Part shown: positions 1 to 32,000 of the stretch, piece after piece
Numbering within the stretch: the stretch's first letter is position 1
How the letters are laid out: the number at the start of each line of letters is the position of its first letter
Source of the DNA: Nostoc punctiforme PCC 73102
Lineage (GTDB): Bacteria; Cyanobacteriota; Cyanobacteriia; Cyanobacteriales; Nostocaceae
DNA: 32,000 bases
Direction of reading: 5' to 3'
Assembly: GCF_000020025.1 (NCBI RefSeq)
Contig: NC_010628.1
Location: 2,970,001-3,002,000, forward strand
The notes under the pieces: generated by a model
Seen by the model: the letters and a program-made list of their open reading frames with translations, nothing else
Told to the model about the DNA's origin: nothing
Database searches by the model: none
Program-made: the position numbers and the translations under genes

Positions 1-189
1 ACTAATAACGCAAAACTGGTGGAATTAATCGATGCAGAAACTGGCGATACTTTTGGTAGAAGTATTTATTGTCTCCCAAGCAACCAGATAAATTTTTTGC
101 CCTGATGCCAAATACCCTAAACTAAGCAATTAACTCGCCGATGTTAGTCCAGTATCCACCTTTGCTCAGATGAAATTTTGCCTCGTTAA
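1..189 (+). pseudogene. 3' relic of a Uma2/DUF820-family endonuclease gene (runs off window start, frame-broken)
   Basis: nt 129-189 align almost base-for-base with the 3' end of the Uma2 pseudogene at 3199-3259 (shared attaactc.ccg ... gatga.att.tgcctcgttaag). The tail reads ...DEILPR* but the upstream part lies in another frame and contains stops. Confidence 0.3.
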
Positions 190-195
190 GCGTTA

Positions 196-575
196 AGTAG
201 GGAAAAGACATCACCTTTACAAGAGTATGAATATAGCAATTTGGGCGGTGAAAAGCCGTAATTACACTGAGGCTACCGCATCAGTACTTTCTATCTTCGC
301 CATTCGTAAATCCATCAGCGCCCTTTTTTATCAGGACTTACGCAAAATCATGAAAAAACGAACCACAGAGGGCGCAGAGGACACGGAGAAATAAGAGTTT
401 CAGAGAGTTATTGCGTAAGTCCTATTTATAACTGATGCAGATCAAAAATGCTAAGGGTGCGAAAGCTTTAATTCCAAAATGTTCGCATACGAGATTAATT
501 TTTCCCAATACCGGAAGCTACACTTGATCTTCATTCGCCAGATAACTTATATATTTTGTAAATTGGACAGGATGC
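196..575 (-). pseudogene. Decayed receiver-domain (NarL-type response regulator) paralog, interrupted by a MITE
   Basis: nt 277-322 match nt 10337-10382 of the intact regulator gene with about 6 mismatches in 45 nt. The minus-strand translation ALMDLRMAKIESTDAVASV* parallels VALMDLRMPKMEGADAIAAI. Stops and frameshifts occur on both sides, and the 93-bp element at 332-424 splits it. Confidence 0.45.
332..424. mobile_element. 93-bp MITE with termini related to the IS at 18451-19699
   Basis: Terminal inverted repeats cAGGACTTACGCAA (332-345) and TTGCGTAAGTCCTa (411-424) are flanked by the direct repeat TTTAT (327-331 and 425-429). The outer 13 nt equal the IS terminus tAGGACTTACGCAt. Confidence 0.65.
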
Positions 576-679
576 TTAACCTACAATATATAGTGCTATA
601 TATTTGTAGTTAAAAATTTTAATAAACCACGAAGGCTTAAAAATCACAAAGCCGGACTTTTGCAAAACAACCGCATTTG

Positions 680-2626
680 ATGAGTAAATCAATTGTTTCA
701 ACAAAACGGCTCAGTAGCCAGTTAATGAACTGGTTGCTTGAAGAAGACCGACGAGAGAAGAAAGGGCCTTACCGCAAGGAAGAAGCACATCGCCAGCATT
801 CTTGGTGGCAGGTAATGTGTTTGACTGGTGTCGATTATTTCTCCACCCTTGGCTATCAACCTGGGATTGCAGCACTCGCAGCTGGCGCTCTTTCTCCTAT
901 CGCTACCCTGATTCTAGTTTTGCTGACGCTCTTTGGAGCATTGCCAATCTATCGGCGAATTGCTGCCGAAAGCCCTCATGGTGAAGGGTCGATCGCAATG
1001 TTAGAGCGTTTGCTCCCTTGGTGGCAAGGCAAATTACTTGTGCTATGCTTACTCGGCTTTGTGGCAACCGACTTTATTATTACCATTACGCTGTCGGCTG
1101 CTGATGCTACAGCCCATATCATCGAAAATCCCCTTACTCCACATTGGTTTCACGAGCAGACGATCGCAATAACCCTAATATTAGTTGCATTACTAGGCGC
1201 AGTTTTCTTGAGAGGTTTCCGAGAAGCGATTGGGATTGCAGTAGTCTTGGTAGCAACTTATCTGCTGTTAAACTTCATTGTCGTTAGCGTCGGTGTATTT
1301 CAAATTTTAACTCACCCAGGAGCGATCGCTAACTGGCAGACTGCACTTTTTGCCCGCCATTCCAATCCTTTTATCTTAATCGGTATATCTCTTTTGATAT
1401 TTCCCAAGCTAGCACTGGGATTATCAGGCTTTGAGACTGGCGTAACCGTGATGCCCCTTGTTAAAGGTAACAGCAGTGACACTCGCCAATATTCCAAAGG
1501 GCGGATTAGGAATACACGCAAGCTGCTCACCAGTGCTGCTCTGATTATGAGCTTCTTTTTGCTCACCACTAGTTTTATAACCACTCTACTGATTCCAGTG
1601 GCAGAATTTGCATCTGGGGGCAAAGCTAACGGACGCGCCCTTGCTTATTTAGCACATTTGCATCTAGGCAACGCCTTTGGCACAATTTACGATCTAAGTA
1701 CTATTTCCATTTTGTGGTTTGCAGGTGCATCTGCAATGGCGGGGCTGCTGAATATTGTGCCTCGCTACCTACCACGCTATGGTATGGCTCCTAATTGGGC
1801 ACGAGTAACGCGACCTTTGGTGTTAGTCTACACTGCGATCGCATTTGTTGTCACAATTATCTTTAGGGCAAATGTGGAAGCCCAAGGTGGGGCTTATGCA
1901 ACTGGTGTGCTTGTATTAATCACTTCAGCAGCCTTTGCTGTTACCTTATCAGCCCACCGTCACAGAGAGAAGCGGGCAAGACTGATTTTTGCTACTATTA
2001 CACTGTTATTTTTATATACCACTATTGTTAACATCATCGAAAGACCAGAGGGGATTAGGATTGCTGGGTTTTTCATCGGTGCAATCATTTTTACTTCCCT
2101 GGTTTCTCGTGTTTGGCGTTCAACGGAACTGCGAGCAGAGCGGATCGAAGTTGACGAACTTGCTGCCCAATTCCTTGCTGAAGAGAGCCAAGGAGCAATA
2201 CGACTGATTGCAAATCGGTTGAATAAGGGTGATGTCCTAGAGTATTTTATGAAAGAGAAAGAGGTACGCGAAGATAACCATATTCCGCCCAACGATCCAA
2301 TCCTTTTTCTAGAGATTCAGGTATCAGATGCTTCAGAATTTGCGGATATCATCAAAGTAAGAGGGGTGCAGGTTGGTGATTATCGCATCTTGCGGGCTGA
2401 GAGTGCAGCAGTCCCCAATGCGATCGCAGCTTTACTGCTGTATATTCGTGACCAAACAGGTAAGATTCCCCATGCTTACTTCGGCTGGGTTGAGGGAAAT
2501 CCCATACAATACTTACTGCGTTTTATCTTGTTTGGAGAGGGCGATATTGCTGTAGTCACCCGTGAAGTACTGCGTCGGGCTGAAAAGAATCCCCAGAGGC
2601 GACCTGGCGTTCATGTCGGGGGTTGA
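680..2626 (+). CDS. Polytopic permease, APC-superfamily-like, with a soluble C-terminal domain
   Basis: Long ORF with about 12 hydrophobic segments in the first ~470 aa, then a ~170-aa hydrophilic C-terminus. ATG at 680 is preferred to the in-frame TTG at 677. The family assignment is from recollection of similar cyanobacterial amino-acid permeases. Confidence 0.6.
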
Positions 2627-2655
2627 GTCAGCATCTTGAATGATTGAAGAGGGAA

Positions 2656-3258
2656 ATGACATATATTTCCGCAAAAACCTTTGCATTTGGAAATTTTGTC
2701 TCTCAATACCGAGATAATCCCCGCTATGAATTGGCTGATGGAGAACTTATTGATATGGAACCCACTGGGCCACACGAAACGGTGAGTGGCAAAGTAGCAA
2801 CCCAAATTGGTATTTACTTTGTTGCAGAACAACTCCCCTGGTTTATTCCTCGCACTTGTTTATATTTACCCCTTTGCAGATGCAGCTACAGTTCGTCGTC
2901 CTGATATCGTCGTTCTTGATGAAACCGTTCTCAACCGTGAACCTCTTTGGGAGCGAGAGCCTGTAATTACAATGGGACGATCCATCAAACTGGTGGTTGA
3001 AGTTGTTAGCAGCAAGTGGGAAACTGACTATGCTCGCAAGGTTGAGGAATATGCCCTCTTAGGCATTCCTGAATATTGGATCGTAGATTATCGAAGATTG
3101 GGCGGTGTGGCATTCATTGGTAAACCTAAACAACCTACTTTCACTGTCTGTCAGTTGGTTGAAGACACATATACTCAACAAAAATATCGGCTAAATCAAT
3201 TAACTCACCGCTTTTGCCTAGTCTGCAACTTCGCTTAGATGACATTCTGCCTCGTTAA
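2656..3258 (+). pseudogene. Uma2 (DUF820) family endonuclease, two frameshifts
   Basis: The N-terminus MTYISAKTF...YELADGELIDMEPTGPHE...LPWFIPRTCL is in frame 1. The core PFADAATVRRPDIVVLDE...VVEVVSSKWETDYARKVEEYALLGIPEYWIVDY is in frame 2. The tail INSPLLPSLQLRLDDILPR* is back in frame 1. Shifts lie near 2865-2880 and 3180-3196. Confidence 0.75.
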
Positions 3259-3260
3259 GT

Positions 3261-3286
3261 GTAGGTGTAGCCCTCGTAGACATCGC
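3261..3286. repeat. Small dispersed repeat motif GTAGGTGTAGCCCTCGTAGACATCGC
   Basis: A near-identical 27-nt copy (GTAGGCGTAGCCCGTCGTAGACATCGC) lies at 31481-31507 inside a CDS. Confidence 0.5.
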
Positions 3287-3388
3287 CTGCTTTAACCGTG
3301 TCATGAGAAGTGCGATCGCCTCAACTAAGACATAAACATCAGGAGCGTTACAAGTTTAACCCAAATGCAGCAATAACCCTTAAATACA

Positions 3389-3937
3389 CTAAGGTAAAAC
3401 ATTTATGGGAGTTCCAATATTAACCAATTCGTACAATGCGATTACATCTTTATTGAGCATCCGAATACAACCATGAGACACAGCTTTACCAATGAGTTTG
3501 TCCTGATTTGTGCCATGAAAAGCTAGATGAGATTTTTTATATATTTTGAATACAATCACACGCTTTCCTAATGGGTTGTTAGCACCTGGCATGATAATAT
3601 TACCTGTCTTGAAGTTTTTAAAGATTGGGTTTTTTTTCATATAAATAACTTGGTAATTGCCAAGTGGGGTTTCCCAACCAGATTTACCAATAGCAATAGG
3701 AAAACTTTTTAAGACTTGTTTATCCTGATATACATAAACTTGGCGTGCGCCACGCTTGACTCTAATACTAATTTTGTGAGTAGTATTATTCTTAGATGGA
3801 GGTATTTTAGGTGGAGATTGTGATTGTTGCGTAATTGCTTTATTAGATGATAATTTCTTGAAATATCCTGATAAAAAACCTTCTGTGAAACATACTATAA
3901 TAGTTATCAAAAATAATATTTTTGTTTTTAAAAACAT
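3389..3937 (-). CDS. L,D-transpeptidase (YkuD domain), membrane anchored
   Basis: Hydrophobic N-terminus (ILFLITIIVCF) and a YkuD catalytic motif LAFHGTNQDKLIGKAVSHGCIRM. The gene is AT-rich. Confidence 0.85.
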   Translation of the reverse strand: MFLKTKILFLITIIVCFTEGFLSGYFKKLSSNKAITQQSQSPPKIPPSKNNTTHKISIRVKRGARQVYVYQDKQVLKSFPIAIGKSGWETPLGNYQVIYMKKNPIFKNFKTGNIIMPGANNPLGKRVIVFKIYKKSHLAFHGTNQDKLIGKAVSHGCIRMLNKDVIALYELVNIGTPINVLP

Positions 3938-4071
3938 ACTGAATGATACAGTTTTTGAACTTCACTTTAAAAAGTGAGGGCTATCAAAAAATCTATGATT
4001 AGATTTTAAATTTATCATTTTTTACTGCCTAAATGATAACTTTACATAAAAGTTTTGACAGACCCTGAATC

Positions 4072-4998
4072 TTACCATAGTGCAGGTACTGATTGTCTTT
4101 TTAACTCATCATGTACTTGTAGAGCTATTTGTTTAGCCCATCCTGGTTTGTTGGTAGTTTTGTTCATTGCTATTTCGTTCATCATGGCTCTGGTTACATT
4201 TGTTTCAAGTCCTTTTATATTTACAGCTTGTTTAATCTGAACTATAGCAAAATCTACATATTGCTTCTCATGGCCTGCAAGGTATTTTGGTTCAGGAATA
4301 TTTCTTATAAATGCTTTTTCTAGTTCTCCAGAGTCAGAGAATTTATCAATATTCTTTTGTAACTGATTGCTAGATTCCTTTTGTATTTGATCCCAGTTTA
4401 TAGATGTTCCAGATTTTTTTATTGCTTCTACCGTATCAAATAATGTTTCTAAGTATGTTAATTTTGTTCTTATATCTATATATAAATTTAACATATTACG
4501 GTCAATTTCTTGCTTTTGCTGGGACTGTGCAGATGTAGCATAGCTGACTGGAATAATAGCAAAATTATTAGGAGCTTTTTGGTTAAATACACTGGGAGTT
4601 ATGTTATTGGGGCTTACGTTATTAGCTACTGAAACAAGTTGTTCACGCCAACCCTCAGCTTGTTTCATGTATCTATATGTGGGGAAATCTGCTAATTGAT
4701 TAGCTGTTATCCGAGAAGCTGCTTTCACATCGAATAAAGCATTCCAAACATATCGAAGCCCCATAGCTCCCTTTTCTACAAACTCTGCCTGAGCAGAAGC
4801 AATATCAGAGGAGTTTTTAATTTTATATCCTAATACTAATTCTTCAGGTTTTTTGTTTAAATCTACCTCTCCATTAATCCTATAAACTACATCAGCTTTA
4901 TTTTGACTCAATTCTATAGGAAGTGATGCATAAACCACAGTTACTGTACTAATACAAAACAAGGTTGCGCCTAAAAAATATCTGCTATACTTCAACAT
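4072..4998 (-). CDS. Secreted protein of unknown function
   Basis: 308-codon ORF with a signal-peptide-like start MLKYSRYFLGATLFCISTVTVVYA. The rest is Asn/Lys/Gln-rich with no domain I recognise. It lies 75 bp downstream of the 496-aa gene on the same strand. Confidence 0.65.
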   Translation of the reverse strand: MLKYSRYFLGATLFCISTVTVVYASLPIELSQNKADVVYRINGEVDLNKKPEELVLGYKIKNSSDIASAQAEFVEKGAMGLRYVWNALFDVKAASRITANQLADFPTYRYMKQAEGWREQLVSVANNVSPNNITPSVFNQKAPNNFAIIPVSYATSAQSQQKQEIDRNMLNLYIDIRTKLTYLETLFDTVEAIKKSGTSINWDQIQKESSNQLQKNIDKFSDSGELEKAFIRNIPEPKYLAGHEKQYVDFAIVQIKQAVNIKGLETNVTRAMMNEIAMNKTTNKPGWAKQIALQVHDELKRQSVPALW

Positions 4999-5073
4999 AA
5001 CTTCTCCGCATTGATTTCAAAAAAACTACTCACTACTATTGATAGTAATTTCATGGTTAGGAAAAACTAATCA

Positions 5074-6564
5074 TTAATTCTCAACAGTCTTCGCATTACG
5101 CAAATAAATAACAAAACCCATAACAATTGCAAAAATCACACCTATTAGTAGATGAAACACCACATCAAATAAAAAACTTAAAGCAAAATTACTAGCCATA
5201 TTATCTTTGGAAATAGATAAATATTTCTCGCTAGGGCTAGGCATGACTGAAGTAGAAATACTGCTAACAGCTAAACCAGTACCTACCAGAGTGATCACTC
5301 GTTCTAGTTGTTGTTCCCGTTTTTGAGCTTTAGCTTCATTAGCTTGATCTAGTTCTGCCTTTTCAGCTTCCAGTTCAGCTCGGTCAATTGCTACCATACC
5401 CTGAACTGTATCAATTAACTGCTGAAATAACTTAGCACCAGGTTCTAGATGCTGACGATAAACTTGGATTTGAGCTTTATACTTATTGTGGGTTAGTTCT
5501 ATAAACTCTTTTAAGAAAGATAAATTATCATCTCCTAATTCACTCAGCTTCTTGAATCTAGATTCGTAATTCTTTATATTGGTTACGATTGTAGTTTCAT
5601 GATCTGCTAAATCCCGTAGGTGTTTGGAGTATTCAATTGCTTTTGTAGGCAATTTAGCCAGTAATTGCTTAAATTTTTTGAGTCGATCAGGACGAGATTT
5701 TGAAACAATAATCTGAAAGTCTTTGATATCTTCTTCTAGCTCGCTGTAGAGTTTTTCAGCTTCATAAAAACACCATTGACACTCATCATAGGCATATAAA
5801 ATTTTGTGGTAGGCGCAAAGTAACTCCAGTAACTGCTCAGACACCTCAGTTAGTTGTTCGTGAGTTGGAGTAGTGTCTGGATTTATGAACCAAACCAAGA
5901 TATGACATCGTTTGGATGGTTCTATTTCCAGCGTCTCATATACAAAAATTTGGTTGCCTAGTAGTTTACCTTCACCAGTTAGAAAAAGTTGAATTTGATT
6001 GTCAAGAAGTTGAGCAACACAATCATCTGCTAACCTCTGTAGCTGCTCATTATCAGTTGGCAGTAGGGGTTGGCCATACAGAAGTAAAGTTTGTCCTATA
6101 GATGCTTTAATGTGTTGAGGCAGCAAAAGTTTTTTTGGATTAAGTTGCTCTAGTTCCTCTAGAAAAATAGCGCCATTACACGAAAAAGTGAGGTCTACAG
6201 CATAGGTGTCATGAAGCCGAAATGGACAGAATGAACTGAGTTTTATATCTGCACTTCCTATTGGTGCAATGGGATTGCATTCTAACTCATCTTGATTCGA
6301 GCGAAGTAGGCTTTGCCGTTTAAGCGTTAATTGGTTCTCTAAGTTCGGCTGATATTGACCGTTTTGATAGCAGATTAGCTCTTGTTTAAGGTCTTGTAGC
6401 GCAGGAAACTGGAGAGTATTTCCTAGTTCTACCAACTGCTCCCAAAGTTGATCAGCTTTTGCTGAAGTTTGCTCTGGCCCCTGACTAATGTCAGTACGCA
6501 GATGGAAAGCATAGAGGGTAAGACTTGGGCTATATAGCCCCTGAGCTAAGGTTGTCTCGCTCAT
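5074..6564 (-). CDS. Unknown protein: ~230-aa globular N-domain, ~190-aa helical/coiled-coil region, two C-terminal TM helices
   Basis: 496-codon ORF. Heptad-like charged helices span aa ~235-420 (e.g. AELEAEKAELDQANEAKAQKREQQLER). Hydrophobic segments are VITLVGTGLAVSSISTSV (aa 423-440) and FALSFLFDVVFHLLIGVIFAIVMGFVIYL (aa 460-488). The gene starts 17 nt after the upstream gene. Confidence 0.8.
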   Translation of the reverse strand: MSETTLAQGLYSPSLTLYAFHLRTDISQGPEQTSAKADQLWEQLVELGNTLQFPALQDLKQELICYQNGQYQPNLENQLTLKRQSLLRSNQDELECNPIAPIGSADIKLSSFCPFRLHDTYAVDLTFSCNGAIFLEELEQLNPKKLLLPQHIKASIGQTLLLYGQPLLPTDNEQLQRLADDCVAQLLDNQIQLFLTGEGKLLGNQIFVYETLEIEPSKRCHILVWFINPDTTPTHEQLTEVSEQLLELLCAYHKILYAYDECQWCFYEAEKLYSELEEDIKDFQIIVSKSRPDRLKKFKQLLAKLPTKAIEYSKHLRDLADHETTIVTNIKNYESRFKKLSELGDDNLSFLKEFIELTHNKYKAQIQVYRQHLEPGAKLFQQLIDTVQGMVAIDRAELEAEKAELDQANEAKAQKREQQLERVITLVGTGLAVSSISTSVMPSPSEKYLSISKDNMASNFALSFLFDVVFHLLIGVIFAIVMGFVIYLRNAKTVEN

Positions 6565-6581
6565 TTCTTAAGTAGGAATAA

Positions 6582-6929
6582 TTATAATTGGGAAGAGGTT
6601 TTGCTTTGAGAAGATGATTTGCTTTGGCGGACGATGTTATCTAGCAAACCTTTAGCTTCTTTCGGTGTAATCCGAGTTGGAATCCCTCCTGCTCCACGTT
6701 CACTAGAGCTACTAATAGGCAGTTTCATCAGTGTATTGTGAATTTGAGGATGTTCTTCTACCCAAATAACTATTGCATCTGATATTTCTTCAATATCTTT
6801 TAGATCATCAGGTAAAGTTGATAGTAAATTCTCTAGAGATGCACGAACTTCTTCTGTAAAAAGTTCAGGATTATTTTGTGCAATGTAATTTAAGTCTTTG
6901 ATAATTTGTTCGTGAATGGATGAAGTCAT
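6582..6929 (-). CDS. Small acidic helical protein with a Ser-rich tail, unknown function
   Basis: 115-codon ORF. The CHAT gene stop TAA is followed directly by AGGAGTAAGCAA and then ATG (6927-6929), giving a canonical Shine-Dalgarno sequence 7 nt upstream. The C-terminal tail is SKSSSQSKTSSQL. Confidence 0.7.
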   Translation of the reverse strand: MTSSIHEQIIKDLNYIAQNNPELFTEEVRASLENLLSTLPDDLKDIEEISDAIVIWVEEHPQIHNTLMKLPISSSSERGAGGIPTRITPKEAKGLLDNIVRQSKSSSQSKTSSQL

Positions 6930-6941
6930 TTGCTTACTCCT

Positions 6942-9665
6942 TTATTGACCAATAGCACAGAATGCTGCCCAGTGATAAGGCTGACAAAATGGTTGTTCTT
7001 CATCTTGATGCTGAAGAAGAGAGCGTTCTAGATAGAATTTGTCAGTGCGCCTGATGGATAAATTTTCAATCCATTGCTCTAATTCCGTCCTCGTTGAAAA
7101 AAAGCTTCTTAGGTTAAATTGATCTATATAATTAAGGGACAAACTTTCAATCCACTGCTCAAGCGGCTGCTTAGTCCACTGCTCAATCGACTGCTTAAAT
7201 TGCGTTCTCGTTAAATCCCGCAACCATATCTGAGCTTTGTTGAGTGCAATGGCTACAGCACTTTCTTCTAGTTCGGAAGACTTATTCCAATGTTCTATTA
7301 AGTTTTCGTAAAATTTGATCATCAACAAGGCAGTAGAAATATCATTCACTTTCCAGAGACTAGCGACAATGCTGGGACTGCCTGCAAATAAGAAGCTACT
7401 AGGTAGACCAATGTATTCATCACTGATACTATCAGGATCTACCATTCCTGTTTCGCAGCCTGAGAGAGTGACAAGGCGGCATTTATCAAGAGTTAGTCCA
7501 AAAATTTCGGCTAGGGTAAGCCTTCCATCTTCTTTTTGTGTTTCAGACCCATGTTCGGCTAATAGTAGTGCTGATTCTAAAGGAGATTTCAGGTCAAACT
7601 CACCATGACAACAAAAGTGGCAACAATGAGATGAAGGTAGGTTTTCACTGACCTTGAGGGTAACTTCGCTGGCATCTGTCTCTTGCAATACATAATTAGA
7701 GGAAAAAAATGAGCGGATAACGTCAACTTCTAACTTGGCATATTTTAGGCTAGCCAAAACATTTTTGGGATTCTGAACAGCGAACAAATTGCTAAATTCA
7801 GTACGTTGCAGTCTTTGGCTTAATTGCAACAGTTGGCAACTAGGAGCATAACGCACACCACCTTCAAATTCGTCTAAAAGACATTTATTTTGTTCTTCGG
7901 ATAAAGGTAGAGCGTGTAGGGGTAACAAATGTAAGAAGCGGTGGGGGACTAATATCAATCGATTACAAGTTTCAGGAATATGAGATAGTATTTCTTCGAT
8001 ATGCAGAATCTTTGCTAATTCCCTAAACTGACTATTCAGTTTGCTTTGCCACTTTTCTTTATCTGTTGCATAGTAAGCTTGGAGGTATTGTTTACACAAA
8101 CTGATTAAACTGTCTAAATCTTCGGATGAGAATGTCAATACAAGAGGTATGTTTTTTATTTCTGACTCTTTATTATGCTTAACGATAAAAGTAATAATTT
8201 TACTATTAGTAATATACCACTCAATGAGTACAGTATCTTCTTTTACTAAAGCTTGCATCTCACTAAAAGAGATTTTATTAACTTTCTGAGTAAATTTAAA
8301 CGTTTTGTCTATGTAATTAATTTCTTTTAAAAGTTCATCTCGTTTCTTTCGCAATGATTTTAATTCTTCTTGGCTTTCTTTCTGCCGTTGTTTACTTGAA
8401 TTTTTTCTTCGCAATTCATCAAGTTCTTTGCAATGTCTTTCATAGTATTCTTGTTTCCCTTGTCTGTCATAGAAGTCTTCTTTGGGATATAAGTTTTTGG
8501 TTGTTAGTAGTTCAACAAGGTTGCGAGACTTACTAAGTTCAGCGTATTCCATAGCATCAGCAAAGTACTGAGGCTGATCTTGAGCTAGTTCTAAACAAAC
8601 TTCTATTATGTTTTGATAATAAGGATTCCATTCTTCAGCCAATTTTTGTTTATCTACTTCAATCCCAGAGCCAGAGATTATTTCTGCTCGGAGAGATTCT
8701 GCAATATTAATTGCAGCAGCAAAGGCTGTATGAGCTTTAGTGTAGTTTTCAGCATTTTGGTAGGCATATCCAATATTACCTTGAGTTGTTGCCCACTCAT
8801 GGGGAAAATCATCACTATTATAGATTTGTAAAGCTGATTCAAAAGCCTGAACTGCCAACTTTAAATTATCTTTTTTATATCCATTTTTTCTTTTAATATA
8901 AGCCATTCCAAGATTATTTTTGATTTTAGCCCATTGGCTGGGATATTGTTTATTAATTAATTTTTTTAGTACTGAATTGAAAATATGAATTGCTTGTTCT
9001 AAATTATCTTCCTTATTTCCTTGTTGTCTTTTAAGATAAGCATTAGCAAGATTATTTTGAGTTATAGCCCAATCGCTAGTAAATTTATCAACAGTGTAAA
9101 CTTGCAAAGCTAATTCAAAAGCCTGTATTGCTTTTTCTATATTATTTACATCTTCTTTTTCTAATTGCATATAAGCATAACCAATTTGATTTTGAGTCCA
9201 CGCCCAATTTTCAGGAAAACCTTCGCAACTGTAAACTTGCAAAGCTAATTCAAAAGACTTAATTGCTGCTTCTAAATTGTTATTCTTATCTCCTCTGAGG
9301 CGGTAACAGTAAGTAATGCCAAGATTAGTTTGTGTCTTAGCCCATTCGTTACTAAAACGTCCACCAATGTAAATTGGCAAAGCTGATTTGAAAGCTTCAA
9401 TTGCTAGTTCCAGGTTTTCCGCCGTCTCACCTCTTATCCGGCAATTGTAGGCACAACCAAGTTCATTTTGAATCCATGCCCAGTCTTGGGGAAAAGCCTC
9501 ACGGGTATAGAATTTTTCTTGTAGAAGTTTATACCCAGCAATAGCTATTTCTATATTACTGGCTTTTCTACCACAAGGAAAATACAAGAATAGCTGACTG
9601 AATACAGCAATAACTGAGGCAATCTTTTCTAAAACTTTTTGTAATATATGTTCCAACAAACTCAT
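6942..9665 (-). CDS. TPR-repeat / CHAT-domain caspase-like protease
   Basis: Six ~46-aa repeats follow the pattern FPxxWAxTQNNLGxAYxxRxxGxxxxNLExAIxAFExALQVY (aa ~55-330, DNA ~8680-9500). The C-terminal CHAT core has the His in HFCCHGEF (codon 7605-7607), the Cys in LSGCETG (codon 7455-7457) and the typical ending PYHWAAFCAIGQ. Confidence 0.9.
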   Translation of the reverse strand: MSLLEHILQKVLEKIASVIAVFSQLFLYFPCGRKASNIEIAIAGYKLLQEKFYTREAFPQDWAWIQNELGCAYNCRIRGETAENLELAIEAFKSALPIYIGGRFSNEWAKTQTNLGITYCYRLRGDKNNNLEAAIKSFELALQVYSCEGFPENWAWTQNQIGYAYMQLEKEDVNNIEKAIQAFELALQVYTVDKFTSDWAITQNNLANAYLKRQQGNKEDNLEQAIHIFNSVLKKLINKQYPSQWAKIKNNLGMAYIKRKNGYKKDNLKLAVQAFESALQIYNSDDFPHEWATTQGNIGYAYQNAENYTKAHTAFAAAINIAESLRAEIISGSGIEVDKQKLAEEWNPYYQNIIEVCLELAQDQPQYFADAMEYAELSKSRNLVELLTTKNLYPKEDFYDRQGKQEYYERHCKELDELRRKNSSKQRQKESQEELKSLRKKRDELLKEINYIDKTFKFTQKVNKISFSEMQALVKEDTVLIEWYITNSKIITFIVKHNKESEIKNIPLVLTFSSEDLDSLISLCKQYLQAYYATDKEKWQSKLNSQFRELAKILHIEEILSHIPETCNRLILVPHRFLHLLPLHALPLSEEQNKCLLDEFEGGVRYAPSCQLLQLSQRLQRTEFSNLFAVQNPKNVLASLKYAKLEVDVIRSFFSSNYVLQETDASEVTLKVSENLPSSHCCHFCCHGEFDLKSPLESALLLAEHGSETQKEDGRLTLAEIFGLTLDKCRLVTLSGCETGMVDPDSISDEYIGLPSSFLFAGSPSIVASLWKVNDISTALLMIKFYENLIEHWNKSSELEESAVAIALNKAQIWLRDLTRTQFKQSIEQWTKQPLEQWIESLSLNYIDQFNLRSFFSTRTELEQWIENLSIRRTDKFYLERSLLQHQDEEQPFCQPYHWAAFCAIGQ

Positions 9666-9715
9666 GCTTTTTACCTAAATAATAGCCACCCAAATTAGTA
9701 AAGACTAAGTAGGAT

Positions 9716-9754
9716 ATATAATTAATTAAAACTAACTATTTTAATTAATTATAT
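9716..9754. promoter_or_regulatory. Perfect 16-bp AT-only inverted repeat (ATATAATTAATTAAAA-7nt-TTTTAATTAATTATAT)
   Basis: Arms at 9716-9731 and 9739-9754, read directly. It lies 51-89 nt upstream of the CHAT start codon and about 165 nt downstream of the regulator gene stop. Confidence 0.35.
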
Positions 9755-9916
9755 GAATGCGATCGCCACCCCATCCAAGTATTTTGATCGCCTTTCTCAT
9801 GTTTGTACAAATGACAACTAAGTGAATATACTAAGCCTAGAAAATAAGCTCAACTTTGTCACTAGCGAAATGTTGGGCTTTAAACTTATCAAAATGTGAG
9901 GTCGAGAAGCTGCAAA

Positions 9917-10552
9917 CTACAGCCTGACAATCCCTCGATTCAGTGCAGTGACTAGGGCTTGAGTCCGATCGCTAACGTTCAACTTTCCGAAAATATTATT
10001 GGTATGGAACCTGACGGTACTCTCAGCAATATTGAGGACATTGCTAATCTGCTGGTTATTCTTACCCTTGGCGATCAGGCGCAGCACTTCCAACTCACGA
10101 TCGCTCAATTCCTCACTACTCATCCGTTCAGCTAGCTTGGCTGCTATAGTTGGCGGAATATACTTTTGTCCTTTATGAACAGTGCGAATCGCATCCAAGA
10201 GTTCGTTCGGTTCCGCACCTTTAAGGAGATAGCCCTTTGCACCAGCCCGCAATCCGCGATAGATATCTTCATCGCCATCAAAGGTAGTCAACACAACGAT
10301 TCGGGCGTGTTTAAACTTAGCACAGATGGCTGCGATCGCATCAGCACCTTCCATCTTCGGCATTCGCAAATCCATCAGCGCCACATCAGGTTGATGTTGG
10401 TGGAAAAGTTCTAACGCTTCTCGCCCGTCGCCAGCATGGCCGATTACAGTCATATCTGACTCACATTGAAGAAACATTGTTAAAGCTTGTCCCAAGATGG
10501 GATGATCGTCAGCAAGTAGGATACGAATGACATTAGATTGACTCATAATCAT
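9917..10552 (-). CDS. Response regulator, NarL/LuxR family (REC + HTH)
   Basis: The receiver domain shows LLADDHP...ALMDLRMPKMEG...KGYLLK. The C-terminal LuxR-type HTH shows LSDRELEVLRLIAKGKNNQQISNVLNIAESTVRFHTNNIFGKL. The gene abuts the kinase stop codon. Confidence 0.9.
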   Translation of the reverse strand: MIMSQSNVIRILLADDHPILGQALTMFLQCESDMTVIGHAGDGREALELFHQHQPDVALMDLRMPKMEGADAIAAICAKFKHARIVVLTTFDGDEDIYRGLRAGAKGYLLKGAEPNELLDAIRTVHKGQKYIPPTIAAKLAERMSSEELSDRELEVLRLIAKGKNNQQISNVLNIAESTVRFHTNNIFGKLNVSDRTQALVTALNRGIVRL

Positions 10553-13339
10553 TTACTCTCGGTAGACTAACACTGAAACTTCTGTTCCCTGTCCTGGCGA
10601 ACTCTGAATTGTTAGTTTTGCCCCGATGCATTCAGCCCGTTCGCTCATGACTAAAAGCCCAAAGCTGTTGATAACAGATACACTGGCGATGTCAAACCCT
10701 TGTCCATCATCTTTGATTCGCAAGCTGCACTGGCTTTCTTGATACGCCAGTTCAATTTGGATTTCTCCAGCTTGGGCATATTTGAAGGCATTGGTTAATG
10801 CTTCTTGTCCAATGCGGAGTAGGTTATTTTCAACATCTGGAGACAAGGGGTATATCTCGCCTATTAATTGGCAGACAATATGTGTATTGCTAGGGGAAAA
10901 CATCTGTGTTGCGAAGCGATTGAGAGCATTAAAAATGTTGCCGTCCTCCAATAATTGAGAGCGTAATGCTTTGATCGAACGGCGTGCTTCAGTTAGCCCA
11001 GAATGAGCTAAGTCTCGCCCTGCTTTGATTAATTTCTGTGCTACTTCTATATCTGTCGTCAGTTTTCGTGAGGCGGTATCTAAGTGGACAATAACAACTG
11101 TGAAGGCTTGTGCTAAAGTATCGTGAATTTCCTGTGCCAAGCGGTTACGTTCTGCCAATACAGTTGCTTCTTCAGCCTGCTTACGACTAGTGATATCCTG
11201 TATTGCAGCCATCCTGATGGTACGCCCACGATATGACATGACTCTGGCTCTGATCTCAGCCGGAAATGTGCTTCCATCCTTACGCAGACAAACGGTTTCA
11301 TAAATTCCTTCATCTCCTGAGCGAATCTTCTGCATCACTTGTTCTCGATATTCAGGAGCAGTAAAATCCATGACACGCATACCAAGCAACTCCGAAAGTT
11401 CATAACCAAACATCTCAGCACAGGTTTGGTTAGTATCTAAAAGTATGCCTTGTTCGGTAATAGCGATCGCTTCAAATGTTGCCTCTGCCAACAGCCGAAA
11501 TCGCGTCTCGCTTTCTAGAAGTGCTACTTCTGCCTGCTTGCGTTCAGCGATTTCTCGTTGTAGCTCCAGGGTACGTTGAGTAACCTGTTGCTCTAAAACG
11601 GAATTATAATCAGCTAGGATCTTCTCTGCTTTTTTGCGTTCGGTAATATCAATACAAACAGTGAGCGCATATATTACTTTCCCTGATTCATCAAAAATTG
11701 GGGTGCTTAAAACTTCTATAGGGATAGTTTTATTAGGGTGGCGAAACTCCATATTATCAATGTGGACTGTTTTACCTACCAAAGAATACATAATTGGTAG
11801 TTCATCAGTAGGGTATAAGTAGTCAGTTTCAGCTAGATAAATTTGATAATATTCTGCTATCTTTTCGGGTTTGATAGATGGCAATAAGTCTACGCTGATT
11901 AATTTTTGCACAGCTCGATTATTATAGTAAATTTCCCCATACGGATCGTTTATCGAAATAGCTACAGGCACAGCATCAAGAAATTGCTTCAGGCGGGTTT
12001 CACTCTGCAATAAAGCCTTATTTAAATCCTGCATTTCCGAAAATTTTGCTTGGAGTTGATCCGCCATATTATTAAATGATCTGGCTAATTCCCCCAATTC
12101 ATCGGAACGCTCTATTTTTATTCTTTTTTCCCATTCACCTTGAGCAAGTGCTAAAGCTGATTTTTTTAAAGCTAGAACTGGTTCAGCAATCCACCGTAAA
12201 ATCAAAACACCGACAGCTACAGCCACTATCAAAGCAACAATACACAGCACAATAGTGGTGCGGGTATTAGCATTAATTTCTTCCATGAAGTCATTTTCTG
12301 GGACGACTACCACAATTAACCAGTCAAGTCCCCGATTATCTTGGAAGGGTAAAACTCGAATAAACTGCCGCTTACCATCTATCGAAAAATATAATTGCTG
12401 TGAGCTATTAATTGACTTAAATTCATTAAATTTACTTTTTAAATATTTACTAGTGCATTGTGTTTTTTTATCCTTACTATCTATAGCCAAAAATGGCTTA
12501 ATTCTATTTTCTGCTAATTGTGTTTTAAAATTATTTGAGTGGAAAGGCTTTTCATTAGTTGAGGTTGCTACCAATCTTCCAGAATGACGCTCAACAATAA
12601 AACTTATTCCTGTTTTACCAATTTTTAAATTTTGCAGAAAAGTGCCAATTTTAGATAAGTTTAAATTTGAGAGTAATACACCTTGCAAATTTCCCTGTTT
12701 ATCGTAAGCAGGCTGACTAGCAGCGATGTACAAAGCAATGCCAGAATTATGAGGATAAATTTCACTCCAAACTGGTCTTTGTTTTGCTATCGCTTTGTTA
12801 TACCAATTACGTCTTTGAGTATCATAAGGTTTGCCAAAATCCTTTATTCCCGTGCGTGTGCTTTGTTTATTAGTAGTATAAGTCCGCAAATTATACTTAG
12901 TTGATTTACCAGATGCTCTGATTGTCAAAGAGCCATCAGGAAATATTTCTGCTGAAATAAACTCTTTATTCGTATTTGCAAATCCAATTAGACTTACTTG
13001 ATTAAATACTTCTAACTGGTCAAAAAAATAATGTTCTAAGACGGTCAAATCTTGTACATCTAATTGACCAAGTTTAATAGCATTAGCATTATTCTGATTA
13101 ATTTGTTGGGGAGTTTCAAGAAAAGTATGCAGATTCTGCTGAACACGCTGGCTAATTTCACTTAGTAGCCGTGTGGCAATATTATTTACTGCTTTTTGCC
13201 CATTTTTGAATGAGAGATAACCTGTTAAACTCGCCACCGCTAAAATTTGCAGAATAAAGGGAATAATCAGAACGGTTCGCAGAGAAGGTTTAACGGGAAG
13301 AGAAAGAAAGTATTGAAGATATGATATTTTGTTAAACAA
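10553..13339 (-). CDS. Sensor histidine kinase: periplasmic Cache-like domain, HAMP, two PAS, HisKA_3, HATPase
   Basis: Two TM segments bracket a ~320-aa extracytoplasmic domain. HAMP is marked by SDELGELARSFNNMADQL and PAS regions by the DITERK and DITSRK ends. The H-box is ERNRLAQEIHDTLAQ and the ATPase carries the DDGQGF and G-rich motifs. Confidence 0.9.
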   Translation of the reverse strand: MFNKISYLQYFLSLPVKPSLRTVLIIPFILQILAVASLTGYLSFKNGQKAVNNIATRLLSEISQRVQQNLHTFLETPQQINQNNANAIKLGQLDVQDLTVLEHYFFDQLEVFNQVSLIGFANTNKEFISAEIFPDGSLTIRASGKSTKYNLRTYTTNKQSTRTGIKDFGKPYDTQRRNWYNKAIAKQRPVWSEIYPHNSGIALYIAASQPAYDKQGNLQGVLLSNLNLSKIGTFLQNLKIGKTGISFIVERHSGRLVATSTNEKPFHSNNFKTQLAENRIKPFLAIDSKDKKTQCTSKYLKSKFNEFKSINSSQQLYFSIDGKRQFIRVLPFQDNRGLDWLIVVVVPENDFMEEINANTRTTIVLCIVALIVAVAVGVLILRWIAEPVLALKKSALALAQGEWEKRIKIERSDELGELARSFNNMADQLQAKFSEMQDLNKALLQSETRLKQFLDAVPVAISINDPYGEIYYNNRAVQKLISVDLLPSIKPEKIAEYYQIYLAETDYLYPTDELPIMYSLVGKTVHIDNMEFRHPNKTIPIEVLSTPIFDESGKVIYALTVCIDITERKKAEKILADYNSVLEQQVTQRTLELQREIAERKQAEVALLESETRFRLLAEATFEAIAITEQGILLDTNQTCAEMFGYELSELLGMRVMDFTAPEYREQVMQKIRSGDEGIYETVCLRKDGSTFPAEIRARVMSYRGRTIRMAAIQDITSRKQAEEATVLAERNRLAQEIHDTLAQAFTVVIVHLDTASRKLTTDIEVAQKLIKAGRDLAHSGLTEARRSIKALRSQLLEDGNIFNALNRFATQMFSPSNTHIVCQLIGEIYPLSPDVENNLLRIGQEALTNAFKYAQAGEIQIELAYQESQCSLRIKDDGQGFDIASVSVINSFGLLVMSERAECIGAKLTIQSSPGQGTEVSVLVYRE

Positions 13340-13819
13340 TAAAATATTCCTTTTATTGTCAAGACTATAAAATTTACTTAAGAAATTAAACTTCAGAAAT
13401 TTTTAAGTGTCTGAAGCAGAAGTAGTTCAGGCTTTTTAACTCATCCTGCATTCACTACAGCACTTTTATTTTGATTAATAATGAATGTTTCCTTTAAGTT
13501 GTATAGTCAGCAATTTTATTTGGATAACATATATTGAATTTTATGTAGGAGTAAAAATCATTTTTGCATAATCTAGTTCTAAAAAATGCATACAGAAAGA
13601 TTAATCGTAAAAAATCTCTCTTAGGATAGATGTTTATTTTATTTTTTAAAATTAGGCATAAACTATATAACTACAAGACAATCAAAACAATTTCCGCAAT
13701 CATCTACAACCAAAAGCTATAATTTTTTGAGGAAATTGTAATTTCCTGCATTTTCTCAGATTTTCCAACCAGCCTTAAAGGATGTTTGAAAAGTAGTTCC
13801 TTGTTATTCCAGGCTCTTA

Positions 13820-13990
13820 TTGATCCCCCCTAACCCACGCCAGTCGCTCCAGTTTGCAAGACCAGAATCAAAGTCCCCCTTTTTAAGGCAATACAGTTCA
13901 CATAAGACCAAAACACTTGTAGAGACGGCAATTTATCGCGTCTCAAAAACCCAAGATTTTGTACTTTTTAAGGGGGATTTAGCAGGGTGG
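13820..13990. repeat. Degenerate Nostoc-type intergenic repeat cluster
   Basis: Contains GATCCCCCCTAACCC, GTCCCCCTTTTTAAGG / TTTTTAAGGGGGATTTAG and the palindromic GTAGAGACGGCAATTTATCGCGTCTC. The last is related to CGCGATGAATCGCGTCTCTAC at 15020-15040. The 66-aa ORF called here is a translation of these repeats. Confidence 0.45.
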
Positions 13991-14139
13991 TTTCATACAA
14001 AAAAAGAAAAATACATTTAATAAAGTGTTTTTAGTAACATCAAAATATTCCAAATCTAACCAACGGTTTTTTGGAAATGAGCGTAGTAAAATTTTCAAAA
14101 TATGTGGGAGTGTTTAGAATTTAATCTTCTTAAATTGGG

Positions 14140-14919
14140 TTATTTTTCTGTTCGCCGATTAACTAACGTAGCGCTAGCTTGGTCAACAGGCATCAGCACA
14201 ACTTCGTTAATATTGACATGGGGCGATCGCGTCACACAGAAAAATATCACATCAGCCACATCATCTGCTGTCAGTGGGATAACTCCTTGATAGACCGTTT
14301 TAGCACGTTCAGTATTTCCGTGAAACCGCACCTCGCTAAATTCCGTTTCCACCATACCAGGGTCAACGGAAGTTACACGTACCCGCGTTCCCAACAAGTC
14401 TTGTTTTAAACCTTCAGAAATTGCTCTCACAGCAGCTTTGGTAGCACAGTAGACATTGCCACCGGGATAGGTTTGATGTCCGGCAATGGAACCTAAATTT
14501 ACCACATGGCCGCGATCGCGACTCACCATTCCCGGAACAACATAACGGGAAACATAAAGTAAACCCTTAACGTTAGTATCAATCATGTCTTCCCAGTCTT
14601 GAAAGCTGCCTTCGTGCAACTTGTCTAAACCACGACTTAGACCAGCATTGTTAATCAGAATGTCGATGTTAGACCAGGCAGGCGGTAGAGTAGAGATGGC
14701 AGATTCGACAGCGTTGCGATCGCGCACATCTAGCTGTAATAAATGAATTTCAATACCAAATTCTTTAATGAGAGCATCTTTTAGCTGCTGCAAACGTTCT
14801 AACCGTCGTGCTGCTAGGATTAGTTTTGCACCCGCACCAGCGAAGATTCTCGCACAAGCAGTACCAATACCACTACTTGCGCCAGTAATCAAAATGATTT
14901 GATTTTGTAGGGAAGTCAT
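14140..14919 (-). CDS. Short-chain dehydrogenase/reductase (NADP-dependent, YdfG-like)
   Basis: Carries TGASSGIG cofactor motif, NNAG, and the catalytic S...YCATKAA. Confidence 0.9.
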   Translation of the reverse strand: MTSLQNQIILITGASSGIGTACARIFAGAGAKLILAARRLERLQQLKDALIKEFGIEIHLLQLDVRDRNAVESAISTLPPAWSNIDILINNAGLSRGLDKLHEGSFQDWEDMIDTNVKGLLYVSRYVVPGMVSRDRGHVVNLGSIAGHQTYPGGNVYCATKAAVRAISEGLKQDLLGTRVRVTSVDPGMVETEFSEVRFHGNTERAKTVYQGVIPLTADDVADVIFFCVTRSPHVNINEVVLMPVDQASATLVNRRTEK

Positions 14920-14936
14920 TAGGATAGTTAGAAGTG

Positions 14937-15036
14937 AGGAGTTAATAGTTATGAATTATGAATTAGCACAAGTTTCATAGTTCATAATTTATCATCAGTC
15001 GCTCCTAACTCCTAATAAACGCGATGAATCGCGTCT
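14937..15036 (-). terminator. Intergenic stem-loops directly after the stop codon (candidate terminator / repeat element)
   Basis: The stem ACGCGA-TGAA-TCGCGT (15019-15034) begins 2 nt after the TAG at 15037-15039. On the transcribed strand it is followed by UUAUU. A longer imperfect hairpin runs from AGGAGTTA (14937-14944) to TAACTCCT (15006-15013), with TTATGAA heptamer repeats inside. Confidence 0.3.
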
Positions 15037-15876
15037 CTACTTCTTCACCACTTGTAGGCGCTGAGTTACCATCGTCATTCCATTACCTCGCAGGATGACA
15101 GCAGAAACCCATTGACTACCAGGGGTTGATGGTGCTTGTCCCGTCTTAAACAGTCCACCGGATGTTAATAATTGCAAATCTACGGGTGTGGGGTTGAGAA
15201 ATTTCTCTGGTTGGATGGTTTCCTCTAGCGCCGTTCCTAGGAGAAAATCATCACCAAGTGGCTCTTGGACGATCGCATCAAAATTATACTTCTGACCAAC
15301 TTGTACCTGTTGTGGTAATTTAATATCAATTTTGGGTGGCTTGCTGCCAGAGGTAAGTAGGGTGCGTTCTGCCAAAATATCTTGGCGGACGATTTTACCG
15401 CTTTCAATTCGCTGACGCGATTTAATCGTGGCATTGAGAGCCAAATTATTCCCGCTACTGGAGGGTAAGCCAGTTATTTTCGTCTCTGTTTCGGCAATAA
15501 TCCCATTGCCTTCCGATTTTGAAGATAACAGTTTGGTACTGTATTGTAATTTAGGATATCGTTGCCAAAGTGAAACCAAAGACTTTTCTAGGGTTTGGAG
15601 GTTTAATCCATCCCCATGAGTGAAAGAAGGGCTATAGAATTGCAACACCCCTTTGACATCACCCTTGCTGGCAGCTGCATCGACTTGTGTCAACAGGTTT
15701 TTTAAATCGGTTGGTGCATTTTGAACTGTACCAGTTTGGGCTAATTGCTGTGGTGTCGTCGCTTGAGTGCGTTGCCAACCACTTGTTAAACCAAGGGTTA
15801 GCAGGAACGAAACCAGCCAAATACTGGCTGGAAATTTGAGTTGGCGTTTTGCAAAAGCAGTAATAATTTTAGTCAT
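15037..15876 (-). CDS. Secreted/anchored conserved hypothetical with an NTF2/SnoaL-like N-terminal part
   Basis: 279-codon ORF with a hydrophobic leader ASIWLVSFLLTLGL. The domain guess rests only on the pattern of the segment VLQFYSPSFTHGDGLNLQTLEKSLVSLWQRYPKLQY. Confidence 0.7.
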   Translation of the reverse strand: MTKIITAFAKRQLKFPASIWLVSFLLTLGLTSGWQRTQATTPQQLAQTGTVQNAPTDLKNLLTQVDAAASKGDVKGVLQFYSPSFTHGDGLNLQTLEKSLVSLWQRYPKLQYSTKLLSSKSEGNGIIAETETKITGLPSSSGNNLALNATIKSRQRIESGKIVRQDILAERTLLTSGSKPPKIDIKLPQQVQVGQKYNFDAIVQEPLGDDFLLGTALEETIQPEKFLNPTPVDLQLLTSGGLFKTGQAPSTPGSQWVSAVILRGNGMTMVTQRLQVVKK

Positions 15877-15960
15877 TGGTAAGAGTTTACTGATTTGATG
15901 AGAGAAAGTCAGGAAATTGTTTTATCTTAGTTAAGCTAGACGCTAAACGGTAGAGGTTTG

Positions 15961-17034
15961 ATGGCAAACGCACCGATACGATTATTAATAGCTGCCAGTG
16001 GGACTGGTGGACACTTGTTTCCAGCGATCGCACTGGCAGAAAAACTTCCAGATTATCAAATCGAATGGCTGGGAGTACCCAATCGGCTAGAAACTCAACT
16101 TGTCCCTAAAGAGTATCCCTTGAATACTATTGCAGTTGAGGGGTTTCAGCAAGGGTTTGGACTCTCCTCGATTCGCATCTTCGGTAAACTCGCTGGTTCG
16201 ATTATAGAAGTCAGACGAATTCTCAAACAGGGAAATTTTCAAGGGGTGTTTACCACTGGCGGTTACATTGCCGGGCCAGCCGTTATTGCGGCACGTTCTC
16301 TCGGTTTACCCGTGGTTTTCCACGAATCTAATGCCTTACCAGGTAAAGTAACTCGCTTTTTTGGCCCTTGGTGTAGTGCGGTAGCCTTGGGATTTGAAGT
16401 AGCTGCTAAGTATTTGCCTCGTGCCAAAAATGTCTGTGTTGGTACTCCTGTAAGAGGGCAATTTCTCGATGGGGCAATTAATTCACCCCTGGATTTAGCC
16501 ATTCCTGATGGTGTTCCCTTAATTGTCGTCTTTGGTGGTAGCCAAGGTGCAGTTGCGGTTAATAAGTTGGTGCGCGAGTCTGCAAAGGCTTGGTTTGATG
16601 CTGGTGCTTATGTAGTACATTTAACTGGCGATCGCGATCCCGAAGCAGATAGTCTCAAACATCCACAGTACATAGCCTTACCTTTTTACAACAATATGGC
16701 GGCGTTGTTGCAACGAGCAACTCTTGCCATTAGTCGTTCTGGTGCCGGTAGCTTGACAGAATTAGCAGTGTGTGGAACACCAGCAATTTTGATCCCTTAC
16801 CCCTTTGCCGCAGAAGACCATCAATCTTACAATGCAGACGTATTTACTTCATCTGGTGCGGCGTTAACACTGAAGCAATCGGAGTTGACGGCACAAATAT
16901 TGCAAAGTAATGTGTTGAATTTGTTGCAGTCACCGCAAGAGTTAGCAAAGATGGGTGAAAACGCTCATGCGATCGCAGTTCCCGATAGTGCCGAAAAATT
17001 GGCGCAATTAGTGCGTGAGGTGGTGGAAACATAA
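15961..17034 (+). CDS. murG: UDP-N-acetylglucosamine--N-acetylmuramyl-(pentapeptide) pyrophosphoryl-undecaprenol GlcNAc transferase
   Basis: N-terminal G-loop AASGTGGHLFPAIALAE and the C-terminal SRSGAGSLTELAVCGTPAILIPYPFAAEDHQSYNA signature. ATG at 15961, just after the in-frame TTG at 15958. Confidence 0.92.
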   Translation: MANAPIRLLIAASGTGGHLFPAIALAEKLPDYQIEWLGVPNRLETQLVPKEYPLNTIAVEGFQQGFGLSSIRIFGKLAGSIIEVRRILKQGNFQGVFTTGGYIAGPAVIAARSLGLPVVFHESNALPGKVTRFFGPWCSAVALGFEVAAKYLPRAKNVCVGTPVRGQFLDGAINSPLDLAIPDGVPLIVVFGGSQGAVAVNKLVRESAKAWFDAGAYVVHLTGDRDPEADSLKHPQYIALPFYNNMAALLQRATLAISRSGAGSLTELAVCGTPAILIPYPFAAEDHQSYNADVFTSSGAALTLKQSELTAQILQSNVLNLLQSPQELAKMGENAHAIAVPDSAEKLAQLVREVVET

Positions 17035-17072
17035 CGTCGATTATTTAGTATTAGAAATTTACTTTCCAAGTT

Positions 17073-18389
17073 ATGAATATCTTATCCAGCCAAAAATTTC
17101 GCTTCACAGTAGGTTGTGCTGCCTTATTATTTGTCAGTTTAGCCAGTAGCCATCTATATACTCAGTCAAAAAATAAACAGCTAGTCCAACAAAATCAGTC
17201 CTTTACTCAGCAAGAAAATTCTGCCCCAGTTCCATCACAAATTTCCCTCACCTCAAATTTCCAAAATCCTTTTGTTGCTCAACAAATATCTGATGAAATT
17301 ATCGATAAGCAAAACGCTTTTTTACCTCAGCAGAATTTGCTAGCCGCATCTGCACCCTATCCAGTTGTCGATGAGTTCAAAAAATATAAATTTAGTATTA
17401 ATGGCAGCCAAGTTGTTAGCCCAGGAAAACTGCCAAGTAGTAAGGTTAACTTCAATCAAGGAGATTTATTAACTGTTCTAGTTAATACTAGAAAATATTT
17501 TCAAGATTACTCTTCAGAAGACCCAGATATTCTCCGTACAGGAATGCTTGCGACTCAAGGAGTAACTATACCAGATGTTCTCAACACTTTGAATTTCATG
17601 ATTGCTGTATTAAAGGAGGATATTGCTAATAATCGAGCTACTCGTTTGCAAGATCCTAACTTTATCAATACAAATTTTCGAGTTATTAAATGGTCTCCTT
17701 ATAACCCAAAGAATAAACAGCAAAAACAATTACGAATTACCAAATATGCTGTCTTTACTCATCCCGGTTCTCGGGAGAAAACCTCTACTTTTAATACACC
17801 AATTTACAGCTTAAAAGACAACGCTAATAACGATAAATTCTATACAAAATACACCAAGCAGGATGTGTTATCAGGTATTTATGAACCAGGTGGTAAAGAA
17901 TTTGGAAAAGTTACCAGTCTCGCTTATCTAACCAGAAATGGTTTAGAAGAAGCAATTATGGAAGGAACAATATTAATTAATTTTAAAGATGGTTATAAGG
18001 CATTTTTTAATGTAGACAGAAATAATGGAATGTCTTATATTCGCGGATTGAAGGCAACAGCACAAAAACGTTATTGGTATTTTAGAGAAGTTGATGCTAT
18101 TAAAGGCTATGGATATAAAATAGATGCAAAAATTTCTATCAAACCCGGAGTTACTTTTGCAGGAGATGTTTTAAATATTGGTTTAGGTAAAGTGGTTGTG
18201 ATTGAACATACTCAAGGTGGTCGCAAACATCTACGAATGGGAGTTATCGCTGATACAGGTGGAGCCTTTTTACCCAATCTTTATCAACTCGATTTTTTGG
18301 CAGGAGTTTTTAATAATAAAAAAGAATTTGGGCAGAATGTTAGCCAATTACCTGACTATGCTACAGCATATTTTTTAGTCAAAAAGTAA
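17073..18389 (+). CDS. MltA-like lytic murein transglycosylase (3D-domain-like C-terminus), secreted
   Basis: Signal/anchor GCAALLFVSLASS. The C-terminal MGVIADTGGAFLPNLYQLDFLAG resembles the D-x-GGAI...D-x-F-x-G motif of MltA/3D domains. The gene lies 38 nt after murG. Confidence 0.5.
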   Translation: MNILSSQKFRFTVGCAALLFVSLASSHLYTQSKNKQLVQQNQSFTQQENSAPVPSQISLTSNFQNPFVAQQISDEIIDKQNAFLPQQNLLAASAPYPVVDEFKKYKFSINGSQVVSPGKLPSSKVNFNQGDLLTVLVNTRKYFQDYSSEDPDILRTGMLATQGVTIPDVLNTLNFMIAVLKEDIANNRATRLQDPNFINTNFRVIKWSPYNPKNKQQKQLRITKYAVFTHPGSREKTSTFNTPIYSLKDNANNDKFYTKYTKQDVLSGIYEPGGKEFGKVTSLAYLTRNGLEEAIMEGTILINFKDGYKAFFNVDRNNGMSYIRGLKATAQKRYWYFREVDAIKGYGYKIDAKISIKPGVTFAGDVLNIGLGKVVVIEHTQGGRKHLRMGVIADTGGAFLPNLYQLDFLAGVFNNKKEFGQNVSQLPDYATAYFLVKK

Positions 18390-18449
18390 GGAAATTTCAA
18401 AGAATAGATTATCCAGTAGCGATTGTCTTGGAAGCCAATATTGTTACTA

Positions 18450-19529
18450 CTAGGACTTACGCATTGACAGGAAATGGACTATGTGCAACCAAGCCCACCT
18501 GTTGTTTAAGGTGTTCCAGAATGAAGTCACGAGCACTGCTGTTGAGATAAATTTCTTTGGAGTTCGTACCAATTTTATTAACTCTTTCGCTCGCATTAAC
18601 TCTAATTGAGTAAACGCACGGATAGCACTAAAAAAATGAGTTTTTATTGCCTCAGTTGTTCCTACCATCCGTTGTTCAATTCCACATACCTGTTTAATGG
18701 CTCTGTGGTAACATTCAATCCCCCAATGAATTGAATGTAATGCCTTAAATTCAACCCTAGTAATTGCAATTAGTGCATCTTCTTCTGCTTCTGGTAAAAA
18801 TATGATACAGTATCTTGGCTCTCCGTTTTTGTTCGCGTTCGCGCAGCGTGTCGCTTTGCGACTCAGCGTCTCCCCTTGGGAGAAGATTTTTTGAAATACT
18901 TTCACTTTCCCAAAACTTTTTAGATGCACAATTAAGCCTTCTTCGGGTATTTCTAGATTTTTGGACTTGGGTATAATCTCGACCATTGATGGAACATGAG
19001 CGGTTTTTAGCTATGCCCATAAAAAGCCCTAATCCCTTATCTCTAATAAATCTTAGGTTTTCGCGGCTTGAATACCAAGCGTCTGTAGTCACAGTATAAG
19101 GTTGCATTCCCCAAGCCAAAACTTCTGTAATCATTTCTCTTAAATAATCATTTTTAGTTTTACCTTCCAGTTTGTTGTAGATGCATAAGGTACAGGTACA
19201 GATTTACCCGATGGGTCGGTGTAGTACAATGTTATTAACTGAATACTCTTGACTACACGATGATGTTTTCCTGACCAAAAATAACCGATTAATTCTGTTA
19301 GATTTGGGTCACTATAAGGCTTGTCAATTACTGTATCGTCTCCACTTAATGTTCCACCGCTCAAATTGATATCTGGTCTTAACTCGATAAATAAATCCTT
19401 GGGTTCATACTGCTCCCGTAACAAAAATCTATTGACACTATCATGAGATAAATCTTCCAGAATTCTTGCCAAACGTACACATCCTGGGTATTTTGATTCT
19501 GCCAGGAGAAATAGAGTGTAAGTGTTCAA
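18450..19529 (-). pseudogene. DDE transposase, split into three frames
   Basis: Three consecutive ORFs: NTYTLFLLAES...SGDDTVIDKPYS...; then EMITEVLAWGMQPYTVTTDAWYSSRENLRFIRDKG...; then ...HSIHWGIECYHRAIKQVCGIE.... Frame changes lie near 19180-19195 and 18960-18990. Only a TTG start is available. A GC-rich ~57-nt in-frame insert at ~18826-18882 encodes SQGETLSRKATRCANANKNG. Confidence 0.8.
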
Positions 19530-19699
19530 GTCACACTTTGCTGTTGATAGCTTAGTAGTAGCTCTGATAATCCCAACCCCAGATAGAGCAACATAGGTAT
19601 TATCCGTTTTTTGCAGCCCCTAAGGATTAGCGATCGCATCTGTCTTTCTTTGTTAGTTCTAATGCATAGCTTGCACTCATTGTCAATCCATAAGTCCTA
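18451..19699 (-). mobile_element. IS element (IS4/IS701-like DDE transposase), 1,249 bp, with its own diverged right end
   Basis: Left IR at 18451-18486. The internal right-end copy GCATAGCTTGCACTCATTGTCAATCCATAAGTCCTA (19664-19699) matches the outer 19 nt of the IR at 17/19, and its inner half is diverged. No ACTAC follows it. Confidence 0.7.
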
Positions 19700-19912
19700 A
19701 AAAAATTCTCTGAAGTTGTTGGAGAAACGGTTTCAGCCATTGCGTGGCGGCTGGTGACAGCTTCGCTACTTTCCCCCATCAAGGAAGCTTGACTAGCTAA
19801 CGATGTCAACCTCCTCAATGGTGGGCGGCTAGGCAAAAAGCTCAGAAGTCTTTTCCATCAGCGCGGTGCCTTCAATTCATGGGCAGACAGCCTACAGACG
19901 AGCCAATCAGGC

Positions 19913-20752
19913 TTACAGCATGGGAAGCACGCGGGGACGAGATCCGGTCGGGAAGGCTGCGTCGATTCGATCGAGTTCGGTTTGGGTCAGATTGAGTTCC
20001 CCGGCTCCCGCGTTTTCAGCGGCGTGTTTGGGGTTGGATGCTTTGGGGATTGCGAAGAGCGAGGAATGCCGCACCAGAAATCGGAGCGCGACTTGGCGAG
20101 GGGTGGCGTTATGGGCGGCGGCGATTTCCTGTAGTACGCGACCTGCGGTTGTGCGCGAGCTGGGAAAATCCCCATGACCGAACGGGCTGTATGCGACTAC
20201 GGCGACCCCATGCTTCTCACACCAGGGGATCACAGCGTGTTCGATCGCTCTCTGTCTCAAATGGTAAAGGACTTGATTACAGACGAGAGAACCCTCGCCA
20301 GCGATCTTCTGGACTGCTTCAAGGTCAGGCACATCGAAGTTGCTCACGCCCCAGCAGAGAATCTTCCCCTCGTGCTGAAGCTGCTCGAAGGCAGCGATCG
20401 TCTCCTCCAGTGGGTGTTGACCGCGCCAGTGCAACAGATAAGAGTCCAGCCGATCGGTATGAAGTCGAGCGAGCGATTTCTCGCAGGCTATGATCGTCCC
20501 TCTCCGAGAAGCATTTCCAGGAAGAACCTTGGAAACCAGGAAAACCCGATCGCGTCGTCCAGCGATCGCCTCGGCGACCACCTCCTCGGCACTGCCGTAC
20601 ATCTCCGCCGTGTCGATATGGGTCATGCCGAGATCGAGTCCTTGGCGCAAAGCGGCGATCGCAGAGGCGCGGTCACCGTTGTCGATGTACCAGGTTCCTT
20701 GACCGATCGCTGCCACCTCGCGCTGCGTGGAACCAAATCGATGCTGTTCCAT
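19913..20752 (-). CDS. Aldo/keto reductase
   Basis: Motifs GTWYI, HIDTAEMYG, LVSKV, LDSYLLHW, GVSNF, AYSPFG and IPKASNPKHAAEN; AGGAGG lies upstream of the ATG. The gene is very GC-rich: the hand-counted line 20101-20160 has 40/60 G+C. Confidence 0.9.
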   Translation of the reverse strand: MEQHRFGSTQREVAAIGQGTWYIDNGDRASAIAALRQGLDLGMTHIDTAEMYGSAEEVVAEAIAGRRDRVFLVSKVLPGNASRRGTIIACEKSLARLHTDRLDSYLLHWRGQHPLEETIAAFEQLQHEGKILCWGVSNFDVPDLEAVQKIAGEGSLVCNQVLYHLRQRAIEHAVIPWCEKHGVAVVAYSPFGHGDFPSSRTTAGRVLQEIAAAHNATPRQVALRFLVRHSSLFAIPKASNPKHAAENAGAGELNLTQTELDRIDAAFPTGSRPRVLPML

Positions 20753-20781
20753 ACCTGTCCTCCTGATTAACGCTCCGAGTC

Positions 20782-20966
20782 GAATGGCACTAAGAAAAGG
20801 GAAAATCGTTGAGGCAGCAGGGGTGCAGAGGAGCGGAGGAGCAGGGGAGAAAGAAGAAGTTTAAGGCATACGAACGGATATTTAGAAATTCCCCCCTGCA
20901 CCCCTGCACCCGTGCCCCTCTGCAATCCTTACACTGCGTACCCTTCAGCTTAACTTAGTGCCATTC
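20782..20966. mobile_element. 185-bp MITE nested in the cargo operon
   Basis: Perfect 13-bp terminal inverted repeats GAATGGCACTAAG (20782-20794) and CTTAGTGCCATTC (20954-20966). They are flanked by an 11-bp direct repeat CGCTCCGAGTC (20771-20781 and 20967-20977). The interior forms a G-rich/C-rich imperfect hairpin. Confidence 0.7.
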
Positions 20967-20978
20967 CGCTCCGAGTCC

Positions 20979-21541
20979 TCACACCATCTGCCGTACCTGC
21001 CCTGCATGGCTGAACAGCTCGATCATTTCCCGGTTGAAGGCTGGGATGTCGTCTGGCTTGCGGCTCGACACGAGGTTGCGATCAACTACAACTTCCCGAT
21101 CTACCCACTGGGCACCTGCGTTCTGGAGATCGGTCTTGAGCGACGGCCACGAGGTGAGCCGCCGTCCGCGCACCACATCTGCCTCGATCAGAGTCCAAGG
21201 TCCGTGGCAGATCACTGCTACCGGCTTGTCAGTATCGAAGAAGGACTTTATAAACTCGATCGCCTTAGCTTTAGTCCGAAGTTGATCTGGATTGGCAACA
21301 CCACCGGGAAGCAGGAGGGCATCATAGTCGGCTGGATTTACTTTATCGAGGGGGACATGTACCGGGAAAAATCCCCTTTGTCATAATGGTTCCAGCCCTG
21401 AACGCGATCGCTCTTAGGTGAAATGATGTGGGTTTGAGCACCTGCTGACTCAAGGGCTTGCTTGGGTTGAGCCATTTCAACTTGCTCAAAGCCATCTGTA
21501 ACCAGAATGGCAACTTTCTTATTTGTGAGATCTTCTGTCAT
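20979..21541 (-). pseudogene. DJ-1/PfpI family protein (glyoxalase III / protease-like), single frameshift
   Basis: The N-terminal KKVAILVTDGFEQVEMAQP...WNHYDKGD and the remainder FPVHVPLDKVNPADYDALLLPGGVANPDQL...AVICHGPWTLIEADV... are in different frames. The shift maps to the T5C3 tract on the coding strand (plus-strand GGGAAAAA at 21364-21371). Confidence 0.8.
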
Positions 21542-21595
21542 CTCTACCTCCTAAAGTGTTGGCTAGACTTGGTTTTTTCGTGTTCTTATGGGGTT

Positions 21596-22774
21596 TTAGG
21601 CAGCCTGACCTGGCTTGAGCACGATCTTGATACAGTTGTCCTTCTTGTGCTTGAAAATTTCGTAGCCGTGCGGTGCTTGTTCTAGTGGCAGACGATGGGT
21701 GATTACAAAAGATGGGTCGATATCGCCATTTTGGACGCGATCGAGTAACGGGCGCAAGTACTTATGAACGTGCGTTTGTCCCATTTTAAATGTTAAGGCT
21801 TTGTTCATGGCAGCACCCATCGGTATCTTGTCTACAAAGCCGCCGTAAACACCAGGAATTGACACAGTGCCACCTTTGCGACAGGCAACAATCACTTGCC
21901 TTAGGGCAGTGGGTCGGTCGGTTTCCATACGCACGGCTTGCTTTACCTGGTCGTAAAACGCATCTGGACCCGTACCGTGGGCTTCCATTCCCACAGCATC
22001 CATGCAAGCATCTGGACCGCGCCCACCGGTCATATCTTTGAGGGCTTCACCAACTTCAACTTCCTCATAGTTAAGGACTTCTGCCTTGCCGTCTTTCGCC
22101 ATCTGTAGGCGTTCGGGAACTCGATCGATAGCAATGACGCGCTCGGCACCTAGCATATATGCACTTCTAATGGCAAACTGTCCGACTGGACCGCAGCCCC
22201 AGATCGCTACAGTATCTCCTGGCTGGATATCGCAGTTTTCCGCTGCCATATAGCCAGTGGGGAAGATATCCGTCAGAAACAGGACTTGTTCGTCTGTTAG
22301 TCCATCAGGAATCTTGAATAAACCGACATCGGCAAAGGGAACGCGGGCATATTCAGCTTGACCTCCAGCATAGCCACCCATCATATGGGAGTAGCCGAAA
22401 AGACCAGATGGGGAATGACCCATGAGTTTTTCCGCTATCCAAGCGTTGGGGTTGGAGTTATCGCACAGCGACCACAAATCTTTTTGACAAAAGAAACAGG
22501 AGCCGCAGGAAATGGTAAAGGGAACGACAACGCGATCGCCTATCTTCACATTCTTGACGGCACTGCCTAGCTCGACCACCTCCCCCATAAATTCATGACC
22601 AAGGATGTCGCCCTTTTCCATCGTGGGGATGTAACCGTCATAAAGATGTAAATCAGAACCGCAAATCGCCGTTGACGTGATTTTAACAATCGCATCACGC
22701 GGATTGATGATTTTTGGATCGGGTACTGTATCAACTCGTACATCGTTAGCGCCGTGCCAGCAAAGTGCTTTCAT
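21596..22774 (-). CDS. Zinc-dependent alcohol dehydrogenase, formaldehyde-dehydrogenase-like subfamily
   Basis: Start [20 protein letters not shown], catalytic-Zn motif ICGSDLH...GHEFMGEV, structural-Zn motif CGSCFFCQ, and NAD-binding motif IWGCGPVG. Confidence 0.9.
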
Positions 22775-22779
22775 AATCT

Positions 22780-23283
22780 TTAACCTCCCTTTGGTTGACC
22801 TTCTGTTGTTGCAATCTCGCCTGCTTCCATCAGCATTTTGAAGCGGCGTAAATCATCTCCAATCTGCTGTTCTGGTTCTTCGCCGAAGAGTTTGGCAAAC
22901 ACAGATGCAATCGCACCACCAGGCGGGTTATATTCCGTGACGACCTTTACCTCTGTACCGCGATTGGCGGGTGCTGGCTGGAAGCGGACAGAACCAGAGT
23001 TATCAACATCTGCACCTTCAACCGAAGCCCAAGCAATCAATTCGTTTTCCCGATCTTCAATGATGTCTGCATCCCATTCAACACTTCCACCTAACACCCC
23101 ACTGGTCGTCCAGTGCGTTCGCGTAGCGTGTCCGGAGGACTCTCGCTTATTATTGTCTACTTTTACATCTTTGAGATGCTTCATGAAGCGCGGCAAGTTC
23201 CCAAAGTTATGCCAAAAGCGGTAGAGTTCCTCTGCTGGTTTGTTAATCGTTACCGTCTTTTCAACTTTAATTGGTTGGCTCAT
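22780..23283 (-). CDS. SRPBCC (cyclase/dehydrase, START-like) family protein
   Basis: [37 protein letters not shown]...[18 protein letters not shown]...VRFQPAP is typical of SRPBCC proteins. The start is set at the internal ATG (23281-23283) rather than the far-upstream start of the ORF track. Confidence 0.8.
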
Positions 23284-23858
23284 GTCTATTGTCTCCCGTG
23301 CTTGCTGTATGGTGCTTTGTTTATCGCAGTTTAGACAAACAAATTTGTTTGTCCAAACCCTAATACCAGGAGCGGAGAACAGTATAGGATAAAAGCTTAT
23401 TAGCAAGAGGCATGTAGAAGTCTCTTGAAAAAATTTACCCTTCGTATCAGCCTTCTAGACTACTAAAAAAATTAACTACTACAAATCAACACCTGAACCT
23501 TAAAGCTTTCAACTAAACCTAACCTCTAACTAAAGAATGAGATTGGTGTTAAGTTAGTTAGTTCTCGCTTGTATCTTGGCGTAATGCTAAAGAAGCTGTC
23601 ACCTATTGCAATCTAGACATTCAAACATAACTAGACAAGTGTTTCACTCAAGGATTTTTAGATGCTTAACTTTGCCGAGAATGTCTTCTTTTAGGCAAAG
23701 TATACTGTGGGAGTAGGCTCCCCAGCATGAGGCTTTGACCTATGCTAATTCATCCCGCTTCACTTCCCTTGAAGGCAATGCACATAGTCCATTTCCTGTC
23801 AATGCGTAAGTCCTAACTACAGCTAATTTAACGGTTAAAATCACGAATTACGAACTAT

Positions 23859-24524
23859 TTAACTTGGCTCATTCAAATAGGATAAATATGTATTTGCCCA
23901 AATCGCAGCTTGAGTGCGATCGCGCAAATTCAGCGTGTTTAAAATATTTGTCACATGATTTTTTACTGTCCCCTCAGAAATGTAGAGTTCTTGAGCAATT
24001 TCTCGGTTACTAGCGCCTGTAGCAATTAACCGTAAAACCTCTTTTTCTCTAGGAGTAAGTTCATTTAAAGTAGATGGTACAGGTGTTGAATGGATTGGTG
24101 TACCATTAGAAAACTGAGTTAACAGCTTTTTAACTATACCTGGGCCTAATTGGGTATATCCTTTATAAACAGCACGAATCGCAACAGCTAATTCTTCTGA
24201 GGGCGTATCTTTTAATAAATAACCCATTGCCCCATTTTGTAATGCTGCTGATACATATTCATCATCATCAAAAGTCGTCAGTACTAAAATTTTAGTTTTA
24301 GAAAAACGTTTTTGAATTTCTTTCGTTGCTGCAACTCCATCCATAATAGGCATTCTGATATCTAGCAATACTACATCTGGTTGAAATTCAGCAACCAAAT
24401 TAATCGCCTGTTCGCCATTTTCTGCTTCTCCCACGATCTCTAAATCTGATTCTAATTCTAATAATGCTCTTAATCCTTGACGAATTAAACCTTGGTCATC
24501 TACTAACAATACTTTAATCATCAT
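23859..24524 (-). CDS. Response regulator, NarL/LuxR family
   Basis: Receiver motifs VLLVDDQ...[12 protein letters not shown]...GYLLKD and the Lux[44 protein letters not shown]. The start overlaps the kinase stop as ATGA. Confidence 0.9.
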
Positions 24525-25786
24525 CTCAACCTCATTAAGGGAATATTAACTGTAATTTTGCAACCAGAACCAGGAGTGCTATTAATATTAAAGTCACCTC
24601 CTAATGCTAAAGTGCGATCGCGCATACTATGAAGTCCAAAACCAGTAGTATTTTGCCCTAAATCAAAACCTCTACCGTTATCCTGAATTATCAATCGCAA
24701 ATTTCCTCTGATCGTAGCGAGTTCTAGTTTAACCTCTGTTGCATAAGCATATTTAGTTATATTTGTCAAAGATTCTTGAGTAATCCGGTAAATAGCAGTG
24801 TTGATTTCAGGTGGTAGAGAATATTCGAGGTTGATTTGGCAAATTGGTAAAATGCCATTGGAGCGATGAAAATTTTCTGCAAGGTTAGCGATCGCACGTT
24901 CTAAAGATTGCTCTTGTAAAGGATTAGAACGCATAGTAGAAACAGATTGGCGGACATCGTTTAGTGCTTTTGAACCTAATTCCTTTGCGGTTGCTAGAAA
25001 TGTCTCAGCCTTACCTGGGTTAGATTGCCATAGTTTTAAAGCAGTTTCTAATTGCAGATTTAAAGCAGTGAGAGAATGTCCTAATGAATCATGAATTTCA
25101 CGAGCAATGCGGTTACGTTCTTCTAAGGTAGCTTGATTTTCAATTCGCATCGCATATTCACGAAGTTTTTCATTAGCGATCGCTAGCTTTTCTCGACTGT
25201 GCCGTTCAGATAATACCGCATTCATCATTAACAACACAAAAACCAAACTCAAGCCAAATACTAGCGACCAATTCAAGGTAAGAAATCGAAATTTTTCTTG
25301 TGCTTGTGATGATGCTTGTAAATTGAATAGTTGGTATTTTAGTTGTGTCGTAAATAGAAATAACCCAAAGGATAGAGATGTAACAAATAAACGCCCAGGT
25401 AAGTTAAATATTAGGCAACTCCGAGTAACTAAAATTATATAAAGAAACGGGAAAAGACGAGCAAATCTTTCACCAAACAGCCCAGTTATTAAAATTAATA
25501 AAATTTCAATAACTGTGTATATCACCTTAGAAGTCTGGCTACTTTTGGGTAATCTTAAGCCCATTAATGCAAAAAGAATCAAACTATAAATTGATAGTTC
25601 CGGTAATAAATTACAAATTGACAAGTCTGGAAATAAACTACAGATTGTTAGTTCTGGCAGTTTAGGACGAAATCTCCGTAAGGGAGGTGGTATAACTGCT
25701 ATCAATGCAGTGATTGCCAGTAGTATCCACTCCAGATAAAGTAGAGATGGAAAAGGATGTTTTTTAATTTGAATTGGATAATTCAT
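24521..25786 (-). CDS. Membrane sensor histidine kinase (HisKA_3 / LiaS-DesK-NarX type)
   Basis: About 5-6 TM segments with no large periplasmic domain. The H-box is [20 protein letters not shown] and the ATPase carries the DNGRGF and [10 protein letters not shown] motifs. Confidence 0.9.
25580..25661 (-). repeat. 3 x 27-nt in-frame tandem repeat inside the kinase N-terminus
   Basis: Units are at 25581-25607, 25608-25634 and 25635-25661. They encode LPELTICSL / FPDLSICNL / LPELSIYSL (aa 43-69). Confidence 0.75.
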
Positions 25787-26172
25787 TGTGGTTTACCTCA
25801 AGTTATGGATAAATTATAATTTTGGAGGTAGAAGTTAAAATTTAAGGATTAAAATTCTGAGTATTTAAGTGTGGATTTCGCAATTTCAATTTTTCGTTAA
25901 GTCAAAAATTGATAGTAAAGGTGGGCTCAATACTTCTCGGATAAACCCAATAATCTCTCTTTTGGTCTGGGGAAAAGGAAATTCAAACCCTTTCCCTTTC
26001 CCCTTTTCCCCTTAACCAAAAAGTATTGAAGGTGGTCTAGGTAAAAATATGCAATAAGCTAAATAAGGATTTGCAAATCAATCATCATAAAAATGTTCAT
26101 CATTTATAATATATAACTCCTAACTTCCAACTCCTAACTATTTATTGTTAATCAAATTTGTCAAAATTCAAT

Positions 26173-26203
26173 CATGACTAAAGTCATGGGTAGAACCATG
26201 ACT
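26173..26203. promoter_or_regulatory. CATGACT heptamers in a 7-2-7 inverted arrangement plus a third direct copy; candidate NarL-family operator
   Basis: CATGACT (26173-26179), AA, then AGTCATG (26182-26188). A third CATGACT lies at 26197-26203. The site sits 71-101 nt upstream of the LTXXQ gene ATG, in the divergent intergenic region. Confidence 0.4.
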
Positions 26204-26273
26204 TTCTCCTCATGTAACTAGTAAAGATAAGTTCTTATGATAGTGACAACCAACCAGGAAAAACCCACAAGAA

Positions 26274-26792
26274 ATGAAACTCAAAGCATTATCGCTAGTC
26301 GCTGGAGCCATCGCTCTAACTTTAACTGCAACCTCCTTCGCTGTTACCGCCCAAACAGCCTCTCCTTCACCCTTGTTGCTGGCACAAACTCCACAAAAAG
26401 AAAGGGGTCCTTGGAAGGAATTAAATCTAACAGATACCCAAAAAAGCCAAATTCAGGCAATTCGCCGCGATAGCCGCGCCAAATTTGAAGCAGTTTTGAC
26501 CCCAGAACAAAAGGCAAAATTAGAAGCAGCTAAACAAGCAAGTCGGGCTGAGTGGCAAGCGCGTAAGGCTCAGGGGCAAACAGGTCAAGGTCAACGGCAA
26601 GCCGGTCAACGTCGAGGAAAGGGTGGTTATGCTGACTTAAATCTGACTGAAGCACAGAAAACCCAAATGCGACAAATTCGGGAATCTGAGAAACAACAGA
26701 TTCAAGCAATCTTAACGCCTGAACAGCGCCAAAAAATAGAGCAATATCGTCAAAATGATCCTTCGCGTCGTCAACAAGGAAATCCTCAATAA
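26274..26792 (+). CDS. Periplasmic Spy/CpxP/ZraP-like LTXXQ-motif protein
   Basis: Signal peptide MKLKALSLVAGAIALTLTATSFAVTAQ. Two LTXXQ units are present (LNLTDTQKSQIQAIR and LNLTEAQKTQMRQIR), each followed by LTPEQ(K/R)xK(L/I)E. The linker and tail are Gln/Arg-rich. Confidence 0.75.
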   Translation: MKLKALSLVAGAIALTLTATSFAVTAQTASPSPLLLAQTPQKERGPWKELNLTDTQKSQIQAIRRDSRAKFEAVLTPEQKAKLEAAKQASRAEWQARKAQGQTGQGQRQAGQRRGKGGYADLNLTEAQKTQMRQIRESEKQQIQAILTPEQRQKIEQYRQNDPSRRQQGNPQ

Positions 26793-26858
26793 TAATCTTT
26801 TAAAAAATAATAGTTTTGGGGTGGGCAATGCTGCCCATCTTATCCAAAATAAATTATG

Positions 26859-27088
26859 ATGCAACCCTTGGTTGCTTCCCCAAATCTCGCTCCTTGCCTA
26901 CAACAGGTTTTAGATTTAATCGATGCATTGCTGTAGCACGAGGACGATATGTTCTCCAAATTATGGAAATAGAGAAATTGCGTTTCTTCCCTACTGGCAC
27001 TTTTGGTAGAACTTGGGCAGATTTCCTTAATGAACACAATTTTAAACTTTTTACAACTGGTAGCCGTCGTAAACAGCTCCATGAATAG
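26859..27088 (+). pseudogene. Truncated, frameshifted Coq4-like gene relic
   Basis: MQPLVASPNLAPCLQQVLDLIDALL* in one frame is followed in another by IEKLRFFPTGTFGRTWADFLNEHNFKLFTTGSRRKQLHE*. It stops just where Coq4-family proteins continue with the H-x-x-x-H...TGY region. Family assignment is from recollection. Confidence 0.35.
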
Positions 27089-27120
27089 TTAAAAATTAAC
27101 AAGCTTCTTGCAGAAGATGC

Positions 27121-27149
27121 GGAAAGGGGAAAAACTTCATCCCCTTTCC
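27121..27149. repeat. Perfect 10-bp stem hairpin GGAAAGGGGA-9nt-TCCCCTTTCC
   Basis: Read directly. A related GGGGAAAAGG ... CCTTTTCCCC hairpin lies at 25969-26011. Confidence 0.4.
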
Positions 27150-27283
27150 CTTTCCCTATTTTAAAATTTACCTATTGATATGAAAGACTACATCGTAGTG
27201 GCAATACCCTACGGGAAGCCGTAAAGCATTTACATGAATTACCCCTACGACAGAACCCTATTTACTAGACTTTCAAGATAATT

Positions 27284-27565
27284 ATGAGTTATGAGTTAAT
27301 CAAAACTCCTAGCTTGATTAAGATGTCTCAAGAATTTGCAATTGGTAGTAAAGTCCGTGTTGTGGCACTACCACCCTACGTCAAAACTGCTGAACCTATG
27401 CCCATGCTGCGCCCCCCTGATGTTATTCACATTGGCGAAGAGGGTATAGTCCTTGACCGCCGTCCCGGTGGATATTGGGGTATTCGCTTCACTAAGGGAG
27501 CTTTTCTCTTAGATAGCCAATACATCGAAAGCATAGATAAACCTACCGAATCTGACTCTAAGTGA
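27284..27565 (+). CDS. Small conserved cyanobacterial protein (DUF3148-like by recollection)
   Basis: 93-codon ORF. The core VRVVALPPYVKTAEPMPMLRPPDVIHIGEEGIVLDRRPGGYWGIRFTKGAFLLD looks conserved. An alternative start is the ATG at 27323. Confidence 0.65.
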   Translation: MSYELIKTPSLIKMSQEFAIGSKVRVVALPPYVKTAEPMPMLRPPDVIHIGEEGIVLDRRPGGYWGIRFTKGAFLLDSQYIESIDKPTESDSK

Positions 27566-27622
27566 TATTTGGAGCAACTAAGAATTGTAAACTTGTGTAA
27601 AGTTGTAATTCTGGTTTGCACC

Positions 27623-28180
27623 ATGATTTCCCGCCGCACTTTTTTAAACATATTATTTGCCAGCTGTATTTCTGTCATCAGCTGGCTGAACTTTATACCT
27701 GCTGCTGATGCCCTTGGTGGTAAACTTCCGGCAATTAATCAACCCGCGCCAGAGTTTACTTTGCCAACTAACACAGGTGATGGCAAAATTTCCCTCTCAG
27801 ACTTGCGTGGTAAGTGGCTAGTTCTTTACTTTTATCCTAAAGACTTCACCTCTGGTTGTACTATAGAGGCTCGCCGTTTTCAGCAAGACTTACCCCAATA
27901 CCTCGCAAAAAATACCCAGATTATTGGCGTAAGCGCTGATGATATTGATTCTCATGCCAAATTTTGTGATTCGGAAGGACTAAAATTCCCACTTTTAGCT
28001 GACACTGATGGTTCAGTGAGTAAAGCTTACGGTTCGTGGCTCGGCTTCTTATCGATGCGCCATAGTTTTATCATCGATCCTCAAGGTGTTTTGCGCGAGA
28101 CTTTTGTCAAAGTCAACCCAACTGTTCATAGTTCAGAAGTGCTGGCACGATTAGAAAAGTTACAGTCTACAGCTTCTTAG
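27623..28180 (+). CDS. Peroxiredoxin, BCP/PrxQ type, with a Tat-like signal
   Basis: The peroxidatic motif is FYPKDFTSGCTIEA. The start is chosen at MISRRTFLNILFASC (twin-arginine SRRxFL motif) rather than the upstream alternative at 27569. Confidence 0.88.
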   Translation: MISRRTFLNILFASCISVISWLNFIPAADALGGKLPAINQPAPEFTLPTNTGDGKISLSDLRGKWLVLYFYPKDFTSGCTIEARRFQQDLPQYLAKNTQIIGVSADDIDSHAKFCDSEGLKFPLLADTDGSVSKAYGSWLGFLSMRHSFIIDPQGVLRETFVKVNPTVHSSEVLARLEKLQSTAS

Positions 28181-28224
28181 ATTTCAATAAACTTGAGTTC
28201 GGCGAAGCTAAAAAGCAACCGCAA

Positions 28225-28272
28225 GCAAAGTGTAACCCAACATTTTCGAGGCTTTATTGGGTTGCGCTTTGC
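28225..28272. terminator. 16-bp-stem hairpin between convergent genes (candidate bidirectional terminator / dispersed repeat)
   Basis: GCAAAGTGTAACCCAA (28225-28240) pairs with TTGGGTTGCGCTTTGC (28257-28272) at 14/16. It lies 45 nt after the peroxiredoxin stop and about 108 nt after the stop of the convergent membrane-protein gene. Confidence 0.4.
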
Positions 28273-28379
28273 TTAACCCAAGCGTATTGTCTTTTATCCC
28301 TCAAATTTAATGGAACAGACCACTAGATATTTGTTATCTGCTCCTTTAAAACACATAAAAAATTGAATCAATCCTCTCT

Positions 28380-31300
28380 CTATTGCCATGTTTGAAATTC
28401 ATCAATGGCGCTACGAATTAAAGAAGTTATCTGAGTGCGGCGGGTTTCAAAGTTGGCAGCAATATAAATCAGGAGGATGCCAACTAGTAAGCCTACAACC
28501 CATTTTAAAAAGGAGTATTGCAAACTAAAAATTACCGATTGATAGATTGTAGTAATTAAAAAAGTGGCTGTACCAATGTAGAGAAAAGCTCGCACTCGCA
28601 AAGCTAATCCGGCAAAAATGGCGATGAGGCTGAAAATTCCAGGTATCCAGGCTGTGTTTTGATTAAATAAAATTGCCCATCCACAAATTAAACCACTACC
28701 TAGCAATCTCAAAATATGGCGAGGTGCTTTGTACTCTGGTAGCCTCAGTTGGGTATCTACTTGAGCAATATAAAGCAGTGATAATCCAATTGGCGTTATA
28801 TACCATAAAGTATCAGTCAGGCGTAAGGAATCAAACCATCGGTAAACAGCCCAATTAATCAACGCCACACTAACATAAGTAAAACGGATATTTTCACCTA
28901 TTTTTGCTAGGAAAATGTAAAATCCAGCTGCGAGTAACAAGGTAATGGGGTAAGTTTGCAGTCTGGTTTCCCACAAAATTATCAGTGGGATGATATAGGC
29001 GGCTTGCTGCCAAGGTTTTTTAGACCAACCCCAACTTTCCCAAGGTAGAATGTACAGAAAATAGGCTACCACACAGGCGATCGCACCGTTCCAAGGAACT
29101 AACGGCCCAGCCCAAAATTTTCCCACTGCTGTCTCGCGCCAATAAACCCTCATACCGGCTACCTCTAATAAGCCAAGGTAAACCCACATTTCGGCTATGG
29201 TGATTCCTGCCAATATGCTGGGGGAAGTGCCCGAATTTCGTCCTTGAAAGATGGCATAACGAATCAAAAATACCCCTGTTGCTAATCCCACCAAACGGTT
29301 AATTCCAATGGGAAGCGGAATGGCAGCCATTAATAAGCAGCTACTCCAAGCCCAATGAATATGGGCAATTCTTTTCAATTCTTGGGGAGTTAGGCGTAAG
29401 TAGTTGACAAGCCAAGGTGACAAAATACGGTAAGCATACATGATACTGGCACCAAGGGCAGACATGGCAATCAATCCATCACCTAATGCTCCTCCTGAAG
29501 CTTGTGACATTTGATAGAACAAAAGTTCATAAGCAGAAATGGATACGCCAATGATTCCTAAGTACAGCAGGGGTTTAAAGTTCTCGCGCCGTCGCCCTAC
29601 ACCAATAATAATTAAAGCTACACCCAAAGAATACAAACCTGTCCACTCGGTAAAGGTGTTCAAACGCAGCAACACACTGAATGCACCATAAATTAATGGC
29701 AAAATGTGAAAGCTGCTAGGAAGTTTTTCTAATTGATGTCGTCGCCGCCACCACTCGCCGACAAGTTGAGCGATTAAACCTAAAGCGATATTTGCCATCG
29801 CTATCCTAACAATTGATCGCTCCCCAAATCCCAACACTTGGGCAATTAACAATTCTAAAGACCAACCGATGCCATAGAATGCCCAATTGTTCGGTTCTCG
29901 CCAACTGCGATAAACAATGGCTGTTAAGGTGATTAAAGTGGCAGCTAAGTACAAAAATCCCGAAGTGATAAACCCTGAGTAAATCAGCACTGAGTGTAGC
30001 GTCAAACTCAACAACTCAAAAGCACACAATGCGATCGCCCATTGATCGCTTGCGGCTGCATAATTAAGTGCTAATTCGTTTCCGCGTCGGCTCAAAACTG
30101 TCCTGGCTAACCATAGAATTAGGATGGCGATCGCGCCTACGAGAAACCAACCTCCGAGAAGGAGGTGAGGTAAACCAGGTATACCCGTCCACAGCAGCGC
30201 CACAATGAAACTCAGAGCAAATCCTTCTGTAATTACCGCAGAGATTTTGTTTCGTAAATAGCGCGTATTTACAAACATTAGCCCTGTACCTACTGCCAAA
30301 CCAATTAATCTGGTTCCTGGTAACTGTAGAGTAAGTAGCTGGGCAACTCCCACAGCCAAGACGCTCAAGTAACGGGTAGTAGTCCGACGTTCTGTAGTTG
30401 TGCAATTTGCAACACCCGTGAGAGCTATAGGCGTAACTAGCCATAAAGCTCCCAAATAAGCTTGGCTATCAGCGACACCATACCAAGATGATTCTGCATT
30501 CATCCACAATAGGAAAAAACTAGCGGCAGCTAGCCCTAAACCGATATCCCAGGCACTACGTTGCCAGACTCCTTCTTCTACGCTAAATCGCCATTCTGCA
30601 ACCATCAGAGCTAATAAAATACTTGCCCAGACTTGTTGACTCAGGGTTGGCGCAAGCCAATTAATGGTAGAGCAAAATGTTAGCACCCCGATAATGTGAG
30701 TTAGATATACCAGGGGAAGGGATGCGGGGGAACGGCGTTGAGTTACGAATGCCAGAGTGATGGTAGAAAATAGCAGATTTAGCGATCGCAATACAGGATT
30801 GACAATCGCGATCGTTGTTAAAAAAGCTCCCAGTAAGAGAGTGAGCAGTTCGCCAAATTTAGCTAATTCTCGCTTTTCGGTGCGATGTAGGCTATCTGTA
30901 AGCGCCACCATCAAAATTATGTAGGCAAATAAAGCTACACCCAGCAAAGCCCAAGGTTCATTTTGAGAATTTGTGAGTTGAGTACCAGTTGCGATCGCTA
31001 ATTTCTGTAAGCTATCAGGTACTAATCGCCAACCTAGCCAAATCGTCTCTAAACCGATGACGAAAACCGCAGCGAAGTCTAGCTTTAAACTGTACCGCCG
31101 CAATCGACTTCCCACAAACCACAAACCTAAACCACTTACAGCTATTGCTTGCCAAGGATAATTTACTACCGAAACCATCCAACCCAAAAACAGTAGAATC
31201 CCACCAAGTTTTTCCCAGAGGAAAAGAGATGAAGGGAATATTACAGTTACTTCCTCTGCTCCCCCTGCTCCCCTGCTCCCCTGCTCCCCTGCTCCTCCTG

Positions 31301-32000
31301 CCCCCTGCCCCCTGCCCCCTAGCCTCTCCTGTACTAGCCAAGTTACTAGCCAGCCGCAAATGCCAATAGCTAATCCCAACTGAGTGACATTTACCCCAGC
31401 AACAAAAATTGCCCGCACTAGCAGCACTATCAAAGCATAAATAATTACGGCGGCAGTTAAACTAATACTTAAGCTGCGGCGTAGGCGTAGCCCGTCGTAG
31501 ACATCGCTTCTATCTTCCTCACTGACAATATTAGGCTGTTGGTAATTGTGATAAATAGTAATGATGGTTGTGCCAATCATTGCCAGATAGACGGCAATTA
31601 AGGGGAATCCTGGCAATTGCCAACCCCAATGCAGATAACTCAGCCCTAGAATATTAGCTAAAGGTAATTTGCCAGTACGTAGATTGGTAAAAATAGCCCG
31701 ATTTTTGGAGAGTAAAACAGTTATAGCAGTGAGGGTAGGCCAGGCGATCGCAACTGCAACTAAATCCACAGGATTTTGCCACAATTGAAAGCTATCCATT
31801 GCCCAAAAGTTTACTGGCACTAACAAAAGGGTGGCAATCAGCAAAGTTTGAGCCGTCAATCTGAGGTTGTTTTGCCTAGTCGCCCAAAAGCTTAATCCCC
31901 AAAAACTCAGAGTATAAGCAAATAAAACTCCATACTGTCCAGAAGCGGGAAACCTTTCCCACTGACTCGCAGCTAGTACTCCAGAGGATACCACTACCAG
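28380..32000 (-). CDS. Very large polytopic membrane protein, 5' end outside the window
   Basis: The reading frame stays open to nt 32000 (at least 1,206 codons). It is almost entirely hydrophobic, with roughly 30 or more predicted TM segments, and I recognise no catalytic motif. Confidence 0.85.
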   Translation of the reverse strand: MVVVSSGVLAASQWERFPASGQYGVLFAYTLSFWGLSFWATRQNNLRLTAQTLLIATLLLVPVNFWAMDSFQLWQNPVDLVAVAIAWPTLTAITVLLSKNRAIFTNLRTGKLPLANILGLSYLHWGWQLPGFPLIAVYLAMIGTTIITIYHNYQQPNIVSEEDRSDVYDGLRLRRSLSISLTAAVIIYALIVLLVRAIFVAGVNVTQLGLAIGICGWLVTWLVQERLGGRGQGAGGAGEQGSRGAGGAEEVTVIFPSSLFLWEKLGGILLFLGWMVSVVNYPWQAIAVSGLGLWFVGSRLRRYSLKLDFAAVFVIGLETIWLGWRLVPDSLQKLAIATGTQLTNSQNEPWALLGVALFAYIILMVALTDSLHRTEKRELAKFGELLTLLLGAFLTTIAIVNPVLRSLNLLFSTITLAFVTQRRSPASLPLVYLTHIIGVLTFCSTINWLAPTLSQQVWASILLALMVAEWRFSVEEGVWQRSAWDIGLGLAAASFFLLWMNAESSWYGVADSQAYLGALWLVTPIALTGVANCTTTERRTTTRYLSVLAVGVAQLLTLQLPGTRLIGLAVGTGLMFVNTRYLRNKISAVITEGFALSFIVALLWTGIPGLPHLLLGGWFLVGAIAILILWLARTVLSRRGNELALNYAAASDQWAIALCAFELLSLTLHSVLIYSGFITSGFLYLAATLITLTAIVYRSWREPNNWAFYGIGWSLELLIAQVLGFGERSIVRIAMANIALGLIAQLVGEWWRRRHQLEKLPSSFHILPLIYGAFSVLLRLNTFTEWTGLYSLGVALIIIGVGRRRENFKPLLYLGIIGVSISAYELLFYQMSQASGGALGDGLIAMSALGASIMYAYRILSPWLVNYLRLTPQELKRIAHIHWAWSSCLLMAAIPLPIGINRLVGLATGVFLIRYAIFQGRNSGTSPSILAGITIAEMWVYLGLLEVAGMRVYWRETAVGKFWAGPLVPWNGAIACVVAYFLYILPWESWGWSKKPWQQAAYIIPLIILWETRLQTYPITLLLAAGFYIFLAKIGENIRFTYVSVALINWAVYRWFDSLRLTDTLWYITPIGLSLLYIAQVDTQLRLPEYKAPRHILRLLGSGLICGWAILFNQNTAWIPGIFSLIAIFAGLALRVRAFLYIGTATFLITTIYQSVIFSLQYSFLKWVVGLLVGILLIYIAANFETRRTQITSLIRSAIDEFQTWQ
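31252..31322. repeat. C-rich 7/8-nt microsatellite block (TGCTCCCC x3-4, TGCCCCC x3) inside the CDS
   Basis: Read directly. It is translated in frame on the minus strand as GGRGQGAGGAGEQGSRGAGGAEE, within an otherwise hydrophobic protein. Confidence 0.75.
31481..31507. repeat. Small dispersed repeat motif inside the CDS (copy of 3261-3286)
   Basis: GTAGGCGTAGCCCGTCGTAGACATCGC is translated in frame as SDVYDGLRLRR in a loop of the membrane protein. Confidence 0.5.

Follow-up and report, generated by a model that had tools for sequence, protein, structure and literature searches.

Three adjacent genes of Nostoc punctiforme PCC 73102, encoding a TPR-CHAT protease, a small acidic protein (p115) and a 496-aa protein ending in two transmembrane helices (p496), form a real, conserved and tightly coupled functional unit. 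On balance we favour, by a little over an even chance, that this cassette is a stand-alone three-component conflict module in which a protease gates a membrane effector, leading to abortive infection or programmed cell death in multicellular bacteria.

Gene arrangement, recurrence and distribution

The cassette lies on the minus strand of the window (the whole 32,000-nt stretch analysed, positions 2,970,001 to 3,002,000 of contig NC_010628.1), as do all features given below. The TPR-CHAT gene (907 aa; 6942-9665; ACC80971 / WP_012408965) is followed after 12 nt by the p115 gene (115 aa; 6582-6929; ACC80970 / WP_012408964) and this, 17 nt further on, by the ORF called for p496 (5074-6564). The three-gene arrangement and gaps of the original prediction were thus borne out, as was its Shine-Dalgarno sequence at the CHAT stop codon, an AAGGAG at 6937-6942 that lies 7 nt before the p115 ATG and shares the last base of the stop codon. 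The 251-nt ORF gap 5' of the CHAT gene (9666-9916) is the probable promoter region of the cassette and separates it from a gene for a LuxR-type response regulator; it contains one sigma-70-like match (9853-9825), and promoter-like matches upstream of the CHAT gene did not exceed the shuffled expectation. No cas gene, NTPase or gasdermin was present among the window ORFs scanned, in agreement with the earlier claim that these are absent, and the tandem-repeat scan revealed no CRISPR array.

A search of 185,579 species-representative genomes yielded 151 loci confirmed by tblastn, of which 78 were examined. Synteny was counted in the 45 TM-type loci whose upstream DNA extended to 3 kb or more. 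In 38 of them a TPR-CHAT gene of the same orientation lies directly upstream, its end less than 1.5 kb away, and 40 have a p115 homologue. The partner genes therefore adjoin CHAT genes elsewhere, the point on which the original prediction had been staked, and synteny with TPR-CHAT genes holds for both partner families in cyanobacteria, Beggiatoaceae and Desulfobacteraceae. CHAT and p115 are separated by 3-12 nt in other loci, and the p115 stop and N-module start overlap by 4 nt in many of them. Since the arrangement recurs in dozens of genomes, it is far beyond chance. Moreover, every pair of components exists as a fusion in some genomes: p115 is fused to the C-terminus of TPR-CHAT (L024-27, L037-38 and more than 100 Oscillatoriales proteins), the N-module of p496 is followed by bDLD1 and p115 in P0085 (bDLD1 confirmed), with a C-terminal p115 domain likewise in P0059 and P0075, and the N-module is fused to CHAT in P0094, at a locus (L051) where TPR-CHAT and p115 still precede it.

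Almost all taxa carrying the loci are filamentous (Nostocales, Oscillatoriales, Ca. Marithrix and Ca. Parabeggiatoa); the loci also occur in two MAGs of Desulfobacteraceae of unknown cell form. Plasmids, too, carry complete cassettes: a mobilizable one of Pseudanabaena and a conjugative one of Nostoc, where the cassette lies between IS630 and IS110 copies. Several genomes harbor divergent copies (three loci in Aetokthonos and two each in Floridaenema, Scytonema and Caldora), and in some loci the TPR-CHAT genes are duplicated in tandem. The cassette is thus a conserved, mobile unit of filamentous bacteria. Accessions of the cassette proteins were mentioned in no paper in the literature.

Domain structure of the three proteins

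The 907-aa protein carries TPR/SNAP-type repeats (residues 127-324; Pfam TPR_12, TPR_10 and SNAP) in a repeat region of about residues 1-340 (8646-9665) and a CHAT domain at residues 550-907 (6945-8018; Pfam, E=1.2e-50). Its caspase-type dyad, predicted to be intact, was confirmed as His687 in the motif CCHG (codon 7605-7607) and Cys737 in the motif LSGCETG (codon 7455-7457); His, Cys and the dyad as such were each found in 63 of 66 aligned CHAT domains, a set made up of the window protein and 65 CHAT ORFs of at least 600 aa located at any position in the loci. Compared with the nearest orthologue, the TPR region is 84% identical, the CHAT domain 99% and the partners 95-97%, and this faster divergence of the TPR part is consistent with a sensor role.

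The AF2 model of full-length p496 (pLDDT 91.6, pTM 0.81) comprises an alpha/beta domain (residues 9-226), three long helices (235-287, 291-341 and 349-440) and a last helix (456-495). Together with the alignments, it divides residues 1-395 into an alpha/beta domain (1-232; 5869-6564) and a helical bundle (233-395; 5380-5868), which form the two halves of the N-module. The remaining residues 396-496 with the stop codon (5074-5379) were delimited by hydropathy and AF2 helices; they begin with a charged extension of the stalk helix and then hold TM1 and TM2, joined by a short loop. According to hydropathy, TM1 (about residues 421-441; 5242-5304) is weak (1.63) and TM2 (about residues 460-488; 5101-5187) is strong (2.9); TM1 is Gly/Ser/Thr-rich and conserved (VGxGLxxSxIS), and TM2 has a conserved His. 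Hence, the globular N-domain and the two C-terminal TM helices proposed originally were retained, whereas the proposed long coiled-coil was modelled as a helical bundle and a stalk leading into TM1.

No Pfam, NCBIfam or PADLOC model matched the N-module, and judged by sequence comparison residues 1-395 are a constant, previously undescribed module. Modelled alone, the alpha/beta domain (pLDDT 91.3, pTM 0.89) had no confident fold match in the PDB, the best being Pol-beta-type NTase-fold proteins at E=0.055. Two alignments identified (near-)invariant residues in this domain (W41, H118, D119, Y121, D124, N142, T159, H221 and W225), and K254, Y312, N332, Y333, F354 and Q365 are conserved in the helical bundle. 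The polar residues H118, D119, Y121, D124, N142, T159, H221, K254 and N332 look more like a ligand-binding or catalytic pocket than a passive pro-domain, which counts against our reading of the module as a regulatory pro-domain; the weak hydrophobicity of TM1 likewise speaks against a membrane effector.

Homology to the effector-fused paralogues lacking TM helices stops at about residue 395. Across the family, the positions beyond hold 2TM, bDLD1+Trypsin_2, bDLD1+Metallophos, PNP_UDP_1, CHAT or bDLD1+p115, a comparison of predicted domains that shows the C-terminus to be a swappable effector slot. Some PNP-family domains have been experimentally demonstrated to be immune ATP-nucleosidase effectors (10.1101/2023.01.24.525353), while the domain of P0084 is assigned to the PNP family only. 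Since recognised effector domains (trypsin, PNP, metallophosphoesterase and CHAT) occupy the slot in paralogues, a membrane action of the 2-TM protein, as originally proposed, is a reasonable reading.

The acidic character ascribed to p115 agrees with its translated sequence, which has 17 acidic residues against 11 basic ones. The protein had no match in Pfam, NCBIfam or PADLOC. Its N-terminal part is conserved in sequence and is followed by a Gly-rich loop and a short K[ED]hhxN segment, both likewise conserved, and then by a tail rich in Ser. An HMM constructed from the family matched 64 ORFs spanning about 60 of the 78 loci, and a full HMMER search retrieved 170 clusters, mostly of stand-alone proteins of 105-135 aa. 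In the family alignment the loop (R78-G-A-G-G82; 6684-6698) lies between the two conserved segments with the consensus x-G-x-[GA]-[GN], and we infer that it is a candidate protease-accessible site. However, the residue preceding the conserved Gly varies (R, L, I, A or Q), which counts against this role.

Relation to known protease-containing systems

The vWA-MoxR-iSTAND ternary systems have been described computationally and predicted to be counter-invader systems (Kaur, Burroughs, Iyer & Aravind 2020, PMC7159879; Kaur et al. 2021, PMC8195603). Their bDLD1-trypsin and bDLD1-metallophosphoesterase effector proteins bear the same N-module of about 395 aa as p496, one to four TPR-CHAT genes lie immediately before their bDLD1 effector genes, and they share the phyletic bias toward multicellular bacteria; nine of the 12 bDLD1 loci with enough upstream DNA adjoin iSTAND-MoxR-vWA. 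In contrast, MoxR, vWA, iSTAND and bDLD1 are absent from the window and all 45 TM-type loci, the output is a 2-TM unit, and p115 is encoded between the protease and N-module genes. The original description of the cassette as an orphan system thus holds only in part: the TM versions stand alone, but the bDLD1-bearing paralogues of the N-module are effector genes of the ternary systems.

The EACC1-caspase and EACC2-caspase two-gene systems (Kaur 2020, 2021; PMC7159879; PMC8195603) similarly combine a constant module, highly variable C-terminal domains and a caspase-superfamily peptidase, are partially membrane-associated and occur in cyanobacteria and other multicellular bacteria. However, their caspase is fused to the constant module with the variable part after it, whereas the window protease is a separate TPR-CHAT protein, and the window's constant module is different, larger, alpha/beta plus helical and without a Pfam match.

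The cassette resembles type III-E Craspase in its TPR and CHAT architecture and in having a neighbour-gene product as the, here putative, protease substrate. In Craspase, the TPR-CHAT protein Csx29 cleaves Csx30. The window CHAT domain matched Csx29 structures in a PDB sequence search (E~1e-8, residues 568-790), yet the 907-aa protein scored 71.5 bits (E=7e-20) with the NCBIfam Csx29 model, far under the family cutoff of 300, and the window has neither a Cas7-11 gene nor a CRISPR array. NCBIfam and Foldseek revealed no relation of p115 or p496 to Csx30, Csx31 or RpoE. Johnson et al. in 2022 reportedly described gasdermin systems of bacteria in which genes for caspase-like or CHAT proteases are neighbours. 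There too, a clan-CD protease gene lies beside that of a membrane-acting protein, presumably inactive until proteolysis, and here as well the outcome would be abortive infection. In contrast to the gasdermin, whose pores are built of beta-sheet and whose inhibitory tail is short, p496 has two alpha-helices behind a 395-aa module, cleavage in the cassette is putative and a third, small component is present; no gasdermin fold was found among the listed top-50 Foldseek matches of p496 and its alpha/beta domain.

Proposed mechanism and alternative readings

In the mechanism we propose, TPR-CHAT would be sensor and activator, its fast-evolving TPR array recognising a trigger and its caspase-like His/Cys site acting as the switch, and p496 would be the executioner, whose constant N-module regulates and oligomerises and keeps the two-helix membrane unit inactive. 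The coupling subunit between them may be p115, either as a cleavable inhibitor or adaptor or as a docking piece. The membrane unit would be released by CHAT-dependent proteolysis, either of the N-module protein or of p115, in the latter case possibly at the conserved Gly loop. It might then form or open an oligomeric pore of CorA-like layout, so that the affected cell loses its membrane potential. Signalling direction, proteolysis and its substrate, and pore formation are all putative, and we infer the biological role, defence or cell death, from architecture and distribution only.

The signal could also run in reverse, with the membrane-anchored N-module protein detecting a ligand, an ion or a membrane perturbation through its polar pocket, and p115 as an adaptor that recruits and activates TPR-CHAT as the terminal effector cleaving cellular or viral proteins. 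That so many polar residues of the N-module are invariant agrees with this, as do the C-terminal "output" position of p115 in N-module-bDLD1 proteins, which CHAT can also hold, and the more than 100 fusions of p115 to the CHAT C-terminus; the cytoplasmic domains of CorA-type proteins sense ligands and ions. We nevertheless regard a reversed signal as unlikely: the same slot bears domains typical of terminal effectors (trypsin, PNP-family and metallophosphoesterase), the TPR array evolves fastest, as a sensor would, and the bDLD1 loci next to iSTAND-MoxR-vWA already have a separate predicted sensor, iSTAND. The L051 locus, which keeps an upstream TPR-CHAT gene although the slot is already CHAT, is also better explained by an upstream activator. 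Still less probable, in our view, is that CHAT and p115 control the turnover of p496 as a divergent CorA-family cation channel in ion homeostasis, a reading we consider highly improbable. CorA/Mrs2 channels were the top 12 PDB matches of the full-length model (TM-scores 0.12-0.29) and a phage CorA-type protein its top BFVD match, so that two independent libraries agree, and the modelled layout of p496 weakly resembles these channels in its cytoplasmic alpha/beta domain, long helices, stalk helix into TM1, short loop and TM2. However, p496 lacks the GMN motif (the loop following TM1 is MPSPSEKY), a structure search with only the alpha/beta domain did not bring up CorA, sequence profiles matched CorA neither in Pfam nor in PDB chains, soluble enzymes replace the TM unit in many paralogues, and linkage of the gene to a caspase-like protease is obligatory. 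The low TM-scores, the failure of the domain alone and the missing GMN motif also count against the CorA-like pore of our own scheme. As immune membrane effectors, CorA-family proteins have a precedent in the CorA effectors associated with CRISPR type III.

With the same logic of a protease acting on a membrane protein, the cassette might instead serve development or physiology, by controlled lysis of individual cells, as in necridia and hormogonium release, or by cell death under stress. A distribution that is almost confined to filamentous, multicellular bacteria would suit such a function, and the cassette of the window and of its nearest relatives keeps a conserved chromosomal site amid housekeeping and regulatory genes, in the Nostoc relatives beside a Cache/PAS histidine kinase and the LuxR regulator. 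No relatives were found in viral contigs, PADLOC has no model for any cassette component, and a flank census, performed without a control set, recorded a mere sprinkling of defence-type genes; these observations, like the conserved site, count against the conflict module. On the other hand, patchy occurrence, multiple divergent copies per genome, plasmid-borne and IS-flanked copies in some strains, a polymorphic effector slot and tandem TPR-CHAT duplicates are hallmarks of conflict systems and argue against a fixed developmental pathway; we hold the developmental or physiological reading to be quite improbable. In conclusion, the cassette is most likely a protease-controlled cell-suicide or antiviral device and a good candidate for experiment.

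A conserved three-gene unit around an intact TPR-CHAT protease

The cassette consists of three minus-strand genes within 4.6 kb (window 5074-9665): a gene for a 907-aa TPR-CHAT protein (6942-9665, minus; ACC80971/WP_012408965, annotated as CHAT/TPR protein), followed by the genes for p115 (6582-6929, minus; 115 aa; ACC80970/WP_012408964) and p496 (5074-6564, minus; 496 aa; ACC80969/WP_012408963), both annotated as hypothetical proteins. The window proteins are identical to these three Nostoc punctiforme PCC 73102 accessions, and no mention of the ACC or WP identifiers was found in the literature searched. The three ORFs and the gaps of 12 nt (CHAT-p115) and 17 nt (p115-p496) were as described in the original prediction, and an AAGGAG motif overlaps the final base of the CHAT stop codon, 7 nt ahead of the p115 ATG.

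Residues 550-907 of the TPR-CHAT protein match the CHAT domain (PF12770) with 173 bits against a Pfam cutoff of 24 (E=1.2e-50), and Pfam places TPR/SNAP-type repeats at residues 127-324. The codons predicted to encode the catalytic His and Cys correspond to His687 in CCHG and Cys737 in LSGCETG, confirming an intact dyad, and an alignment of 66 CHAT-domain sequences, made up of the window protein and 65 ORFs of related loci, keeps each of the two columns in 63. By domain score and catalytic dyad the window protease is therefore a member of the CHAT/clan CD caspase-like peptidases. Its TPR region is 84% identical to that of the nearest orthologue, compared with 99% for the CHAT domain and 95-97% for the partners. 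A membrane anchor at the N-terminus was considered and rejected, since the hydropathy of residues 11-29 is just 1.64 and the stretch is internal or absent in orthologues. Towards its C-terminal end the CHAT domain has an insertion in which a 'LEQWIExLS...' segment of ~27 aa is duplicated, seen in the DNA as a tandem repeat of 12 or 24 nt (window 7149-7198, residues ~823-839); conservation of this region is poor in the related loci L002 and L003 (38-41% identity). Many cassette-linked TPR-CHAT proteins have a conserved N-terminal segment in common, M[ND]E[EQ]R..AY.QLI..LL.C..GEE..IL.A...L.D.G (for example in loci L025, 235-3165; L037, 4085-7072; L065, 4858-7614; and L072, 4564-7620), which is not present in the window protein.

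Scanning one genome per species gave 151 loci encoding a p496 relative, of which 78 were examined by searching their ORFs with the window proteins and an iterated p115 HMM. The original prediction depended on the two partners being syntenic with CHAT genes elsewhere, and this was indeed observed. Among 45 TM-type loci, in which the constant N-module of p496 (residues 1-395) is joined to two C-terminal TM helices and at least 3 kb of upstream DNA is available, a same-strand CHAT gene ends less than 1.5 kb upstream in 38, and a p115 homologue occurs in 40. The three genes form a translationally coupled unit, with CHAT-to-p115 gaps of 3-12 nt and, in many loci, a 4-nt overlap of the p115 stop with the p496 start. 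Moreover, every pair of components is linked by fusion somewhere: a C-terminal p115 domain is found on the TPR-CHAT proteins of loci L024-27 and L037-38, on more than 100 such proteins of Oscillatoriales, and on the N-module homologues P0085 (bDLD1 confirmed), P0059 and P0075, and in P0094 the N-module is followed by a fused CHAT domain. Two plasmids also bear complete cassettes, a mobilizable one of Pseudanabaena and a conjugative one of Nostoc; the copy on the latter is flanked by IS630 and IS110 copies and keeps all three parts, with an N-module just 27% identical to the window protein. Several genomes hold two or three divergent copies. A phage origin was rejected, as no cassette relative was found among the viral contigs of IMG/VR.

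The gene for p308 (4072-4998, minus), a 308-aa protein with a signal-peptide-like N-terminus and no family match, lies 75 nt 3' of p496; it was dismissed as a fourth core gene because downstream conservation is limited to the closest relatives, L001-L003, which also keep a wider synteny of histidine kinase, response regulator and YkuD genes. Two separate HisKA_3 histidine kinase/LuxR-type response regulator pairs are encoded in the window (9917-13339 and 23859-25786, both minus). The first is directly upstream of the cassette, and its kinase has Cache, HAMP and PAS domains; this pair is co-located with the cassette only in L001 and L002, with a fragmentary response regulator match in L003, and control of the cassette by this two-component system was set aside for that reason. 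Elsewhere in the window, positions 20001-23000 have a GC content of 0.50-0.58 against 0.32-0.47 in the remainder, encode an aldo/keto reductase, a Zn-dependent alcohol dehydrogenase and a polyketide-cyclase/SRPBCC protein, and may have been horizontally acquired. Three further ORFs gave no Pfam match at E<=1e-4 (28380-31994, minus, 1204 aa; 677-2626, plus, 649 aa; and 17073-18389, plus, 438 aa); the first includes a tandem repeat of 8 or 24 nt (TCCCCTGC) at 31252-31331.

The constant module of p496, its exchangeable C-terminus and p115

Homologues of p496 are alike over residues 1 to ~395 and diverge beyond, and the C-terminal slot (residues 396-496 in p496) varies in content, so that p496 can be described as a constant N-module with an exchangeable effector. 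The slot is occupied by a charged helix and two TM helices in the window protein, and in homologues by bDLD1 with Trypsin_2, bDLD1 with a calcineurin-like phosphoesterase, a PNP_UDP_1 domain, CHAT, or bDLD1 with p115. Some PNP-family domains have been experimentally established as immune ATP nucleosidases (10.1101/2023.01.24.525353), a clade to which the slot PNP domain may belong. By its position in this slot, the 2-TM unit is the putative effector of the window's version of p496. Across the 26 members searched, the N-module had no Pfam match with the threshold relaxed to E<=1, and searches of Pfam, NCBIfam and PADLOC returned nothing meaningful for p115 and p496; at E<=0.1, PADLOC-DB v2.0.0 gave no match for the CHAT protein, p115, p496 or p308. 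Invariant or near-invariant residues of the N-module comprise W41, H118, D119, Y121, D124, N142, T159, H221 and W225, as well as K254, Y312, N332, Y333, F354 and Q365. The invariant polar residues among these are its main unexplained feature and suggest a ligand-binding or catalytic pocket.

An AlphaFold2 monomer model of p496 built from 80 homologues (pLDDT 91.6, pTM 0.81) shows an alpha/beta domain at residues 9-226, helices at 235-287 and 291-341, a 90-residue helix (349-440) running into TM1, and a last helix (456-495) that includes TM2. When this model was searched against the PDB with Foldseek, the top 12 matches were all CorA/Mrs2 magnesium channels (E 1e-4 to 1e-2, probability <=0.99, 275-400 aligned columns), with TM-scores of only 0.12-0.29, and the best match in an independent viral library was likewise a CorA-type 'Mg2+ transporter'. 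However, this resemblance is weakened by three observations: the alpha/beta domain modelled alone (pLDDT 91.3) gave no match better than E=0.055 and did not recover CorA, the GMN motif is found neither in p496 nor in the family consensus, TM1 being followed by MPSPSEKY, and sequence profiles gave no CorA match. On the missing GMN motif and the unrecovered alpha/beta domain, true membership of the CorA/Mrs2 family was rejected, and CorA is kept as an architectural resemblance alone. The p496-family profile had a spectrin-repeat as its sole match among PDB sequences (E=0.017), and no paper linking CHAT to CorA-like effectors was found in the literature. The alpha/beta domain alone gave weak local matches to Pol-beta-type NTase-fold proteins (75-105 columns) and VOC enzymes, all at E>=0.055. 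An active NTase or VOC enzyme was discarded on these weak local matches and the absence of catalytic signatures; for the NTase signature hG[GS]...[DE]x[DE]...[DE], the conserved acids D119 and D124 are spaced i, i+5, and there is no GS...DxD.

The p115 family is small, with 170 clusters at E<=1e-3 among 1.84 billion representatives, and its members are mostly stand-alone proteins of 105-135 aa. They conserve an acidic N-terminal part (LF..., LP.D...EEIS..I..W), a Gly-rich loop of the form x-G-x-[GA]-[GN] (RGAGG in the window protein) and a short K[ED]hhxN segment. The C-terminal tail is of low complexity and variable across the family; in the window an 18-nt tandem repeat (6588-6626) encodes its Ser/Gln/Lys-rich sequence (SKSSSQSKTSSQ). 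Besides CHAT and the N-module, p115 is fused behind a lipase and GTPase protein, a bDLD1 domain and a DUF2887 protein. The first of these, encoded directly after vWA in locus L011 (6474-9470), has Lipase_3 and an AIG/septin-like GTPase ahead of a C-terminal p115 domain, showing that p115 is joined not to CHAT alone but also to other effectors. Its behavior is that of a portable coupling domain. A Death-like or EAD adaptor was excluded, as hhalign of p115 against a locally built bDLD1 profile gave a probability of 0.5%, and the p115 HMM found no match in the window CHAT protein or p496, arguing that p115 is not a homotypic adaptor within the cassette.

Relation to Csx29, gasdermin and vWA-MoxR-iSTAND systems

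The only solved sequence relatives of the window CHAT are the CHAT domains of type III-E Csx29 (E~1e-8), but the protein scores 71.5 bits with the NCBIfam Csx29 model against a cutoff of 300, and it is thus a relative of Csx29 lying outside the Csx29 family. No Cas7-11/gRAMP, Csx30, Csx31 or RpoE domain was present in the scanned window ORFs and no CRISPR array in the window, and neither partner matched Csx30, Csx31 or another Csx family in NCBIfam. Likewise, no gasdermin fold was seen among the top 50 Foldseek PDB matches listed for the p496 model or for that of its alpha/beta domain alone, nor was there a Pfam or PADLOC match. A gasdermin or Csx30 partner was rejected accordingly.

Genes for MoxR, vWA and iSTAND occur neither in the 32-kb window nor in any of the 45 TM-type loci (~8-kb flanks on each side), whereas nine of the 12 bDLD1-type loci of the same N-module family, in which the C-terminus carries bDLD1, have them. 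The gene order in the latter is fixed: one to four TPR-CHAT genes lead, followed by the N-module-bDLD1-effector gene, in some cases a ~360-aa gene, and then bDLD1-iSTAND, MoxR and vWA; further TPR-CHAT genes often stand after vWA. In the window proteins the best bDLD1 (EAD3) score was E=0.26 (local HMM, --max), with no Pfam bDLD1 match. Through its N-module the cassette is akin to genes that encode the effectors in a predicted conflict system. In L008, L009, L020, L036 and L079 a head-to-tail tandem array of two to four TPR-CHAT paralogues immediately precedes the bDLD1-type N-module gene. The copies downstream of vWA in L006, L009 and L036 show no His/Cys dyad in the alignment, and at least two of these three ORFs are cut at the locus end. 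The ~360-aa gene is conserved, has no Pfam match, is always 3' of the N-module-bDLD1-trypsin gene and precedes bDLD1-iSTAND wherever downstream DNA is known (L079, 12362-13444; L008, 10398-11489; L015, 2988-4079; L016, 3564-4655; L020, 10419-11501; L014, 10434-11522; L043, 10382-11473); it may be an undescribed trypsin-associated component.

There are precedents for the general grammar, in which a constant module and polymorphic effectors are combined with a caspase-like protease and the hosts tend to be multicellular (PMC7159879; PMC8195603). For the trio of stand-alone TPR-CHAT, p115 and N-module/2-TM protein with its CorA-like layout there was no model in the searched libraries, and the trio is unmentioned in the text of PMC7159879 and PMC8195603.

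Proposed mechanism, alternatives and implications

We consider it very likely that the three cassette proteins work together, and a conflict or programmed-death system is the function that we favor. In such a system the TPR array would sense a trigger, upon which the CHAT site would carry out a proteolytic step. Its substrate would be either the N-module protein or p115, in which the Gly loop would be the obvious target, being conserved and presumably exposed. Cleavage would free the 2-TM unit, and an oligomeric pore would be formed or opened, by which the cell is killed or silenced. That CHAT cleavage of p115 or p496 is the switch is a tentative proposal, somewhat more doubtful than not. A fully specified, gasdermin-independent wiring from protease to death is improbable in all its details: here TPR-CHAT would cut the p115 Gly loop, loss of p115 or a p115 fragment acting as ligand of the N-module pocket would gate a pore of CorA-like layout, and in paralogous systems the N-module, as a shared receiver, would license effectors of the trypsin, ATP-nucleosidase, phosphoesterase or CHAT type. 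If this reading held, N-module and p115 together would constitute a new general device by which multicellular bacteria couple proteases to effectors.

The flow could also be reversed, so that the N-module would act as the sensor and CHAT as the terminal effector. In L051 the slot is already CHAT-bearing, but its gene is nevertheless preceded by genes for TPR-CHAT and p115. The upstream protease thus seems to serve as an activator and not as the terminal effector, and we regard the reversed order as unlikely. A developmental or stress-lysis role in filaments, instead of antiviral defense, is slightly less probable again. The hosts are nearly all filamentous (Nostocales, Oscillatoriales, Ca. Marithrix and Ca. 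Parabeggiatoa), together with two Desulfobacteraceae MAGs. The flanking genes (87 proteins from 26 loci) are heterogeneous and mostly housekeeping, and include some restriction-modification and Abi-type genes (four C5-methylases, five Uma2, three AAA_21 and two PLDc_2), which in a census without a control counts as weak evidence. A plain CorA-type ion channel under proteolytic control, which would accord with the Foldseek matches of the full model and would have to do without the GMN motif, is very improbable.

Animal pyroptosis and a few bacterial defense systems depend centrally on caspase-like proteases as triggers of membrane death, and protease-licensed membrane effectors are already known from gasdermin systems. 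To our knowledge, only two bacterial wiring schemes have been worked out, namely gasdermin cleavage and the cleavage of Csx30 by Craspase. If our proposal of a protease-triggered membrane effector is true, the cassette would be a third bacterial scheme leading from protease to membrane death. It also brings forward two families without a Pfam, NCBIfam or PADLOC model, a 395-aa putative receiver module with interchangeable effectors and a ~115-aa putative coupling protein. Since the cassette is compact, recurs in at least 151 species-representative genomes and is found on plasmids, it is directly testable by transplantation. As far as we know, stand-alone TPR-CHAT genes are very numerous in cyanobacteria and mostly unexplained, and the large group of vWA-MoxR-iSTAND systems is experimentally untouched. 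The cassette ties the former to the latter and may offer a simpler experimental entry point to the vWA-MoxR-iSTAND systems.

Follow-up and report, generated by a model that had tools for sequence, protein, structure and literature searches.

In the window analysed here, a 32,000-nucleotide stretch of Nostoc punctiforme PCC 73102 DNA (contig NC_010628.1, positions 2,970,001 to 3,002,000), a 496-aa protein ending in a predicted two-transmembrane (2-TM) hairpin is encoded downstream of a caspase-like protease, which raises the question of what a membrane protein does in the company of such an enzyme. In animals, pyroptosis depends centrally on caspase-like proteases that trigger membrane pores, and some bacterial defences use such proteases through gasdermins. 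Our tentative answer, held with slightly less than even confidence, is that the 496-aa protein, hereafter the target, may be the membrane-effector subunit of a three-part cassette, acting as a gated pore effector under the control of a CHAT protease. The cassette would then suggest a second, structurally unrelated solution to the same problem, in which a helical channel-like effector operates under CHAT control.

The target open reading frame (5074..6564, minus strand) begins with ATG and is a real gene, because both a 99%-identical, 497-aa counterpart in Nostoc sp. FACHB-133 and 125 homologues (E ≤ 1e-3, word-indexed search) exist. When all five proteins of the cassette region were scanned with Pfam, NCBIfam and PADLOC, nothing matched the target, the small protein encoded upstream of it or a 308-aa protein encoded downstream, and no PADLOC model matches any cassette gene, in keeping with the original prediction that the target could not be assigned to a family. 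That prediction had also described a soluble domain, long helices and a C-terminal 2-TM hairpin, an architecture borne out by the open reading frame, by hydropathy and by an AlphaFold2 (AF2) model built from an 81-sequence alignment (mean pLDDT 93.1, pTM 0.82). Strands and helices of an alpha/beta domain lie between aa 9 and 226 of the model, as expected from the beta/alpha character ascribed to aa 1–230, and are followed by long helices at 235–287, 291–341 and 349–440, a short loop and a helix at 456–495. The region of about 190 aa that had been called a coiled coil is indeed helical, but the model resolves it into an antiparallel three-helix bundle plus a stalk rather than a canonical parallel coiled coil, since the turns between helices span only 3–7 residues. 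Among the nine cysteines (65, 96, 113, 129, 182, 220, 250, 262 and 265), that at position 182 is the majority residue, found in 81% of 233 family members, and that at position 265 is the majority residue of the 81-sequence alignment. C262 lies outside the consensus in both the 233-member and the 81-sequence alignments; the ECQWC sequence singled out earlier is therefore present, at aa 261–265, but is not a conserved CxxC site.

The N-terminal part of the target comprises a predicted cytosolic alpha/beta domain (aa 1–232; 5869..6564, minus strand), modelled on its own with a pLDDT of 93.4 and a pTM of 0.90, and a helical bundle (aa 233–397; 5374..5868, minus strand) formed by the helices at 235–287 and 291–341 and the start of the helix at 349–440. 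The alpha/beta domain carries a conserved polar set (W41, D119, Y121, D124, T126, N142, G157, Q158, T159, E208, Y209, H221 and W225) and the bundle its own conserved residues (K254, Y312, N329, N332, Y333, F354 and Q365); D119, Y121, G157, T159, K254, N329, N332 and Q365 are all present in the target and at least 96% conserved across 233 members. Homology between the target and paralogues that carry a bDLD1 domain stops at about aa 387–413 (BLAST boundaries), and by sequence comparison the conserved unit of the family is the N-terminal stretch of about 395 residues, which we term the N-module. The best explanation of this unit, one that we would place just short of probable as a whole, is a constant cytosolic regulatory module, in which a new alpha/beta domain is modelled as packing against three bundled helices.

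Searched alone with Foldseek against the PDB and BFVD, the alpha/beta domain returned no significant fold match (best E = 0.05). Weak matches to Pol-beta-NTase/RelA-SpoT-like folds recurred over 75–105 aa (TM ~0.2) and are not taken as a sign of homology. Used to search PDB sequences, the family profile retrieved only chance matches to spectrin and no CorA. With its conserved polar residues and a fold matched significantly in neither the PDB nor BFVD, the domain is a candidate new ligand sensor. In the literature we did not find the N-module described in connection with CHAT, 2TM, CorA-like or iSTAND systems; the supplements of two Aravind-lab papers give it no name, and the available portions of the texts of PMC7159879 and PMC8195603 do not name the module itself.

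The family built on this module is large: clustering at 50% identity yields at least 999 clusters, and 240 loci lie in the genomes of species. As a whole it has no Pfam, NCBIfam or PADLOC model. Its distribution is patchy and multi-copy: most hosts are filamentous cyanobacteria, with a few Beggiatoaceae and Desulfobacteraceae, nearly all cassette hosts are filamentous bacteria, and several genomes carry multiple divergent cassettes. Behind the N-module the C-terminus is either a 2-TM hairpin, as in the target, or, in paralogues, bDLD1 with Trypsin_2, Metallophos, PNP_UDP_1 or CHAT domains (Pfam); bDLD1, a bacterial Death-like adaptor domain (PF20689), is found in 15 of 81 family members and is absent from the target. 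Because a constant N-module followed by a variable C-terminus fits the pattern expected of an effector slot on a regulatory domain, the hairpin occupies what behaves as an exchangeable effector position, which strengthens the original suggestion that the target is a candidate effector.

Effectors with bDLD1 are described in two papers on iSTAND–MoxR–vWA ternary conflict systems (Kaur, Burroughs, Iyer and Aravind 2020, PMC7159879; 2021, PMC8195603). These bDLD1 proteins are true homologues of the target, having the N-module in common at 37–45% identity, and they likewise have a TPR-CHAT gene directly upstream and the same host range. They combine a Death-like domain with trypsin, phosphoesterase or PNP and adjoin iSTAND, MoxR and vWA genes (an iSTAND homologue at 17 of 17 bDLD1-type paralogue loci, MoxR and vWA at most of them), whereas the target has a 2-TM hairpin instead, no bDLD1 and no such genes nearby: iSTAND, MoxR and vWA homologues were found neither in window positions 1–16000 nor at any TM-type locus.

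In the target, the effector position begins with a charged (E/K/Q/A) stalk of variable length (aa 398–422; 5299..5373, minus strand) that links the module to TM1 and, in the AF2 model, is part of the continuous helix 349–440, which enters TM1 directly. TM1 (aa 423–441; 5242..5298, minus strand; LVGTGLAVSSISTSV) is weakly hydrophobic, with a Kyte–Doolittle peak of 1.63, and rich in Gly, Ser and Thr (9 of the 15 residues at 426–440); its family motif is VGxGxAVSxIS. A short periplasmic loop (aa 442–455; 5200..5241, minus strand), which in the family alignment lacks a GMN motif and varies continuously in length, leads to TM2 and a short basic C-terminal tail (aa 456–496 plus stop; 5074..5199, minus strand), placed by hydropathy, the alignment and the AF2 helix at 456–495. 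TM2 is strongly hydrophobic (Kyte–Doolittle peak 2.88), and Asp467 and His471 within it are kept in close relatives. By Kyte–Doolittle this second hydrophobic segment covers aa 456–492 (5089–5199), and together with the segment at 5242–5298 it agrees with the hairpin placed earlier at about 5095–5296. The modelled topology is N-in/C-in, with TM1 continuous with the cytosolic stalk helix.

Stalk length across the family follows a simple rule. Lengths between module and TM1 obey 23 + round(3.6n), with 208 of 215 TM-type members in helical phase, as are 13 of the 16 distinct lengths (binomial ~1e-5, calculated on distinct lengths), and two control intervals displayed no whole-turn quantisation. 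The target's value of 41, or 23 + 18, corresponds to five turns. Because stalk length varies only by whole helical turns, these alignments point to a module–TM1 coupling that is rigid, not a loose tether.

This layout resembles that of the CorA/Mrs2 channels, which occupied all of the top 11 places when the full model was compared with the PDB by Foldseek (E 3.6e-4 to 1e-2), at TM-scores of 0.12–0.20 and an rmsd of ~20 Å. Like the target, these channels consist of a cytosolic alpha/beta domain, long helices and a stalk helix continuous with TM1, then a short loop on the outer side, TM2 and a basic tail at the C-terminus; the CorA trait of two C-terminal TM helices mounted on a stalk helix, N-in/C-in, is present in the target by AF2 and hydropathy. 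The channel layout describes the protein better than the tail-anchored, pore-forming or membrane-remodelling proteins to which it had been likened, ClyA appearing only at rank 38 with a probability of 0.23. Whereas G277-M278-N279 is invariant in CorA alignment A4, GMN is absent from all 81 family members, in which TM1 is followed by ...ISxxVxPxP... (SVMPSPSEKY in the window). The CorA/Mrs2/ZntB model PF01544 did not match the target and matched 5 of 81 members weakly (best E = 0.12). An hhalign comparison of the family with an 11-sequence CorA alignment, drawing on corA of E. coli and nine varied plasmid-encoded CorA genes, reached a probability of 11.7%, too low to establish homology, and its only match placed the stalk end and TM1 weakly in register with those of CorA. 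None of the 50 best PDB matches to the N-domain model (pLDDT 93.4) was a CorA. Given the lack of GMN, the hhalign result and an N-domain unlike that of CorA, membership of the CorA family was rejected; the likeness seen in the model appears to be only architectural.

The first gene of the cassette encodes a 907-aa TPR-CHAT caspase-like protease (6942..9665, minus strand; Pfam CHAT E = 1.2e-50, with TPR_12/TPR_10). Both catalytic residues are present, the His in CCHGEF and the Cys in LSGCETG (conserved in 82 of 83 and 83 of 83 related CHAT domains, respectively), and from this intact dyad the enzyme is predicted to be an active-type protease. A CHAT gene lies directly upstream of the module gene for 74 of the 89 family genes surveyed, with most exceptions at contig ends; one protein, P0211, is a TPR-CHAT~module fusion, and divergence among CHAT sequences is correlated with that among module sequences (r = 0.66, Mantel 0/999). 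The original prediction had named the target the largest partner of the CHAT protease; these data support a dedicated partnership, but that picture left out a third conserved component.

This third component is a small conserved domain protein of 115 aa (6582..6929, minus strand) without a Pfam, NCBIfam or PADLOC match, comprising a helical N-part, an invariant Trp56, a G-x-G-G loop (RGAGG, aa 77–81), an N..R helix and a Ser/Gln-rich tail. The order CHAT, small gene, module is found in the Nostoc window, Aetokthonos, Marithrix, Aerosakkonemataceae and a distant JGI contig. Overall, the small domain is a separate gene between CHAT and the module at 35 loci and is fused to the CHAT C-terminus at 21 (for example L003, residues 857–961 of 962), and on these grounds it belongs to the system; at bDLD1-type loci it lies downstream of the module gene. 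Its probable role is that of adaptor or regulator for the CHAT protease. Searches with the 115-aa protein itself (4 matches) and with a 22-sequence profile (19 matches) retrieved free-standing small proteins throughout, with no new fusions among them, and hhalign found no relationship between the small domain and the module. As the residue preceding the G-x-G-G loop is not conserved (R/K/M/C/A), the loop is no obvious cleavage site.

Several known systems combine related parts. Bacterial gasdermin operons, reportedly described by Johnson et al., place a caspase-like or CHAT protease beside a membrane-permeabilising effector, and the cassette shares this arrangement, with an effector that is here putative. 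The target is a TM-helix protein, whereas gasdermin is a soluble beta-sheet pore former, and gasdermin identity was rejected, with no gasdermin match for the target in Pfam and none among the Foldseek matches listed. In type III-E systems, the TPR-CHAT protein Csx29 is said to act as an effector that cleaves Csx30. Craspase (Csx29, Cas7-11 and Csx30) resembles the cassette in that a TPR-CHAT protein has a dedicated neighbouring protein partner, but the target is unrelated to Csx30; the window CHAT was rejected as a Csx29 because its score against the NCBIfam Csx29 model (NF041237), 71.5 bits, is far under the cut-off of 300. In some type III CRISPR systems the ligand-activated membrane effector is a divergent CorA whose N-terminal domain is unique (PMC10600005), the activator being SAM-AMP (Chi et al. 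2023, PMC10600005). CRISPR CorA is like the target in the unique fold of its N-terminal domain, and it serves as an immune membrane effector (PMC10600005), but its partner is a CRISPR system and nucleotide signal whereas that of the target is a CHAT protease. The EACC1 domain of Kaur et al. 2020 (PMC7159879) is small, has a single TM and lies 5′ of a caspase gene, mainly in actinobacteria. EACC1–caspase pairs and the cassette both unite a membrane protein with a caspase-superfamily protease in multicellular bacteria, whereas the target has 496 aa and two TMs, is encoded 3′ of its protease and occurs mainly in cyanobacteria; EACC1 identity was rejected, as EACC1 is single-TM and actinobacterial. 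The Bell/HeLo-like small proteins of amyloid-signalling gene pairs were weighed against the cassette by description only. A conflict-system context is suggested by the iSTAND homologues at the bDLD1-type loci, by a RelB/ParE pair inserted within one cassette, by the multiple divergent cassettes of several genomes and by hosts that are nearly all filamentous. By analogy, the target probably supplies the membrane-damaging arm of a system for cell suicide or immunity.

How might such an arm be controlled? In the gated pore reading, the module would at rest keep the TM hairpin closed or unassembled. Once triggered, active CHAT, docked via the small domain, would cleave or remodel the small protein or the module; the module would then turn the stalk or let it go, and in an oligomer the TM helices would open an ion-conducting pore. 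The membrane would depolarise and the cell would arrest or die, in abortive infection or altruistic death within the filament. A cut could instead act more directly, with the N-module serving as an auto-inhibitory pro-domain and CHAT cleaving in or near the charged linker to free the 2-TM hairpin, which would by itself act as a small membrane-disrupting peptide, or, in paralogues, the bDLD1-enzyme. This fits the active-type protease next door (CHAT upstream in 74 of 89), a linker that is charged and variable in length, and the placing of variable C-terminal effectors behind a constant N-module, which agrees with the idea, put forward for related systems in PMC7159879, that effectors are released by proteolysis. 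A mere tether, however, need not hold whole-turn lengths; because the quantised stalk implies that the angular register between module and TM1 matters, cutting a tether to release the hairpin is disfavoured, and in the alignment TM-type and bDLD1-type members share no cleavage-like motif at the junction. We consider release by cleavage unlikely.

It is quite unlikely that the hairpin only tethers the complex to the inner membrane, with the N-module sensing a signal such as a nucleotide or an envelope cue and CHAT being the true effector on cellular targets. TPR-CHAT proteases are reportedly effectors in type III-E systems, the alpha/beta domain weakly and recurrently resembles nucleotidyltransferase and RelA-SpoT folds, and the conserved polar residues of domain and bundle, if clustered as helix geometry suggests, may form a ligand-binding site. 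Yet paralogues carry evident enzymatic effectors, not anchors, where the target has its hairpin; a conserved, polar TM1 and a TM2 whose Asp and His are kept in close relatives would be unusual for a passive anchor, and plain tethering needs no conservation of stalk phase. The top Foldseek matches, the weak Pfam CorA matches in 5 of 81 members and a stable syntenic position in Nostocaceae would also suit a divergent housekeeping CorA-type divalent-cation channel with a protease neighbour by chance. This idea is largely refuted and very improbable: besides the missing GMN, the hhalign probability and the dissimilar N-domain, it faces sister proteins that swap the TM hairpin for soluble death-domain and protease modules, the CHAT linkage (74 of 89), and a patchy, multi-copy distribution nearly confined to filamentous bacteria.

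Within the preferred reading of a CHAT-controlled gated pore, the whole-turn stalk rule makes gating cheaply and sharply testable by mutation. The family is large, unannotated and concentrated in filamentous multicellular bacteria, where the sacrifice of one cell protects the filament, and because a sister branch uses the N-module in death-domain/iSTAND systems, understanding a single member would shed light on hundreds of predicted systems. A more general, doubtful proposal is that the N-module is an unrecognised oligomerising, possibly ligand-binding platform, used in the manner of an apoptosome or channel hub. If so, N-module, phase-locked stalk and hairpin would constitute a CHAT-controlled death channel, a non-gasdermin route to permeabilisation; N-module and Death-like domain would cluster proteases or nucleotide-degrading enzymes for the iSTAND–MoxR–vWA machinery; and helical ion-channel gating would be connected to death-domain signalling in multicellular bacteria through one shared module.

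The surroundings of the cassette bear on its boundaries and role. The 308-aa protein (4072..4998, minus strand), encoded 75 nt downstream of the target with an N-terminal signal or anchor sequence and no family match, has homologues at only three syntenic Nostocaceae loci (L009–L011) and at none of the other ~80 loci; by this distribution it is probably a clade-specific neighbour, not a core component. The downstream 308-aa and YkuD genes were accordingly rejected as core components, being conserved only in close Nostocaceae. A promoter and terminator scan gave nothing above chance and did not define the operon ends. Other large open reading frames scanned in the window have housekeeping or two-component domains or no Pfam match, and the cassette is flanked by a HisKA_3/LuxR two-component system and clade-specific neighbours, not by cas genes. 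An immune role for the cassette is proposed only by analogy. Among Nostocaceae it keeps a stable syntenic position beside the two-component system, a placement that suits a physiological or developmental role equally well.

The 496-aa protein encoded at 5074-6564 (- strand, ATG start) carries two hydrophobic segments by hydropathy, a weak, Gly/Ser/Thr-rich TM1 (aa 423-441) and a strong TM2 (aa 456-492), which together occupy DNA 5089-5298 and bear out the expected two-TM C-terminal hairpin. Its AlphaFold2 model, built with 81 homologues in the alignment (pLDDT 93.1, pTM 0.82), comprises an alpha/beta domain ending near aa 226, helices at aa 235-287 and 291-341, a single long helix (aa 349-440) that enters the membrane as TM1 and, after a short loop, a further helix at aa 456-495. 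The soluble domain, long helices and hairpin of the original prediction are thus retained in the model, and its coiled-coil is recast as an antiparallel bundle of helices with a stalk. The cysteines of the ECQWC motif do not form a conserved pair across the family alignments.

As first suspected, the protein fits no named family, with Pfam, NCBIfam and PADLOC models all lacking a match to it, although the module family itself is large. A word-indexed search returned 125 homologous proteins, at least 999 clusters built at 50% identity have a representative matching at E ≤ 1e-3 (526 of these at ≤ 1e-30), and 240 family loci were located among 185,579 species genomes. Filamentous cyanobacteria (Nostoc, Microcoleus, Moorena, Symploca, Coleofasciculus, Scytonema and Trichodesmium) make up the great majority of hosts, and a few are Beggiatoaceae (Marithrix, Parabeggiatoa) or Desulfobacteraceae; one copy, in Pseudanabaena, is plasmid-borne. 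Homology spans roughly aa 1-395 and gives way to divergence beyond. Most members of 460-560 aa end in the two-TM hairpin, and others end in bDLD1 (PF20689, a bacterial Death-like domain) followed by Trypsin_2, Metallophos or PNP_UDP_1, or in a CHAT domain. Behind this constant N-terminal module, the hairpin thus occupies an exchangeable effector position.

The module gene lies 17 nt downstream of a 115-aa ORF (6582-6929, -), which had gone unmentioned in the original prediction and which in turn follows a 907-aa TPR-CHAT gene (6942-9665, -) at a distance of 12 nt. The same arrangement, with CHAT first, then the small gene and then the module, is seen again in Aetokthonos, in Marithrix, in a genome of Aerosakkonemataceae and at the most distant homologue detected. 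When the ORFs called in the window and in 86 retrieved loci were searched by phmmer and HMMs, 74 of 89 module genes had a same-strand CHAT gene within 2.5 kb upstream, the exceptions falling mostly at contig ends. The catalytic His is kept in 82 of 83 CHAT domains and the Cys in 83 of 83. The 115-aa protein is itself a conserved domain (invariant Trp56, a G-x-G-G loop and an N..R helix), found as a separate gene in 35 cases, as a C-terminal fusion to CHAT in 21, and downstream of the module gene in bDLD1-type loci; in one representative, TPR-CHAT is fused directly to the module. CHAT and module identities co-vary (r = 0.66, with 0 of 999 permutations as high), and both genes are divergent between paralogous cassettes of the same genome. 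In two family loci (L004 1-7822, L006 3988-18250), three to four TPR-CHAT genes are stacked around the module gene, in L006 alongside two DUF1822 genes, which suggests protease cascades or paralogous sensor arrays. A RelB/ParE toxin-antitoxin pair, together with an ORF of 75 aa, has been inserted between the small and module genes of the most distant of these cassettes (L007 7226-7749, L008 3322-3845).

The charged stretch that joins the module to TM1 differs widely in length among members, and its lengths are quantized. Anchored by two small HMMs in 215 members with the hairpin, the in-phase stalk distances were 23, 27, 30, 34, 37, 41, 48, 52, 55, 59, 63, 70, 73 and 77, so that each differs from 23 by complete turns of 3.6 residues. 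These account for 208 of the 215 sequences and 13 of 16 distinct non-reference lengths (chance 5/18 each, binomial ~1e-5), leaving 39, 62 and 85 out of phase. Two control intervals, TM1-TM2 (a loop) and helix 1-helix 2 (a turn), took continuous lengths. Stalks in whole turns beside continuous controls argue that the linker is a continuous rigid alpha-helix and that the angular register between module and TM1 is under selection, as expected if the module exerts mechanical control over the TM helices. Such lengths are not expected of a floppy tether or a mere cleavage site.

CorA and Mrs2 magnesium channels account for all of the best 11 PDB matches of the full-length model (E 3.6e-4 to 1e-2), at low TM-scores (0.12-0.20) and an rmsd of ~20 Å. 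The likeness to CorA is one of layout: in both, an alpha/beta domain in the cytosol is followed by long helices, a stalk that runs on into TM1, a short loop and TM2. Membership in the CorA family nevertheless fails on all the sequence and domain tests: a model of the N-domain by itself (pLDDT 93.4) matches nothing significantly in PDB or BFVD, CorA included, and shows only a weak recurrent likeness to nucleotidyltransferase and RelA-SpoT folds; the GMN motif is absent from the family alignment; Pfam CorA gives no usable score for the target or family members; and hhalign against a CorA alignment assembled here reaches a probability of 11.7%, its single stretch placing the stalk end and TM1 in register with CorA's. 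With the layout alike and these tests failed, the protein is best described as CorA-like in predicted architecture, and a CorA-type housekeeping channel is highly improbable. CRISPR-associated CorA, a ligand-activated membrane effector that likewise has a unique N-terminal domain, is a useful precedent (PMC10600005).

We tentatively favour, at somewhat short of even confidence, a gated membrane-pore effector: the CHAT protease and the small adaptor domain would control the pore, and its activation would depolarize the cell, in a form of abortive infection or altruistic death. For this scheme we infer the trigger, what the protease cuts, how the protein oligomerizes and that it forms a pore at all. 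Proteolysis by the catalytically conserved CHAT partner might instead set the hairpin free, which we consider unlikely, as a mere cleavage site would not be expected to hold its stalk to whole turns. Still less likely is that the protein serves as a sensor anchored in the membrane and that CHAT itself is the effector. Unlike the window's branch, a compact, stand-alone cassette, the hairpin-less branch belongs to the iSTAND ternary conflict systems of Kaur et al. (PMC7159879; bDLD1 is EAD3): an iSTAND homologue occurs in 17 of 17 loci with hairpin-less paralogues and MoxR and vWA genes in most, whereas none of the three occurs in any hairpin-type locus examined. Pairing a caspase-like protease with a membrane effector is a familiar concept from conflict systems in multicellular bacteria. 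What appears to be new is the protein family with its fold, the cassette of three parts and the phase-locked stalk; nothing in the papers and supplements searched describes the module, small domain or hairpin-type cassette.

Conservation of the flanking genes (a 308-aa and a YkuD gene downstream, those for a sensor kinase and a LuxR regulator upstream) does not extend beyond close Nostocaceae. The 308-aa protein (4072-4998, -; 75 nt downstream), which matches no family and begins with a signal or anchor sequence, is conserved only in this Nostocaceae clade; it diverges fast, its phmmer E being only 6.7e-102 against a locus ~94% identical in DNA. On the same strand just upstream, the LuxR-type response regulator (9917-10552, -) and 928-aa sensor kinase (10553-13339, -) hold their synteny with the cassette in three further genomes of Nostocaceae (L009-L011), do not adjoin it in other lineages, and could regulate it. 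A second pair, a HisKA_3 histidine kinase and a LuxR-type response regulator, lies at 23859-25786 (-). ORFs of 438 aa (17073-18389, +) and 279 aa (15037-15876, -), both without a Pfam match, adjoin murG-like (15958-17034) and short-chain dehydrogenase genes. A 1204-aa ORF (28380-31994, -) without a Pfam match at E ≤ 1e-4 has its listed start 6 nt from the window end and may be longer. The 20001-23000 interval, with genes for an aldo/keto reductase, a zinc alcohol dehydrogenase and a polyketide-cyclase-like protein, has a GC content of 0.50-0.58 versus 0.32-0.47 elsewhere in the window and may be of different origin.

Follow-up and report, generated by a model that had tools for sequence, protein, structure and literature searches.

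In the chromosome of Nostoc punctiforme PCC 73102, an insertion sequence (IS) is followed by a GC-rich gene cluster and then by an inverted copy of one end of the IS. The question raised by this locus is whether the whole segment was inserted as one piece and, if so, to which kind of mobile element it belongs. It was examined in a window of 32,000 nucleotides (the whole stretch of DNA analyzed; NC_010628.1, positions 2,970,001 to 3,002,000), and all coordinates below are window positions. The 5,365-bp unit (18451–23815) is very probably an IS701-family transposon derived from a compound transposon, with a complete IS at one end and a solo end remnant of a second IS copy at the other.

Boundaries of the unit and its chromosomal site

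The two ends of the unit formed a perfect inverted repeat of 37 nt (18451–18487 and 23779–23815), which was one nucleotide longer than the 36 nt given by the initial annotation and found no match in 100 shuffles. The pentamer ACTAC lay directly outside both ends, as had been noted. The features of the locus are listed in Table 1.

Table 1. Features of the transposon unit and its target site in the window
Feature	Coordinates	Strand	Remarks
Target-site duplication, left copy ACTAC, 5 bp	18446–18450		Single ACTAT at the homologous position in relatives
Outer left end, transposase-distal end (IRR) of the IS	18451–18487	+	Begins with the family-wide 19-nt terminus TAGGACTTACGCATTGACA
IS701-family insertion sequence, 1249 bp, transposase on minus strand	18451–19699	-	Family models; comparison with intact copies
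Transposase pseudogene	18457–19568	-	Alignment against intact copies
GC-rich in-frame insertion of 51 nt in the transposase gene, small dispersed repeat	18832–18882		Not in the L145 or L149 copy
Inner, transposase-proximal IS end (IRL)	19681–19699	-	TTACGC to TTATGG, two substitutions in an otherwise invariant 19-mer
Spacer, 195 bp of donor DNA between IS and cargo	19700–19894		Present in the L145 copy but not in the HK-01 plasmid
Cargo gene 1, aldo/keto reductase, 279 aa, intact	19913–20752	-	PF00248, E 2.6e-58; 98% identical to HK-01 plasmid
MITE, 185 bp, 13-bp terminal inverted repeats GAATGGCACTAAG	20782–20966		Neither the HK-01 nor the L145 copy has it
Cargo gene 2, DJ-1/PfpI family pseudogene	20979–21541	-	Frameshifted by the loss of 1 nt from an A-run near 21366
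Cargo gene 3, zinc-dependent alcohol dehydrogenase, 392 aa, ACC80979.1	21596–22774	-	
Cargo gene 4, SRPBCC/cyclase-dehydrase family protein, 167 aa, ACC80980.1	22780–23283	-	
Distal end module (IR'), 54-nt core common to all four unit copies	23762–23815	-	Outer 37 nt (23779–23815) identical to the IS IRR
Target-site duplication, right copy ACTAC, 5 bp	23816–23820		Directly abuts the outer end

Comparative genome analysis showed that Nostoc punctiforme UO1 and Nostoc sp. UIC 10630 (both 95% nucleotide identity) had neither the IS nor the cargo at this site; a single ACTAT was present there, and the flanking genes were 197 bp apart. This was the empty site that the initial annotation had proposed to look for. 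It came from homologs, since the contigs with exact flanking proteins were all short read-assembly contigs of the same strain that ended about 30 nt into the repeat and so gave no empty site. A sister strain (L138) had the unit at this position too, complete with both ends and ACTAC and with an internal deletion that left 109 bp of the IS; the flanks were 98.5/99.2% identical to the window and the cargo 99.1%. The insertion predates the split from this sister strain (about 99% identity) and postdates the split from the 95%-identity strains.

The chance of a 5-nt flank match by itself is about 1/1000. The ACTAC duplication was backed by the 5-bp duplications of the IS family, by the ACTAT empty site and by a second unit copy with its own 5-bp duplication. 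As in a compound transposon, the whole unit was bounded by inverted IS termini (37/37) and by one duplication of IS-typical length, and it was inserted as a unit, absent from the site in relatives and present in other contexts. The insertion of all 5,365 bp in one piece, first proposed by the initial annotation, was borne out. Two observations had been named as speaking against it, namely cargo at this locus without the inverted repeats and other IS copies with duplications of a different length; the sister strain kept both repeats, and the other copies gave 5 bp.

The insertion sequence and its subgroup

The IS in the window was 93.8% identical to an intact copy in GCA_000447295.1 (L145) and 91.5% identical to a stand-alone copy (L149). 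Fragments of the transposase ORF matched the IS701-family model NF049921 (E 3e-37 and 1e-25), and only the breaks in the gene kept their scores under its whole-protein cut-off; an intact relative (L058:940-2004) scored 381 against the cut-off of 250. The closest intact homolog (P0121) was 95% identical, and the Pfam matches were DDE_5 and DDE_Tnp_1. The element was thus assigned to the IS701 family by its DDE transposase and the family models. An exact-protein look-up of the IS ORF returned this locus only, with one IS copy found for PCC 73102.

Compared with intact copies, the transposase gene had lost 1 nt near 19184/19185 and gained 1 nt near 18962; near the C-terminus, 2 nt were deleted and 1 nt was inserted. 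The sequence of the 51-nt insertion had a 97% match on a plasmid of Nostoc sp. UHCC 0870. With at least four indels and this insertion, the unit combined IS-type ends and cargo with a transposase gene that is not functional, as in a mobile insertion cassette, and it is predicted to be non-autonomous today.

The subgroup to which the IS belongs consisted of small IS701-family members of about 1.1–1.25 kb (1116–1261 bp). Duplications of 5 bp were found around at least 14 other copies or MITEs of the subgroup. Such duplications flanked 11 IS/MITE pairs sharing the 19-nt terminus. The duplication was AGCAT around a stand-alone copy of this IS species, TTTAT around a 93-bp MITE in the window, and TAGTT around a second cargo-carrying relative, a SnoaL-carrying derivative (L146) whose inner end was mutated. 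Over a range from Nostocales to the giant sulfur bacteria (Beggiatoaceae), the 19-bp terminus was conserved without any change, and other family members diverged from the IRR after nt 19–20.

Classical IS701 elements are 1.4–1.55 kb long and make 4-bp duplications (PMC2266710); with 5 bp and 1116–1261 bp, the subgroup did not fit this description (4 bp, 1400–1550 bp) and matched ISAba11-type members instead. For ISAba11, an IS701-family element of about 1.1 kb, 5-bp duplications were reported (PMC7885321). The end signature of the family is ---YACT-Y--YR, and its authors state that this consensus does not represent the whole family (PMC2266710). The IS ends TAGGACTTACGCA had ACT at positions 5–7 and YR at 12–13; at positions 4 and 9, where the signature has Y, they had G and A. 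ISAba11 and the PGAP-named ISCysp20 and ISCysp21 resembled the window IS in size (about 1.1–1.25 kb), in a single DDE transposase and in AT-rich 5-bp duplications, but they are simple ISs without cargo. More distant plasmid relatives were annotated as IS701-like ISCysp20/21 family. A literature search found neither the window element nor any IS701 cargo transposon described for Nostoc, and the Thiomargarita MITEs in PMC4853749 belong to other types.

Copies of the unit and origin of its distal end

The architecture of the unit, with the IS, a cargo of aldo-keto reductase, PfpI, alcohol dehydrogenase and SRPBCC genes, and the solo end, recurred in three other cyanobacterial replicons. The copy on plasmid3 of Scytonema sp. 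NIES-4073 was 4259 bp from the IRR remnant to IR', kept 72 nt of the IS and was flanked by a perfect TAATT duplication. The copy in GCA_000447295.1 was 8201 bp, with an intact transposase, the same spacer-IS junction and an IR' identical at 37/37; its flanks differed (ATCTC and ACTAC), with no duplication. On plasmid1 of Nostoc sp. HK-01, a cargo with 96–98% identity was joined to IR'. The IR' with its 54-nt core was fixed in the four unit copies, and the cargo was mosaic between them. Metagenome scans with IR'-specific and IRR-specific 25–35-mers gave no matches.

At the inner end of the IS, the IRL matched the terminal 19-mer at 17/19 positions and was followed by AAAAA. The initial annotation had described this end as a diverged right end that is not followed by ACTAC. 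The missing ACTAC was confirmed, but most of the divergence was normal IS asymmetry plus two point substitutions, and the end is the transposase-proximal one. Both substitutions were common to the window and GCA_000447295.1 composites and absent from the stand-alone IS.

The initial annotation had left two options for the distal end, a surrogate right end or the remnant of a second, inverted IS copy. The first was rejected, for IR' was 37/37 identical to the transposase-distal IS end and its 54-nt core was fixed in four copies; the second is the better reading. With the IRR of the IS at one end and a solo IRR remnant at the other, both outer termini are of IRR type. One complete IS was present, and the other side consisted of a 37–54-nt end remnant; because of this, the unit is called compound-transposon-derived, and not a canonical compound transposon. 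The homology of IR' to the IRR ended at about nt 40 and a complete second IS was never seen, so IR' is only inferred to be the remnant of a second IS copy.

The same two observations leave some room for a different origin of IR', in which it came from a MITE or a sister IS adjoining the gene cluster and the unit is the IS plus a captured foreign end. The 14 nt that follow the homology were conserved among IR' copies only, many MITEs share the terminus, and no unit copy with two full ISs was found among those compared. Against this origin, the 37 nt were identical to the IRR of this very IS species, in a family whose other members diverge after nt 19–20, and deletions that leave only 72–109 nt of the IS were seen directly in the Scytonema plasmid and the sister strain. 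No second IS-end-like sequence was found near the promoter region of the SRPBCC gene, so that 23284–23815 as a MITE was unsupported; most of that stretch (23284–23635) natively lies upstream of the gene cluster. A captured end is considered doubtful, though it is the most credible of the alternatives. It concerns origin only, and a unit with such an end would function alike.

Stepwise assembly in place, in which an IS or MITE was first inserted at ACTAC and the cargo came later by recombination with a plasmid, would make ACTAC the mark of an older and smaller insertion. Family MITEs with two similar ends exist, internal IS deletions and rearrangements occur, and the mosaic cargo would fit such exchange. 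However, copies in other replicons shared both cargo junctions (cargo-IR' and cargo-spacer-IRL) as well as the IRL substitutions, so the whole architecture predates its arrival at this site. In addition, the relatives compared showed no intermediate, and in the Scytonema copy these two ends were flanked by a duplication of their own. This course of events is improbable.

Surrogate ends have weak similarity to the true end and differ from event to event. One-ended transposition like that of ISEcp1, in which the IS mobilized adjacent DNA through a fortuitous downstream end, would account for the single complete IS, the lack of a second transposase copy and the bypassed inner end, but it is very hard to reconcile with an IR' that was identical to the true IRR far past the 19-nt family core and bounded four unit copies in four replicons. 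Equally implausible is a coincidental or carried-in ACTAC, with arrival by another route such as homologous or site-specific recombination: a 5-nt match by itself is weak evidence and ACTAC also flanked the IRR in GCA_000447295.1 and two unrelated family members, but the pentamer was native to the chromosome (a single ACTAT in relatives), 5 bp is the family signature, no integrase or recombinase is encoded in the unit, and an enrichment test for ACTAC was compatible with chance.

Insertion, decay and comparison with known systems

For the compound-transposon-derived unit, insertion probably proceeded as follows. The DDE transposase of the IS, then intact, would have brought together the IRR (at 18451) and IR' (at 23815), and everything between them would have moved from a plasmid-type donor. 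The cut that received the moved DNA would have been staggered by 5 bp, at ACTAC within the 3' spacer of two convergent genes, and the pentamer would have been duplicated on repair. The two IRL substitutions probably disfavored movement of the IS alone and locked IS and cargo together. After insertion, the unit decayed: the transposase and PfpI genes were frameshifted and the 185-bp MITE was inserted.

The cargo had a GC content of 50–59%, versus 32–40% in the flanks, in agreement with its earlier description as GC-rich. Its description as a four-gene cargo held for three intact genes; the PfpI gene is a frameshifted pseudogene, and the MITE is an addition. The intact HK-01 ortholog of PfpI passed TIGR01382. 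The MITE was flanked by an 11-bp direct repeat CGCTCCGAGTC (20771–20781 and 20967–20977), its sequence was dispersed across many Nostoc plasmids, and its insertion postdates the capture of the cargo. The only matches of the 195-bp spacer were of 84–85% over about 60 nt in Calothrix plasmids. The left neighbor of the unit, labeled MltA-like in the initial annotation, had no Pfam or NCBIfam match, and the label was not confirmed. Going by family names only, the cargo looks like a set for reactive-aldehyde/carbonyl detoxification.

In compound transposons such as Tn10 and Tn5, inverted IS copies bracket the cargo; their ISs are of the IS4/IS10/IS50 type and make 9-bp duplications. The window unit was similar in its outer termini (one IS-end type, inverted), its IS-typical duplication, a cargo unrelated to transposition and a less fit inner end. 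It differed in having one complete IS with a 37–54-nt end in place of the second, and in its IS701 family and 5-bp duplication. One IRL and one IRR are the usual ends of transporter ISs (tIS) and of mobile insertion cassettes (MICs) such as MIC231, which is related to IS231. The window unit likewise carries passenger genes between IS-type ends, and the derivatives without a working transposase (window, L138 and Scytonema) would depend, like MICs, on transposase in trans; unlike tIS and MICs, it retains an internal mutated IRL and has two outer ends of IRR type, which points to a compound-transposon origin. ISEcp1 and IS1380-type units use variable, poorly matching surrogate ends chosen per event. 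In the window unit, too, one IS mobilizes adjacent genes and its own proximal end is skipped, but a fixed, exact end is reused.

The unit is a real and fairly ordinary kind of mobile element, now decayed, and it does not overturn current views of transposon biology. It is a clear and datable example of plasmid genes brought by an IS into the chromosome of a model cyanobacterium, with stages of decay visible from intact transposase to frameshifted transposase and to IS remnants of 109 and 72 nt. Multi-gene cargo is within reach of small IS701-family elements with 5-bp duplications, and point mutations in the inner end are suggested as a simple way for such units to become stable. The aldehyde/carbonyl-metabolizing cargo was 95–98% identical among distant heterocystous cyanobacteria, and the transposon helps to explain this sharing.

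A recurrent route, by which the small IS701 subgroup builds cargo transposons with a fixed solo outer end and a mutationally silenced inner IS end that spread as single elements among plasmids and chromosomes of different genera, is offered only as a tentative and rather unlikely generalization. The mutated inner end of the SnoaL-carrying derivative hints that the pattern may repeat independently.

A target preference for ACTA/TAGT or ACTAC was tested over 134 flanks; the weak enrichment did not exceed the range of the background, and for this reason the preference was not adopted as an explanation. As an odd match, the IRR flank in GCA_000447295.1 (TGTAGT, read inward) was the same as the IR' flank in the window, and the repeated (T)GTAGT flank could be a real target preference.

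Ends, layout and insertion site of the unit

The 5,365-bp unit (window 18451-23815) was bounded by a perfect inverted repeat (18451-18487 / 23779-23815), for which no match was obtained in 100 shuffles; the repeat was 37 nt long, one more than the 36 nt first annotated. The pentamer ACTAC lay immediately outside each arm, as initially annotated (18446-18450 and 23816-23820), and the second end of the IS itself (19681-19699; 17 of 19 nt identical to the terminal 19-mer) was followed by AAAAA and not by ACTAC. The broken transposase ORFs gave hits to NF049921, the NCBIfam model for the IS701 family, whose cut-off was passed by an intact relative. From the orientation of the transposase, the end at 19699 was assigned as IRL, the end at 18451 as IRR, and the distal end at 23815 as a second IRR-type end, IR'.

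The cargo was indeed GC-rich, with 50-59% GC against 32-40% in the flanks, and two of its proteins were ACC80979.1 and ACC80980.1. Next to the unit lay genes for a 438-aa hypothetical protein and for a NarL-type response regulator. They were convergent, so the insertion sits in a 3' spacer. The left neighbour (17073-18389), initially described as MltA-like, had no Pfam or NCBIfam match. Sources named it hypothetical or "POLO box domain-containing", with 81-100% identity across Nostoc.

Features of the unit and lesions in its transposase gene (window coordinates)
Feature	Position	Size or change	Strand	Basis
IS	18451-19699	1249 bp
Transposase lesion	18832-18882	51-nt in-frame GC-rich insertion		alignment with intact copies
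Transposase lesion	~18962	1-nt insertion		alignment with intact copies
Transposase lesion	~19184/19185	1-nt deletion		alignment with intact copies
Transposase lesion	near C-terminus	2-nt deletion and 1-nt insertion		alignment with intact copies
Spacer between IS and cargo		195 bp
Aldo/keto reductase (AKR; cargo)	19913-20752		minus
DJ-1/PfpI gene (PfpI; cargo)	20979-21541	broken into two ORFs	minus
Zn-dependent alcohol dehydrogenase (ADH; cargo)	21596-22774		minus
SRPBCC/cyclase-dehydrase protein (SRPBCC; cargo)	22780-23283		minus

The empty site, which the initial annotation had proposed to seek in related genomes, was present in N. punctiforme UO1 and Nostoc sp. UIC 10630. In both, at about 95% nucleotide identity, the flanking genes were 197 bp apart, with neither IS nor cargo. 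Alignment of the window minus the unit and minus one ACTAC showed a single ACTAT in these relatives where the window has ACTAC; the pentamer was therefore native to the chromosome and duplicated at insertion, and its having been carried in with the element was ruled out. The empty-site spacer of the two relatives (9352-9462 of their loci) contained a palindromic Nostoc repeat (AAAGACGCGATAAATCGCC...GGCGATTTATCGCGTCT) that was not in the spacer of the window.

In a sister strain (L138, JGI 3300055348), the unit occupied the same site and ACTAC flanked it on either side. Identity to the window was 98.5% and 99.2% in the flanks and 99.1% in the cargo; values this similar are what one insertion followed by vertical inheritance would give. 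An internal deletion of roughly 1140 bp has left only 109 bp of the IS in this strain (L138 9379-9487; 101 nt from the IRR side and 8 nt from the IRL side), a natural IS-to-MITE-like conversion within the transposon. The distal end of this copy carried one substitution (GTAATTCCTA).

Terminus and target duplications of the IS subgroup

When species genomes were scanned for the 19-nt terminus TAGGACTTACGCATTGACA, the matches listed alone covered more than 120 loci. Hundreds of ISs and MITEs that otherwise diverge shared this terminus exactly, and their interiors parted ways directly after about nt 20. Among the matches listed, the cyanobacterial hosts were Nostocales, Stigonema, Microcoleus, Leptolyngbya and Chroococcales, and the other hosts were Beggiatoaceae (Parabeggiatoa, Halobeggiatoa, Thioploca, Thiomargarita) and other Gammaproteobacteria, together with Methylobacter, Contendobacter and Sansalvadorimonas; this distribution suggests that one IS701 subgroup has spread across phyla.

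Perfect 5-bp duplications were found in at least 11 pairs with both ends within one locus (MITEs of 80-310 bp and ISs of 1.1-1.26 kb). An intact copy of this IS species that stands alone, at 91.5% identity, had an AGCAT duplication. It had been considered that other copies of the IS might generate a duplication of another length; the length found was 5 bp. Within the window itself, a 93-bp MITE (332-424; ends CAGGACTTACGCAA... and ...TTGCGTAAGTCCTA) had the same terminal motif as the IS and a perfect TTTAT duplication at 327-331 and 425-429, so the subgroup has been active elsewhere in the PCC 73102 genome. Classical IS701 elements are 1.4-1.55 kb long with 4-bp duplications (PMC2266710), and the small IS701-family member ISAba11 has 5-bp repeats (PMC7885321).

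The composition of 134 flanks from the scan (L018-L137, among the matches listed), read outward, showed that C was nearly absent at +1, G was rare at +5, and T was strongly enriched at +6 and +7 (66% at +7). This composition suggests a preference for A(A)-N5-(T)T-like targets; the site in the window fits this poorly.

Copies in other replicons and origin of the distal end

Plasmid1 of Nostoc sp. HK-01 carried AKR-PfpI-ADH-(second ADH)-SRPBCC at 94-98% identity. The SRPBCC upstream region led directly into the same distal end as in the window, and there was no IS on the other side of the cargo. This upstream region also contained, at the position of window 23669, a 480-bp MITE-like insertion (L011 12957-13436; ends TGTGATTT.../...AAATCACA) with a TTAA-type duplication.

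An 8201-bp version lay on scaffold KE650771.1 of GCA_000447295.1. Its IR' was identical at 37 of 37 nt, a 203-bp stretch equalled window 23613-23815, the 195-bp spacer was shared, and the transposase of its IS was intact. Its cargo was a mosaic of an SRPBCC fragment, a paralogous SRPBCC-ADH-ADH, an MRJP gene, and then PfpI-AKR at 97-98%. The flanks of this copy, ATCTC and ACTAC, formed no duplication.

In Scytonema sp. NIES-4073 plasmid3, IR' and a 72-nt remnant of IRR bounded a 4259-bp version whose duplication, TAATT, was perfect (L165 2791-2795 and 7055-7059). Together with the duplication in the window, this showed that the IRR/IR' pair bounded a unit at at least two independent target sites. 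Such independent sites with perfect 5-bp duplications are the strongest evidence that IRR and IR' work together. Chlorogloeopsis-like contigs had the gene cluster (95-96% identity) with neither IR' nor AKR, so the cluster exists outside the transposon too. No description of the unit was found in the searchable literature.

Comparison of the flanks (L145 2767-2771 and 10973-10978 in GCA_000447295.1; L011 13587-13591 in HK-01; window 23816-23821) revealed some coincidences. The sequence TGTAGT, read inward, lay beside IR' in the window and beside IRR in GCA_000447295.1, at two different loci; the IR' flanks of GCA_000447295.1 and HK-01 were ATCTC and ATCTG; and ACTAC also adjoined two unrelated family members. 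Over the 134 ends, among the matches listed, enrichment of ACTAC was weak: it occurred 2 times against an expectation of 0.3, and counts in background windows went up to 3. These coincidences may be due to chance, to a mild preference for certain targets, or to recombination among copies located at different sites.

The initial annotation had read the distal end as either a surrogate right end or the remnant of a second, inverted IS copy. A 54-nt core of IR' (window 23762-23815) was common to all four copies, and its outer 37-40 nt equalled the IRR of this IS species, whereas other family members diverged after nt 19-20; an ad hoc surrogate end was ruled out by these two observations. Since IS remnants of 109 nt (sister strain) and 72 nt (Scytonema) were seen, the second reading is the most economical, and IR' is rather likely the remnant of a truncated second, inverted IS copy. 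Among the copies of the unit, none with two full ISs was found.

The stand-alone IS had the canonical 19-mer at either end. In IRL, C-to-T at position 10 and C-to-G at position 12 were common to the window and GCA_000447295.1 composites, the latter having one further change. Being shared and derived, these changes indicate that the composite arose once, and we infer that they would lower use of the inner end, favouring joint movement of IS and cargo. A more distant cargo-carrying relative (L146 9749-11867, JGI metagenome 3300031520) contained an IS of 79% identity whose inner end (10967) was mutated, followed by a SnoaL-like (SnoaL_2) gene and, at 11867, by a third perfect end; TAGTT was duplicated around the outer pair, outside 9749 and 11867. 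The mutated-inner-end pattern appears to have arisen independently in this relative.

Classification, proposed mechanism and decay

The unit works like a compound transposon but fails the strict definition; having one complete IS only, it was named compound-transposon-derived. Decayed copies formally behave like mobile insertion cassettes. Classification as an ISEcp1-type unit was rejected. The unit is a well-supported, nicely documented case of a known kind of element.

Directly observed for the unit were its ends, duplication, empty site, family-typical duplication length and the reuse of the same ends elsewhere. In the proposed mechanism, a DDE transposase would pair IRR with IR', a 5-bp staggered cut would be made at the target, and the segment would be transferred from a plasmid-type donor. 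The cargo functions are putative and follow only from the families to which the proteins were assigned. The HK-01 PfpI ortholog passed TIGR01382; the nearest model of ADH was glutathione-independent formaldehyde dehydrogenase, with a score well below the cut-off, and those of AKR were DkgB / methylglyoxal reductase, below the cut-off.

After arrival, a 185-bp MITE entered between AKR and PfpI, PfpI lost one A in an A-run (~21366), and the transposase decayed. The terminal inverted repeats of the MITE (20782-20966) were 13 bp long (GAATGGCACTAAG), and its direct repeat, CGCTCCGAGTC (20771-20781 / 20967-20977), was unusually long at 11 bp. Copies at 81-100% identity were scattered on many Nostoc, Tolypothrix and Microchaete plasmids. 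A Logan contig (SRR21010785, 1-2034) was 98.8% identical to window 18451-20966 (IS, spacer, AKR and MITE) and continued past the MITE into unrelated DNA (DUF1822 gene); either a related strain has a different arrangement here, or assembly joined two sequences through the repeat.

With the lesions listed in the table, the transposase gene of the window is a pseudogene. Its closest intact homolog, P0121 (95% identical), belonged to another genome, and all places with the IS ORF of the window were the same locus; the unit is therefore probably immobile today, unless a related transposase acts in trans. The 51-nt insertion was missing from two other IS copies, and part of it recurred at 97% on a plasmid of Nostoc sp. 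UHCC 0870. It is similar to the tiny dispersed repeats that have been described from Nostoc genomes. An 18-mer in the SRPBCC gene (23115-23132) matched the insertion at 17 of 18 positions.
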